A DNA stretch of 63,995 nt, the filler included, from Folioceros fuciformis (taxonomy: Eukaryota), in the NCBI GenBank assembly GCA_049999805.1. It is 5 parts of 5 records of this genome, joined end to end, with 100 filler letters (N's around TTAATTAATTAA, not from the genome) between each part and the next. Parts side by side here need not be neighbours in the genome. Positions count along the whole stretch, not along the records: positions 1 to 30,860 come from JBNGIO010005673.1; 4 more parts are not named here. One strand, 5' to 3'. The notes under the pieces were generated by a model. That model was not told the DNA's origin and made no database searches. It was given only the letters and a program-made list of their open reading frames with translations. The position numbers and the translations under genes are program-made. Positions 1 to 63,995 of the stretch are shown piece after piece. Every line of letters starts with the position of its first letter. Position 1 is the stretch's first letter.

Positions 1-449
1 ATTATTGATAGTCTTAGATGGAGTCTTTTGAAGCTTTTTTGCTTTCTTCTTCCTTTTGGCTCTACATCTAAGCTTCTTAAACTCCTTGATTGTTGACAAT
101 CTTAGATGAATCTTTATAAGTTTTTTTGGCTTTATACTTGAAGACCTTTTAGCTATACTTTAGACAAAGTTTCCATCCCGCTTTTGGGCTTACTTCATGT
201 AAAGCTTCAAGTCTTTCTAATTGAGACATATATGTAGACAAATTATATATATATATATATAATTTTTATGATACCTCCTTTTCTTCTATATTTTTATCTT
301 ATAAATGAAAATGATTAATTAATGAAAGAAATTTAAGGATGTATTTCTAAAAAGGTTGTTCACTTGTATATATAGTGATGTACTAACTACATAAAGTAGA
401 AGCATAGGTGTAGATAGCATAAACTACAAGAATGGGTGTAGATGTCGAA

Positions 450-1068
450 GAATAGTCAGCTACCATACCTCGCCAAAGTCTCTTTTTCTTAACAACTTTG
501 CCCCCAAACCTGGGATGAAAAGAAGTATTTTTCAAAACAAATGGCTTAAGCCTTTAACAAAAGTTTTTGAGAAAAATAACTTTTAGATTTTGTTTTCTAA
601 GAGAAAAATAACTTTCTACTCCATATACTAAAAAGTATATCTTCGATGTGTATTATATAGTTTATATTAAAAAATTTAAAATCAAATCATATAAGCTTTT
701 ATTTCTAAGGATGATAATAAAGAACAACTTTCAATGAGATTCAAATAGGAAATTTTCGCATGTTTTTGCAGGTGACAAAAATTTACAACCTTAAAGCTTA
801 TGTTTGTGTTTAAGGCTTGTGTTTGTGCAAGATATTGTCATAAAGCTTGCAGGCTATTTTTATGTTTCAATTACTGTTAATATCTTTCGCTTTTGTGTTT
901 TATGAATAGTTAGTTAAAAAAATCCTTCCTGTTTTAAGATAAAATAACTTTAGTTCTCCAGAATCTATTTCACACTTTACTGAAGTATAAATTATCTTGA
1001 GAAATAAAAAAAATGGCTTTAACCCCTAAGTAAAAATTATTTGCCGAGGTATGGTCGGCTACTTATTC
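450..1068. mobile_element. Possible MITE-like AT-rich element with imperfect ~28-bp terminal inverted repeats
   Basis: GAATAGTCAGCTACCATACCTCGCCAAA near 450-477 resembles the reverse complement of TTTGCCGAGGTATGGTCGGCTACTTATTC near 1040-1068. The interior is AT-rich and non-coding. TSD not resolved. Confidence 0.35.
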
Positions 1069-1712
1069 GAAGTTGGAGGGAGAGCGAAATTGCGAAGCAT
1101 CAACTAGAGTCAACTCAGGACGAGGAAGGCTACGGGGACGAGGCGGACGGATGAGTTCGGTTTGGTTGATGACCGACTGGAAGTGGAGGTAGTCTACGGA
1201 GCGCGTCACAGGACAGGGCAGGAGAGGACTGGACGAATCCGGAGCACGGTGGCACAGTGCAGTTTATGAGCTCCCGCTTTATCTTCCACATCGGCCACTA
1301 GCTTTGGGTGCTGTGCGTACCCTTGTGCACGTTGCACCTCCTCCAATTGCATGCGATTTGCAGCTCCTGCAAAACAGTTGTCGAGCTTAAGGTCGGAGCA
1401 GGTGTGTCGGCTGGGCAAGGTGTTGTGGATCTTATCGTCATCTGCTTCTGTGCCGTGTTTGTGAAATTGGCACGATCGGGTGCTGGCAGATCGATTTTCA
1501 TTCGGGCTAGGGTTTTGAGGCAGTGTTCTCGGAGATTTGGAAATTGCAGAGGTTGGAACTCCCGGTCTTGGGAATTGCATGGCATTGCCTGTGGATTGTA
1601 CTCGTAGATGAGATCGTAGTTCTTGAGGGCCAAATCGATTACGGCTGTGTGGGGGACCCTGCTAGTGCTTGGCTTGGACTCGAAGTGTAGTCCCACCAGG
1701 TAGACGGAAAAA

Positions 1713-4638
1713 ATGTACGGGGGAGGATTGATGGATCCGGACGTGATGCGGCTGGCTCAAGAGCAGATGAGCCGCCTTCGGCCTGAAGATCTTCGAAGAA
1801 TGCAGCAGCAGGTACAGATCCTTCCAGAAGCAATCCCGGCACTTGTGATATTGTTTGGAACATGGCTTTGCCCTAGTTGCAGCTTCAGTCTGTGGTTTCA
1901 TGTATCGTTGGTCTTAAAGCCGGTTGCACAAGCTTAAAACCTATCGCGCTTGGCTTTGTTTGATTCCGGGTCTTAGATCATTGTAGCGGGCCGTGAGCAG
2001 CTAAGTTGTAGGACGGTGTTCGTGGCAACGAACTCAAACTTGGCTCTTCTGAGGTGATATCATGGATTTTTTTGCAGATGATGAGTAATCCGGACTTGTT
2101 CCGAATGGCTTCAGAAAGCATGAAAAATCTCAGGCCCGAGGACATCAGAATGGCTGCTGATCAGATGAAACAAATGCCAGCCGAGCAAATGGTAGACATT
2201 AGTGAGAGAATGGCAAAAGCAACGCCTGAAGAGCTTGCTAACATGAAAGCGAGAACTGAGGCCTTCAAGAAGTATGAGTTTCAAGGTTCGATGACACTTA
2301 AAGAACAGGTCAGTTGCTGTCTACAATCTCTTCACTGATTTCCTTCCCTGGAGTGAATGATCTGGGTTGAAAGCGTTATACTGGCACTGTCTTGCCTTTG
2401 GAAATGAGGTCTCATTTGAGTACTCCGGCCACACCTCAGGTCTATCAAACATGTCTGGTTGGTTGTACAGGGTAATGAGCTGCATAGCAGTGGGAGGTAC
2501 AGTGAAGCGGCTGAAAAGTATTCTAGGGTAAGTTGCAGTCCCTTTACCAGTGCTCTAGATCATTCTCCAAGAAACATGAGTCTGCTATTACGAGTATGGG
2601 CCAGGACTCAGTTAACTGTTACTTTGCCAGCTATGCCAAGTCTAGTTGGGATAGCCGAGGGTGCCTCCATACTGTTTACTAGGGACATTATCCACTGCCT
2701 AAACCCATTCAATGTTGTGCCTGACTTGCTATTTGTAGGCAAAAGACAATCTGGTTGGGATGTCATCAGGCGAAGCAAAGAAGTTGCGGTTGGCATGCTC
2801 CTTGAATCTAATGTCCTGCTATCTGAAGACCAACCAGCCTAAGGAAGTTGTGGCTGAGGGTTCCGAGGTATTTTCATGCTTTTGGATTTTAGGCTTTGTT
2901 TAGGTCTTTATGTTTAGCAGGCTCAGGTGTCTTGTCACAGGATTCACAGGGTTGTGCATCGGTTCCAGGTGCTGCAGGTTGACCCAGGAAATCTGAAGGC
3001 CTTGTATAGGAGAGGTCAGGCGTACAAGGAGATGGGGAAATATAAGGTGACTTTCGGTTCGCGTCCCTCCTGTCCCCCGTACGTGAGTGTCGTTGGTATT
3101 GTGACTCACTCTAACTTCTGTTCCAGCTGGCAGTTGAAGACCTCAAACGAGCTGCCGAGCTGTCACCGGATGATGGGACCATTGCTGACGTTTTAAGGTT
3201 AAAGATGTGAACATTTGATGTCCTTACGTCGGACCATGTGCAAAGATGTGGTAACTTACATGTCATGTGCTCATTCAGACAAGCGGAAAGCGACCTCGAA
3301 TTCTACGAACCAGTGGAGGTTCTCAGGGATGGTAAAAACCTTACCTTACTGAGCTCAAGTTAGCACTTTGTCTTCATTTGAATGAAGGGATCTCTTGACT
3401 ATGAGGATGCCTTCGCAGGACCGTTGATTGAGGAGATAACAGATGAAGAAGCAGAGCGTTTTAGCTCATCCTCTCAACCAAGTGAGCGCCGGTCAAATGA
3501 ACCAGAGTGCGCCAATGCAGGAGGGCTGAACAGGGAAGCTGAAGACGCCGCAACCAGTCATGTTGAACCCTCTGCCATTAATGATCAAAATTTTGCTGAA
3601 ACCATGAGTGCTCTGAGGGAGAATCCTGAGATGATAAGGCATGTCAAGTCTTCTACCCAACGGTCTTCACTTCTTAGACAATCTGTCAAATTTTAGTTGA
3701 CATTTCCTCACGCTTATCTGTTATCTTCAGGAACGCTTACACGATGATGTCCAACTTGAACCCTGAGCATATTGCAGAGCTCAGCGGTGGTGGTTTGAGT
3801 CCTGAGATGGCTAAGCTCGCAGCTGACATGGTGAAACAGATGTCACCAGACGAACTTCAGAGGATGGTAGAAATGGCCAGTGTGGGTGGGCGGGAAGGTG
3901 GTTCTGCTTCTCGTTCTTGGCCGGATTCGAGGCCAAATGGTGTAACCAATGCAGTTCATCCTGCGTCAGTTTCTGTTCCTGATTCCAGGTCATCAATTTC
4001 CGAGATCTCAGCAGAGGCTGGTCCTTCGCAGAGATTTAACAGTTCTGGGCCTGTGTCAAGTACGCCCGATATTAGCGGCAATATGGAGGAGCATTTGCGC
4101 AAGCAAATGAAGAATCCTGCAATGATGCAGGTCAGATGTTGTTCACACGATAAATTGTCCTGTCCAGCTCCTTCGTTTTGTCTCCTTTTGTTGACGGACA
4201 GTGGTTTGTCTCTCTGCAGATGATGGCATCAATGATGAAAAGCATGACGCCCGAGATGATGTCAAATATGAGTGAGCAGCTGGGAATCAAATTATCTGCA
4301 GAAGAGGCACGACAAGCTCAAAAGGCGATGTCAAGTTTTAGCCCCGATGAGATTGATAAGCTGGTAAGGTTTTCCCCTAGTTACAAATGATCTACAGTTC
4401 GTTTCTAGCCTTAGCAGACGATTTGGAGTGACGTACTTGATTTGTCCTCGCGGACTACATAAAGGTAATGAACCGTATGCACGTACTGCAGATGAGATGG
4501 GCTGAAAGGGCGCAAAGGCTGGGTGAACAAGGAAAGAGGGTAAAAAATTGGTTGCTAGGCAGGCCTGGTCTGGTACTGGCAGTGTTGATGTTGCTAGTAG
4601 CAGTAATTCTCCACTATTTCGGGGTGATCGGCAGCTAG
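1713..4638 (+). CDS. OEP61: Outer envelope protein 61-like TPR chaperone receptor with C-terminal tail anchor. 11 exons: 1713-1811, 2078-2308, 2471-2527, 2739-2867, 2969-3046, 3127-3197, 3279-3331, 3419-3638, 3731-4130, 4220-4363, 4492-4638
   Basis: Spliced translation gives MDPDVMRLAQEQMSR..., the TPR clamp (GNELHSSGRYSEAAEKYSR, LACSLNLMSCYLKTNQ, KALYRRGQAYKEMG), Met-rich repeats and the C-terminal TM segment NWLLGRPGLVLAVLMLLVAVILHYFG. All introns are GT-AG except one GC-AG (3639-3730), and the frame is consistent throughout. Confidence 0.93.
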
Positions 4639-5568
4639 ACATGAGAAGAGTTTAGCTTAAAGCGGACTGCAGGTATTTGACAATGTTAAGTAATGCCTAT
4701 GGACTGCGTGAGACGAGTCAGTCTTGTCCAGTGTTTGGCTGTCGCTGCACTTGATCAGGCCGACGAATCCTCCTTGGATGGAACTTCAGCGAGACGTGAA
4801 AATTTCCTTTTCTCCGTTGTTTTCCCTTCTGAAGGCACTCAAGTGGTCATCCTTTTTGGTACATGGTATATGTTTGTAGTAACGAAGGAAACTTGCTTGA
4901 CTTCAAGCTCGTGGAGTTTGTTCCCCTTGTCAATCAGACATCTGTGGTCAGTGTTTGCAGCTTTGTAGGATTCGTGCGGGCTACCGGGTATATTTAGGAT
5001 TTGCAGGAGCTCGTCCATCCTTTCCATCCAGTAAGTAGAGAGTTGTAAAGGTTCAGATCATTCCTTGATGTTAAACTCGGACCCCTGACTTATGGACCGG
5101 TCGATCTAAGGGACGGCCAACTCTAGTGGGGCCATGGTTGCCTAGAGTAAGGGAGGACGTACTTACGATGCTGGGTTTGTTGCATTCAAGGTTTCCCCAA
5201 AATTATGTTTTTTTGTTTTTTTAAAATTAATGCTCCCTTATTGGGCAAAGGTTTGAGTTGTCGAAGAAAAGCCATAGACCATGAGCTTGGCAACACTCCC
5301 TGCCATTACGCTTGCGAGTGAGTCGGGGACAAAGGAGAATATAATGCTCATGGAAAGATTATTTGTTAATGTGAAGTGACGGGCAATACTTCAGCTTTAA
5401 TATCATGAGCATGAGCATTCATAATAAGAGGAATAAAATTATTTATATTATATTATAATGGTAAGGAGGATAAAATAATGGCTTTTTAATATTTTGACAA
5501 TAAGGAGGATGAAATTATGGATAACCTTCCTTTATAAGGACGAAAATGAAGTCATGGGTAACTTTCTT

Positions 5569-5778
5569 TTACATGGTTGATTTTATGAGCTTAAACCCAG
5601 CTTGTCTTTGCTGACATGTCCTAGTGCCAAGCATGTCAAGTCCCAACATGATATATAAATGCACTAATACTTGTTCCTTGTCTGTCAATTGGACTTCATG
5701 CCATGCTTGAAACTTATAGTAATATATGCACATTACTACGTTTGATTGCATTTTGACATAGCAAGATGGGCAACCCAA
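5569..5778 (-). pseudogene. Degenerate RPA70-C/OB-fold-like ORF fragment (paralog at 13904-14200)
   Basis: GCPSCYVK...MC..YYYKFQAWHEVQLTDKEQVLVHLYIMLGLDMLG loosely matches the CxxC...VxD...F...LLG pattern of RPA1 C-terminal domains. The peptide is conserved in the second module copy. Confidence 0.3.
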
Positions 5779-6097
5779 ATGGAACGTGTGAAGTACATTT
5801 TTCGTGAGTAGCTAATAGCCTCCAACAATGCGGTGGTTTGTCACGAGGACAATCCATAAGCTTCTTTGTAGATTGAGTGGAAAATAAGTAAAATACGATC
5901 CTTAAGTTTATGACAACTTGGATTCATAGTGTAAAATTGTTGGTAAACTTTATAAAAGAGATCTACAATAGAGAGGGATATACTAAAGCCTAATTACGAG
6001 TACAAGTGGGGTGGTGAACTATCTTATCATTGTTTTCATTTGTTGCAAGACGAACACAAAGGGTGTTAATCAATGACTTGTTGTCGTTGGAAGGGCT

Positions 6098-6278
6098 TAA
6101 GGCACACTCTAAGAAAATACTAGCTAAGCTTGTGAGAATGCTATAAAAAGCAAGTACATAAGGTAAACTTTAAGAAGATACTAGCTAAGCTTGTGAGAAT
6201 GCTATAAAAAGCAAGTACTCAAGGTACACTTAAAGAAAATACCAACTAAGCTTATGAGCATGCTATATACAAGCAAGT
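6098..6278 (+). repeat. ~61-bp tandem repeat, 3 units (2 units in module copy 2, ~14568-14685)
   Basis: Unit approx. AAGGxACACTTxAAGAAAATACxAGCTAAGCTTGTGAGxATGCTATAAAAAGCAAGTACT repeated head-to-tail. Confidence 0.85.
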
Positions 6279-6472
6279 TTGAATAAAGCCTAATATCAAA
6301 AATAAGAAGAAGGAAGGAACGTGTGGTCAAATGACCAAGCTATAAAGTTTAAGCTTCTGAAAGCATTTTTACTATGAGATCCACAGGCAAACAAGAACCT
6401 CTAATATTATCATCATAAGAGAGGCATCTATATGGGCTCAATCTTCTCAAAACTTTGATTGAAAGATTTGCA

Positions 6473-6928
6473 ATGGAAGACACCCTTGAAATTTCACAAG
6501 AGATGCTAACAAGGTTTATGCTTGAAGTACGGGATTTGTTAAACCAAGCATGGATTATGCAAAATGATACATGGAATTTCCTACATCAAGGATACAAAAG
6601 GCAAGCTCAAATTGAAGATGGACTCAATGAGATGCAAAATGATATGGATACAATACAACCTCAATCACAGAATATTCTAAATGACGTTCTGGGCCCCGCT
6701 CCACAACAACAAGATTTTCTTGAATATTGTCGTAACAATCTTATTGAAGAAATTCTTCATTCCCCAAGTCTAGATGAAACGTGTAGTATATGTATGGAAA
6801 CTCAAGAACAAGGTGATCGTAGAATATGTAGACTACGGTGTTGTACATACATTTTTCATGAGCATTGTATTTTGCAATGGCTTAGGAGATGACAATCTTG
6901 TCCACTTTGTAGAAGAACAATGCTTTGA
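6473..6928 (+). pseudogene. Intronless RING-H2 E3-ligase-like gene, copy 1, with a premature TGA at 6890-6892 before the last CxxC
   Basis: CSICMETQEQGDRRICRLRCCTYIFHEHCILQWLRR*QSCPLCRRTML. One zinc-ligand His is Tyr relative to copy 2. Confidence 0.75.
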
Positions 6929-7354
6929 TCCTCAATGCCACATCTAGAAACATATGTCCTTTCTAGGGCTTTTAAACTTGTTGCAACTTTTGTGACAATC
7001 TTTAAAAGTGTTATAAAAGGAGTCTTGTGCAATAGGGGTAGTGACCACTTCTATGGATGTTGCACATCATTATACTACATGCTTTGTATAATTAAGCATA
7101 GTCAATGAAAGAGTTAACTCACAACTAGATGTTTAAGGTCTAAATAATATTTGAAAGTAACCATGTTTCCGAGCATTATTTATTAAGTTTTTGTCTTGAA
7201 TCCTAAAGGTTTGGATTTTGAGTGCTAGAATGAACAAGGTGATGGAGGGAGGTTAATATGACTACAGCCTCGGCCACATTGGGAATTGACATCCTTAGTG
7301 CTTTTGCTTGTCAATATTTGTTTTTTGGTGAAGAGGATATTGTTCATTTTAGCA

Positions 7355-7732
7355 CTAAAGTAGTTCGCATTTTGTTGCGAAAGAAGGCACATGTACTATC
7401 TGCCCTCTTGGGCATGCCATACTAAGTGACCAGGCCAAAAGAAGGCATATACTATCTGCCCTCTTTGGCATGCCATACTTAAGTGACCACTCAAGTATGC
7501 TTTGAGTCCGCAAAATACCGCAACATGAGAAATAGGTCCAAGAGTCCCTTCCTCCCCAAGCGAGCACATGTATGCACAACATGTGTGATGTCATATATTT
7601 GTCGATCTTCATTGTTGAGACTTTCAATTGTGCGGTGTGGGTCAAGGGAATCCACTCAAAGGATTCCTTGGTAAAAGGGCCTGGAGGAGGGGTCTGAATG
7701 AAAAATGGACAGCCCGCTGCTGCACTCTCCAT
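7355..7732 (-). pseudogene. 5' fragment of a MULE/SWIM-type transposase-like gene related to the one at 43.6 kb
   Basis: CPFFIQTPPPGPFTKE resembles CPLFIQSPTLGQFNID at 43605. Contains a ~60-bp internal tandem duplication (7381-7490). Confidence 0.4.
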
Positions 7733-7891
7733 GGTGGTCTATTTCCTAAGAGCATTGTGAGCATCACCAGTGAACTGTCCCTTTCAGAATAGTGACAATG
7801 AAATGCATGATTCGTGAAATTCAGGCAAGAGTGCAATGGCCGCGGAGGTGGGCTCCTAGCTGCAGGTTTAGTGTCATTTCCACATACCCTT

Positions 7892-8119
7892 CTAGTTAGT
7901 GGCTGATGTTAACAAAAAGTCCTTACCTACGTCAAATGCAACAACCCTTGTCTGACAAGACTCATCTTCAACCAGGAGTCGGAGCTGGTAGCATAGCTTT
8001 TTAAATGCTGGAACCTCCTCGCAAGTTGCACACTTGCTTGTGGATGGCAACTTGGAATTGCAGGTTGGACACCCTTCGTAGAGTGCGAAAGCAGCCCTAT
8101 CACACTCGACAACCACCAT
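7892..8119 (-). pseudogene. RPA70 C-terminal (zinc-binding OB-fold) like fragment
   Basis: YEGCPTCNSKL...CATC...YQLRLLVEDESCQTRVVAFDVGKDFLL matches the YxACxxCxKK...CxxC...YxLxxxVxDxT....xF pattern of RPA1 DBD-C. Such ORFs are typical of plant Helitron cargo. The ORF is short and terminates early. Confidence 0.6.
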
Positions 8120-8482
8120 GAGGAGGACATGGTGCTGGACTTCTGCAGCATCCTAATCCTGGACAAGCTCTTCAAGAGTGGTGATGAGCTGTGGCATTTG
8201 GACTTCAATTCCAAAGACACGCAACTCACTATCACCAACTATGAGCCTCCTCCTGCACTAGAGCGTGCCAACCTCCTTCGGGATCCTAAACCCGCGAGGA
8301 ATGCAACAGATTGATGGATCACGCTTAGCTTCAGGTGCCTCTCCCGGCACACACGACGCGCAACTTGAGTTTCAAGTTCTGGGGTGAGGCTGCATTTTAG
8401 ATTGGTATATCTATGGTTGTCTGTATACAGAAATTGTACTAGGCTAAGCGGGCGCCCGGTAGGTCATGTAATGCCCATGAAG

Positions 8483-8662
8483 GGCATGGATGGTCTGCTG
8501 GTGGTGGGCCCGTGGGATCACAGCGCATCGCGAAGCGGAACCTCATCACTCCACGGGAGGTTTAGCTCATGCCGGCATGGAGGGTCTGTTGCTGGTGGGG
8601 TCACAGCGCATCGGGAAGCGGAACCTCGTCACTCTACCCTACCCGCAGGTTTAGCTAATGCC
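8483..8662 (+). repeat. Imperfect ~90-bp tandem duplication upstream of the alpha-kinase gene
   Basis: Units 8483-8573 and 8574-8662 share TCACAGCGCATCGxGAAGCGGAACCTC and GGTTTAGCTxATGCC. Each begins with GGCATG. Confidence 0.75.
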
Positions 8663-8982
8663 TTGTCTGAAGTGATAGTCCTGTTCAAAGCAGAAGGACG
8701 TTGAGGAGGTGTCGGCGTCCGTCCTGCAGGAAATGCAGTTAACGTCAATTGCAGCCACTTAATGGCTGGGCGTCAGGGCCTTTGTCTCGATCTCTGAAGC
8801 CGTAAATGCTTCGTACGTCCGAATTCCTCCATTTATGGCTTAGGAGATGAGGCCCACAGGCACCAAGGTGCCTGTTGGCGGCGGCCGTTGTCACTCCCGC
8901 ACACTTCGCTCCGCTACCTGCGCAAGGATCAGATCTGCGTTGTGAAACAGGCTCCAGCGACATCGCAATTGCAGCGAGCTCC

Positions 8983-10836
8983 ATGGCGTCTCGACTGTCG
9001 ACCATTGAGGAGGAAAAACGTAGCGAGCTGGCATCTGCAACTAAGAGCAGTACTAGGCGGGAATTGGAGAACCTGAAGCTGCAACTGCAGAAGCTCGAAA
9101 CAAACATCTCATCGAGTGAGACCAGCAGCAAAAGCAGAACTATAAGGTTCAGCAGCGCAGCTCGGGACCCTGCGTCCTCGCAAACGCGCCAGAAGCTGGC
9201 TATTTTGGAAGCTGAGCTCGCTGCGAAGAATGAGCGGCTGTCTTACCTGGAACGGCACCGCAGGGATGCTACGCAGAAGCGCAAGGATGAGCTGAAAATC
9301 ATCATCCGCAAGGCGCAGGCGCTGGACCTTGCCTTCTTGGTTGATGCTACATGGAGCATGGCAGGCTGTATAGATATAGTGAAGGATGAGGTGGCTTCTG
9401 TGGCGAAGGGCATCGCTGAAGCACATCCTCAATCCAATCTTCGTGTGGCGTTCGCCTCCTACCGAGATTACGACGATCCCCCTTACAAGAGCTGTGACTT
9501 TACCTCCAGCTTCCGCGGTCTTGGCAGCGTCTTCGTAAGAGCCCTTTCAGAGGTGAAGGCGTCTGGCGCTGGCGTCGATGCCGCGGAAGATGTTTTTAGT
9601 GGCCTTGAGGATGTGGCCAAGTTGAGCTGGCAGGCTGCTAGTCGTGTGTTGATTCACATTGGTGACGCCCCTTGCCATGGCAGGCGGTTTCATGACGGGG
9701 TTGGAGACAGGTATCCGAACGGGGACAAGCTGCATCGGGACATCGGCCTTCTGCTGCGGACCTTGCGCAATGGGTGCAAAATATCAAGCTACACATTTTG
9801 TCACCTAAACCAGTCTACTAAGAAGATGGTGACGGAATTTGAGAAAGAGGTTGGGGGGGGGTGGATTCAGCAGGAGCTCTTCGACGATATCAGCGACATA
9901 CCGCTGAAGGTTGTGGCGGTCTCCAACGAGACCATAGCCAGCACGTTGAGCTGCCTGGGCAAATCAAAAGGCGTGCCGGGGCCCCACGCGTACGTTTCCG
10001 AGGTGGTGCAGCCTGGGATTCCCGATTGGAAGGAGATTCCCCGTCGGACGGCGCAGCAGTTGAGGGGCAAGTTCTACGGGTCCTTGGATCAGCTTTTGGA
10101 GAGACTGGCTTCGGGCAAGACACTTGATCTAGAGTCAATGCCAACGGTTGATGTGCATATAGCACGACATCCATTCAGTGCAAGTGGAGCTATGCGGTGG
10201 CCTTATTATGCACAGGTAACAGATGTCTTGACAAAAGCATGCCTTCCGATGGTCGTGAAGAGGTTCAAGATGCCTTCGGCTGCAAAGAGCTCGGATGTTC
10301 ACCGTGAAGGGCGATACCTGGAGCAGATGGAGGTGCAAACTGTGTCTGCACAGATGGCCACAGAATTTAACAAGAAGATGAAAAACCTGGCAGGAGCAAA
10401 GCAGGTTACGTTCTCCATGGTAACAACTCTTAACGTGGAGGGTGCACAGGGCGGGCCAAGCCTTTCCTATAACATGGAGAAATTTCTGAAAGGGTCATGG
10501 ATAAAGTATTCGAACAATGCGGGATATGTAAATACGGCAGATTACGCTGCAACCTTACAGGCGTTCAGTCACTGGACGCATGAAAGGTCAAGAGGTCTCT
10601 TCATGGTGACGGACCTCCAGGGAGTGCGTGTGCAAAGTTCAAACGGCGAGAACGAGTTTTGGCTGTCTGATCCAGCCATACACAGCAAGGATTTGTTGCG
10701 CTTTACTGCCACAAACTTAGGAGAAGCAGGATTCGAGCTCTTTTACGAAACGCACAAATGCAACGATGTGTGCCGGGGTCTAATGCTTAAGCCATGCATG
10801 AACGGCTACACTGTTGCAGGTACAAGGCTCCGGTAG
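8983..10836 (+). CDS. Intronless coiled-coil + von Willebrand factor A + alpha-kinase protein (VwkA-like atypical kinase), ~617 aa
   Basis: First ATG at 8983, following a likely 5'UTR acceptor at 8950. vWA MIDAS motif LDLAFLVDATWSM, plus LRVAFASYRDY, AEDVFSGL and IHIGDAPCHG. Alpha-kinase motifs PFSASGAMR, VVKRFK, MEKFLKGSWIKYSNNAG, LQAFSHWT, VTDLQGV, LSDPAIH, NLGEAG and Zn site HKCNDVC. Confidence 0.92.
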   Translation: MASRLSTIEEEKRSELASATKSSTRRELENLKLQLQKLETNISSSETSSKSRTIRFSSAARDPASSQTRQKLAILEAELAAKNERLSYLERHRRDATQKRKDELKIIIRKAQALDLAFLVDATWSMAGCIDIVKDEVASVAKGIAEAHPQSNLRVAFASYRDYDDPPYKSCDFTSSFRGLGSVFVRALSEVKASGAGVDAAEDVFSGLEDVAKLSWQAASRVLIHIGDAPCHGRRFHDGVGDRYPNGDKLHRDIGLLLRTLRNGCKISSYTFCHLNQSTKKMVTEFEKEVGGGWIQQELFDDISDIPLKVVAVSNETIASTLSCLGKSKGVPGPHAYVSEVVQPGIPDWKEIPRRTAQQLRGKFYGSLDQLLERLASGKTLDLESMPTVDVHIARHPFSASGAMRWPYYAQVTDVLTKACLPMVVKRFKMPSAAKSSDVHREGRYLEQMEVQTVSAQMATEFNKKMKNLAGAKQVTFSMVTTLNVEGAQGGPSLSYNMEKFLKGSWIKYSNNAGYVNTADYAATLQAFSHWTHERSRGLFMVTDLQGVRVQSSNGENEFWLSDPAIHSKDLLRFTATNLGEAGFELFYETHKCNDVCRGLMLKPCMNGYTVAGTRLR

Positions 10837-11419
10837 CTGCAAGGCTGTCATGCCATATGGTTGTTGGGATTGTAAGGCAGGGCTGTAGGGATTGTAAGGC
10901 AGGGGCTGTTCAGCTCTTGGTTTGCTGGATTGGATGCTTCCCAGTTTTGCGTAGATGGCAGCAGCCGCCCTGACAGCATCGATTTATCCCCCGAACTGTG
11001 ACTGACGAACAGGAGGGGAATGAAATCGTGACTGTCGTGATTGTCTTGTCCATTGCCAGAGTCTTAAGAGTAAGGGATACAAATGTGACATCTTGACATG
11101 TTTTCGGAGGCCTGCAAGCAAGGGATAAGAACGCAATCATCTTGCATAGGAGTATATTTACGAACCTTGTTGGTCACATCTCTCGCCTAGCCTGGAGGGT
11201 TCGTAATGCATCTACGTACTCTTCTTAAGTAGATAGATGGATTTTTCTTGGCGGCCTGATCCTTGTGGGGCGATGCAATTTTTTTTTTCTCTGCCTCCCT
11301 TGGTTGAACACAAGGTGTTTTTTTCTCGTTCCTTGGCTCAAGCAAACATCATTGGTATTTCTCCAAAGGATCCATACAAATCTACGTGAAACATAGATTT
11401 CCTGTCCATACTGATTAGC

Positions 11420-12050
11420 CTCCGGCGCTGGAGGCGTGTTCAGCGATTTGGAGGACGAGGCCAATTCGAGCTGGAGGGCTGCTAACTGGGTGATGCGCCT
11501 CGCCATGGCAAACGATTTCACGATAGAGTCGGAGACAGGTTTACCAGGACGCGGACATCGACGAACGGCTTCAGATTTTGCAGCAAGGATGCAAGATCTC
11601 TACGTACGTAAACGAGTTAGCAAGAATGTGGTACAGGAGTACTTTGAGAAAGAGATGGAGGGCAGTTGGATTTACCTGAAGGGAGGCCGGACATGGATGT
11701 TCATCATCGGAGGAGAGGTGTCTCGAAGCGATGGAGGAACAACCAGTGTCTGCACAAACGGCCGAAGAATGCAACAAGGAGATGAAGATTTTGGCTATGC
11801 TGAGGTTCTGTGAGATGACTGTCACAACTCTGGAAGTGACCGATGCATTTAATTTCGACAAGCCATGCCGATTCTACAACACACAGAAGTTTCGGAAGGG
11901 ATCATGGCCAAAGTACATACTCGAACGATGGAATGCTGGAGATGTGAGTACAACAGATTTCGCTGCTACCTCGCAGGCGTTCAGCCGCTCGACGCATGTG
12001 AGGTCCAAAGGTTTCCTTGTGACTCACCTGCTGGCCCGCCGGGTGTGGAC
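11420..12050 (+). pseudogene. Decayed paralog of the vWA-alpha-kinase gene
   Basis: FSDLEDEANSSWRAANWV resembles FSGLEDVAKLSWQAASRV, MEEQPVSAQTAEECNKEMKILA resembles MEVQTVSAQMATEFNKKMKNLA, and DFAATSQAFSRSTHVRSKG resembles DYAATLQAFSHWTHERSRG. It has frameshifts and deletions, and catalytic residues are lost. Confidence 0.8.
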
Positions 12051-12478
12051 GAGGGTTGGCCTGCCTCGCACGCGTGACGCTCGTACATCTGAAGTAGAAC
12101 GAGGCGAAATCGTAAGCTCAAGAGTAGTTTAGCCTCAGTAAGTAGCCTTACCCAGTTGACGCAAAGAAGTACTCGGTGGGGAGGTTCCATCCTCAGGGAG
12201 TAAGCGCAAGAGTAACGCTGCTGGCCCCTGTTATAAATGACGCGAGGACAAGGATTGCGATCCAGTAGCTCAGCCTCCAGTGTTCGCAATTGCCGCAACC
12301 GGGAGGAAGGTCGACGTCTCTGCCACTGTGACGACGGAGGAAATATTCCTGGAAGTTCTAGCTATCTGGCGCGCATCGCGAAGCTATTGTGAGGCCAGCT
12401 TTGAAAAGAAGGCCCGATATTGGAGGCGGCTGCCGTCCCGGGAAACGACATCACCAAGCAGCAGCGTGAAGCCCCGAC

Positions 12479-13306
12479 ATGGCCAAAGCGCCACCAAAGC
12501 CAGTAGTGGAACCCAGCTGGGAAATGATTCCTGGCTATTGCAAGGCACGACAATTCACATTCAAGGTTTACGATTCCTTGGATGACCTTTTGGCCAGACT
12601 GGAATCCCGCATGAAGCTTGAAGTGGAAGATATGGCAACAGTCGCTGTTCAGGTTGATCCAAACCCGTTCAGTGACGAAGGGGCTAATAGGTGGCCGTTT
12701 CATGCGCGGGTAATGGATCTCTCGTCAGGGACAACGACTCCGATGGTGGTGAAGCAGTTCAAGGTCCCGACGCCCAAGGGCCTGGATAAGGAGCGATATC
12801 TGGCACAGATGGAGGTGCAAGTGGTGAGTGCACTATTGGCTGAAGAATTTAACGAGAGTACGAAGAACCTGCAGGGGGCGAGACGGGTGACGTTCTCCAG
12901 GGTCACAACTTTGCACGTGGAAGGTGCCTCCGGGGATCCGTGCAAATACTACAACCTTGAGAAGCCTCTCGAAGGATCATGGAAGAAGTTTTCCTCCAAC
13001 AGTGGATACGTGGATCAGTCCGATTACGCTTGTTCCTTGCAGGCGTTCACCCATTGGACCTATGAGAGGTCTAAAGGTCACCTTATCGTGGGTGACCTCC
13101 AGGGTGTGCGACTGGAGAACCCAGGGTCGGACGAGTTTTGGCTCAGTGATCCCGCAATCTACAGCAGAGATTTGTCACGCTTCACCGAGACGAACATGGG
13201 AGAATCCGGATTTCAGCTTTTCTACAAAACGCACCGATGCAACGATGTGTGCCGAGCGCTGAAACTCAATAAGGTTGGACTTGGATTGCATGGTAAACGC
13301 CAGTAG
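12479..13306 (+). CDS. Alpha-kinase-domain-only paralog, 275 aa; eroded vWA remnant upstream at ~12310-12478
   Basis: Uninterrupted ORF with PFSDEGANR, VVKQFK, LEKPLEGSWKKFSSNSG, LQAFTHWT, GDLQGV, LSDPAI, NMGESG and HRCNDVC. An in-frame TGA at 12467 lies directly upstream of the ATG. Confidence 0.75.
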   Translation: MAKAPPKPVVEPSWEMIPGYCKARQFTFKVYDSLDDLLARLESRMKLEVEDMATVAVQVDPNPFSDEGANRWPFHARVMDLSSGTTTPMVVKQFKVPTPKGLDKERYLAQMEVQVVSALLAEEFNESTKNLQGARRVTFSRVTTLHVEGASGDPCKYYNLEKPLEGSWKKFSSNSGYVDQSDYACSLQAFTHWTYERSKGHLIVGDLQGVRLENPGSDEFWLSDPAIYSRDLSRFTETNMGESGFQLFYKTHRCNDVCRALKLNKVGLGLHGKRQ

Positions 13307-14983
13307 AGTTGTGGATTGAGTTGTTGATTATGGGTTTGCTTCGCAACAGGGCTGCTCTCAAATTTTGCAGTCCATGTTTTTCCCAGTCGTCAGACCTCAC
13401 AGCATTTTTGAGTCATGCTGCTGTGAGTCACCGCGCCTCAATGCTTTTTTCAATCAGGTCTCAATTGCTGTACTGCCAAGGGAAGCAGTATTGTCTTTGG
13501 AATTAGGAGAAGCCGAAACGGTCCAATCTCCACCATGTGCTGATACCCGTTGCTTTTAATATGTTCTTGCATTTTTAATACGTACATCCCAAGCGTCAAA
13601 CGTATCGTGGTGAACGCTTAGCGGTTGTGTTGCGTGCACACCCTACGCTACGCTTGGAACCTAAATGGGAGATGTGAAACACGGTCTTGCGTGACCAGGC
13701 CATGTTGAAAATAAATTTGTAGTTCAATTGAAAATGTATCAATTGAGGTACAAATTCATTCATGACATGATGGGAGTAACATGAACTGCAAACAAGTTCA
13801 TTACAGCCCGTCAACGCAATTTCTTTCACTTTATAGAACTGTCTTTTCCTGCGAGCGAGGGCATTAGAGCTCACTGCTGTACTGCCAAGCAAAGAATATG
13901 TGTCTAAAGAATTAGCATATTTAGAATATTCATCCTAATATGACATGCATATGCGGACACCCATTCATTGTCTTTCAATTGGAATTCATCCCATGCTTGA
14001 ACCTTATAGTAGTATTTGCACATTGGTATGTATGACTGCACTTTGACATTGGTATGTATGACTGCACTTTGACATAGCAAGACGATGCAAATCAAACTTA
14101 TGGATTGTATTTTTCTTAAGTAGTCAATGGCATGGACTCCAACAACATGATGGTTTGTCATGAGGTCAATCCATAGGCTCCCATTAAGGTTGAGTGACAA
14201 ATAAGTAAAACAATTTGACTGAAGTTTATAGTTATTTATTCAACCTATGAAAAACATAAAACTTAATTTCTTCAAAAATATATGTATAGGGTTTACGAGA
14301 GCTCTAGATCTATATATGTAGTGAGGCAATCTTAGTCTTAGATATTTAATTCCTTGGAACCTTGTTTGCAACGATCCTTAAGATTGTGACAACTTGGATT
14401 TATGGTGTGAAATTAGTGGTAAGCTTTATAAAGGAGATCTACAACACAAAGAAGTAGACTAAACCCGAGCGCAAGTGGGACAGTGGACTCTCTTATCATT
14501 GCCCTCATTTGCAGCAAGACGAACAAAAAGGGTTGTAATTAATGCCTTATCATCATTCGAAGGGCTCAAGGTACACTTAAAGAAAATACAAGCTAAGCTT
14601 GTGAGCATGCTATAAAAAGCAACTACTTAAGGCACACTTTAAGAAATACCAACTAAGCTTGTGAGCATGCTATATAAAAGCAAGTTTGAATAAAGCACGA
14701 TATCAAAAATAGAAAGAAGGAAGGAACGGTGTGGTCAAATTACCAAGCTATAAAGTTCAAGCTATTTAAACTATTTTTATTGTGAGCTACAGCCAAACAA
14801 GAACCTCTAATATCATCATCATAAGAGAGGGATCTAGAGAGGCTCAAGCTATAAAGTTCACGCTTCTAAAATCACCTTTACTTTGAGATACACAGCCAAA
14901 CAAGAACCTCTAATATCATTATCATGTAAGAGAGGCATCTATAAAGGCTCAATCTTCTTAAAACTTTGATTGAAAGATATAGA

Positions 14984-15451
14984 ATGGAAGTCACTCTTGA
15001 AAATTCACAAGAGATGCTTATAAGGTTGACCCTTCAAGTGCATGATTCACTAAACCAAGCACGGATTGTGCAAAATGAAGCATGAAATTTGCTACGTCTA
15101 GTGTACGATAGGCAATCTCAAATTCAAGATGGACTGAATGACATGCGAAATGACATAGATACAATACAACCTCAATTGGAGAATCTTTCAAATGAAGTTC
15201 TAGGCCAAGGTGGGCCAGCTCTACAGCAACGCCAGGATTTTCTTCAATATTGTCGTCACAACCTTATTGAAGAAATTCTTCATTCCCCAATTCTAGATGA
15301 AACATGTAGTATATGTATGGAAACTCAAGAACAAGGTGATCATCGAATATGTAGGCTACTATGTTGTACACACATTTTTCATGAGAATTGCATTTTGCAA
15401 TGGCTTCAAAGACGGCAGTCGTGTCCACTTTGTAGGAGAACAATGTTTTGA
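14984..15451 (+). pseudogene. Intronless RING-H2 gene, copy 2, with a premature TGA at 15083-15085; the RING domain itself is intact
   Basis: MEVTLENSQEML...NEA*NLL...CSICMETQEQGDHRICRLLCCTHIFHENCILQWLQRRQSCPLCRRTMF. The stop replaces the TGG (Trp) of copy 1. Confidence 0.75.
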
Positions 15452-15738
15452 TCTTCTATGCAACTACTAGAAACACGTGTCCTTTGTAAGGCTTTTAAAA
15501 TTATTGCACCTTTTGTGATGACCTTTAAAAGTGTTACAAAGGAAAGCTTGCGTGAGAGGCTTAATGATCACTTCTATTGAGAGGCTTAATGATCACTTCT
15601 TTTGATGTTGCACTTTATTGTACGACATACTTTGTATAATTAAGCATAGATAATGAAAGAGTCAATTTACTACTTGATTTTTAAGGTCTAAACAACATTT
15701 GAAAGTAATTATGTTTCTAAGAATTATTTATTAGGTTT

Positions 15739-15901
15739 ATTATTATTAGTACTCTAGTGGTAGTAGACCCATTCACACCTTCCGGACCATGATATTTTAG
15801 GCTAAGGGTTAGCCCCCAGTATGCCATTCATGATTTATTCTCTCTTTAAGTAGATGGGTTTTCTTATCTTGGTTTTCGAAAATAAATATAAATCCTATTT
15901 C
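15739..15901 (-). mobile_element. Short 5'-truncated non-LTR retroelement insertion with a (TAA)n tail and 12-bp TSD
   Basis: Absent from module copy 1. Flanked by TTTATTAGGTTT at 15727-15738 and 15902-15913. The minus strand ends ...AGAGTACTAATAATAAT. Confidence 0.6.
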
Positions 15902-16359
15902 TTTATTAGGTTTTTTTTTGTCTTGAATCCGGTTTGAATTTTGGGTTTTTTGAGGTTTAGAAATGCACGTAACTAGGGATTCGATTTGCAAGCATGTCGT
16001 CATTAACCACCCTAGATGGGCGACAGTGGCTAAAGCAATAACCAAAGTGCATTATTAAGTACTATACTTGTAGGACAGGCATGTTGTCATTACCCTTGCC
16101 TTAGACCTCAAGTCCCATAGGGGCCATAGACAAGGCCTTTTAAAGCTCATCCAAGAGTGTGTAAACGCATATCATAGTCATAGAAGTGGGGTTTTTTTCT
16201 CATTTCTTGGTGGCACCCTTCGCTGACAAAGCATCTCCATCACTTTGTAAAAGAAGTTGCACTTTGGTTAACTCCCTTTTTTGGCAGTGGTTATAGGTTA
16301 CATGCATTTGTTATTTCACAATATATATCATGATATTTTGGGAACAATAAGTAGCTTTG

Positions 16360-18070
16360 TGTGGGCAAGCGGGTATGGTATCCTACTAGGCACTCGCTCA
16401 CATGTACTGTGGCCACATCAATCCCACGGTCGTTGTAGGCTTCCCCGGAATCGCTCCTCTCTGAGCTTGGTCAGCTACGTCTCTCGTTCCCCTACAATAG
16501 TCAACACTCCCAATCATGTACCTACCAATCCTGCAACACGTCCAGATAGTGGGAGGTCACCATCCCCTCATTTAGAAGGACCCCAGTACTCCCCTCTACC
16601 GATTTCTACCTGCTTACACTCAATACCCTTTCCTCACAAGGCTCCCTATGACACCTTCCTCAACCCAACAATTTAGCTACTCGTCTCGCTACATCCAACG
16701 ACCAACAAGTTTTCCTTCGAGCCTGGTCAGCTCCCTCCAATTGTGTTTATCGTTCACCTGCGACATTCAAACTTCCCTAGCGCGTACCTTCAACACGTCC
16801 AGTCAGTAGGAAGGCACCATTTCTTCACTTGGAAGGGCCCTAGTACCTCCCCCTACCTACACCCAATACCCTTTCCTCACAAGTCTCCTTACAACACCTT
16901 CCACAACGATCCAACTGCTCGTCTCCCTATGTCCAATGACCAACAAGTTTTTCCTTGGGCCGGTTGCTATGTGCATGTGCCTGTTAGCGAGAACTTCAAG
17001 GGAGTCTTTCCCTAGAGTCTACCCTCAAGCCAACGGTCACACAAGTATTCCCACACACCTACAACAGCACAACAACCATTCACAAGGGAAGCAACTTGCA
17101 GGGGTGCCCATGGAAGAATATGAGCCCTTCGCCAAGCACTTCGACCACTGCAACATTAGCCACAACCAAGTGCTGTGATGGCACACAACTGGCAACGAGA
17201 TTCCTACGCTCTGCTAAGCATGAGAATTCACCATGAGAAGAGTGTAGAATGTGGTGGTTCATTTCTTTGTGTAGCCTCTCCTTATAGGAGAGATCGACAC
17301 ATGAACCCTCTACTACATGTAGGTGGTGGGCTACCCTTCTCTCCCACTAGGCACCACCAACTTTAATTGTGCACACCTACCAAGAGGCTAAGTCCTACCA
17401 ATAATTGCTAGGGTAGTGCGCACCGCTGAAGATAAGGATTGTTGGCGCTGCCATAGAAGATTTGTTGACCCTCTCTCCAAAACATTGTGGCTAGGACTGC
17501 TCTTGAAGGGAGGCAGAGTCTAAAGGTTGAGCTATTGGGCCCCCCTCCATTATTGGGATTCGTCTTCTTTTGGATCCACGAACTTCCACTATACCTTCCT
17601 CTATGTGGATCTCTTGGGATATCCCTTCACCACCACCTACAGGTTTGGTAGGGAAGGGATCCACTTGTTCTTCAACTTGAGGTTCCTTCCCTACGTAGGG
17701 TGAGGATGTCCCCTTCGTAGGTGGGGTCCCTATTGCTCCCTTCGTAGGTAGGTTCCCTACCCCTCTTCTCGTAGGTAGGTTCCCTACTCCTCCTCTCGTA
17801 GGTAGGTTCCCTACTATTCCCACCCATTGTCGTAGGTAGACTGCCTACCCCACTACCATAGGTGGGGTGTCTACCGTATAAGTACCTTCCCTACCTACGT
17901 AGGTATCTTCCATTTTCTCCACGTAGGTACTCTCTCAATGTATGTAGGTAGACATCGTACTACCTAGGTATCTTCTTATCCTAACCTACCAAAATAGAAC
18001 TAAAAAAATCCATAAAAACCTTCACCAGTCGCTCACTACCTACCATGGGCACTTGCCCAGAAACCTACCT
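16360..18070 (-). mobile_element. Internally deleted Gypsy-like retroelement 3' part (C-terminus of the accessory ORF plus putative 3' LTR); inverted relative of 19130-22868
   Basis: Peptide YVGKEPQVEEQ...GSKRRRIPIMEGGP is shared with 21382-22185. DNA similarity to the reverse complement of 21920-22868. A purine tract precedes the putative LTR, which ends ...CTTGCCCACA at 16360. Confidence 0.6.
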
Positions 18071-18395
18071 TCCACATACCTCCCTTTGAACTGTTCTGAA
18101 CAAAAAGAAACCAAGTTAGACTTTCCTTACCGATTACCAAACTTTTTCGTTCCACACTTGGGAAAGATATTTGAGGGTGGTAGTATTAGTCCCCTTTTGG
18201 CCTTTGACCATCTTTGGGTTGTTCCTCCTCATCTTTGGAGTAGATGGAATTTTTTATCTCTTTTTCAATAATATATATATATTACTTCTTGAGAATGATA
18301 TTTATGAGTCTTATATCTAGTAAGCCTTTTGTTATTCCACATCACCGATATTTCCCCTTTTGGTCTTTGTTCTGCTCACTCCTCCTATCTTTCAA

Positions 18396-18525
18396 GTAAT
18401 GGGACTTTCCATCTCTTTTTCAGTAATAGAAAATAACAAATAACTTATCTAGGAGATAGGGTAATGGGACTTTCCATCTCTTTTTCAATAATAGAAAATA
18501 ACAAGTAACTTATCTAATGAATAGG
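18396..18525 (+). repeat. ~65-bp tandem duplication
   Basis: GTAATGGGACTTTCCATCTCTTTTTCAxTAATAGAAAATAACAAxTAACTTATCTA occurs twice. Confidence 0.8.
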
Positions 18526-19129
18526 GTTTAGGGTGTGGTGCTCCAAAATGACTTGCCTCATGTTGCTTCAGTTATGTTCTTTTACCATCTACAAGCAACC
18601 CACTTGTAGGCTCTTTATCACTTCCACAAGGCATACAGTTGAAGTGTTATAAATTTGACAACCAACCACGATTGTGTGGTATTGTGAGAGAAATAAAGTT
18701 GCTTGCCTAATTTCATCCAATGCTTCAATAGTTTAGAATTTTCCATTTCTACCATGTATAGCACTAGATAAGCGCTTTTTAATAACCATATGGCTGTAGC
18801 TAAGCACAGTCTTCTCTATAGCCTTTGCAAGGACTTAAGTGTGAGGGAAGGGATCAAAGAATGAAAAAGAAGGATAAATCTTCAAGAAAATGTCTTAGTT
18901 TCTAAGTAGTTAAGAAAGGTGTTGGTTCTCTAAGAAGTCCAGTGTTTTAGAAGTTGCCTGAATTGAAAGGATCTCTTCCTTTCAATAAGTATAGAGTAAC
19001 ATTTCACTAATGTGAACCTCTTCACTGACACAATCTTAAATTTGGTGTTCGTTTGTTGGGTGTGGTGGTAGGCGGACTTTTTCATCCTCCAGAGCAAGAA
19101 TTGCTTATTGCTCTTGTGGAATGCGGGTT

Positions 19130-22100
19130 TTTGGCAAATACCCGCAGTAGGTAGGGAGCGGCTAATAACGTTTGGTCTTGGTTTGGTAGGTTAGATGAGT
19201 GGCGATAATAAGGGGTAGTATTATAAAGAAGTTACCTTCTTTGGGATAGCTACCTATAGGGAGGTATGCCCACGTAGGGAGGATATCTCTGTGGGAGGTA
19301 GTACCCAAATAAGAAATATAGTTGTGAAGGGCAAGCTACCTACAGAAAAGGGGACACCTATGTAGGGTATTTATTAAGGGCAGTTACTACATATAGAAGT
19401 ATACCTACGACAAGAGGGTATTTAAAGAGGTCCCTACCTAAGGTGTCCCATCAACGAAGGGTGCTCACCTCCACGTAGGGAACTACATCTACCTACATAG
19501 CGGGGAATAAGGAAGTAGTTGTGCGACAAGACACCTACGTCAGGGACCTACTTGTTGTGACCAAGCGGACTCAAAGAGAGAGAAAGGGCTTTGCTGTGGT
19601 GAGAGCCATAGGAAGAAACGTGCAAGGGACGTGAAATCAGCTGCACAGAAGCTGGGAGCAGTTGCCAACGAAGGTAGGGGTATAACCTTGCGAAAAGGAG
19701 GGCAACCGACATTCCTGGGGTTTTCTTCCATCAATTATGGCGCGGACCTCCAACAATACTTAGGTGGGTTCCGATAGTAGGGGACGACCCACGAGGGTAG
19801 CCAGCTCTCCCCAAACCAATGTTCCGTCCTTTTCTTGCTTTGGGGGCCAATTGAACTCAAGGGATTTGATAGACCTACGGACTTGGGCATGTGACGCAAA
19901 CATCCAGCTTGACTGGATATATGGCAGACACTGGTCGTATGTTCATGAAGGCTTGGTGAAGGAGTGCTATACCAACCTACAGCAATCGAAGGAGGAGTTG
20001 GAAGCCCTACCTATACGAAACGCGAGGACTAACCCTCGGTGTTGGACTGTTCGGAGCATCCGACAGGTGTATGGTAGGTCGGAAGAGGAGAGCGATGGTA
20101 TTGGGATCCTGGATAAAACCATAGATGGGCGGAGGTCCAGCACCACCCTACCATCTGGGGCACTAGAATTGCTGTTGGGAGGAGAGCTAGCGAAGAACCA
20201 AGAATGGGTGGAGGACTGAGAGGATCAAGGAGCTCAAATGGCGGTTGTTCACTAAGGTGGTTCTTGGATTGGTCAACTATCAACACACCTCATATTTCAG
20301 CAATGCTTTCCTCCACTTCCTTTGGAGAGTGACTCAAGGAGCCAAGCCAAACTTGGGGTTAATTATGTATGAGGCGTATACCTACCACAAGGAGAAGTTG
20401 CTCAAGCTGAACGGTAGGGAGGGGGGGAGTGCACGTCCTTGCTACCTCTCGACTTACTTGGTGCACTTATGGAAGACAGAAGGGTTGTTAACACAAGAGG
20501 AGTTGGAGGAGGCGGAACAACCTTTTGTAGTTGTCCCGTTGCAGGGGGAGGCTTTTATTTCCGGTGGAGTGTTGACCCCTCTTACGGATGAGGAGTCCCC
20601 ACTTGATTCTGAATCCGCCATGGTGGCAGCCTATGATGAGTCTGATGAAGATGACACCCCGTTGATACGGAGACCTAGGGAGCAGCAAAGGGACTGAAGG
20701 CTACTATCAGTCACCACCCCCGCAGCCCTAAATTCTGCCCCAACTGAGATGGAGACAGTGAGGGATCGTGGACCAAGCCAGCCAATAGTTGAGGTAGGGT
20801 ACCAGGTAGAGGATTTGGCGATGACACCAGTAGTGCAAGCACACAGTGGAGCACCAGATTTGGGGAGAAGGAGCCCAATGAATTGGGAAGCAGCCCGAGG
20901 AGCACACGCCACAAGCCAAGGTAACAATACTTCGTTGGGGGTGTGGAGCAACATCATTCAGAGTGGCCAACAGCTACAACACATCAATTGGGGAGAGGCC
21001 CGTGCAATGATTGCAACCCTACTACAGGAGGACATAAGTCGGGATGCAAACCAGGCACGACTAGAATCCAAAGTGCAAAAATTGGAAAAGGAGCGAGAAC
21101 AGTATCTCCTCAAGGATGGTGAGCAAAGGCAAGGACTGGAGAAGTTGACCCAGCAGGTGACCACGTTGCAAACTTCCCAACAAGGTTTATCACATGAGAT
21201 CATTGCATGTCGAAGGGACCTCGCCCAGTCTGAGGAAACTAGGAAGGTAGTGGAGGAACAGCTACGGGAACAAGTCTACGTTGCAAAGGATTAACAAGGC
21301 AAGCTAGATGAGTTGGAGGCACAGAATGCTAAAGCGAACCAAGAACTCCAGCAACGACTTGAAGCAGGGCAACGAGAGTGAGTGGAGAGGGAACAATTGA
21401 CCATCCAATTAAAAGACCTTCAGCAGGAGAAAGCACAACAAGAATCTGAGCATCAGACCAAGATTCACAAGATGCTGGTGGTTCGAGCTCGTAGGTTTCG
21501 TGCTGACTATGCCTACTTGACGGGGTGCATGACCAAGCTTCATGCAACTCATCAAGAAAACCTTGACCTACAGTTGAAGGAAGGGGCGATGGAGGCTGAA
21601 CGGGATATCTACAAGAGTAGATGCGAGGGTGGGGATTGGGTTGTTGACATGGATACCATAGATCTAGCTCAACAGAATCGCAACCTCCACCTACACCAAC
21701 GTCTACTCGCTCATCACAAGGAACTGGCAGCATTGGCAAGGCGAAGGTATCTTGGGCCACATGATGACGACCGTGAGGCCCTGGAGACAGTGCCCCTACC
21801 AACAGACTTTCAAGAGGACAACAGTATGGACTTGGAGCGCTCGCAATGGGAACCTGAGGAGCTGCTATGGGCTAGGAAGAGCACGCAACAAGGGGTACCG
21901 GGAGGGGTAGGGGACCTACCTACGAGAGGAGGGGTAGGAATGGTAGGTACCCTACCTACGGAGGGAACATTCCCACCCTACGTAGGGAAGGAGCCTCAAG
22001 TTGAGGAACAAGGGGAACCCTCCCCTACCAAACTTGTAGGTGGTGGTGAAGGGATAGCCCAAGAGATCCACATAGAGGAAGGTACGGTGGAAGCTTGTGG

Positions 22101-22868
22101 ATCCAAAAGAAGACGAATCCCAATAATGGAGGGGGGCCCAGTGGCTCAACCTTCAGACTCTGCCTCCCTTCAAGAGCCATCCTAGCCATACCTTTTTGAA
22201 AAAGGGGGTCAACGAATCTTCTATGGCGGCACCGACAATCCTAATCTTCATCGGCGCGCACTGCCTTAGCAACTATTGGTAGGTCTTAGCCTCTTGGTAG
22301 GTGTGCGTAGTTAAAGCTGGCTGCGGCTAGTGGTAGGTAGGAAGCTGTCTGCCATCCTATATAAGTAGAACGAAGAACTTGAGCCAGAGGCCCCCGTTCT
22401 TTGATTGTAAGTGTTTCGTGACGAATAGAGAACTAATCTTCGTAAGCCAGCGTGGACATCCTGGCGGAAGGGGGAGCTGCGAGTGCCCTTTCTGTTGCTG
22501 ATCGCAAAGGTTCTTGTGATGTTTGGTTGGGAGTCTTGAACGTAGGGAAACGTGGAGTTGGATCGTGTAGAAGGTGTTGTGAGGAGACTTGTGGGGAAAG
22601 GTGCTGGGCGTAGGTAGTTGGAAGTTGGTAGGGGAGGTACTGGGGCCCTTCCAAGTGAAGGAATGGTGTCTTCCTATTGATGGGACATGTGGCCAGATTG
22701 GTAGGTACGTGGTTGGGAGAGTTGACTAGTGTAGGGGAGCAATAGATGTAGCTGACCAGGCTCAGAGGGGAGCGATTCCGGGGAAGCCTACAACGACTGT
22801 GGGATTGATGTGGCCACGATACATGTGAGCGGGTGCCTGGTTGGGATACCATTCCCACTTGCCCATAG
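19130..22868 (+). mobile_element. Gypsy-like retroelement 3' half: disrupted accessory ORF (~19735-22185, N-terminal plant-transposon-protein-like region plus long coiled coil) followed by a putative LTR
   Basis: Consecutive ORF pieces are broken by stops/frameshifts (EGLVKECY...WTVRSIRQVYG; YLSTYLVHLWKTEGLL; heptad-rich LESKVQKLEKERE). Purine tract GAAAAAGGGGG at ~22198, TATA-like CCTATATAAG at ~22356. No gag-pol seen. Confidence 0.55.
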
Positions 22869-23504
22869 CTCTTGTAGCTGGTTGGCAAGTGTGATTTATC
22901 TTTCCTTTTTAGGAAAAAATGAGTCAATTTCAAGGAGAAGTTTGGAATGAAACCCTGCACTTCAAGGTAGTAATACTTTTAGATCTTCTTCTCCTTCCAT
23001 AATCTATCATCTTCTTTAGAAAAAACACCACAAATTTTAGACTAAAGTACTATGATTACTATACCCATGTTCCACTCTAGGGGACTTTGTCGAGTACCTT
23101 ATCTAAGAAAACAACCCTTAGTTATACACGGGAGATCATTGCAACATCCAAGTATTCCACTGGACTTTAGGCAAGTTAGAATGGGGAGTTAAATAGTTTC
23201 TGCACCATAAATATTGTAAAGCCTAAAAGGTTGGGTTGAACATAAGTAAAATTGATTGAAATATGTAACAAAGGTTAAACACCCAAGGTCAAATCAATAC
23301 TTAGATGGGCACCTATTTCGAAAAGCCTTTTTTCTTCAACTCTTTTGGCATAAGACACCCATGCCCCCTCTCCCCCTTGCCCCCATAGGACTTGTGGCCA
23401 TGTCCCCCTCCACAAGACATTTGGTGGCCTTGTCTCTCTCCACCAAACGTCCAGTGTTGCACCGGGATGTCTGTCCCCTTGTTTGATGTTCTGCTCTAGT
23501 GCAC

Positions 23505-23642
23505 GGACGGCCCATTCCCCCTCATTTAGTGTTGTACCAACCTTTAGGACCTGGTTTAGGCCTCACGGCCCATTCCCCCTCATTTAGTGTTGTACCAACC
23601 TTGAGGACCTGGTTTAGGCCACACGGCCCATTCCCCCTCATT
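23505..23642 (+). repeat. ~58-bp tandem repeat, about 2.4 units
   Basis: CACGGCCCATTCCCCCTCATTTAGTGTTGTACCAACCTTxAGGACCTGGTTTAGGC repeated. Confidence 0.85.
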
Positions 23643-25415
23643 AAAAACATAGATGTGATCGACTAGAGAAGAAATTTTTAGAGAGCCCATTTTTATTAAA
23701 GTCGTGTGTCCTTTTAAGGTGTGTGAGGGACACCGATTCGAGGTGTCCCGTGAAAGTGACGATTAGGATTTTGGGACACGACCCTCAAACGTAGCTATTT
23801 AAATCTAACGTTTCGATTTAATGCATTAATAAATGCTGGCTATTAATTTAAGTAATGCAACCCTAATTACTTTAATTTCTTTACTCCCACTTAGCCTGCA
23901 TTCACTCTTAGTAACTCGGCGTATTTACTGGTACAGTCAGCTACATTGTTGCGCGGCCGTGAAATAGAGCCGTCCTTGCGCTGAGACTGAAACGTTTCTC
24001 TCGATGATCTCCTACTGTTAACTTGCCTCCTGTGCCGAAGGCGTCCATGCAAAGTTTGTGCTGGCTTCTGGCAGCTGTATTCTCTTGAAGAAGAGATGGA
24101 GATAGCTCACACAAGGTTGCGATCAGCTCAGAGACTGCCACGGCTCGTCGCTGATGCTCCCTAGAGGTTTTCTCCCAAATTGCATGGATCGATTCATATA
24201 CGCTGAAGTGATTTCACCGATGAAGGCCGCCTCATCTTGAGATATGGTAGATTGGCACTCCAGGCTAACTCCCACTGCAACAAGAAATAAAAAAAATTGC
24301 GCTGTTCGCTAACCGACTGCTTATGTGGTGGCAGAACACTGGTGGCCATGTGCAACAGAGATGCCACTGCGCCAATTCCAGCCGAGCTGAGGATTCCTGC
24401 AAGCATAGGGGTTAGACTACCCTTGAGGCAGTACTGCTCACGCTTCTGAGTTGGCTGTTAAGTCCATTGCCTTGGAGAAGTTATCGTGTTTGTCTCTTGG
24501 CAGGGCTTTAGTTAGAAGATCAGCCACATTGTTGTCCGTTGGGACATACTGCACGGTTGCTTGGCCTTCAGAGATGACTTGGCGTATGAAGTGATGTTTT
24601 ATCTCGATATGTTTTGTCCTCGCATCCATGATAGGATTTTTCGCCAAGGCTATGGCCGATTGATTGTCACTGAGGAGTAGGGTTGGTGCTGCTTGTGTCT
24701 CTCCCAAGGATGCAAGCAGTTCTCGGCTATGAATTATGTCTTGGGCTGCCGTCGTTGTGGCAATGTACTCTGCCTCTGTTGAGGAGAGAGCAACCACCTG
24801 TTGCTTTTTGCTATGCCATGTTATTACAGTTGAGTTCCATTCATCCTTTCCTAACAGCAGGCAGTGTGCAGAGATAGACTTCCTACTGTCGGAATCAGAG
24901 GCCCAATCTGCATCACAGAAGCAGCTAAGAAGTAGGTTTTCTGGTCTCTTTGTGTATAGCAGGCCAAGGTTAGGTGATCCTCCAAGGTAATGGAGGATCC
25001 TTTGTACTACATCCCAGTGCGCTGTGCCGTAATTTCACAGGAACTGGGATGTGACCCCAACTGAATGTGCCAGGTCAGGCCTTGTCCAATTCCTGAAATA
25101 AATGCATGCTCCCACTGTTGACCTATAAGGTACCTTCTCCATTTCCATCCGTTCTTGTTCAGTTGTTGGGCATTGTGCCAAGGTGAGCTTGTCACCAACT
25201 GCCATTGGAGTTACAGCTGGTTTTGCGTCTTGTAGCCTAAACCTAACTAGGACTCGATGTACAAATTGACCTTGATGTATGAAAATCGAGTGTCTAGACA
25301 GGTTTTGGATGATCTGAATCCTTAAGAAGAAGGTCAACTAACCCAAGTCCGTCATGGAGAATTCAGCAATTAGGAAACCTTTCACTTTCGACATGGATTG
25401 GGGACTGCTACCAAT
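23640..25415 (-). mobile_element. Old Ty1/Copia 3' fragment (end of RT, RNase H, 3' UTR, probable LTR)
   Basis: VPYRSTVG...WTRPDL, FCDADWA, VALSSTEAEY, DNQSAI and RTKHIEIKHHFIR, with stops and frameshifts. PPT-like CTCCCACTT at 23884. Confidence 0.8.
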
Positions 25416-28400
25416 TGCAAAAAGATAGGATCGGATGAATTGCATTATGGGGTAACACACGTTTTGTGTGTCACCTGACATGTGACGGTTACAACCGAGG
25501 TAACATGTGACGGTTACAACCGTATTTAGGTAACCGTCTAGTTCGCTAATTAACCTAAGGACTGGACATAATTAATATATATATAGTTTCACTCCCACTC
25601 AGGAGTTAGGTTATTTATAGTCGCATAGTTTTAGCAACCATTTAATTCTAATTCTATTGACTGCCCTAAGAAACTTCAACTAGAATTGAAACTTCAAAAG
25701 AAACTTTGCCGCCGAAGAAGCGCTATCCAAAAAATGTTTGGACTTCACCTTCTTCGTGGCCGGTCCGCTGCCGTGAGAGCCTGATCCGTGCGAGATCGCC
25801 AGCTGCTAGTGATGCGCGCACACTTGCGCCGCCGACACCCTCTGCTGGGGATGCTTGTTACTTGCAGCTGCTGGATCGCAGCTGCTGGATTGCAGCTCGC
25901 CGCCACTGCGGCTCTCAGCTGCTAGCTGCCCTGACGCTGGATGCGCGCTGCTGTTGCGCACTCAGATCTCTTCTGCATCTTCGAAATGAGCCTGATGGCT
26001 CCTGCTGGATTCAGCTGGATCGGGCAGCCAGATTGGCCTGCCTGACCCGGAGCGCAGTCCCATTCCATGAGCATGCTGGCTGTGCTTCGTCTTGCCTAGC
26101 GCCTTGGTCAGGACATCTGCTGTCATGAGCCCTGTGGGGCAGTTCACTACTTGGATGAGTCCACTTGCAACCTGCTCCCTGATGAAGTGATGCTGCACGC
26201 CGAGATGCTTCGTGCGTGCATGGAATCTAGGATTTTCTGATAATGCTATGGCGCTTTGATTGTCACACATCAATCTTAGCGGCAGTGGTTGAAGGGAACC
26301 AAGATCTGTAAGTGCTCCCACTGCCCAAATGGCCTCTTTACATGCTTCAGTCAGTGATTTGTATTCTGACTCTGTTGATGACAATGCAACAGTTGATTGT
26401 CGCTTGCTGCTCCAGGAGATTGCACTCCCTGCCAAAGTGAATACATAGCTTGAGATGCTGCGGCGTGAATCCTGGTCTCCTGCCCAGTCGGCATCGCTGA
26501 ATGCTTTGAGAGTAAGTGGATCATCTGCATCTCCACTGTAGAGGAGGCCCCAGTCTTCTGTAGCTTTTATATACCTGAACAACCTCCTCATTGCTAACCA
26601 GTGAGCCATGGCAGGGTTTGACAAAAACTGGGACAGAATTCCCACAGCATACGCAAGATCTGGTCTTGTGCCCAGCATCAAATACATCACGCTTCCACTC
26701 AGAGAGGTATATGGAAATTCTGCCATCAGTCTTACTTCTTCTGCAGTAAGCTCTGCCTCTCCTTATTGTGCACTATATTTTACGTTTTGTTCAAGAGGAG
26801 TTGAAACAGGTTTGCAATTTTGCATCTGGAAACGTGCTAGGATCTGCCTGATATATTTAGCCTGGTGCATAAAAATACTCCTTCTTTCTCTGTCTCTTTG
26901 AATTTGCATCCCTAGGCATAATGTTAATGCACCTGAGTCTGTCATCTTGAATGCAGACTTGAGTTGCTCCTTCAGCTCTCCAATCATATTCAGGCTATTG
27001 GACATAATAAGTATGTCATCAACATATATTGCGAGCGCCAAGAAATTCTTGCCCTCGCCCTTCTTTACATAAACGTTATCGTCTGCATGAATAGGCAGGT
27101 AGTTATGAGAAACTAGGAAGCTATGTATACGTGCAAACCATGCACGAGGACTTTGCTTAAGTCCATATAAGGTCCTTTTGAGCTTGCATACAGTCTGCTG
27201 TTTAGTGTCAGAAGGTAATAATCCAGCAGGTGGCTCCATATAGATCTCTTCATTCAGATGTCCGTACAGAAACGTCGTGGTAACATCGAGCTGTTCAAGC
27301 TCATAATTGTGGACTGCTAACAGGGCCATAAATAATCTGAGAGTGCTCATCTTTACTACAGGACTGAAGGTGTCCGTATAGTCGACTCCTGCAACTTGTG
27401 AGTAGCCCTTTGCCACTACTCTTCCTTTATAACGTTCTATGCTACCATCAGCTTTCAATTTAACCTTAAACACCCATTTACTGCCAATGAGCTTCCTTCC
27501 AGGTGGCAGCTGAGTGAGTTCCCAAGTTTCATTCTCCTTCAATGAATTCAGCTCGGAGGCAATTGCCTTCCTCCAATGTTCAGCATCAGGACAGGCCAAT
27601 GCCTCCTCATAGGTTTGTGGCTCGAAGTGCTCAATTGCAGCAGCTAAACAGTAAGTTAGATTTGACTTTGAATGCTTTGGGTCCTTGCCATGCCGCCAAT
27701 CATGAGCTTTGTATAGGTCAATTTTCCCAGCAGTTGACCTAACAGGTTTTTGACTTGGCTGTACAGGTACAGAGACAACCTTCTTTTTGCGTTGCACAAC
27801 TCCAGATGTCTGTGTATGCTGATAATGTGAGGGTGTAGAAAACAAGTCTCCAGGAGACACTACTCCCTCTATGTCAAAATCTCCAAATACAATAGGTGCC
27901 GTTTCAGCACTACTAGTGGGTCTATTTGGAGGTTGACTGATTGGCGTAGCTGGAACTTGCTGCCCTTGTACACCAACTTGAGGATTAGCTGGTGGTACAG
28001 TAACTTGAGGTACAACAGCTATTGGATTTGAGGGCACTGATTCTTGCCCTTCATCATCTGATGTTTCAGGTGTATCCTGGGAGGCAGCTCCCACTGAATC
28101 AAGTGATTCCACTCCTTCAACAAAAATGACATCCCGAGAATGTGTCACCCTCCTGGTACGCTTGTCAATAACTTTGTATCCTTTGATACCATCTGAAAAA
28201 CCCAGAAAGATGCAGGATGTTGACTTAGGATCAAATTTCTGCCTAAGATCTTTGTGAACATGCACATAAACAGGTGATCCGAAGACCCTCATGTGAGAAA
28301 CATCAGGCTTTTCTCTAGTCCAAAGCTCGTAGGGGGTCTTGTCTTGGACAGCTGCATGCTCTATCCGATTTTGTATGAATGTGGCATATGCTACTGCTTC

Positions 28401-30860
28401 TGCCCAGTAGCACTTCGGAAGATTAGCATACATTAGCATGCTAGAAGCTGCTGTCTCCAGGGATTTGTTCTTATTCTCGGAGACACCATTTTGTTGTGGA
28501 GTACGTGCATTTGTCAGCTGCCTCGATATGCCATTTGCAGAGGTAAACGCCTGAAACTCAGCAGATACATACTCTCCTCCATTGTCAGAACGCAATGCCT
28601 TGAGTCTGTGCTCAGTTTTGTTTTCTGCCCATGCCTTATACTCCATGAAGCAGGACAAAGTTTCAGACTTGCGTTTGAGGAGATAGATCACAGTGAACCT
28701 CGAATAGTCATCGATGAATGACAAAAAATAGGTCTTTCCTCCTATTGACACAGGTAGTGGTCCACATACATCGCTGTGCACTAACCCAAGCAATTTTGTA
28801 GCTCTCTCAGCTGAATCTGACGGAAAGGGTGCTCGGTGGTGCTTCCCAACAACGCATGCATTGCATAGATAAGGTTTAGATAAAGTCAGATAAGGTATCT
28901 AACTTTAGTCCCTTCACCAGCTGATTTTTATACATGCGTACTAGCTTTTGGAAGTTCAGATGGCCAAGTCTCAAATGCCATAGGTATGTTAAAGATGGCT
29001 TTGCCATGTGTGCAGGGTGCACAGCTGCATTGGCTTGAACATGCTTGATGTTCAGATGATATAAATCATCAGCTTTGAGTCCTCCAGTAGCCATGAGCTT
29101 CCCTTTCGGAGTCTCCACTATGCACTTGCCTCCACCGAAGCAGATGTAGCAGCCTGACTGGCCTATCTTTCGTACAGATACCAGGTTTTTAGCTAAACCT
29201 GGTACGTAGAGCACCTCTGGGATATCTAGGTGCTGATCAGGCTCGAGGTCAAGCTGGATTGTTCCTTGACCTTCGATTTTGTGCTTAGTGTTGTCCCCCA
29301 GGCAAACAAACCTCTCAGCATTTATTGGTTCAAGATTTGTGAAGTAGGCATGATTTGGCGTCATGTGCTGAGACGCTCCTGAATCTATGTACCACACCTG
29401 GTCAACCTGGGATGCGTAACAGGTAACCACCAATGCTGAGATACTGGTTGCATGATGCGGTACATTTTCAGCCTCTTCTACTGTGGCTGCAAAAGCCTTA
29501 GTATATTTCTTCATGGTAATTGCCAAATTACCACTAGTGTGGCTGCCTCCTGACTGATTAGCCAGTCTTTTTCTACAGACTTCCCAGGTGTGATTGGGAA
29601 TTCCGCAATAGCCGCATGGCGGCTTGCTCTTTCCAGCATTAAAGGGCTGTGGTTTGAATGAGATACCACGTCCTCGGCCTCTTCCTCTGACAAAAGGCCT
29701 GCCTCTGCCTCTGCCTCGTCCAGGTTTATTAATGAACAAGGCCTTATCTCCTGCAGCTGTTGAGGACGATGCCATAGTTCGGCGATTTTCCTCAGTAAGC
29801 ATAGTTGAGATGACACGGTTTACCGTGATCTGTGCTACATTCTGCAGGGATTGGACTACATTGGTCCAGCTTTCTGGCAGCTGTGAAAGGAGAATGACAA
29901 CCATTATTTCTTCATCGAGTTTCAAGCCGAGTGCCAGGAGTTTTGTTTGCCAACTTCTCCAGGTGAGGACAAACTCAGCAACTCTGTCAGTTTCTGACAT
30001 CTTCTGGCATACAAAAGACTTGAGCGTGTGAGTCTTTAGCATCAAGTCTGAAGCATCATATACTTCAAGTAATTGTTGCCAGAGAGCTGCTGCTGATGTG
30101 AAAGAGCCCATGAGTGTGGCTATATGAGAGCTCTTGACACTCATAGTTAATGAACTCCTTGCTTGTTGATTTGCAGTCTGCCATGCTGCAATCTCATCCG
30201 ATGGTGCAGTGTTTGGTGGTTCAAGTTTCACAACAGCTGCACCTACGTATTCCCACAAATTTCTCGACTTCAGCAATTCTTCCATACGGAACTTCCAGAG
30301 GTTAAAATTTTCCCCATCAAACTTATCTTCCTTCGCCAAGGCAAGAGGGGTTTGTGGCTGTTGCCCAGCCATGACTCTCAGTGGAGAGAATGAAAAGTAG
30401 CCTTGCAGGAGGAAGGTGAATTTCGTTGACACTTTACCTCTAAAGACATTTGAATACTTTCTTGTTGGGCAAAACAGAACTCAGAATGCAGTTTGTGTAC
30501 TACATGACAAGTGAAGGTTTCTATGTAATGGACACAGGGTGTGAATGGTTGTTCCTTAAGCAGTTCACTCAACGAATTGAAGACTAATGTGTGGACACTA
30601 TCTGGTGTCGCAGGCAGATTTATGACAAAGGTTGACCTGGAAGACATGTCTGCTATTGGACCAGGTCAGAAATATCTATCTTTCTCCAGTCATACCCATC
30701 ATTGGCTTCGAAACCCTGAACCACATTTGTTGCCATTAGTTCTAAGATGATGCAGATTCTTATCCAGGCTTGTTGCCACCTATTTACAGGTGCCAGGCTC
30801 TCTTGGTAGTTCCTCTCACACCGGCGCTCAAACTCTGTGATACTGGCAAGCCTCAGCGCA
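25416..30860 (-). mobile_element. Ty1/Copia retrotransposon abutting the RT region of the older Copia (probably nested). gag-pol ~30371-25962 with one frameshift (~28870) and one in-frame TAA (26763-26765). Putative 3' LTR 25416-25591; 5' end lost in the gap
   Basis: Gag DKFDGENFNLWKFRM, zinc knuckle CGYCGIPNHTWEVC, protease WYIDSGASQHM, LWHLRLGH, integrase VHSDVCGP/LRSDNGGEY, RT YVDDIL, RNase H DADWAG. PPT (CTCCCACT on the + strand) abuts TTTCA at 25591. Confidence 0.92.
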
Positions 30861-30960
30861 NNNNNNNNNNNNNNNNNNNNNNNNNNNNNNNNNNNNNNNN
30901 NNNNTTAATTAATTAANNNNNNNNNNNNNNNNNNNNNNNNNNNNNNNNNNNNNNNNNNNN
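30861..30960. other. Assembly linker (N-run with TTAATTAATTAA). The same linker occurs at 55280-55379, 60910-61009 and 62831-62930; a plain 100-N gap is at 55538-55637
   Basis: Identical 100-nt N blocks with a six-frame stop cassette in the middle. Confidence 0.97.
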
Positions 30961-31842
30961 GAGTAGGAGCGTCCGGGTGTGACTTGGGTAGTTGGGGGGT
31001 GCTGAGGAGTTAGGGACCCTTAAGGTAGTAATTGATTTTGAGAGGAAACCCGTGTAGTTGGACATAAATCATTCCCTTGGGATCGAATCCCAGTGCTATA
31101 ACAACAAAGAGGGTTTGTGTGGACCTCGTAGCACCCCTGGGTGCAATATTTTCCCCCACACATTCACAATGCCTTGCTGCGCAGTTGTGTATTGTTTGGC
31201 ATTCTTTCTGGACCTATAATAAGCACATTGCGTAGTGAGGCCGCGTAGGAAATTGGGAACTGAGCAAGTGGGGCTCGTACGCAATGAGCGACTGCCCCGC
31301 CATATACAAGCTCGGTACTTAAATGGTATGCCGGGTTTCAAGATTGCTTAAACGTGTATTGATTTTTTTAATAAATGTTGATCCTTGTTCAGGAGCCTAC
31401 ACGTGCACTTGCGCCAATGCGCGGGCATGTGCTTCGCGGACGCACTTGCAAGCATGGAAGCTGAATAATCTGAGGTCCTTTCATTTCAGTTGGTCATCAG
31501 ATGTAGCAGCTAAGCTAGGCCTTCTACATAACCATAGCACTCGCATTGCTTGCCTTCTGCCGAGCCAAGCCCTTTACATGACCGCTAGGCCCTCTACGTG
31601 ACCAACACACCCCCACCCTCACCTGCATTGCTAGCCTTCTACCTTGGTGTGTTCGCAACTTGGTGATAAGATTTGTTGATCATTGCGGCTTTCTTCATGT
31701 TCATTAGTGTGCGCATTACTTGAGGTCAAGATCAAGTGCTTTGCCTGAAAGTTTGTCGGTACCACCTATATAGAAAGCTTGCCTGGATTATTGGACAGGC
31801 CTTGGCCTTGGAATAATTGTAGAGGCTACAGAGCCAAACACC

Positions 31843-32805
31843 ATGGCATCTCATAGTCTGTCTCCCATGGTTCTTATCGATTTGGATGCCCATAATAATG
31901 AAAACAAGGAGCTTCAGATGATGGAAGGTCCCAACGAGATGACACTATGGTTTGCACGTTCTACTGAAGCCCTTTTGGATGCATTGAGGATATGTATGTA
32001 AAATTGGAGAGAGGAAATTTGGCAGCAAAGCATTGGATGCAAATTGCTACATCCATTGGAGGTGCTTGTTCTTGGAAAGTGAGCTATGTGCAATGTAAGC
32101 GTAAAATGGAAGCATTGAAAAAGAGATATAAGCAGGAGTGTTTGAAGAGGAGCAACACAAGCGGGTCTCTAATGCACTAGGTGTGATGGTCAGCTATGCA
32201 TGCCATTTTCGCCACCAACCCAAAACTATCTGGCATATTTGGAGCATGTGATATAGGTGGTAACAACCTATCCATGCAAGATTCTACTTCAGCTGGTGGC
32301 CTTACACAGGTTGTTACATTTGTGGAAAAGAATGTCCCACCAACATCCAATTGTGATGAGGTCCCTGCCTCCCATAGCAATCTTGTTGTATATGCAGGGA
32401 GTGCAGTTGTGGACGAGGTTAGTTCAATACTTGGGAGGAAGCAGAGAAAGAGTTTATCTCTTGCTAACCTTGATTTTGGCTCAAATGAGAACTCGAAGGG
32501 AAAGAGACATGTGCCTGAAGATGGTACTAGATCTCCAGACATAATTAAGACAACGACTTTCAAGTTGCCTGGTGTTTTGGGACAGAAGACGTCATCTTCA
32601 AAAAAGGGTAGAAGAATGTCTTTTGGATTTGATTTGAAGAAGGGTCTGGCTAATTTTTGCAAAAGTTTATTCTGATATAGAGCTTGCTAGGATGGCTCAA
32701 AATGCAGGTTTCGAGCAAATTCGCAATACAAATGCTCAAGCTCATGTGCAAGCTCAAGTGGATATAGCTCAAATCTTTGCAGCAGCTTTAAAAAAAGATG
32801 GGTAG
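31843..32805 (+). pseudogene. Myb/SANT (trihelix-type) DNA-binding ORF of a PIF/Harbinger transposon, disrupted
   Basis: W...STEALLDA/ MYVKLERGNLAAKHWMQIA...QCKRKMEALKKRYKQE. Frameshift near 31985 and stops at 32178 and 32673. Confidence 0.75.
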
Positions 32806-32839
32806 TGAGCAAAGCCACAAGTCCTCTCTACATGTATTT

Positions 32840-34130
32840 CATTTCGCAAGGAATGCACATGAGACACTACAATCCTTAAAGAACTTCTTTGTTGAACATT
32901 TGTTTTGCCTACCTTTGATTTCCAACACCACGCATTGCATGTTCATTGATTCTCCACACCCGCCATTCTCGGTACATAGCCAACCTAATCAACTTCACTT
33001 TTCTGTTCAACCTTTCTCTACTGCTGTGGTCATAAAAAAAGGTCTTCCACCATGCTCCAAAAGATGAGGATCACTATTATTATACAGTGGTTCTTCTTCC
33101 CCATTCAAGATGCAGAAGTTGTGGAGGGTGTAGTAAGCCACAATAGTTTGTGCAGTATGGGAGATGTGTACCTTCATGTCTGTGCACATCTTCCACTTTG
33201 TTTTAAGAAGAGCAAATGCATTTTCTATTCATACCCTACCCTGGAAAAATGCTTGTTGAACTTTCGCTGAAGGGGTGTCAGAGGTGCTTGCCTGAATGCT
33301 GTCGTAAGGAATGACAACAATGGATACGCCTTGCCACCAATAATGCACGGGCGAACTTGCTGTCCATGAATGGATAACTCAGGCTCCGTGCATACCCTGT
33401 CCATGTTCAACCGTTGCCAGATACTACTACTTTGCAGAACTGTAGAATCATGAACCCCTACAGGTACTATACAAGAAACATCAATGAACAATTTGTTGAA
33501 ATCACATATGGCCTGCAATGTAATAGCATGTATCTCCTTACAACACCACTATGCCACAGGATAATATCTTGCATTAGGCTTCTTGTGTAAGGGAATATAT
33601 GAGCTCTCAAGTGCACCAACATAATTACATAAGCGAGTTTCTTGCCTAAACCTTGCTATCACAACTTGTAGAGGAGGTCCCGTGGGCATAGATAGGTACT
33701 CTCCTCCAAGTTTTTGTGAATCACTAAGAATACTTGTCACAAGTTTTGTGGACTCAATAGTTGTTGAAGCTCTCACACCATATTCTTCAGCAATTGTTCT
33801 AGCTGACAAATTATGAGCTAGTCTATGAACAAGAACAAGAGTGACAACCAAATCCAATTCAAGTGGTTCACGGATGGAAGTGCGTATGGAAGTTCTAATT
33901 CTGAGCAGAGCTTTCGAAATGTGCCGTGAGACATCCTATATGCCCAATTCCATTGATAATCACAAACATCATCGCCAATGAGCTGCCATGCCTTGTTGTG
34001 AACCTCCTTCCACAGTGTAAATTGCCACCACTCCCTACTGTTAACTGTATACAAATGTTAGCTAATCATTGTAGCAATGACATAGAGCAGAACAAAGAAA
34101 ATCATTCATGAGGTAGACCCATCCTCATGT
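32840..34130 (-). pseudogene. PIF/Harbinger (HARBI1-like, DDE_Tnp_4) transposase, disrupted; convergent with the Myb ORF
   Basis: YRMSHGTFRKLC, LxRLAH...IAEEYGV, VGALESSYIP (GAIDGSHIP-like), LQAICD...FIDV...GVHDSTVL, GGKAYPLL, FNKHFS and LHNFCI. Confidence 0.85.
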
Positions 34131-35054
34131 GTAGACAAAGAAGTATGACTCCCCTTGCTTGACAATACGTTGAAATATGCTGCTAAGGCTATAATGTCGT
34201 CCATGGGGTACCGATATGTGCACACAAGCACCCTGGCTATGGCGTATCTGCTAGGTATTGCCTGGCTGTGGCAAGGCTATGGTGGGTATTGTAGAAAAAA
34301 TTTGAAGGAAGATGGGCTGTGTAGCTATGGCGTACTAGGAAGGCATAAGGGGTGTAAGCTTACCTGGTTGTGGCTATCGATCTGGTTATGGCGGGCCGGC
34401 AGAAGGAGGTGGGCCGTAGCGGGTGCCAACCTAAGCGGGTGAGAGAGAGGTGGAACGATTAGCCTTGGCCCGGGCTCCAATGGAACCATAGGCAAGATCT
34501 GTTCTAAATTCGGGATGGTGCTGCACAGTATGATTTATTAAAAATAGATTGAAAAGAAGCCCAAAGAATTCTTTCAAGGCCACGGAAAGACACTGCGCAA
34601 GAAGGCATTGTGACGGCAACGTCAGGGAAGCTTGGATTCTAGGCCCCTGTAAGTGCAGCGCAGACGTCACAGTTGCTGTAGGTATGTTCTTCCAAGTTCT
34701 AACCAGGACCGAAACAGACAAAAGGAAGAGGCGAGCGGGCCACCTTGGTCTCTTGACCAGTTCACATTTTTTTGGGCGCTGACTGGGACAGTGATGATCG
34801 GCAAATCCGGGCACAAAGCCTATTACAGTCGGTGGATATCTAGATGCCCCTTCTATTAGGGGCAGTTAGCATGTACTCCTTTCACAAAGCCTCTCCGGGG
34901 GCGGAGGTGAGACCTATAGAGGAGCTTGCCCAATCAGCCCAGAAATCGAGGGCACATAATTTACATGGTTTGTTACTATTTACACGGCCTTCACCTTGTG
35001 CTGCTGACCCTTCAATAGTTCAGTCAGCCTCCGGAAAAGAGGGACATTTAAATA

Positions 35055-36075
35055 TCACGCCGCTTCAGACATGAGGAAAAGCCTTATTCGTTGGAGCAGC
35101 TCGGCTTTTACATTATCTGGAACAGTTGCTGAAAACCGAGAAGACGCAAGAGACTTCACGTCACACATACGGGATGCTGGCAAATACCAGTAGTGCGTTA
35201 AGAAGCTAAGCTGGCTTACCTCTACCACTTGGTGTAATTGTCCGGACAAGCTCATCCACAGTGATATTGGCCCTGCCTCTCTTCCTTGTGTAAGCCCTGT
35301 TTTTCAGGGCTCGGTCAGATTGTTTCAACCTCCTATTCACTTGGGAATACCGACTTGGCAACAGCGCCACGGAGTCAGACACACAAAAATAAAGTTGAAT
35401 ACGCACCACAAGTACATAAGATTTGCCAGACTGACGGACAAGAAATGTTGGGCACCAGTGTCCACTTAAGGGGCACCCAGCAACGAGAAAACGAAGCCCA
35501 AGCATGTGATGATATCTTGTCAACCAGTGACGAAAACAAGCACTGAAGGAAAAGGCATACACATGATGACTACCCCTAGCTCGTGACGGTCATCAGTCCT
35601 ATACAAACGACAAAGGCCTGACACGGAGCTTGAGGGCCTTATCTTTGTCAGATTTTTCCAGACCTAGGGTTCGGCATAGGGCAGCTACACACATACTCTA
35701 ACCAAAACGCGAAATGCAGGGCAGGAAGGGGCAGGTCGGGGTGGGGCGGGACGAGGCAGGGCAGGGAGAGAAAAAAAAAGGACAGACGCACCGCGATACT
35801 CTACCTGCACTGGGCCTTCAATTCATCTCTCCATCCACACTCAATTAGCCGCTCTCTCAGCAGCTCTTTCAGGCGTTCCTTTTCTCCGCTCTCAATAAGC
35901 TGTCATGGCGCGACATGATGGGTTAAGCCAGCATTCCCCATGAGCAGAGCAAGATTTCGGGTGTTACAGCAACAGGAGACGAAAATCAGAACAAGAAGGG
36001 CAGAAGAAGACTCACATCTCTGTTCACTCGCATCGTGTACGTCTGAGGATCAATCGCCTTGACCTTCATCTCCAT
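35055..36075 (-). CDS. ENY2: Transcription and mRNA export factor ENY2/SUS1, 101 aa; exons 36075-36016, 35899-35805, 35296-35220, 35128-35055
   Basis: Spliced product [101 protein letters not shown]. Introns are GT-AG and the total is 306 nt. Confidence 0.93.
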
Positions 36076-36988
36076 GTAAATGGTAGCACCACAAGCTCAA
36101 CACGAAACAGAATCAGGACGTAGCGATCTCCAGAACCCAGTCTCCAAGGCAGCGTACAACGTGCTCCAGAGTCGAGCAGCACAGCAACGATCCACAGCAG
36201 CACCAGACATGTGATCCACAGGAAGCTATGGTACGCGAGGACACAAACCCCAAGCGCGGCCGCCCGGAAGGCTAGCGTAAGATAGAAAACCTAAGCGCAA
36301 CAGGCAAGGCACAACGTGCCGGAGGAGCGGCTTCGAAGTGGGAACCACATCAAGCCTGTGGGATAGGGGTGAGGTTGAGGATGGGGATGTGAAAGGCGAG
36401 GGAAACATGCATGCAACCGCTCGCGTTTAGAGCGCCTTGCCCTGGGGAGCGAAGAGCGAAGATGTCGCACTAGTGTCGTACGTAATTGTAATTTCTCTAT
36501 GCCCCGACTGGCGATCACGTACTTGGTGCTACATCTGTATGTACATATTTTGCAATGTGGAAAATCACAAAATGCCTTAACTGAAGGTGTGTTTGCTAGC
36601 CTGACCGTACGTAACTTGGTTAACCCAGTGTCCACGTGCAGGGTGGATCGACGGCCACCTGGACGTCCCGCGCAGGTTCACATCCCACGCGGCTGTGTCT
36701 TGCTCATCGTCTCGACACATTGCGCATATGTTTCATTGCTCGATCATTACGTCTACGAGTGTCGCTGCAGGTAACGTTTGTTGTTGCTGCTAGCCAGTCG
36801 CCGAGAGTTCGATGGCCAGTTCAATTCAAGCAGAACGCGAACAGGCTGAGCAAGGTCTGGCGGGGTTGGCTCTGGGCTCCAGAGGTATCTTTGTAAGATA
36901 GGCATGACTGTGTGCAGGTTTCACGTCGGATCGCAACATGGACCATGAAATGTGTGCATCTGATGGACAAGTGCTGCGTGTGCAACAG

Positions 36989-38135
36989 ACGTGGAGTTTC
37001 GCCATGGACTGGTGAGAAGGAACCTTGAACAAGATTCGGATGCAGGCGGTTTAGGAGGAGTTGACGGAGCTCCTGGTGTGAAGATATCGTACGACGTGGA
37101 AGAGCCGGAGGCGTATTTTGGCCGGGATTCTTCTTCTTCTTCCCCGGCTGCGCTGTTGGAGAAGGTGAGGGCGGTGAAGCTTCCCGGAGAGCGGGAAGGG
37201 GAGACCGTGGAAACGGAGCATACGAGGCGGGACAAAGGAGATGTGAAGACAGAGTACACGGTGGAGGAGGATGTGCAGGAGCAGACTCACCCGTCCACGT
37301 TGCAGAAGGTGAAGGCAAAAGTGCGCGAGGCGGAGGACAAGCTGAAGCTGCGGGGGGAGAAGAACCTGGAAGACGATCCGCACCCTGAGCTCACCTACGA
37401 AAGCCGTCAGTCCAGGCCTGGAATCTTGGCGCGCTTGAAGAACAAATTGAGCAAGAGCGGATCCGAAGGCGGAGGCGGGATACGCTCCGACGGGCGAGCC
37501 CTGGAGCCCGAGGAAGTAGCTGCCGAAACACGCCACGCGGCATCTCCAGGGTCGTGCAACCGATCCCAGGAAGGGAAGGTGGCGGTGTCGAGTGCGGCTG
37601 GATCCGGAGCGCTACCGGCAGGAAATAGAGAGCGGCGGGAGGCTGTCCTTCCCCAGCAGCTAAACAGTGAGGTGGGGACAGGGTACGAGGAGGAGTCGGA
37701 GGAGATGCAAAGGGGAGAGTCCGGCCAGCTGGAGACCGACGCTGAGGTAGGTAGTGCAACCTCGGTTGGGCTGTCGTGAAATGTTTGCGTCGTGTGCGTT
37801 TTCCTGTGACATGATTGCGGTGATGACAGGACAAGGGGACCCGGCACAGTGATGAGCGTGCCGCGACTGCGCCTGTGCCACAAGATCGTTTGCCCGGCGA
37901 GGAGGACGGTCCGCCTTTGGACGAAGTGAAAGCTCCGGGTTTGTTGGACAGGGTGAAGGAAGAGACCGCCGCGGTCGGACAGAGTGTTCAGGAAAAGCTC
38001 AATCTCAAGTCGTCCGACGATAGCTTGGTGGATTCTAGTCGTTATGGTGAACAGTCGGGATTTTTGGGTAGACTTGCAAACAAGTTTGGGCTGTCAGGCT
38101 CCGACGCGGGCCATGGCCGCAGCCAAAGCACGTAG
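36989..38135 (+). CDS. Hydrophilic LEA/LTI65-like stress protein; exons ~36989-37750 and 37885-38135, start exon not resolved
   Basis: Glu/Gly/Ser-rich and disordered, with repeated amphipathic motifs LLEKVRAVKL, TLQKVKAKVREA, GILARLKNKL, GLLDRVKEE and GFLGRLANKF. Phase-compatible GT-AG intron 37751-37884. ACGT-core (ABRE/G-box-like) motifs upstream, e.g. CCACGTGC at ~36632. Confidence 0.55.
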
Positions 38136-38254
38136 ATGTGTAGGCTGGTTAGACGGTCATGTCTGGCTGGAAATCGGATAGCAAAGTGCTCTCTCTCTCT
38201 CTCGTGTTGTGGCATCCATGTACATATCTAGACTACTAGGATGCGTATGTAGCA

Positions 38255-38559
38255 AAGCTGTTGCAAGCTAGGCGAGGGTTTGTAGCCTCGTAACCCAAGC
38301 GTTCGGTCAGCAGGAGAGCGAACCTTAAGGTAGTTTTCTGCCAAGGTGTGCAAGCCGTATGGCGTAATTGCTGTGTAATATGCAAGGAAAGTGTTCATAT
38401 GACGTGCGGCGAAGCTGTTGCAAGCTAGGCGAGGGTTTGTAGCCTCGTAACTCAAGCGTTCGGTCAGCAGGAGAGCGAACCTTGTGGCAGTTTTCTGCCA
38501 CGGTGTGCAAGCCGCATGGCGTAATTGCTGTGTAATATGCAAGGAAAGTGTTCATATGA
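38255..38559 (+). repeat. ~157-bp tandem duplication, 2 near-identical units
   Basis: AAGCTGTTGCAAGCTAGGCGAGGGTTTGTAGCCTCG...GCAAGGAAAGTGTTCATATGA at ~38255 and ~38412. Confidence 0.9.
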
Positions 38560-39349
38560 GATGCGAGAATCTACATAAGCTGGGCTCAAAGACTTGAGAA
38601 TGGAACATGTCTACGTCTCTGTCTCTTCTGTTCACGGCACAATGAGTGTTGCCATACCTTGCCAAGGGAAAGAGGCTGGGCTCTGCCCTGCCCTGCCCTG
38701 CAACGTCTAGTACCACACGTTGGGCTATCGCGTCGTAGACACATGAGATGGTGCATGGTGGATCACCTGCCCCCCTCGCAGTTGTACAGTGGATGCCACT
38801 ACGGTGTCATCCCCTCTCTGTGGTGTGCTTTCCTGACATGACACATACCAGACATATTCCTCGCTTCTGAAGGTGAGGGGACGGGAAGTGAAGCTACCAC
38901 CAACTTGTGCTTGCAGCTCTTCATTGTCTTCCGGCCAATCTCACCTGGCCTATGTACAATGTAGGTGAAGACAGGTAGCCGACATTCCTTCAAAATGCGT
39001 TTGTACTGCTCCAGATTTTGTCTTCTCAGCCACCAGTTGCACTTGAAGTGATGGTTGGTAAGCACACCGAAGTCAAATCCTTCACACCAAAGAACATGGG
39101 CAAGGCCACACTAGCGGTGGTCGCTCTCGGAGTGTACGTCATGATGCCAGGCCAGTGCCGATGTATACAATCGCTGCAAGTAAGCAGGGAGGAGAGGCAC
39201 AAGTGCGTGATGGGAGCACACCATATGTACTGTAAAGCGTATGCCGCTGCTCCAGAGGAGCTGGTGTGGGGCTGCCAACCCAAAAGGCACAATCCTTTGG
39301 CAAGCTCAGGATTAATTTCTGAACCGCCTCTTGGCCCCAGCCATCCAAG

Positions 39350-40940
39350 ATGACGGCCCCTCCACAGGGCCTGGCTACCACTCTGGAGGAGCCTGAACTT
39401 GTTGGCAGCTACTCTCGACTACAATCTGCTGGCAGGTGAGTCAAAGGCTTGCAATTGCTGGGTATCATCATTGAGCTAAGCCTCATGAGCCTTGCTGACA
39501 CTATTTACTGTATTACTTGTTCTCTAAGTCTTGGACATTCCGATTCCACCGGAGAGCACTTGGTGACGGAGGTGTATCACGGCTCCCTTGTGCACTATGG
39601 CCCTGAAAAGAGAAAGCTTAACAAATTAGAGCGGCACTGGGTGTTTTCGGGACCGGTTGCGGGAATTCTGGGCTTGCGGGACATCGTCAATCCAGCTGTA
39701 CCAACCTTCATCTTTCACAGCACCCATTAGCATGAGCTGCCTTGCCTGGCGACGCGCTTGAAAGCTGAACCTGCAATTTATAATGAGTCTCCATGTTGTT
39801 GAGATTGCAGGTATGGCGCGCAACAATCAACGAACTGGTGGCCACAGCCATGATGGTATTCATCAGCATCAGTGCTATTTTCGCGTGCCTGGAAGTGGGC
39901 TTCTCAATCCCAATTCTGCCCATAGCTCTGGCACACTTCGTCCTGGTGTCCTTCATGATCTTAGGCGCTGCTCCAGCTTCCGGAGGCCACATGAATCCCG
40001 GAATCACATTAGCTACAGTGTGGACCGGTTTCACATCCCCAACAAGAGCCCTGCTTTACGTGGCAGCTCAGTGCGCAGGATCCATTGCTGGGTCTTTCTT
40101 GCTGAAGTTCATGGTACCCGCCGAGACCGTTGCGAGGTGAGCCGCAGCATCCTTGGAGCATTAGCCACAAGTCTCTGAGTCTGTCGTGGGAGTCACTGCC
40201 GTTCTAACTCCAAATGCCCCGCTAGGTACTCGTTGGCGGGCTGCAAGTTGCGCAGCCTGCTGCCTTCTTCCGCAATACCCAACCTCGCGCCGGCCTCTGC
40301 TCCGACGCCGCCTTATGTGCTCACTGGGATCTCAGCGCGAGCAGGCCTTGTTGCCGAGTTCTGCTTCTCCTTCGTCCTCTACTACTTCTGCTACAACCTG
40401 GGCATGGACCCGAAGCAGTTCACGGTGACGGGCCCCTTGCTGTCCCCGTTCATGCTGGGAGCCATCATCGGCTCCCTGGTGCTTTTCTCCGGTGGCCTGG
40501 CGCCAGGCTACTCGGGAGCCGGCATGAACCCGGCCAGGTGCCTGGGGCCCGCGGTGGCACTGAACCAGGCGTACCTGTGGAACGATCACTGGGTTTACTG
40601 GGTTGGCCCGCTGCTGGCCGGATTGGCCCACGCCGCGCTCTACTACACCATCCCTCCTCATCATCTGGAAATTTACTCCAAGAACCAGGATGTCTTCAGC
40701 AAGGGCAAGGTCGTGTTGCAAAAGGTGAAGTCTGCCCGATTCTCTAGGAGCAACAGTGCCAGCTCCAGCCGGAACGGTGGCTCCGGCATTGAATTCAGCA
40801 ATGCTATTGCGGGCGCCAGCGGTGACGCCGCCAGACTCGGTAACAAGCCTGATTCCCTCGAAAGCATCTACAAAGGAGTAGCACAGAGAACCAAGAAGGC
40901 GTCGCCTGATGCCAGCCACAACGTCACCATATTGTGTTAG
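39350..40940 (+). CDS. XIP: Aquaporin, X intrinsic protein (XIP) subfamily, ~431 aa; exons 39350-39435, 39529-39697, 39811-40136, 40226-40940
   Basis: VWRATINELVATAMMVF, loop B SGGHMNPG, loop C SLAGC and loop E GYSGAGMNPARCLGPA (NPARC is the XIP signature), plus HWVYWVGP. GT-AG introns keep the frame (1296 nt). Confidence 0.9.
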
Positions 40941-41482
40941 ACTTTTCCACGGCAAGACTAGTCTGAATCCCGCCAACGCTGCGTCTTTGTCAATTATGGT
41001 CCCCAGAAGTCTTTGTCAATTATGGTCCCCAGAAAACCTGCTTGCTTTGTAGCGTAGGGTGATTTGTACAAGGCCTTGATGCGTTTTAGAATAAACCAGA
41101 ACGTCCAACCGCCTGCGACATGTTGTGTGTGGCAGGGAGGTCCTGGAGCTGGCAGTTGTGATAAGCACCCACACAATCTAAAACTCGGGGGGTCTAGATT
41201 GTGTTTCCCCACACCATCCGTTCCTCGCATTTTCTCGAAAGCTAAACTTGTACAGGCCCTTGCTTCCGGCTTCATTCCAACACCAATCAAGCTCCTCCTT
41301 TGGTTTGTAGTAGGGAGTAAAACAACGCTGCACATCCGTCCTGGAAAAGTAGTTTGGCAAGTTCAAGCCTATCTCTTTGCCATCCCCAGTTCCTCAACCA
41401 TATGGACGTTCTCCTCCGCAAGATGGCATCAACCCACAGGATAGTGACATCAATTAGATTTCACTCAGCAGTCACCCCTGAG

Positions 41483-42225
41483 TCAAATCAAAAGCTTGAA
41501 GGCCAACAAAAGGAGAAATACAATGACTAGAACCAGCAAACACATAACCATTATCGAGCAGCTCTTGCCAGCTCGCTGGCTAACCAGACCCATTTTCTTC
41601 TGTGCCATCTGCAGGACAAAAAAGAAGCATGAGGAGGGGAAATTGGACATGCGTATATCCTACAAAATAGTAATCGATTCACCCACCCACCCGCAAGCGA
41701 TTGTTGGTGGAATCAGCATCCCGGTCAATGTCATCCTGCAAACCCCAGACAACACCCAACCTGGTTAGCCAAAAGGCAAACAGCAGCGAGGTTGATGCTG
41801 GGTCGGGGACAATCAAATTTGTTCCTCAGGTCTGGTCTGACAAGCGTACCAAGAGCCGCGTATGCAGGTCCAGTTCCTCATTCACGGCTAGAGCAATATG
41901 TTTGGTGCTCAGAACTGTTGCTTCCAGTCCAGCCAGATCAGCATCCTGCTCTGCAGAATAGGTCACAGACAGCGCGTGTTAGCTAAAAGACAGAACATGT
42001 GAACCAGGCATCGCGGCAACCAAAAAGAAGACGAGACTTGGTCCGACAAGCTCCGCTCTGCTCTGGAGTCAACACCATGCCTTTCATGATCTGCCTCTGA
42101 AAATGAATCACACCCAAGTTGTCAAGGTCGGAAGTCTGGCTCGTCTCCACTACATGGCTCCGGCCATCGCGAGAAAGCAAATTCGCCCTGCTTTTGGGAT
42201 CTCGGGGGGGGCCCTGCGATGCCAT
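41483..42225 (-). CDS. SYP5: SYP5 (SYP51/52)-like Qc-SNARE, 138 aa as visible; exons 42225-42081, 41950-41850, 41735-41691, 41608-41483
   Basis: LDNLGVIHFQRQIMKEQDADLAGLEATVLSTKHIALAVNEELDLHTRLLDDIDRDADSTNNRLR followed by a C-terminal TM segment. The first intron has a GC donor. No N-terminal helical domain found. Confidence 0.85.
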
Positions 42226-43024
42226 CGCATTCCAACGAGACAAAGACAGGCCGAAAGGCCCTGGCGGGGAGTAGGATTACTTGCTCTCGACAAGGCGATT
42301 AGGAGCATGAAATAAAGGGTATGCATCCAAAATGTACGGGCAGGTTTTCTGTACCCTAGAGTACAGAGCCTGTATTATGGGTTCGGGACTGAGTTTCAAC
42401 TACGTTTTATGCGTATCTCTACATACACCCTTGAGCCTTGAAGTGGAAGAGCATGACAAATGTGACGGAATACGGAAAGAAACTTTGGGCTAAAATATTC
42501 TCAACCAAATTATTTTAAATCTGTTAAGTACATATATATCTTAACTATCTATAAATATAAATTTTAATCATTTATTTGAAGATCAATGTTTAAGATGTGT
42601 TTAGATATGACTTATGGTTTGCTTAGATATCTTTCATAAATCTTAATTTTCTAGGCATAAAGATTATGTTGATTTTGTTTTTCTAAAAAAACACATTTAG
42701 ATCCTCTCCTAAAGGACATGTCAAACTTAAAGGAGTTTTTGTGAAAAATTGACACTGAAAAAAAATCGTACACCTCAAAATTAAAAATTGATTTTTTTTT
42801 AAAGCCTAGCATTTCATGGAATGAAGTCGTACATGGTGTTCTGAGGTAATAATCTTGTGCACATGAACTCACACATGCAAGCTTTTCGTAATTTATAATA
42901 TTTAAATAATTAGATAAAGTTCAAAAATTAGTCTTAGAAGGATTTACTAGAGACAAATTTAAGAAATTTAAGTTATGATTCGTAAAATGACTTACTAAAC
43001 TGAAATAGTAGTGTGTGAAGAGAA

Positions 43025-43311
43025 CTTAACACCAAAGTGATGCTTGTCCTTGTCATGAACTCATGTGTAGTACCCTACCAATAATGTTCTAAGGACCACT
43101 TACACCAAAGGAATGCTTGTCATGAACTCATGTGGAGTACCCTACCAATAATGTTCTAAGGACCACTTACACCAAAGGGATGCTTGTCATGAACTCATGT
43201 GTAGTACCCCACCAATAATGTTCTAAGGATCACTTAACACCAAAGGGATGCTTGTCCTTGTCATGAACTCATGTGTAGTACTCTATTAATAATGTTCTAA
43301 GGACCACTTAA
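43025..43311 (+). repeat. ~68-75-bp tandem repeat, 4 units
   Basis: CTTACACCAAAGGGATGCTTGTCATGAACTCATGTGTAGTACCCTACCAATAATGTTCTAAGGACCA repeated head-to-tail. Confidence 0.9.
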
Positions 43312-45408
43312 CGCTTGCGTCTAAATCTCTGAAGCAATAAATGCTCCATGTCATGGTCATTGTCTCTCTCTCTATCACCGCGTACAGCCCACTTGCATAC
43401 AGCCTAGGTTTCCCCATAAATAAATGATGGCATAACTTTGAGTATAACCCGCTGCACCATGCAGTGTCTACAACCATGTGCAAGTTACAAACTGAGTTAA
43501 AAACCGTGTGCGGGATCATCCCCTACAAACATGAACAAAGCAAAGCAGGAAGCTCTTGAACCTCTTACCCTAACACAAACACAAGCAAAGAGCGGTGAAG
43601 GAGCTTGCACACCATGGAGTGTCCGTTGTTTATTCAATCACCGACACTTGGGCAGTTCAATATAGATGATCTAAGTAGGCAGGTGGTGAAGGACATGAAG
43701 GTTGCTTATATTCCTTGGAGTAGAGTGGATGACTATGTTTCTGGAGAAGGCTTGAGATGCGCTGCAAGCTTCTATCGGAAGGATTCGAAGAGTGACCATT
43801 CCTTGCCTATACCAATTGTGCTGTCCCTGGAGATTGCATGCATATACATTAGGTATGATTAATCTCCCTCTCCAAGTTGTTGCACTCCATAGCTTTTTGT
43901 AACCACATATTTTTAGGTTATTGTGTTTAAGTTTTATAAGGCTTTTTCTTTGCTAGGTTATGTGCCCACTAAATCTGACATCATGCAATTACCAATTTGA
44001 AGGGTACACATGCATAATATATATTTTGACTACCTATGCAGATACTAGTGCTCATATGGACCACAAGATTATAGAGAAGGCACGACACGAAGAATGTACG
44101 TATGAAAACTAATCTGTATGGCAAATTTTGTTGTGAAGCAGTTGCTTTTATTTCCAAATGTGGCTCAAATTCTCCTTCGTGAAGGAGCACATGTAGATCA
44201 CGAATGTGAGGTTTGTCTTAGCTCACAATATGTGGGTCATCCTAAAATGTCTAGAGCTCCTTGGCTTTCGAAGGAGAAGAAGGATTGGGTGAAACATTGT
44301 CTTTATGCAAGGTTCTGTGTCGGAAATTATGCATCGACATATTGCAATTGTGAATGAGAAGATGACGCACTATTCCGGACATGGACCTAGAGATGACATT
44401 CGAGACGATTACCTACAGCGCAAGGATGTGTTGAACATGAAATGGCAAGTAGAAGCGGGCGAGTGGAAACTCCAGGCAGATGATGCAAAGTCAACCAAGA
44501 TGTGGTTGAAAGTGAATGCTGACCTTATCTTCCATAGGTCAGAACCGGGTGAACCATTTGTTTTAGCATTGCAAACTCCTTTCATGCGGCAAATGTTGGT
44601 TAAGCATCGGTTGAATAGTGTTTTAGCCATGGATGCCACATTTGGTATAAACAAGCATCGGTACCACTTATTCACTGTGATGGTTTTTGATCAACACCTA
44701 AATGGTATTCTAGTTGCTTGGGCACTAACAGAAGAGGCTACTATCATTTCTTTAGTATCATGGTTGAAGCCGTTGCAACAAGTAGCCCTCAACACATGTG
44801 CAACATGGGTTCCTAGTTGTTTTTTAGTTGATGATTGTTTGGTAGAGATACGTGCATTGAAACAAGTATGGGGGGCTCATATACATGTTGTGTTGTGCTT
44901 ATGGCATGTTAGGAAGGCATAACAACAAAGCCTTTTAAGGAAGGTGAAATGTAGTATTGCAAGGAAGAAAATTTGGGCTGCTTTTGCAGATATTATGTAT
45001 GTGAAAGGCCATGGCACATATGAGGATACTCTTGTATGGGGTAGTGTATTATTAGAGTTCTTCTATAAAGAGTGGCATGGAAGCCAACCAGCATTTGTTG
45101 AGTACTTCAAGGAATAGTGGGGCAAATCTATAGGTATTTTGCTTCTATGTTGCAGTGTAGTTTTTGTAATTTAAGGGCCGTGTTCTTGGACGTACGTTGG
45201 GTGAGGAGTATAATGGTTTTTTTTTTTTTGGCAAATATGTGGTTGAAGAATTGCAGGTTGTATCCTCACACTGGACATGGACAGGATACCACATCCGCAT
45301 TGGAGGCCTTTCATCGCTTTTTGAAGGAAAGAGTGTCTTTCACTAAAGGAGCGCTACCCGGAAGGCGTATGGATTGGCTTTTGCATCAACTAGTGAATGA
45401 GGTAGGAC

Positions 45409-45701
45409 TGTCAATAGGATCGACTCCAATCTACGTGCAAGTGTAGGAGAGGAGAGGAGAGAAGAGAGGGTGGTATTGGTGATCACAACCATGAAAACAA
45501 TACACATCACCACTGTCTTACTATGGAGGTCCGAGGTCTCCATTTAAGTAGTACATTTAGGGCTACACAACTTCCAGGTTCAATATGGGATAATCTACAC
45601 TATCCTAAGTTCACTAATAACTAGAACTAGTCTAGTATGAACCCAACTGGGATAACTAACACCACATGAGTTTAGCTCATATAGAGCTTGATAACTCAAC
45701 A
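45409..45701. mobile_element. Solo LTR (293 bp) with 5-bp TSD AGGAC
   Basis: TGTCAA...TCAACA termini. AGGAC at 45404-45408 and 45702-45706. Excision restores the MULE reading frame. Confidence 0.85.
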
Positions 45702-46226
45702 AGGACGTCATTATTGGTACCTTGATTTCACTAAGGCTGGTGGTTACAAGCCAAATTTGAGGCTAGAGAAGGTATATGTGTTAGAAGAGAATTCTGTTAT
45801 AATTCTCTTATAAACGAAGCCGCTTATTAGATATTAGTTATTATTTAATAACTAGGTTAATTTGAATCGACACAACCTTAGACAGTTTTGATATATAAGA
45901 TACTCTGTATATTCATGATAATTAATTCTCTTTATTCTTAGCACTGTGTGCGTGTGAGTACATCTGGTTTTATGAACATGGTATCAGAGCTTGATACATG
46001 ATTTGCTTCTACTGTCTACATTAATGTATTTGGCTATGGTAGATGCATGTAGTAAGAATAGATTATAGGACACGGAATCCTCGAATCACAAAAACTGTGA
46101 TTCCAGGATGTGTCGAAAAATCCTTCTCACTACCTGCAATAAGAATATGCATGACAGTAAATCAAAGACTTCCGCTGCGCGGATCTGGCTGTCGCTGTGC
46201 AGCAGATCATGTCGCTCTAATTAAAG

Positions 46227-46784
46227 ATGACTCGACGGGGGCGTTCTCGCTGTGAGCGTTCGTCCCCGCTATCCTGCAATCGACCCACAATCAGGCATCA
46301 GGATCAGGCTTCCAGGAGCATACAAAATCACGCAAGCCAGGAAGAGATACTGTATACATTGCCTTTATCCCGGACTTCAACCAGGGTGCATGTATTGCGA
46401 CATCTTGAAGTTCGAGACTTTTGTGAGGACGATTTGCGGGACACATTCAGATCTCGGGCTACTCACTTGCCAGAGATAGTTGGAGCCTACCGAGTGCTGA
46501 GTGAAAGGTTGAACACTACAGAATCAACCCTGCTTACTGTGATTTCTCGACAGGGCGAGGTGCACACCGCGCGTCATCAAGAACTTTCAGCCGCGGTTGA
46601 CCTTATTCTGCGCAAGCAGACAACACTGATTGAGGGTGTCAGAAAACTTCACGATCTTGTGACTGAATTGCAAAGGAAATCAGCGCAAGACTTGGGCGCG
46701 AATTCTACCTCAACAGATCTGCTCAGAGCGCTTGCCCCTGCTCGCGAGAAGCCCAGATTTCAAGCGTTGTCCTCAGCGCGGTAG
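46227..46784 (+). CDS. Extra 185-aa ORF between the PBS and gag of the Copia; basic N-terminus and predicted coiled coil; function unknown
   Basis: Open ATG-to-TAG frame on the sense strand, with heptad pattern LSAAVDLILRKQTTLIEGVRKLHDLVTELQRK. Confidence 0.5.
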   Translation: MTRRGRSRCERSSPLSCNRPTIRHQDQASRSIQNHASQEEILYTLPLSRTSTRVHVLRHLEVRDFCEDDLRDTFRSRATHLPEIVGAYRVLSERLNTTESTLLTVISRQGEVHTARHQELSAAVDLILRKQTTLIEGVRKLHDLVTELQRKSAQDLGANSTSTDLLRALAPAREKPRFQALSSAR

Positions 46785-47105
46785 GGCGCGCCTGGGGGTC
46801 TCGTGTCCGCTGTGCTTTCTGGCGGGAGGCGTCTTCATTCCTTGGCATCTGCCCGCAGTAAGACTCCACAGGACGCGACCCTGTAATCGGCCATGCGAAA
46901 CACACCACGTCAGCCGAATACTGCCATTAACCGTCAACAAACGTCCCAGGAGGTGTCCTGTGACATCTGACTTCTCTGCGAACCCCTTCGCTGCTCCACC
47001 CCTCAGCCTCCTGTAGCATTGCGAGACATATTACGAGAAAAATTGCCTTGTGCCCTCGGCCTGATCACCCTTGCGCGCTTGATAATTTTTCTGCAATACG
47101 TCTGC

Positions 47106-50100
47106 ATGGCTACAGGAGGGGTCAGTGGAGGTGGAGGCAGCGCAGGAGGTACAGGAGGCGCAGGAGGAGGAGTGGTCGCCTTACCTCTTCCACCGGTGCC
47201 TGTTATCCCCGCTCCGTCTTTCTCAATGGAATTTAAGGAGAAAGACCGCTTTAATGGCACGAAGTTTCATGGATGGCGTGTTCGCATGACAGCTGCCCTG
47301 CAGGCACGGCACGTGTGGGGCATCGTTAGCGGCTCCATTCCTAAACCAGCATCTACTGCTCCAGTGGATGAAATTGAGAAGTGGGATAACCTGAATCATG
47401 TAGCTCGTGCGGTCTTGATTAGTGGTCTTGATGAGGTACTCCTCCCCGATGTGGCTTACCTGCAAGACTCCAACGAAATCTGGACACAACTACTGCAAAC
47501 GTACGAGGCGAAGAACATACTCACACAGTGTGCAATCCGTGGAGAACTGTTTTCAATGAGACTTAAAGAAGGCGAGAAGGTGGGACCTTTCGTCGTGAAG
47601 TTTCGACAGTTAAGGGCCCAGCTCCTGAACTTAGGATCCCAGTTTCCTGAGTTGGATGCTGTTGCCCAACTCCTTACCTGCCTACCACCCAGTTACCAGA
47701 CCTTTGTTTCCGGCTTTGGAGCTTCCATTCGCGCGGCAGACAAGGCTGTAGCTGCAGGCAAGGCACCACAAATCAGTCTTGTTGACGTGATTGGTGCTCT
47801 CCTGCAAGAGGAACAAAGCAGGCTTCACTCTACACCACAGGGTGGAAAAACAAAAACCGACAAGGTCCTTTACACTAAAGGACAAAAACTGCAGAAAGGA
47901 CAGAAGGGTCGATCAGCTTTTGGTGACTCACCTTCTTCCTCCAGCAAGCGGGCTGGCTCCTGCAACTGGTGTGGCATCCAGGGCCACTGGGAGAGGGACT
48001 GTAGGAAGAAGAAAGCTGGCGAAGCTCGTAAGGTCGAGAAGCCAAAGCAGGCTGAGGTCCACGCTGTCGCCAAGACTTCCTCAACTTCAAACAAACCTCC
48101 AGTCGTCATGACCGTTTGTTTTGCGTCTTCTGCAAGTCCCCCTTCCCCCAATAGTTGGTACTTAGATTCTGGAGCAACCTCCCACATCTGCAATGATAGG
48201 AGTCTGCTCAGTAACTACAGACCTTCTCGTACATCAGATAAAGTCTTGCTGGGGGACGAACTTACCCGTACTGGTCTGAATATTGCTGGGTCTGGCACAT
48301 GTCGTTTTCGGTTGCACGATGGGTCCATCCTCCATCTTGACAACGTTCTGCATGTACCACTCATGGCCAAGCACCTACTTTCAGTCAGTCAATTACTGTC
48401 TTCCCGAGAGTACGACCTCCTCTTCACTTCTCATAGTTGTGCACTTAAGAAGCGAGGGGGGGATGGACAGGTCGTAGCTAAAGGACATCTCTTTCATGAC
48501 TTGTACCAGCTTGATCTCACATGCATACCTCCTGAGTCTGTGCATGCTACTCACCTATCTCAGGCTGCCCAAGCCAGCTTATGGCATGCCAGATTAGGTC
48601 ATGCTAATAGAGACAAGTTGTTAAAAATGTCTAATCTGAACTGTTATAGAGAGCCCTTGCCGAAATGTTTTAAAGACTTACCTCTTTGTGATGCCTGCGT
48701 CATAGCCAAGCAAAAGGAACTTCCCTTTCCTAAATCAGTGGCTCATCGAGCATCACAGGTATTAGAGTTAGTACATGCAGACATTTCAGGCAAGATTCAT
48801 GTTCCCTCTCTAGGCGGTGCCCTATACTATCTTACCATTACTGATGACTTTAGTCGCTACTCCTGGACTTATCCTCTCCGGTTGAAGTCCGATACCTTTG
48901 AGGTATTTAAGGAATGGTTGGTGATGGCGGAGAGACAGACAGGGTGCTTGCTACAACAGCTGCGTACTGACAACGGGGGAGAATTTACTCATGCCCACTT
49001 CAACCAGTTCCTGTTGGAAAGAGGCGTTGTACGGCAGCTGATTGTCCCTTATACTCAGCAGCAGAACGGTGTTGCTGAACGTCGCAACCAGACCCTGCTG
49101 GGAATGACACGAAGCATGTTAGAATGGGCAGGTTTGAGCAAAGCATACTGGGCTGAGGCAGTGGTCACAGCGACTTATCTGCTAAACAGGCTTCTCACAA
49201 GTGCTGTGGATGGACAGACTCCATTTGAGGTGATATGGCGTAGGAAGCCTAGTCTCCTGCATCTGAGGGTATTCGGCTCCCCAGCGTATGCTTACATCCC
49301 TGAAGAACGGCGGCTGAAGTTAGAAGACCGAGCACGCCCACTTGTCTTCGTGGGATATGGAGAAGAAGCCAAAGCTTATAAGTTACTTGACCCACTTACC
49401 TTGACAACAGTTTTTGCCAGAAGTGTGACTTTCAAGGAGCTTGTATGTCCTGCAAAGCCGTACTTCGATCACCTGTCCGACAACAGTGAAAGAGTTACTC
49501 ATGTAGACTTGACAGACATGGAAGATTCATCTGAATTTCCACAAGATGACTCACCTGGTGTTGTGTTCATTGAGGCTCCTGAAGCTGTGCAAAACCCTGG
49601 AGAGGGTCTTGCACATCCACAGGCCAACGATCCTGCTGCATCAGATATTCAGGCTCCTGATCTAGCCGCTCATGAGGCACTTCCTACTGACTTGGCTTCT
49701 GAAGATCAGCTTCCTGATCCGGATGATTTCAGGGAACAGCCTGCAGCAGAGGACGAGGTTGAACATGGGTCAGCTGCAGAAGACGTTTCTATTCACTCTA
49801 CAGATTCTGGCTTGAATGAGAATTTACCTGGTTCTGTTTCTGATGAGGATGACTTGGCTGAAGTTCCCGTAGCTGTCCAGCCTGAAGAACGCCGTTATCC
49901 TCAACGCACCAGGAATCCTCCCTCGCAGTGGACAGAACCTCCATATGCCTCTATTGATTTTCGACGTCCTAGAGCTGGAGTATCCTTGCCACAATCCAAG
50001 TCCTCTGTCAGCACCTCACCTTTCATTAAGCCTGAACCGCAGTCATATAGAGAGGCAATCACTGGCGCTGACAAGGCACATTGGATCCCCTCGATCAAGG

Positions 50101-51614
50101 ACGAGTACGATTCCTTGATCAAGAATGATACATGGGAGTTGTGCCCCTTACCTAAAGGTCGGAAAGTTGTCCGCTGCAAGTGGGTCTTCAAGCACAAATT
50201 GAATGCCCAGGGTGAGATTGCTCGCTATAAGTCGAGGCTCGTAGCCAGGGGCTTCACCCAGATTCCAGGTATTGATTTCACAGAGACCTTCAGTCCTGTG
50301 GTTAAGACCCAATCTATCCGAATGATCCTTGCCCTAGCTGCCGCAAACGCTTGGGACCTCCAGCAGATGGATGTCTGCACAGCGTTTTTATACGGCGAGC
50401 TGGAAGAGGACATATATATGTCCCAGCCTGAGGGTTTTGTAGACCCTGAGCACCCGGATTGGGTCTGCCATCTTAAGAAGACGATTTACGGGTTAAAGCA
50501 ATCAGCACGAGAGTGGTACAAAACAATTGACAAGTACCTTTGATCCATCGGTTTCATTCAAAACCCTGGTGATGCCAACGTGTACTTTTACAGTAAGGAT
50601 GGTACTCTCGTGGTTCTTGCCTTGTATGTCGACGACACCATTCTCGCATCAAACGACCAAGGCTTGTTATCATGGGTTAAAGACATGCTTCGCCAGAAAT
50701 TTGATATGCAAGACATTGGGGCTCTTACCTTTGTTCTCGGCGTCCAACTTGTTCGTGATTTGGATGCTGGCTCCCTTATGCTTCACCAAGCTAAATACAT
50801 CGCTGAGACTCTGCACCGTTTTCATCTGGACACTGCCAAACCTGTGTCCACTCCTGGCGTTGCAGGCCTGAAGTTGTCTCATGATCAGTGCCCACAGACA
50901 GATGCGGAGCGCCAGGCCATGGCTCAGGTTCCTTATCGCCATGCCGTGGGCTGCCTCAATTATATCAGTTGCTGGACAAGGCCAGACATTCAGTATGCTG
51001 TGAGCTCTGTCTCCCAGTTCCTCGACAATCCTGGCCCTGCACACTGGAGTGCGGTTAAACGGGTTCTCCGATACCTAAAGGGCACCATGCAATATGGCCT
51101 CTGCTTCAGGGGGCGAGGGCAAGCACCTACTTTGTGTGGGTATGCTGATGCCGACTGGGCCACCGACCCAGATGCCAGAAGAAGCATCTCGGCATATTGC
51201 TTTACCTTGAATAACACAGCTGTTCATTGGAGCTCGAAGAAGCAATCCTCCGTGGCCTTGTCCTCCACCGAAGCTGAATACAAAGCGCTGACGGAGAGCG
51301 CTAAAGAAGCTGTATGGGAACGGTGTTTTCTGTCAGGCCTTGGATATCCACAGTCACAGCCTACTCCTATTTACTGTGACAACATGTCCACCATTGCGCT
51401 GACTGCAAACCCCCGTTTTCATGCGCGTACAAAGCACATTGAAGTGCATCATCATTTTATCCGGCATTCTGTGGAGCAGCGCCATGTGAGAATTCAGCAT
51501 GTGTCGACAGACCTAAACACAGCCGACATTCTGACGAAGTATCTTCCTGCTAGCAAGCACTATCAACATATGGAGGCTATGGGCGTACAGGCTTGCCCCG
51601 ACTCTCAGACCTAA
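47106..51614 (+). CDS. Copia gag-pol polyprotein with a single in-frame TGA at 50541-50543
   Basis: Gag, CNWCGIQGHWERDC, WYLDSGATSH, LWHARLGH, LRTDNGGEF, RT YVDDTIL and RNase H DADWA. ORFs 47019-50543 and 50580-51614 are in the same frame. Confidence 0.9.
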
Positions 51615-52759
51615 CCTCTATGAACTCCTGACCAGCTGCAGATTATGGTGGATGAAGCAACAAGCTCAACATAATCGCATACTGCAGCTGACAGAGCACT
51701 TAGCTGTCTTGTGGCAGCGGGCTTGCAGCAGCACACTTGAATTGCGCGCGTAACTCCTCTTCAGGGTGCAGTGCAGGGATGGCGTCCAACTTCTTCACAG
51801 TTAGCCAGAGTTGCAACTGCCACTCCCAGCTAGCAATTTTGGGTGACGGCCCGCCATCTGTGTCTCAGCTCTGCGTGTCCTCCCACGTTTGTTCCTTCTT
51901 TGCTCTTCGCGCCAGTGCTGGTACAAGAGATACATCGCAATCACGAAGGAGCACAGTGCGAGGCATTGGGCTATGGACCCTGGCATGTTTGCGCCACCAC
52001 ACCCAGCTAACAAGCGTGCTCCGTTTACGGGGGCGTGTTAGAAGAGAATTCTGTTATAATTCTCTTATAAACGAAGCCGCTTATTAGATATTAGTTATTA
52101 TTTAATAACTAGGTTAATTTGAATCGACACAACCTTAGACAGTTTTGATATATAAGATACTCTGTATATTCATGATAATTAATTCTCTTTATTCTTAGCA
52201 CTGTGTGCGTGTGAGTACATCTGGTTTTATGAACAATATGAACATGTTTTATTTGGAGCAAGAACCATTCCAGACAGAGCTGTCACATTTTCGTCAGACG
52301 AAGGGTCTACTTTGGCATATTGCATGTCCTCTGAAGATAGTGAGAAAATATATGTTATTGAGGCAGCACACTCACCGTGGGCATTTTGTAGTTGTGCAAT
52401 GGGACAAAAAGGTTTTCTATGCAAACATGTTGTGAAGGTGCAACAAGTTTGTGATGTATTTAAACATACTTCTCATGTTTTGCGCCTTGCATGGTGTATC
52501 AATGGATATCATGCTAGGGCAGAGGATGGAGGTAGTGCATTACCTGACCTCAATGTTGTTGTTGAGACCAATGTGATAGAAATGCATAACCTATAGGAAG
52601 TAATGCCACAAAACACGACTTGTAGTGCGACACCTAGTTTGAGGCAACCCAAAACCTTAGAAGATTTAAAGTTGAAAAGACCCCGAGACTTAGATGGAAT
52701 ATGTATAAGTATTCCAAGCATAGTCAAAGTACAACTTCATCGAGATGTCAGTGGCAATT

Positions 52760-52783
52760 GGGTTTAGGGTTTAGGGTTTAGGG
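52760..52783 (+). repeat. Interstitial plant telomeric repeat GGG(TTTAGGG)3
   Basis: Perfect 24-nt tract exactly between the MULE remnant and the truncated Copia integrase. Confidence 0.85.
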
Positions 52784-55279
52784 TGCCAGTTGCTGTGTCA
52801 AACACTTTATACCCCTTTATGCCTTCTGAATACCCCACAAAAAGCATCTGCTTTGCTTTGTAGTTGAGTTTTGTTCTCAGCTCCTTGGGTATGTGCACAT
52901 AAACCTTGCACCCAAAGATCTTCAAGTGAGAAATAGCCGGCTTCTTACCCGTCCAGCGTTCAAAAGGGGTGGAGTCTTTGAAGGCTAATGTGGGAATTGA
53001 GTTTTGAATGTAGGTGGCTGTGTGTACTGCCTCTGCCCAGTACCTCCTTGATAATCCTGATTGATACAGCATAGCTTTAGCTGCTTCTTGTAAGTATCGA
53101 TTCTTAGATTCAGCAAGTGCGTTCTGACTAGAGGTGTATGGGATAGTAATCTACCTCCCTATGCCGAGTGATCTGCAGTAGTCCTGGAAATCAGTGCTAT
53201 TAAACTCCCCTCCTCCGTCACTACGAAGGACTTTCACCTTATTCCCAATTTGCCTTTGTGAAAAATTCACATAATCCATGAATCTCTCAAGTGCCTCAGA
53301 TTTGTGGCGCAAAAAATATGTCATTGTGAAGCGACTATAGTCGTCCACAAGCACCATAAAATACAGTGCTCCTCCAAGTGATCGGACGGACATTGGTCCG
53401 CATAAATCTGTATGCACCACAGCAAGAGTTTCCGTGGATCTATTTTGCTCATGAGGCTTCTTGGCATTTTGCTTGGGGAGTTTTGCATGCACACATGCGT
53501 CACAAAGCATGTCCACCTCGGGAATTGTCCAGGGAACCTGCTCTAGGTATAAGTGGGCACCAACCATGCTCTTCATTTTGTTGTAATTTGGGTGTCCCAA
53601 ATGACAGTGCCACAACAGCTGATTGCTATCTACATCTAGGCGCCTAGCCAGGTGCGCCTGAGGATGTGGGTTAATCACATGTATTCCAGCATGGGTGCGA
53701 CAGTTGAGCCTATATAGGTCAGAGTCCAAAACTCCAATGGCCACATCGGATGAGTTTTGCTATCAACCAGTCTGCACTGCTTTTCGTCGAAGCTCACTTT
53801 GACGCTCCACTCTTGACACACATGTCTAACAGACATGAGGTTTTTCACCATCTGAGGCACGTGAAGAACCTGCTTCAAAATTTTCAGGGAACCATCATGC
53901 AATCGAATTTTGACTGCCCCCACGCCAGCAATGCTCAGTCCGCTTTCATCACCTAACAAGACGAACTATCCAGGTGAGTAATGTTGATAGTCATCAAAGC
54001 TGTCTCGATTATAGCAGTAGTGGGCTGATGCCCCCAAGTCCAAGAACCACCAGTGCTCATCTGACTTGGCGTGCGCCAGAAACACAGTCAAGATGATATT
54101 GGAACTTGATGCCTTTGATTTTGTGACCACGTTAGCTTCAGGAGATCCAGATTTCTGTGGCTCACCAGCTGCCTTCTTGTGGCAGTCTGCCTCTATATGG
54201 CCTAGATTCCTACACCAATTGCAAGAGAGCTTTCGGTGATTCGGATTGGGTGGAGTTCTCATGCCCACATTCTTGGGCCTCCCTTGCCACCCTGAACGGT
54301 TAGGGAAGCGACCTCCTCGACCACCTTTGGTTCCTCTTCCGGCGTAGAGTACACGACCGTGAGAGGACTGACCAGGTCCTTGGTTTGATCTCATCGCAGC
54401 CTCTTCTTCAAGCAAAGCTCCGATGGTGTTGGAGAGTGTAACAGTTGCTGCTGCGGCCGTGCGGAGAGTACTGCTTTGAGTACTAACAAACACTCTGTAC
54501 TTGTCCGGCAGTGACATCAAGAGTGCAACGGAGGCCTTGAGCTCAGAAACCTTCGTCCCTCCTGTAGCTAGCTTCTGCCTCAAATGTCTGAAGTGCATGA
54601 CGTGATCTTCGACCGTCTCCGAGTCTTTCATCTTGCAGTTCCAAAATGAACGTGTGGCCTGAACGAGTGATGATTGATTGGTTGTGGCAAACATCTGCGA
54701 TAGAGCTGTCCATGCCAGATGTGCCGTAATAGCATCTTCGATGTGATGAATCATGCTGTTGTCAATAGTGAGTTCCAGGATAGCCCTGGCCTTCAAATCC
54801 TTCTTATTCCATGCCGTAATATCCGCAGCTGCCGCGTTTGGGCCTGGTTGAGGGGTAGAGCCATCCACCAACTCCCACAAGTCCTCGATCTTGAGGAGGG
54901 TCTTAACCCTGTGTGCCCAAACATCATAATTGGAACCTGAAAAACGGTCCTTATCTTTATAGTCTAGCCTCATCGATGTCGCCATAGCCGTTTGAATCCT
55001 GCGATGATAAGCCACTGACTGTGTAAGCCAATCAGGCAGATTACTCGCAAGCCAGCCTCGTGATTTTGTCGGAGGTGGAGACACCAACCTTGGCCTGCCC
55101 TGGCGATGATATCGCCCGGCCTCCTTTAATTCTTCAGTGGAGGTGGCTCGCTTAAGTGGCATTCTGGGCATGCCACATCATTTGGCTTGTGTGCAGCTTC
55201 ACGGTTTGAGTGGCTCTCGACATGGATGGACGTTGTATCACCAATGCCGTGTTGAGAATGACCTGCAGCCTCACAAACA
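52784..55279 (-). mobile_element. 3'-truncated Ty1/Copia (gag, protease, integrase) with stops/frameshift, related to the 45.8-52.2 kb element
   Basis: LDYKDKDRFSGSNYDVW, CNWCRNLGHIEADC, WFLDLGASAH, VHTDLCGP, LRSDGGGEF and FVGYSEGIKGYKVFD; the sequence then stops at the telomere tract. Confidence 0.9.
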
Positions 55280-55379
55280 NNNNNNNNNNNNNNNNNNNNN
55301 NNNNNNNNNNNNNNNNNNNNNNNTTAATTAATTAANNNNNNNNNNNNNNNNNNNNNNNNNNNNNNNNNNNNNNNNNNNN

Positions 55380-56340
55380 GACATGGGTGGGGGCCGAGCT
55401 CTGGGGTCGCGCCATTCTGCAAGGCATGAGACGTGTTATCCACACGAATCGTGACGAGTGCTTGCACTAGTCACAATCAATTTACAAAGAGAGAAGAGGC
55501 CTGCACGCAGGAATCGCCAAGTCCGGAGAGGAGCGGGNNNNNNNNNNNNNNNNNNNNNNNNNNNNNNNNNNNNNNNNNNNNNNNNNNNNNNNNNNNNNNN
55601 NNNNNNNNNNNNNNNNNNNNNNNNNNNNNNNNNNNNNCGACAGGGGTTGGTACTGTAAGGACGCAATTTAATATGCCTGTATGCGCATTGCCATACTGCG
55701 GGGCGGACAAGCGCTTTGGAGGAGAAAAGGCAAGTCTGTGCTCGCTCTACAACCCTTCGGTCCAAACCTCAATGCATGAAAAGTTCGCGCCACGCAGCAC
55801 CCTGGAGCTCAGATAGATAACGACGACAGTCCTTGCCAGTCGTTTGACGCAACTGGCTATGCACGGCCGGCCGATCGAATCACGCGCGGAAGCGTGGGAG
55901 GAGCTGCGGAGTGGTGTCGGCGACCTTGTGAGTCTATCCCCTAGCGGCAGCAAAGCTTGAGCGTCTGTTGGCTGTAGTTGAAGGAACTGACAAATTTGGC
56001 AGGCTCATCACTTATGGATTGGATTGGCATGGCTTGGCTTGGATAGGCCGCTTGTAGATGATCTGGCCATGGATTGATGTGCTTCCTGATTGCATGTCCA
56101 GGTCACTGCAATCTGCTCTCTGGCTGGTGTCATTGCAGAGTCTGGAATCCACTACTATGAACACCAGCACTGCAGCTTTTGGAGTCACTCATTCCTAGCG
56201 TGGTGCTTTTGTGAATCACACTTGGAGGGTCCCTATACGTCAAGGGTACGGGGACAGCGTTTGGCGTTGGGTCGCGTACATTCTTTCTGTGTCGGAATCA
56301 GGATAATCTGGTGCGCGTGCAATTTGTGTTCGGGAAGACC
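55380..56340 (-). other. 5' end and upstream region of a paralog of the lectin-extensin gene; the coding part runs into the gap
   Basis: ATG at 55415 reads MARPQSSAPTH versus MARARGSAPTD at 59434, with the same upstream AG acceptor. 55640-56340 is collinear with ~59826-60500 (GGTACTGTAAxGACGCAxTTTAATAT, GGCTATGCACGGCCGGCCGATCGA, GTCCAGGTCACTGCAATCTG). Confidence 0.7.
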
Positions 56341-57713
56341 GTTGCACGATGATACAAACACTACTGGAAAAAGGGTTTATTTACTATCCATCGCTGCAGC
56401 TGCCACAAGGTAGCCATAACTATGTACGTCTCACTAAGCATCACTGCGAGCACAGTACTGAGAGCAACGTTTAGCAGGTCCCCCACTGCATAGAGCAGGA
56501 CGACGGGGGTGGATGCAGGAATCCAGAGCCTAGAATTAGTTCCTGAGCAAGGACCACCTTCGTATGCCCATCTCGCCTAAACTGGTGGGACTGGTTAAGA
56601 GTGGCAGTAGGACGCTTCATCCAAGAAGCCTTTGTGCCGCAGCTTTCCTTTGTGTTACGTTCATTCAAATTCCAGCCATAAAACACGGAACAGCAGGGCC
56701 ACTACTCTCATATCCCAGACCTCGGAAGGACGCTCATGTGAAAAAAGTAATGATTTTGCATGCTCAACGGGCGCTCTAGTCTGTGCTTTGCTGGCTTCCC
56801 CTCACTCGTTTGCTCTCCACGCTGTTCCTGCGGCTTGACTGACGGATGCTTACAGTCACACTTGCCGGGACTATGCGATGATCATCTGCCCGACAGTGCA
56901 GGAGGCGAGTTCGCACTGCAAACTCTAAACTGCACATTCACCGTTTCATCCCTGCAGCGACCTCATCCGCGTTCGCACACGTGCAGCTGCAGCCTCAAAT
57001 GCTTATCAATGGGAGGAGGATTCCACCGGTCGAAGAGCTGTCTGGGAAAGAACAGGCCATCGGCCAGGGTGCTCATAGTAGGATGCAGGCTTCATGAATT
57101 GCCTTGCGCCGAATTCAGCTGGGCCAGGCATACTGGAGATGCCTAGTGCGCTGCGCGTAAAAGCGTGGTGCATGTGCGACAAAACTGGCGTCGGACTTGA
57201 CCAATCAAAGTACTGGATCATGATGTGATGTGCTGGGACCAAATACAACGAACATGTCGATCCCTCCTCTCAAGTCTATCGGATTTGAGAGGGCAAGGCT
57301 CCGAACTTACAAGGGTTCACCTGACGCTTGTTCACTCTGGTCCGTCTCGTTGCTGCCTAATCCATCATTCCGCTTTTCCTTGTTTGCTTCAGTTCAGTTC
57401 CTGGTTTCATCTCATGGGTGCCTCATATCCATCCACTCCTTCCTCTTCCTTCCAACCTTCAGGATTTCTTTGTCTACCAGCAGCCCTTGCCATTGCCCGC
57501 AATAGTGGTACTCACTCTACACGTCCTACGTTGCAGACATTGAAAATCAACAAGCTACCCAAACAAGAGACAACTTTTCATACTACTTTCTTAATGGGTA
57601 CAAAGGAGACGGTAGCAGCAGCAGCTCCTCGTGGCTCGAGACAACTTTAACATTGTTTTATGCCATGCCATTCCTCCCTTTCACATGGTTTTGTCACACC
57701 TCCCTCTGGCCTT

Positions 57714-57758
57714 GACTGGACTGGACTGGACTGGTCTTGTCTGGTCTGGTCTGGTCTG
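57714..57758 (+). repeat. Pentanucleotide microsatellite (GACTG)n/(GTCTG)n
   Basis: GACTGGACTGGACTGGACTGGTCTTGTCTGGTCTGGTCTGGTCTG. Confidence 0.8.
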
Positions 57759-58072
57759 ATATTCTGATCCAATCCAACATTCTGCAAGCGTTACCATTTA
57801 CAAGCAACATTGAACAACCATGTCATCATTGGATACAACTTTCATTGGTACTTTGATGCTTTTTGTTGCACCCAGATGGTCTTCTGTATGAAGCATTATT
57901 TCTACTAGTTTTAAAAGAAAGATTTTCCTAAAACTAATATAAAACTCATATAGGCAAGAAAACACCAGGCAAGGAGCCATAACACCATAACAATCTAGTG
58001 TGCTGACATGACAGGAAGAGCCGGAAGCACAGGAGGCGGTTGGAATCCCGGCAACAGAAGCGGTTAGGCGTT

Positions 58073-59434
58073 TCAGACGGTGGGATGGAACGATGATGCC
58101 TGGGCAGCCCCGGACTGAGTGATGTTGAAGTTGTGCACCAGCAGGCGCTCGTAGTCGCTCACGTAAGTCTGGCCGTTCACCACGCCTCCTGCCGCGCTGC
58201 CGTCGGTGGGCACGCCCTTCCCGTCGAAGCGAAGGTAGACGTTGGGGAACTCGGACGGCGGGTACAGCATCTTCAGCGAGTAGCTGCCAACGCTCGACGA
58301 GTCGCTGGGGGCGTTCACCTGCAGCAGCCACTTGGCGTTGTTGGAAATCTCCGGCAGCGCGCTGGTGCGGCCGATTCCGTTGGGGTGGAACGTGGTTCCG
58401 GGCTGAGGCTCCTGCCCCGGGAACACCGTCGGGTCCAGCGTCACGTACAGCCCGCTGTCCATAGACCTGAGAACCACCGCCAGCTGCGATCCAACGTTCC
58501 CCTCTTCCGCCGGGATCAGCTCGTACGTCAGCGACGCCTCCCCCCGGGTCGCGCTCCACTTGAGCGCCACCAGGCCCCCAACTCCGTCGGCGGCCAGGGT
58601 AGACGCGTCCGTGTACAGGTAGGTGCTGGGAAACTGCAGAGACTCCACTGTGGAGTCCTGGTAGATGGGAAGGGGAGGTGGTGGGCTGGGCGGAGGTGGG
58701 CTGGGAGGAGGTGGGCTCGGAGATGGGGGAGGTGGGCTGGGTGGAGGTGGGCTAGGAGGAGGTGGGCTAGGAGGAGGTGGGCTAGGAGGAGGTGGGCTAG
58801 GTGGAGGTGGAGGTGGGCTGGGAGGAGGTGGGCTAGGTGGCGGTGGAGGTGGGCTGGGAGGAGGTGGGCTGGGCGTGGGGACGTAGGGAATCACGTTGAA
58901 CACGGTGGCGCCGTCCTTGGAGGAGGAGGAGGTGAAGGTCAGGCAGTACAAGATGTTGGTGGTGCTGCAGATCTTGTAGCGCGAGCTCTTGTCGATGGAG
59001 TAGAACCACCAGCGGCCGAACAGGGGGTTGGGTCCGATCTGGAGGTTGAAGCCCTCCTTGACGAGGAAGGGCACAGGGGCCACGTACGTGATGTACTTGC
59101 CGGTGGCCGGGTTCTTGATGTACACGGAATTGTCCAGCAGGCCGCCGATGATGTACTGCTCCAGCTCCCACAAGGTGCTGGTGTCGGTACTGCTGGTGGT
59201 GTAGGACACAGTGTCGCCGTAGCCGCTCAGGTATGCCGGGGGGGACTCGAGCTTGATCTGGATTCTTCCGTTACCGACGATGCTGACGATGTCCACAATC
59301 TCGTAGCTCGCGGCAAGGGCGCTCGGCGCCTGCAGCAGCGCGCCCAGGCAGGTGCAGGCCAGCAGTAGCGCTAGCGCGGGCAGGAGCCGTGGCGACGTGA
59401 CATCGGTGGGGGCCGAGCCCCGGGCTCGCGCCAT
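58073..59434 (-). CDS. Secreted chimeric protein, 453 aa: signal peptide, ricin-B-like beta-trefoil, (Ser-Pro4-6)n extensin linker and fascin/AbfB-like beta-trefoil; CDS intronless, probable 5'UTR intron 59437-59624
   Basis: Hydrophobic leader LLPALALLLACTCLGALL. N-domain YIKNPATGKYI / WWFYSIDKSSRYKICSTTNILYCL / DGATV. About 13 SPPP(P) units. The C-domain has internal repeats ESLQFPSTYLYTD..GGLV and SEFPNVYLRFDGKGV...GGVVNGQ. Confidence 0.8.
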   Translation of the reverse strand: MARARGSAPTDVTSPRLLPALALLLACTCLGALLQAPSALAASYEIVDIVSIVGNGRIQIKLESPPAYLSGYGDTVSYTTSSTDTSTLWELEQYIIGGLLDNSVYIKNPATGKYITYVAPVPFLVKEGFNLQIGPNPLFGRWWFYSIDKSSRYKICSTTNILYCLTFTSSSSKDGATVFNVIPYVPTPSPPPPSPPPPPPSPPPPSPPPPPPSPPPPSPPPPSPPPPSPPPPSPPPPSPSPPPPSPPPPSPPPPLPIYQDSTVESLQFPSTYLYTDASTLAADGVGGLVALKWSATRGEASLTYELIPAEEGNVGSQLAVVLRSMDSGLYVTLDPTVFPGQEPQPGTTFHPNGIGRTSALPEISNNAKWLLQVNAPSDSSSVGSYSLKMLYPPSEFPNVYLRFDGKGVPTDGSAAGGVVNGQTYVSDYERLLVHNFNITQSGAAQASSFHPTV

Positions 59435-61009
59435 CCCTGCGAGACATTACAGTCGTCACGCTTGGTTTGCGAGCCTACATCGGAAACTAACACCACCAGC
59501 ACTCTCGAAAGAATCGAATCCAAGCGATTCGCGAAACATGATAAATTCACGACGCTTAGATGTGGGATTCGAGACTCATCACAAGTCCGGAGACTTGGAG
59601 CGGGAAGCAAAATTCACGACTCACCTGACCGCTGGAGCTGATCCGGGGGAAGGGATGGGTCCTCGAGCTGCAAGTCTGTCACTGTAGAATGCTGCTCACC
59701 ACCCTTTGTAGATGATCAGGAGTCGCGCGCACCGCCGGTGCATGCATTATTGGAGATATCCCCATGGCGGGGCAGGTCGTACGACTGCACAAAGTTGGTT
59801 TTTTCTTTTGCCACAGAATAGAAGACGACAGGCGCTGGTACTGTAAAGACGCAGTTTAATATTCCTGCATGCGCACTATCAACTGGGGGCAGGCAGACGC
59901 TATGACGGAGATAAGGCAGCTGTGCCCGCTGCACACCCTCTGGTCCACTCCTCGAGCCATGAAAAAAGTTCGGGCCTGGCAACAGACTTCAGGTAAGGTA
60001 CTCGCTATGAAGACCATCCTTTCCAGTTGGTTCACGCCATTGGCTATGCACGGCCGGCCGATCGAGACAAGAGCGGAATCGTGTCAGCATCTACAGACTG
60101 GAGTTGCTTACTTTTCCAAGCTGAGTTTTCCCGGCAGAAGGCAAGTTTGAATGCAAAATCTGTTGCTGCAGTTGAAGGAAATGAAACAGTTTGCTTCAAC
60201 TTTCAGATGATCTGGATTGATGTGCATCTTGAACGCAAGTCCAGGTCACTGCAATCTGTTCTCTGGCCAGTGTCAGGGCAGAGTCCGAAATCCACTTACT
60301 CTGCGCACCAGCACTGCAGCTCTTGGAGTCTCGTCATTTTCAGAGTAATGCTTCTGTGAAAGGCGCCATCACACTGTTCTGACTGTTCCCAATCCTCTCA
60401 CGGGTACGCTGCCAGCTTCAAGTTGCATTCGTCCCTTTCTGTGATCGAATTAGGGTAATTATGTAGTGGTGCGTTTGCAATCTGCATTCGGAAACGCGGT
60501 TGGAGATGCAACGAAACATGATTCGTACGCTCCGAGGAGCTCGCACAACTACGGAGACCTCAGCCTCCCAGTGCTCCCACGCTTCCAGTCTACGGCGTGC
60601 CGAATGCTCGCGACACGGACCGGTGCACGAAAGGAATTTTCCATTGTTTTTTTACCCCATAATATGGCAAAGTTTTAAATAAACCTGGCCTCCACCACGC
60701 TCGTCCTCTGGTGGACGCGCAGGAGCACCCGGCCATGTACTTGGACCACGCGCACCCTTCCTTCTTCTAACTGACACATTCACGCACACTTTTATAAGAA
60801 CTTCAAGAGTAAGCATCATGCGTAAGGGGAAGAAGGGGCGAGGCGACCGGGTGCAAATCGTACAAAGGTGGGTGCCTGACTGCGGAAGGCAGTGAGGTAT
60901 ACCATGGTGNNNNNNNNNNNNNNNNNNNNNNNNNNNNNNNNNNNNNNNNNNNNTTAATTAATTAANNNNNNNNNNNNNNNNNNNNNNNNNNNNNNNNNNN
61001 NNNNNNNNN

Positions 61010-62830
61010 GTAATAATATTCTCATATAAGAACTTGGCCACTGTACTGGCATTATCCGTTCGTGTGGCAACAGCTTCCGCCCATTTTGTAACATAATCGG
61101 TGGCAACTAAAATATAACGTTTCTGACCATCACGAGAAGCTGGTGCAATTGGTCCTACGAAGTCAATACCCCATTTTTCAAATGGAGCCTGCGCTAAAAT
61201 TGGTACTAAGGGCATTGCAGACGAACCAGTTGGTCGACCAATTCTCTGACATGGGTCGCAACGGCGAACATATTGATGTGCATCCGCAAACAGTGTCGGC
61301 CACCAATATCCGGCCATTAGGGCTTTTCGTGCCGTACTCTCTCCTGCAAAGTGACCTCCGCAACTATCTAAATGACATCCCTCAAGAATCAATGGAACTT
61401 CACTTTGAAAAATGCAGCGTCGCAGCACTCCATCACGTCCTTGCTTATATAAAACGTTTCCAATTAGCGTATAAGGAGCACTTTTCAATATCAAATTTTG
61501 TTTCATTTTCGCGCTATAAGTATCAGGAAAAGTTTGGAACGATAGGTACTGCATGAGATCGCTATACTCATTACTGATAATGTCAACAGCAAACAACATA
61601 CCATCCGGTAAAGCATCGGGAATGGGTTCGGTACCCATATCATTGGAGAGTCTTGACAAATGGTCGGCATTTTTATGGGCTTTCCCAGGTCGAACTTTAA
61701 TAGTAAAATTGAATTCTTGCAATAACAAAACCCAACGGGCAATTCGACCACTCAATTGAGGCTTCGTAATCATATATTTCAATGCGTCATGATCCACATG
61801 AAATACAAAAGGATAACCCAATAAATAATGACGAAATTTTTGAACAGAATAAATCATACCCAACGCCTCACGTTCCGTAGTGCTGTAATTGCGTTCTGCC
61901 GCAACCAGTTGTCGACTAGCAAAATAAATCGGGTGATCAAAATCCTTGTCATCTTTCTGACTCAAGACTGTGCCAATTGCAACATTAGATGCATCAACAT
62001 AAACATGGAATAATTGGGTCCAATTTGGAGCAACCAAAATTGGGGATGTTACCAAACGGCGTTTCAATTCCTCAAAAGCCACAGTACATTCTTTAGTCCA
62101 AACAGGACTAGTACCATCAGCAGTTTTCTTCAATAAATTGGTAAGGGGTTGGCCAATAACAGCAAATGACCGAATAAATCGTCGATAGTAACTAACATGA
62201 CCTACAAACCCCCGTACTCCTGTAACAGTGTCTGGTCTCGGCAAATTCAAAATTTTAGTCACTTTATCGGGATCAGTAGCAATCCCTGCAGAGGAGACAA
62301 TATGTCCTAAAAGTTTTCCAGACGGTACACCGAGCTGACATTTTTCCGAATTCAACGAAATACCATTTTGTGCACATTGATCCAAACACTCTCCCAACCG
62401 ATCTAAATGGTCCGCACGCTTACTGAATGTACAGAAATCATCGAGAAAAATCTCCATAGATACACGTAAATACTTTTGAAAAGCTTGCGTCATCACTCGC
62501 TGGAAAGTAGCGGGAGCATTACACAATCCAAAGGGCATTACTGTATAAGCAAAAGTACCCCAATCAGTAGTAAACGTAGTCTTTAATTGGTCGTCTCTGG
62601 CCAATTTCACCTGATTGTAACCAGAAAATCCATCCAGAAAAGAATAACACTCATGTCCAGCTACCGCATCCAATATACTATCCGTAAATGGTAATGGAAA
62701 GTAATCCTTTTTAGTAGCAGCATTCAATTTCCGATAGTCTTGGCAGATTCTAATTTTTCCATTCTTCTTGGGAACCATTACAATTGGCGATACCCATTCA
62801 CTGTAAGGAACCGGATAAATAAAACCCACC
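61010..62830 (-). mobile_element. Ty3/Gypsy pol segment (RT, RNase H, integrase), open frame across the whole contig
   Basis: WVSPIVMVPKKNG, LDGFSGYNQ, MPFGLCNAPATFQR, FLDDF, DASNVAIG, NYSTTEREAL, HHCC zinc finger and WGIDFVGP; RT-RH-INT order. Confidence 0.95.
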
Positions 62831-63325
62831 NNNNNNNNNNNNNNNNNNNNNNNNNNNNNNNNNNNNNNNNNNNNTTAATTAATTAANNNNNNNNNNNNNN
62901 NNNNNNNNNNNNNNNNNNNNNNNNNNNNNNTGACTGCAAAGGAAGAGCTGGACGCAAACCAGGTGAAGGGGCGGACACAGTTGATCCTACAGCTACTGAA
63001 GTCAACGCTAAACGAGCTAATGATTCAGCCAAGGTATCAAGATCAAGGTCCTCATCCATTCACCAAGCAGCACAGACACAACCAGCCTGGTGAGTCTATG
63101 CTGTGAATTCTGTTCCATGGCTGACTAAACGAGAGGTAAGACACAGAACAGTCACCATAAAAACGAAACAAAACGAAACGACAAAACTCAAGTTAGTTTG
63201 CCCGCCACCGGAAACCTAACTTAACGTTTCGTTTCGTTTCAGCAGTCCGTCGAGGCCAGCAACTGAAGCAGCAACCTCACGCGCGCGACGCTCCAGATCT
63301 GGACCTTCAATCGCACGGGCTGCTA

Positions 63326-63823
63326 CTAGATGTGCCTGGGCATCGGCACGCGGGCTGAAGGGGAATCCGGCGCCGCTGAGGAACGCATGGAACACGTACA
63401 AATCCAATTCTGTGGTGAATTATGACTTGTATTCTGTGTCTTTGCTCGTTCTCCACTCAGGGCTGCAATCTTCAACGATAGCTCATCTAGCTGCAGCGCC
63501 TCAACCCGTTGATTCTCCAGAACTCGCAGTAACAAGGATACAGCAGTGTCAAGCCGGGTAATCAAATGCTGTAGTGTTGGAATTGCCACCTTGCTCCTGG
63601 ATTTCTTCTTACAGAAAAATCGCTGAAATTGAGAATGCAGAAAAGCTCTCTCTTTCTCTCCAGAATATGCTGGTGGATAATAATTCCTCAGGTATGTGGC
63701 TGGCCTATTAGGTGCACGAAATGGCTCAGGCCTTTCTGACATACAATTTTTATGAGAAAAATGTCTCATCAAAAATTGTGGCAATGGCTCATATGAATAC
63801 CGTTGCCTGCCTCGAGCCATCAC
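63326..63823 (-). CDS. Small hypothetical ORF with a coiled-coil segment, possibly a retroelement leader ORF
   Basis: 165-aa open frame. MMARGRQR start and LDTAVSLLLRVLENQRVEALQLDELSLKIAAL heptads loosely resemble the 46227-46784 ORF. Confidence 0.3.
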   Translation of the reverse strand: MMARGRQRYSYEPLPQFLMRHFSHKNCMSERPEPFRAPNRPATYLRNYYPPAYSGEKERAFLHSQFQRFFCKKKSRSKVAIPTLQHLITRLDTAVSLLLRVLENQRVEALQLDELSLKIAALSGERAKTQNTSHNSPQNWICTCSMRSSAAPDSPSARVPMPRHI

Positions 63824-63995
63824 AAATCCTGACAGAAAACACTACACATCCGACTACCCATCAAAAGATTGGACACTATCCAAACATCCGGAAAATCATA
63901 ATCCTGTACTCTTATGACTACATAAAATAATGCATAAGAAACATGGAAAATCCAACTTAAGACGTGCTAATTACAAACACCATCCCAAGATCCTA

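Follow-up and report, generated by a model that had tools for sequence, protein, structure and literature searches.

Does the reading frame at positions 8983..10836 of this Folioceros fuciformis DNA encode an intact vWA-alpha-kinase, and, if so, how did a land plant come to carry one? Coordinates throughout are those of the window, i.e. the whole stretch of 63,995 nucleotides (filler included) that was analyzed. In the ORF listing, an ATG-to-stop frame of exactly 617 aa in one exon was found at the position claimed in the first-pass annotation; it is termed AK1 here. Position 8983 is the first in-frame ATG, and the stop-to-stop frame begins at 8851. Because the alignment of AK1 with a Sphagnum ortholog of 613 aa runs the whole length of both proteins and shows no gaps of the kind that an intron would leave, its CDS was taken as a single exon, in agreement with the earlier description of it as intronless. 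The AF2 model had a pLDDT of 89.6 and a pTM of 0.85. AK1 is confirmed as a real, intact gene. Its product is predicted from the sequence to be soluble (no predicted membrane segment was noted). The GC3 values of AK1 (0.61) and of a second, downstream kinase frame termed AK2 (0.60) were higher than those of neighboring exons (0.25-0.53).

Table 1. Features of the AK1 locus, in window coordinates, and the evidence for each.
Feature	Coordinates	Strand	Evidence
Upstream copy of the duplicated segment bracketing the kinase cluster	5674..7190	+	self-blastn
AK1, complete single-exon CDS (617 aa plus stop), VwkA-type vWA-alpha-kinase	8983..10836	+	ORF, Pfam, ortholog alignment, AF2
N-terminal region of AK1, aa 4-112, two long predicted helices (4-51, 63-112), possible coiled coil	8992..9318	+	DSSP on AF2 model
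vWA domain of AK1, aa 114-325	9322..9957	+	AF2 strand/helix pattern, Foldseek, weak VWA_4, conserved columns
Alpha-kinase catalytic domain of AK1, aa 355-600	10045..10782	+	Pfam, PDB sequence matches, Foldseek, conservation
psi-AK, decayed, frameshifted partial copy	11418..12060	+	tblastn
AK2, 275-aa ATG-to-stop ORF, linker + alpha-kinase domain only	12479..13306	+	Pfam, tblastn, motifs, dN/dS, tree
Downstream copy of the duplicated segment bracketing the kinase cluster	13964..15738	+	self-blastn

The surroundings of AK1 are rich in transposable elements, both Copia and Gypsy, and include a fragment of Rep_fac-A_C at 7895-8152. Copia elements of plant type lie in its flanks, as do a MIP aquaporin and a TPR/STI1-like gene with several exons. 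The gene upstream of AK1 was represented by at least eight ORF pieces at 1704-4638. It had been named OEP61, an identity that could not be confirmed: sub-threshold Pfam TPR matches and weak STI1/ubiquilin-like leads (scores 0.84-0.86) were all that was obtained.

The C-terminal part of AK1 was assigned to the alpha-kinase family (PF02816) on the strength of its profile match, the Lys/Arg pair, the DxQG and DP motifs, the zinc site and the fold. The Pfam Alpha_kinase profile was matched by aa 400-597 at E 1.9e-45 (155.7 bits, against a cutoff of 21.3) and was covered from position 1 to position 185 of 185; the domain ends 17 aa short of the stop. The kinase motifs are the P-loop residues G402 and R405, the lysine K426, D544-L-Q-G547 and D563-P564, with an N/G-rich TNLGEAG at aa 577-583. 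The putative zinc ligands are H530, H591, C593 and C597, a role that we take them to have from the ChaK and MHCK-A structures. The catalytic Lys, Glu and Asp and the His/Cys ligands had all been claimed, and all fell in conserved columns of a 70-sequence alignment: K426, E499, G547, D563 and P564 were invariant, and D544, Q546, H530, H591, C593 and C597 were at least 90% conserved. R405 was invariant in 12 of 12 plant-clade sequences. In the accessible text of PMC4876393, Lys645 of MHCK-A is the invariant ATP-binding lysine, Arg592 is the P-loop arginine, Asp766 of the DP motif is catalytically essential and becomes phosphorylated, and zinc is said to be required by alpha-kinases. K426 and R405 of AK1 were matched to Lys645 and Arg592 by alignment rather than by superposed coordinates.

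Sequence matches in the PDB were EhAK1, eEF2K, MHCK-A, ALPK1 and TRPM7. When the kinase half of the model was submitted to Foldseek, EhAK1 (4kuj_A, E 1.5e-17, TMt 0.75) and MHCK-A (3lmh_A, E 4.7e-16, TMt 0.78) were returned, with further matches to eEF2K, ChaK and ALPK1. For aa 340-605, the best matches in both sequence and fold were the kinase domains of EhAK1, MHCK-A and eEF2K, which have in common with AK1 the Lys, the DxQG and DP motifs, the zinc ligands and the Gly-rich N/D-loop. The DLQG and DP of AK1 align to the DIQG and DP of EhAK1 and eEF2K, although the spacing between the two motifs is 8-9 residues greater in AK1 than in eEF2K. The accessory domains of these enzymes are an SH3 in EhAK1, WD40 in MHCK-A, and a calmodulin-binding segment plus SEL1-like repeats in eEF2K. 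Pfam detected none of them in AK1, where it returned Alpha_kinase and a weak VWA_4 only; AK1 thus differs from eEF2K and the myosin heavy chain kinases, with their C-terminal helical repeats and WD40, respectively.

The vWA domain that had been claimed for AK1 was recovered chiefly at the level of structure. This half of the AF2 model shows an alternating strand/helix pattern, and Foldseek matched it to integrin beta I-like domains (E 4e-8 to 1e-7, prob 1.00). The Pfam VWA_4 match itself (aa 116-217) was weak, at 19.8 bits against a cutoff of 27; precomputed PF25106 and PF02816 assignments were present on relatives of AK1. The MIDAS-like residues are D121-x-T123-x-S125, D203 and D228, followed by a family motif, DAPCHG, at aa 228-233. 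In the 70-sequence alignment, D203 and D228 were invariant and D121, T123 and S125 were at least 90% conserved. The proposed MIDAS therefore stands as a set of conserved residues, but not as a canonical motif: its start is DxTxS throughout the family (DATWS in AK1) rather than DxSxS. Two features set AK1 apart, a tryptophan (W124) in the MIDAS loop where the relatives have glycine and a one-residue insertion before AAEDV relative to the plant orthologs. The N-terminal coiled coil that had been proposed is represented by the two long predicted helices; pLDDT in this region was 46-93, and some moss orthologs carry an extra, repetitive helical N-terminus that makes them 200-400 aa longer. Taken together, the model places the vWA domain of AK1 ahead of its alpha-kinase domain, which forms the C-terminal part of the same polypeptide. 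The presence of a vWA domain in plant alpha-kinase proteins is new here, and limited detection appears to explain why those of mosses were described in 2010 as having none.

This architecture had been likened to that of VwkA from Dictyostelium discoideum, and the comparison held. According to the available text of PMC2827801, VwkA has its vWFa motif at aa 121-233 and its kinase domain at aa 398-592, at the extreme C-terminus; AK1 has the same domain order at near-identical coordinates (vWA 114-325, kinase 400-597 of 617 aa). This likeness is one of domain coordinates, together with the label given by its source to a chlorophyte member of the AK1 clade (a Tetrabaena protein annotated as ‘Alpha-protein kinase vwkA’). 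In the portions of the papers available, VwkA is described as Ca2+/CaM-activated (PMC1420674), as autophosphorylating, as acting on myosin II levels and as residing on the contractile vacuole and Golgi (PMC2827801).

Relatives of AK1 were numerous in green organisms. Full-length relatives (43-54% identity over 72-97% of the length) were found in at least 11 named moss, liverwort and fern species, and relatives were also present in at least eight named chlorophytes. Named land plants made up seven of the 17 matches listed in a first protein search; a second listing of 27 matches included 12 named land plants, two chlorophytes and three rotifers. Organism names could be attached to 19 of 30 proteins through cluster look-ups, among them Physcomitrium patens (XP_024373599), Riccia, Sphagnum, Calypogeia and Adiantum on the land-plant side and Edaphochlamys, Dunaliella, Gonium, Astrephomene, Tetrabaena and Chlamydomonas eustigma among green algae. 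The family also occurs in rotifers, a brown alga, ciliates and amoebae, and is thus patchy across eukaryotes. Among the matches listed, none bore the name of a streptophyte alga, a hornwort, a lycophyte or a seed plant, so that in the tree described below the land plants attach directly to chlorophytes. Closely spaced or adjacent extra copies were seen in Adiantum (GOP47_0000516/0000517 and 0007588/0007590) and in Riccia (R1flu_014864/014879).

The literature was consistent with this distribution. Alpha kinases are counted as zero in Arabidopsis, rice and poplar in Table 1 of the Kinomer paper (PMC2686601), and in a 2010 paper (PMC3019232) the accessible text places them in Physcomitrella but ‘not in higher plants’; in the available part of PMC3218828, the alpha-kinase family is named in the methods only. 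On the basis of the first two papers, flowering plants appear to be without the AK1 family, as had been asserted. The implied rarity of the Folioceros gene did not survive: orthologs occur widely among mosses, liverworts and ferns, and those of Physcomitrella were already reported in print in 2010. Orthologs both widespread and already characterized had been expected to undo the interest of the gene; they proved widespread in these three groups, but no functional study of a plant alpha-kinase member was found in the literature, where the supplementary tables of kinome papers may list plant ones. AK1 is one more member of a known, uncharacterized vWA-alpha-kinase family.

A maximum-likelihood tree (51 rows x 583 columns, LG+C20+F+G4; Dictyostelium VwkA was not among the rows) was calculated. 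The land-plant proteins formed one clade (99/97). It comprised mosses, liverworts and ferns in at least two old paralog groups and included the uncharacterized ‘Alpha-type protein kinase domain-containing proteins’ of Physcomitrium patens, Ceratodon, Sphagnum, Riccia, Calypogeia and Adiantum, which have the same domains as AK1. The position of AK1 within the clade was not fixed, and it was close to none of its plant relatives. Land plants and five Chlamydomonadales were joined at 100/98, and the addition of Dunaliella gave a clade at 95/90. Two chlorophyte lineages, Gonium/Astrephomene and Ostreobium, were not recovered within the strongly supported green clade when the tree was left unconstrained. 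In an AU test for which the green group was chosen after the tree had been seen, a single clade of all 28 green rows versus 7 named non-green rows was not rejected (p-AU 0.414). AK1 was in the same plant clade in a FastTree of 143 rows.

Because the land-plant clade is nested among the Chlamydomonadales, vertical descent with loss is favored over horizontal transfer. We consider it about 80% probable that AK1 is a land-plant gene of the VwkA type, resident in this genome and inherited vertically from a gene that the green-algal ancestor already had; mosses, liverworts and ferns would have retained the family, whereas flowering plants have apparently lost it. Of the two origins first offered, retention with loss fits these results; acquisition by transfer is left without support by the three clades and the AU test. 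An ancient transfer, either from a chlorophyte to the embryophyte ancestor or from another eukaryote to the green lineage, with no descent via streptophyte algae, is unlikely. It would account for the want of a streptophyte-algal name among the matches listed, but missing charophyte names are weak evidence when a minority of the listed matches carry names. The sister relationship of the land-plant clade to Chlamydomonadales rather than to all chlorophytes, and the intronless CDS, also speak for transfer; with mosses, liverworts, ferns and at least two old paralog groups in the clade, however, any such event would have to precede the embryophyte radiation, and one green clade was not rejected. 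The patchiness of the family is explained equally well by repeated loss.

It is extremely improbable that the stretch is non-plant DNA, whether misassembled or brought in as contamination by, for instance, a plant-dwelling fungus, protist or rotifer. Amoebae, fungi and ciliates were the first organisms from which this architecture was known, but AK1 was placed at 99/97 among moss, liverwort and fern proteins and away from those of rotifers and the brown alga. These plant relatives lie on contigs of 4-194 Mb, in chromosome-scale scaffolds. A fraction of 0.86-0.87 of the words of the stretch was found in each of two runs, apparently of DNA, under the same organism label (possibly the source sample), and the flanks carry the plant-type Copia elements, the aquaporin and the multi-exon gene noted above.

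AK1 heads a tandem cluster with psi-AK and the kinase-only AK2, an arrangement that is new here. Matches of psi-AK were to aa 193-295 of AK1 (the C-terminal half of the vWA domain, across three frames) and to aa 442-555 (kinase); aa 296-441 are missing, HLLA stands in place of DLQG, and its two ORFs gave no Pfam match. Its closest relative was AK1 (51% over 119 aa). Orthology of psi-AK to a truncated Adiantum model, GOP47_0007590, was considered and rejected, the identity being only 34%. AK2 was aligned to aa 347-602 of AK1 at 57% identity and matched Alpha_kinase at E 9.8e-44 (150.1 bits). It keeps the catalytic Lys, DLQG, DP and the zinc ligands, with Tyr replacing His after DPAI, and was sister to AK1 in the tree (98/93). 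The dN/dS between AK1 and AK2 was 0.16-0.33 at a dS of ca. 0.9-1.8 (251 codons), from which long-term constraint was concluded. Tandem duplication at the locus has left one dead copy and one kinase-only copy that has been under purifying selection.

These data also bear on whether AK1 could be an unexpressed relic, a young pseudogene or retrocopy with its frame still open. The absence of introns, the transposon-rich region, a dead copy 600 bp downstream and the lack of an RNA run among the six listed sequencing runs that match the stretch could be so explained. Against this, all 617 codons are open, every residue invariant in the family is kept, AK1 aligns over its full length with its orthologs, and the constraint evident between AK1 and AK2 is of long standing. 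The sequence after the stop was inspected and held no poly(A) tract, and the retrocopy was rejected on this ground. A relic is accordingly very unlikely.

For AK1 itself, we only infer catalytic activity, metal-dependent docking, regulation, substrates and expression. By motif, the alpha-kinase domain would bind Mg-ATP via K426 and the P-loop R405 and would transfer phosphate to Ser/Thr via D544 (of DLQG) and D563 (of DP, the equivalent of Asp766 in MHCK-A), with the zinc site of H530, H591, C593 and C597 predicted to hold the C-lobe of the kinase. The MIDAS-like metal site (D121, T123, S125, D203 and D228) might provide a docking site for a partner or substrate, or else control the kinase in cis, and the N-terminal helices may allow the protein to associate with itself. 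The analogy with Dictyostelium VwkA suggests that AK1 likely autophosphorylates and may respond to Ca2+/calmodulin. To our knowledge, myosin II is absent from land plants; the substrates must therefore differ from those of VwkA. For the defense role that had been suggested, no evidence was obtained.

More speculatively, and with the odds well against it, the VwkA-type kinases of the green lineage may constitute an ancient Ca/metal-responsive signaling module tied to a trait shared by chlorophytes, bryophytes and ferns and given up by most seed plants, the module having been discarded with the trait; kinase-only paralogs such as AK2 would then be partners or decoys of the full-length enzyme. 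The trait could be free-swimming flagellate cells or, because VwkA is on the contractile vacuole, osmoregulation of wall-less freshwater cells.

The significance of the locus is that of a modest evolutionary and annotation finding, not of a new kind of system. Plant kinome work has been built on flowering plants, where the alpha-kinase score is zero, and usually omits these enzymes; a complete vWA-alpha-kinase family nonetheless extends from chlorophyte algae to mosses, liverworts and ferns. Its genomes each carry several paralogs, extra copies lying close together recur, and the family is constrained. Physcomitrium patens has orthologs and is easily subjected to knock-out, so both the function in plants and the reason for the loss in flowering plants are open to direct testing.

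The two segment copies that bracket the kinase cluster were 69-87% identical by self-blastn. In the upstream copy, a RING-H2 ORF (6419..6892) stops inside the RING motif and scored 25.9 bits against zf-RING_2, below the cutoff. The downstream copy contains a complete RING-H2 ORF (15086..15451), with matches to zf-RING_2 (E 1.9e-10) and zf-rbx1 (E 1.1e-10).

The reading frame that the first-pass annotation had described as an intact coiled-coil, vWA and alpha-kinase gene (AK1) was recovered exactly in the ORF listing, and no earlier ATG occurs in its stop-to-stop frame, which opens at 8851. In Pfam, the Alpha_kinase domain was matched over its full length at aa 400-597 (E 1.9e-45; 155.7 bits vs. 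a cutoff of 21.3); VWA_4 gave a weak hit to aa 116-217, scoring 19.8 bits where the cutoff is 27. The best-matching solved structures by sequence were the Entamoeba histolytica alpha-kinase EhAK1 (4kuj, E 2.8e-24), eEF2K, MHCK-A, ALPK1 and the TRPM7 kinase. An AlphaFold2 model built from a 70-sequence alignment was confident (mean pLDDT 89.6, pTM 0.85) and featured long helices at aa 4-51 and 63-112, a domain of alternating strands and helices at 114-325, and the kinase at 355-600. When the PDB was searched with Foldseek, the kinase half matched EhAK1 (E 1.5e-17) as well as eEF2K, MHCK-A (TMt 0.78), ChaK and ALPK1; the middle domain matched integrin beta I-like (vWA-type) domains (E ~4e-8). 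The observation is therefore confirmed with two qualifications: this is a real gene, it is intact, and its domains had been described correctly. The vWA assignment holds by fold and conserved motifs, with the Pfam score remaining below its cutoff; the coiled-coil is represented by the two long predicted helices and nothing beyond them. No poly(A) tract was found after the AK1 stop codon.

Features of the kinase cluster and its surroundings (positions along the whole stretch)
Feature	Position	Strand	Basis or remarks
AK1 ORF, ATG to stop, 617 aa	8983..10836	+	ORF listing
psi-AK, decayed frameshifted fragment	11418-12060	+	matches AK1 aa 193-295 (three frames) and aa 442-555
AK2, 275-aa ORF, linker and kinase domain only	12479-13306	+	Pfam E 9.8e-44
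Upstream multi-exon gene	~1704-4638		TPR-like pieces, Met-rich STI1-like repeats, hydrophobic C-terminus
Upstream RING-H2 ORF	6419..6892		in segment 5674-7190; stops within RING motif
Downstream RING-H2 ORF, complete	15086..15451		in segment 13964-15738; zf-RING_2 E 1.9e-10
ORF fragment	7895-8152	-	sub-threshold Rep_fac-A_C (E 7.9e-5, 22.9 bits)
Tandem pair, ~90 bp	8483-8662		75% identity
Inverted repeats, ~300-435 bp	16362-17830, 21888-22865		79-86% identity
MIP aquaporin gene, at least 2 exons	39787-40940	+	Pfam MIP E 4e-20 and 9e-20
LTR retrotransposon bodies and MULE transposase fragment	24438-30480 (-), 46971-51614 (+), 53966-55177 (-), 60958-62874 (-), 44293-44922 (+)

The catalytic Lys/Glu/Asp motifs and His/Cys zinc ligands noted earlier were borne out by the 70-sequence alignment, in which K426, E499, G547, D563, P564, D203 and D228 (AK1 numbering) are invariant, and conservation is at least 90% at D544, Q546, H530, H591, C593, C597, D121, T123 and S125. 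The motifs D544-L-Q-G and D563-P line up with the DIQG and DP of EhAK1 and eEF2K. In the account of MHCK-A in PMC4876393, Lys645 is invariant, Arg592 lies in the P-loop, Asp766 is essential for catalysis and phosphorylatable, and the C-lobe requires a zinc atom; K426, R405 and D563 are the AK1 counterparts, and the His/His/Cys/Cys set is also present. The MIDAS-like site starts with DxTxS throughout the family; a DAPCHG..FH motif specific to the family comes after it. In this motif, P230 and G233 are invariant and H225 and H232 at least 90% conserved in the 70-sequence alignment; C231 and H237 do not vary among the 12 plant-clade sequences. The DAPCHG (9664-9681, aa 228-233) sits directly behind the MIDAS Asp228 family-wide. 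Judged from sequence, the Cys/His residues beside the metal site might alter its metal preference.

AK1 most likely acts as a soluble Ser/Thr alpha-kinase with catalytic activity; its vWA domain would provide metal-dependent docking or cis-regulation. By analogy with VwkA, the founding vWA-alpha-kinase of Dictyostelium discoideum, autophosphorylation is probable and a response to Ca2+/calmodulin possible; the modeled N-terminal helices may drive self-association. Land plants are not known to have a myosin II, and the substrates of AK1 would therefore differ from those of the VwkA myosin II pathway.

A word-indexed protein search with AK1 yielded 17 matches, seven of them from named land plants (Sphagnum troendelagicum, Adiantum capillus-veneris (2), A. 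nelumboides, Ceratodon purpureus, Calypogeia fissa and Riccia fluitans) at 43-54% identity and on contigs of 4-194 Mb. With the kinase domain only, 27 matches were obtained: 12 named land-plant, 2 chlorophyte (Tetrabaena, Haematococcus), 3 rotifer and 10 without an organism name; Physcomitrium patens and further Ceratodon, Adiantum and Riccia paralogs were added. When 1.84 billion cluster representatives were scanned exhaustively with HMMER, 6918 proteins were found at E <=1e-3 and 332 at E <=1e-30, and both domains were covered in most of the 150 matches listed. Thirty of the matched proteins were looked up, and 19 had an organism name. These comprised land plants (Physcomitrium patens (XP_024373599), Riccia sorocarpa, Sphagnum jensenii, S. 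tenellum, S. magellanicum, Calypogeia, Adiantum), chlorophytes (Edaphochlamys (two proteins), Dunaliella, Astrephomene, Gonium, Tetrabaena, Chlamydomonas eustigma, Ostreobium), and, in addition, rotifers and the brown alga Discosporangium. Seed plants, lycophytes, hornworts and streptophyte algae were missing from the named matches listed; as most matches were nameless, this is weak evidence of absence.

In a FastTree phylogeny of 143 rows (every protein of 440 aa or more, except P0013 and P0015-P0017), AK1 fell within a 14-row plant clade. For IQ-TREE (LG+C20+F+G4, 583 columns), 51 rows were chosen: 2 window proteins, 16 named land-plant, 9 chlorophyte, 6 rotifer, 1 brown alga, 16 without an organism name, and 1 JGI protein, also nameless, that was counted with the land plants at a distance of 0.06 from P. 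patens. The land-plant rows formed a single clade (99/97) that included the nameless P0033; they grouped with five Chlamydomonadales proteins (100/98), and then with Dunaliella (95/90). Gonium/Astrephomene, on a very long stem, and Ostreobium fell outside this supported green core. Constraining the 28 green rows together vs. the 7 named non-green rows cost only 2.2 log-likelihood units (p-AU 0.414), the green group having been defined after inspection of the tree. Such a pattern is expected under vertical descent in Viridiplantae, and it argues against contamination as well as a recent gain of the gene from fungi or protists. AK1 is a member of an old green-lineage gene family, not an acquisition; therefore, of the two origins initially proposed, retention from algae with later loss is supported, and horizontal transfer is not.

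The family itself was already known. The review PMC2827801 places the vWFa motif of VwkA at aa 121-233 and its C-terminal kinase at aa 398-592, and counts eight vWA-alpha-kinases in Tetrahymena; PMC1420674 describes activation of VwkA by Ca2+/calmodulin and mentions Neurospora orthologs. In Table 1 of Kinomer (PMC2686601), Arabidopsis, rice, poplar and Ostreococcus all have Alpha = 0. That the family occurs in a moss and is missing from higher plants has therefore been published before. A 2010 remark (PMC3019232) that the moss proteins are without VWA looks like a detection limit, since the P. patens protein P0230 bears the precomputed vWA family PF25106 and its ortholog AK1 has a clear vWA fold. 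No functional study of any plant vWA-alpha-kinase was found in the literature searched. AK1 thus adds to a known but unstudied family; the useful additions are the vWA domain in plant proteins, a tandem cluster and a constrained kinase-only paralog.

Three copies lie in tandem, with AK1 first. The second, psi-AK, has AK1 as its nearest relative, has lost aa 296-441 and carries HLLA in place of DLQG. The third, AK2, retains the Lys, DLQG, DP and zinc ligands and is sister to AK1 (98/93, IQ-TREE). Over 251 codons, AK1 vs. AK2 gave a dN/dS of 0.16-0.33 at a dS of ~0.9-1.8; the duplication is therefore old and AK2 constrained, an intact-looking ORF under purifying selection. GC3 is 0.61 in AK1 and 0.60 in AK2; the exons of the upstream gene have 0.47-0.53 and the RING ORFs 0.25-0.26. 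By locus tags, vWA-alpha-kinase paralogs are also adjacent or closely spaced in Adiantum capillus-veneris (GOP47_0000516/0000517, adjacent, and 0007588/0007590; P0005/P0232 and P0006/P0028) and in Riccia fluitans (R1flu_014864/014879; P0012/P0234). One Adiantum model (281 aa) is without the kinase N-lobe, like psi-AK, yet of independent origin.

On either side of the cluster lies a copy of a 1.5-1.8 kb segment (69-87% identity), and each copy has a RING-H2 ORF. The features of the upstream multi-exon gene presumably fit OEP61, the neighbor named in the first-pass annotation; database comparison did not confirm this identity. The Rep_fac-A_C fragment, 830 bp upstream of AK1, may be a relic of a Helitron-type element, and the tandem pair lies 320-500 bp before the start codon of AK1. 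The LTR bodies contain Copia-type gag/integrase/RVT_2 and, in one case, Gypsy-type RVT_1/RNase H/integrase; nine short N runs (452 bases in total) lie within or beside the LTR/MULE elements. The inverted repeats flank a 4-kb stretch in which long ORFs (20698-22185) had no Pfam match; this is probably another mobile element. In the aquaporin, the first signature is NPG (HMNPGITLA) in place of NPA, and the second is NPA.
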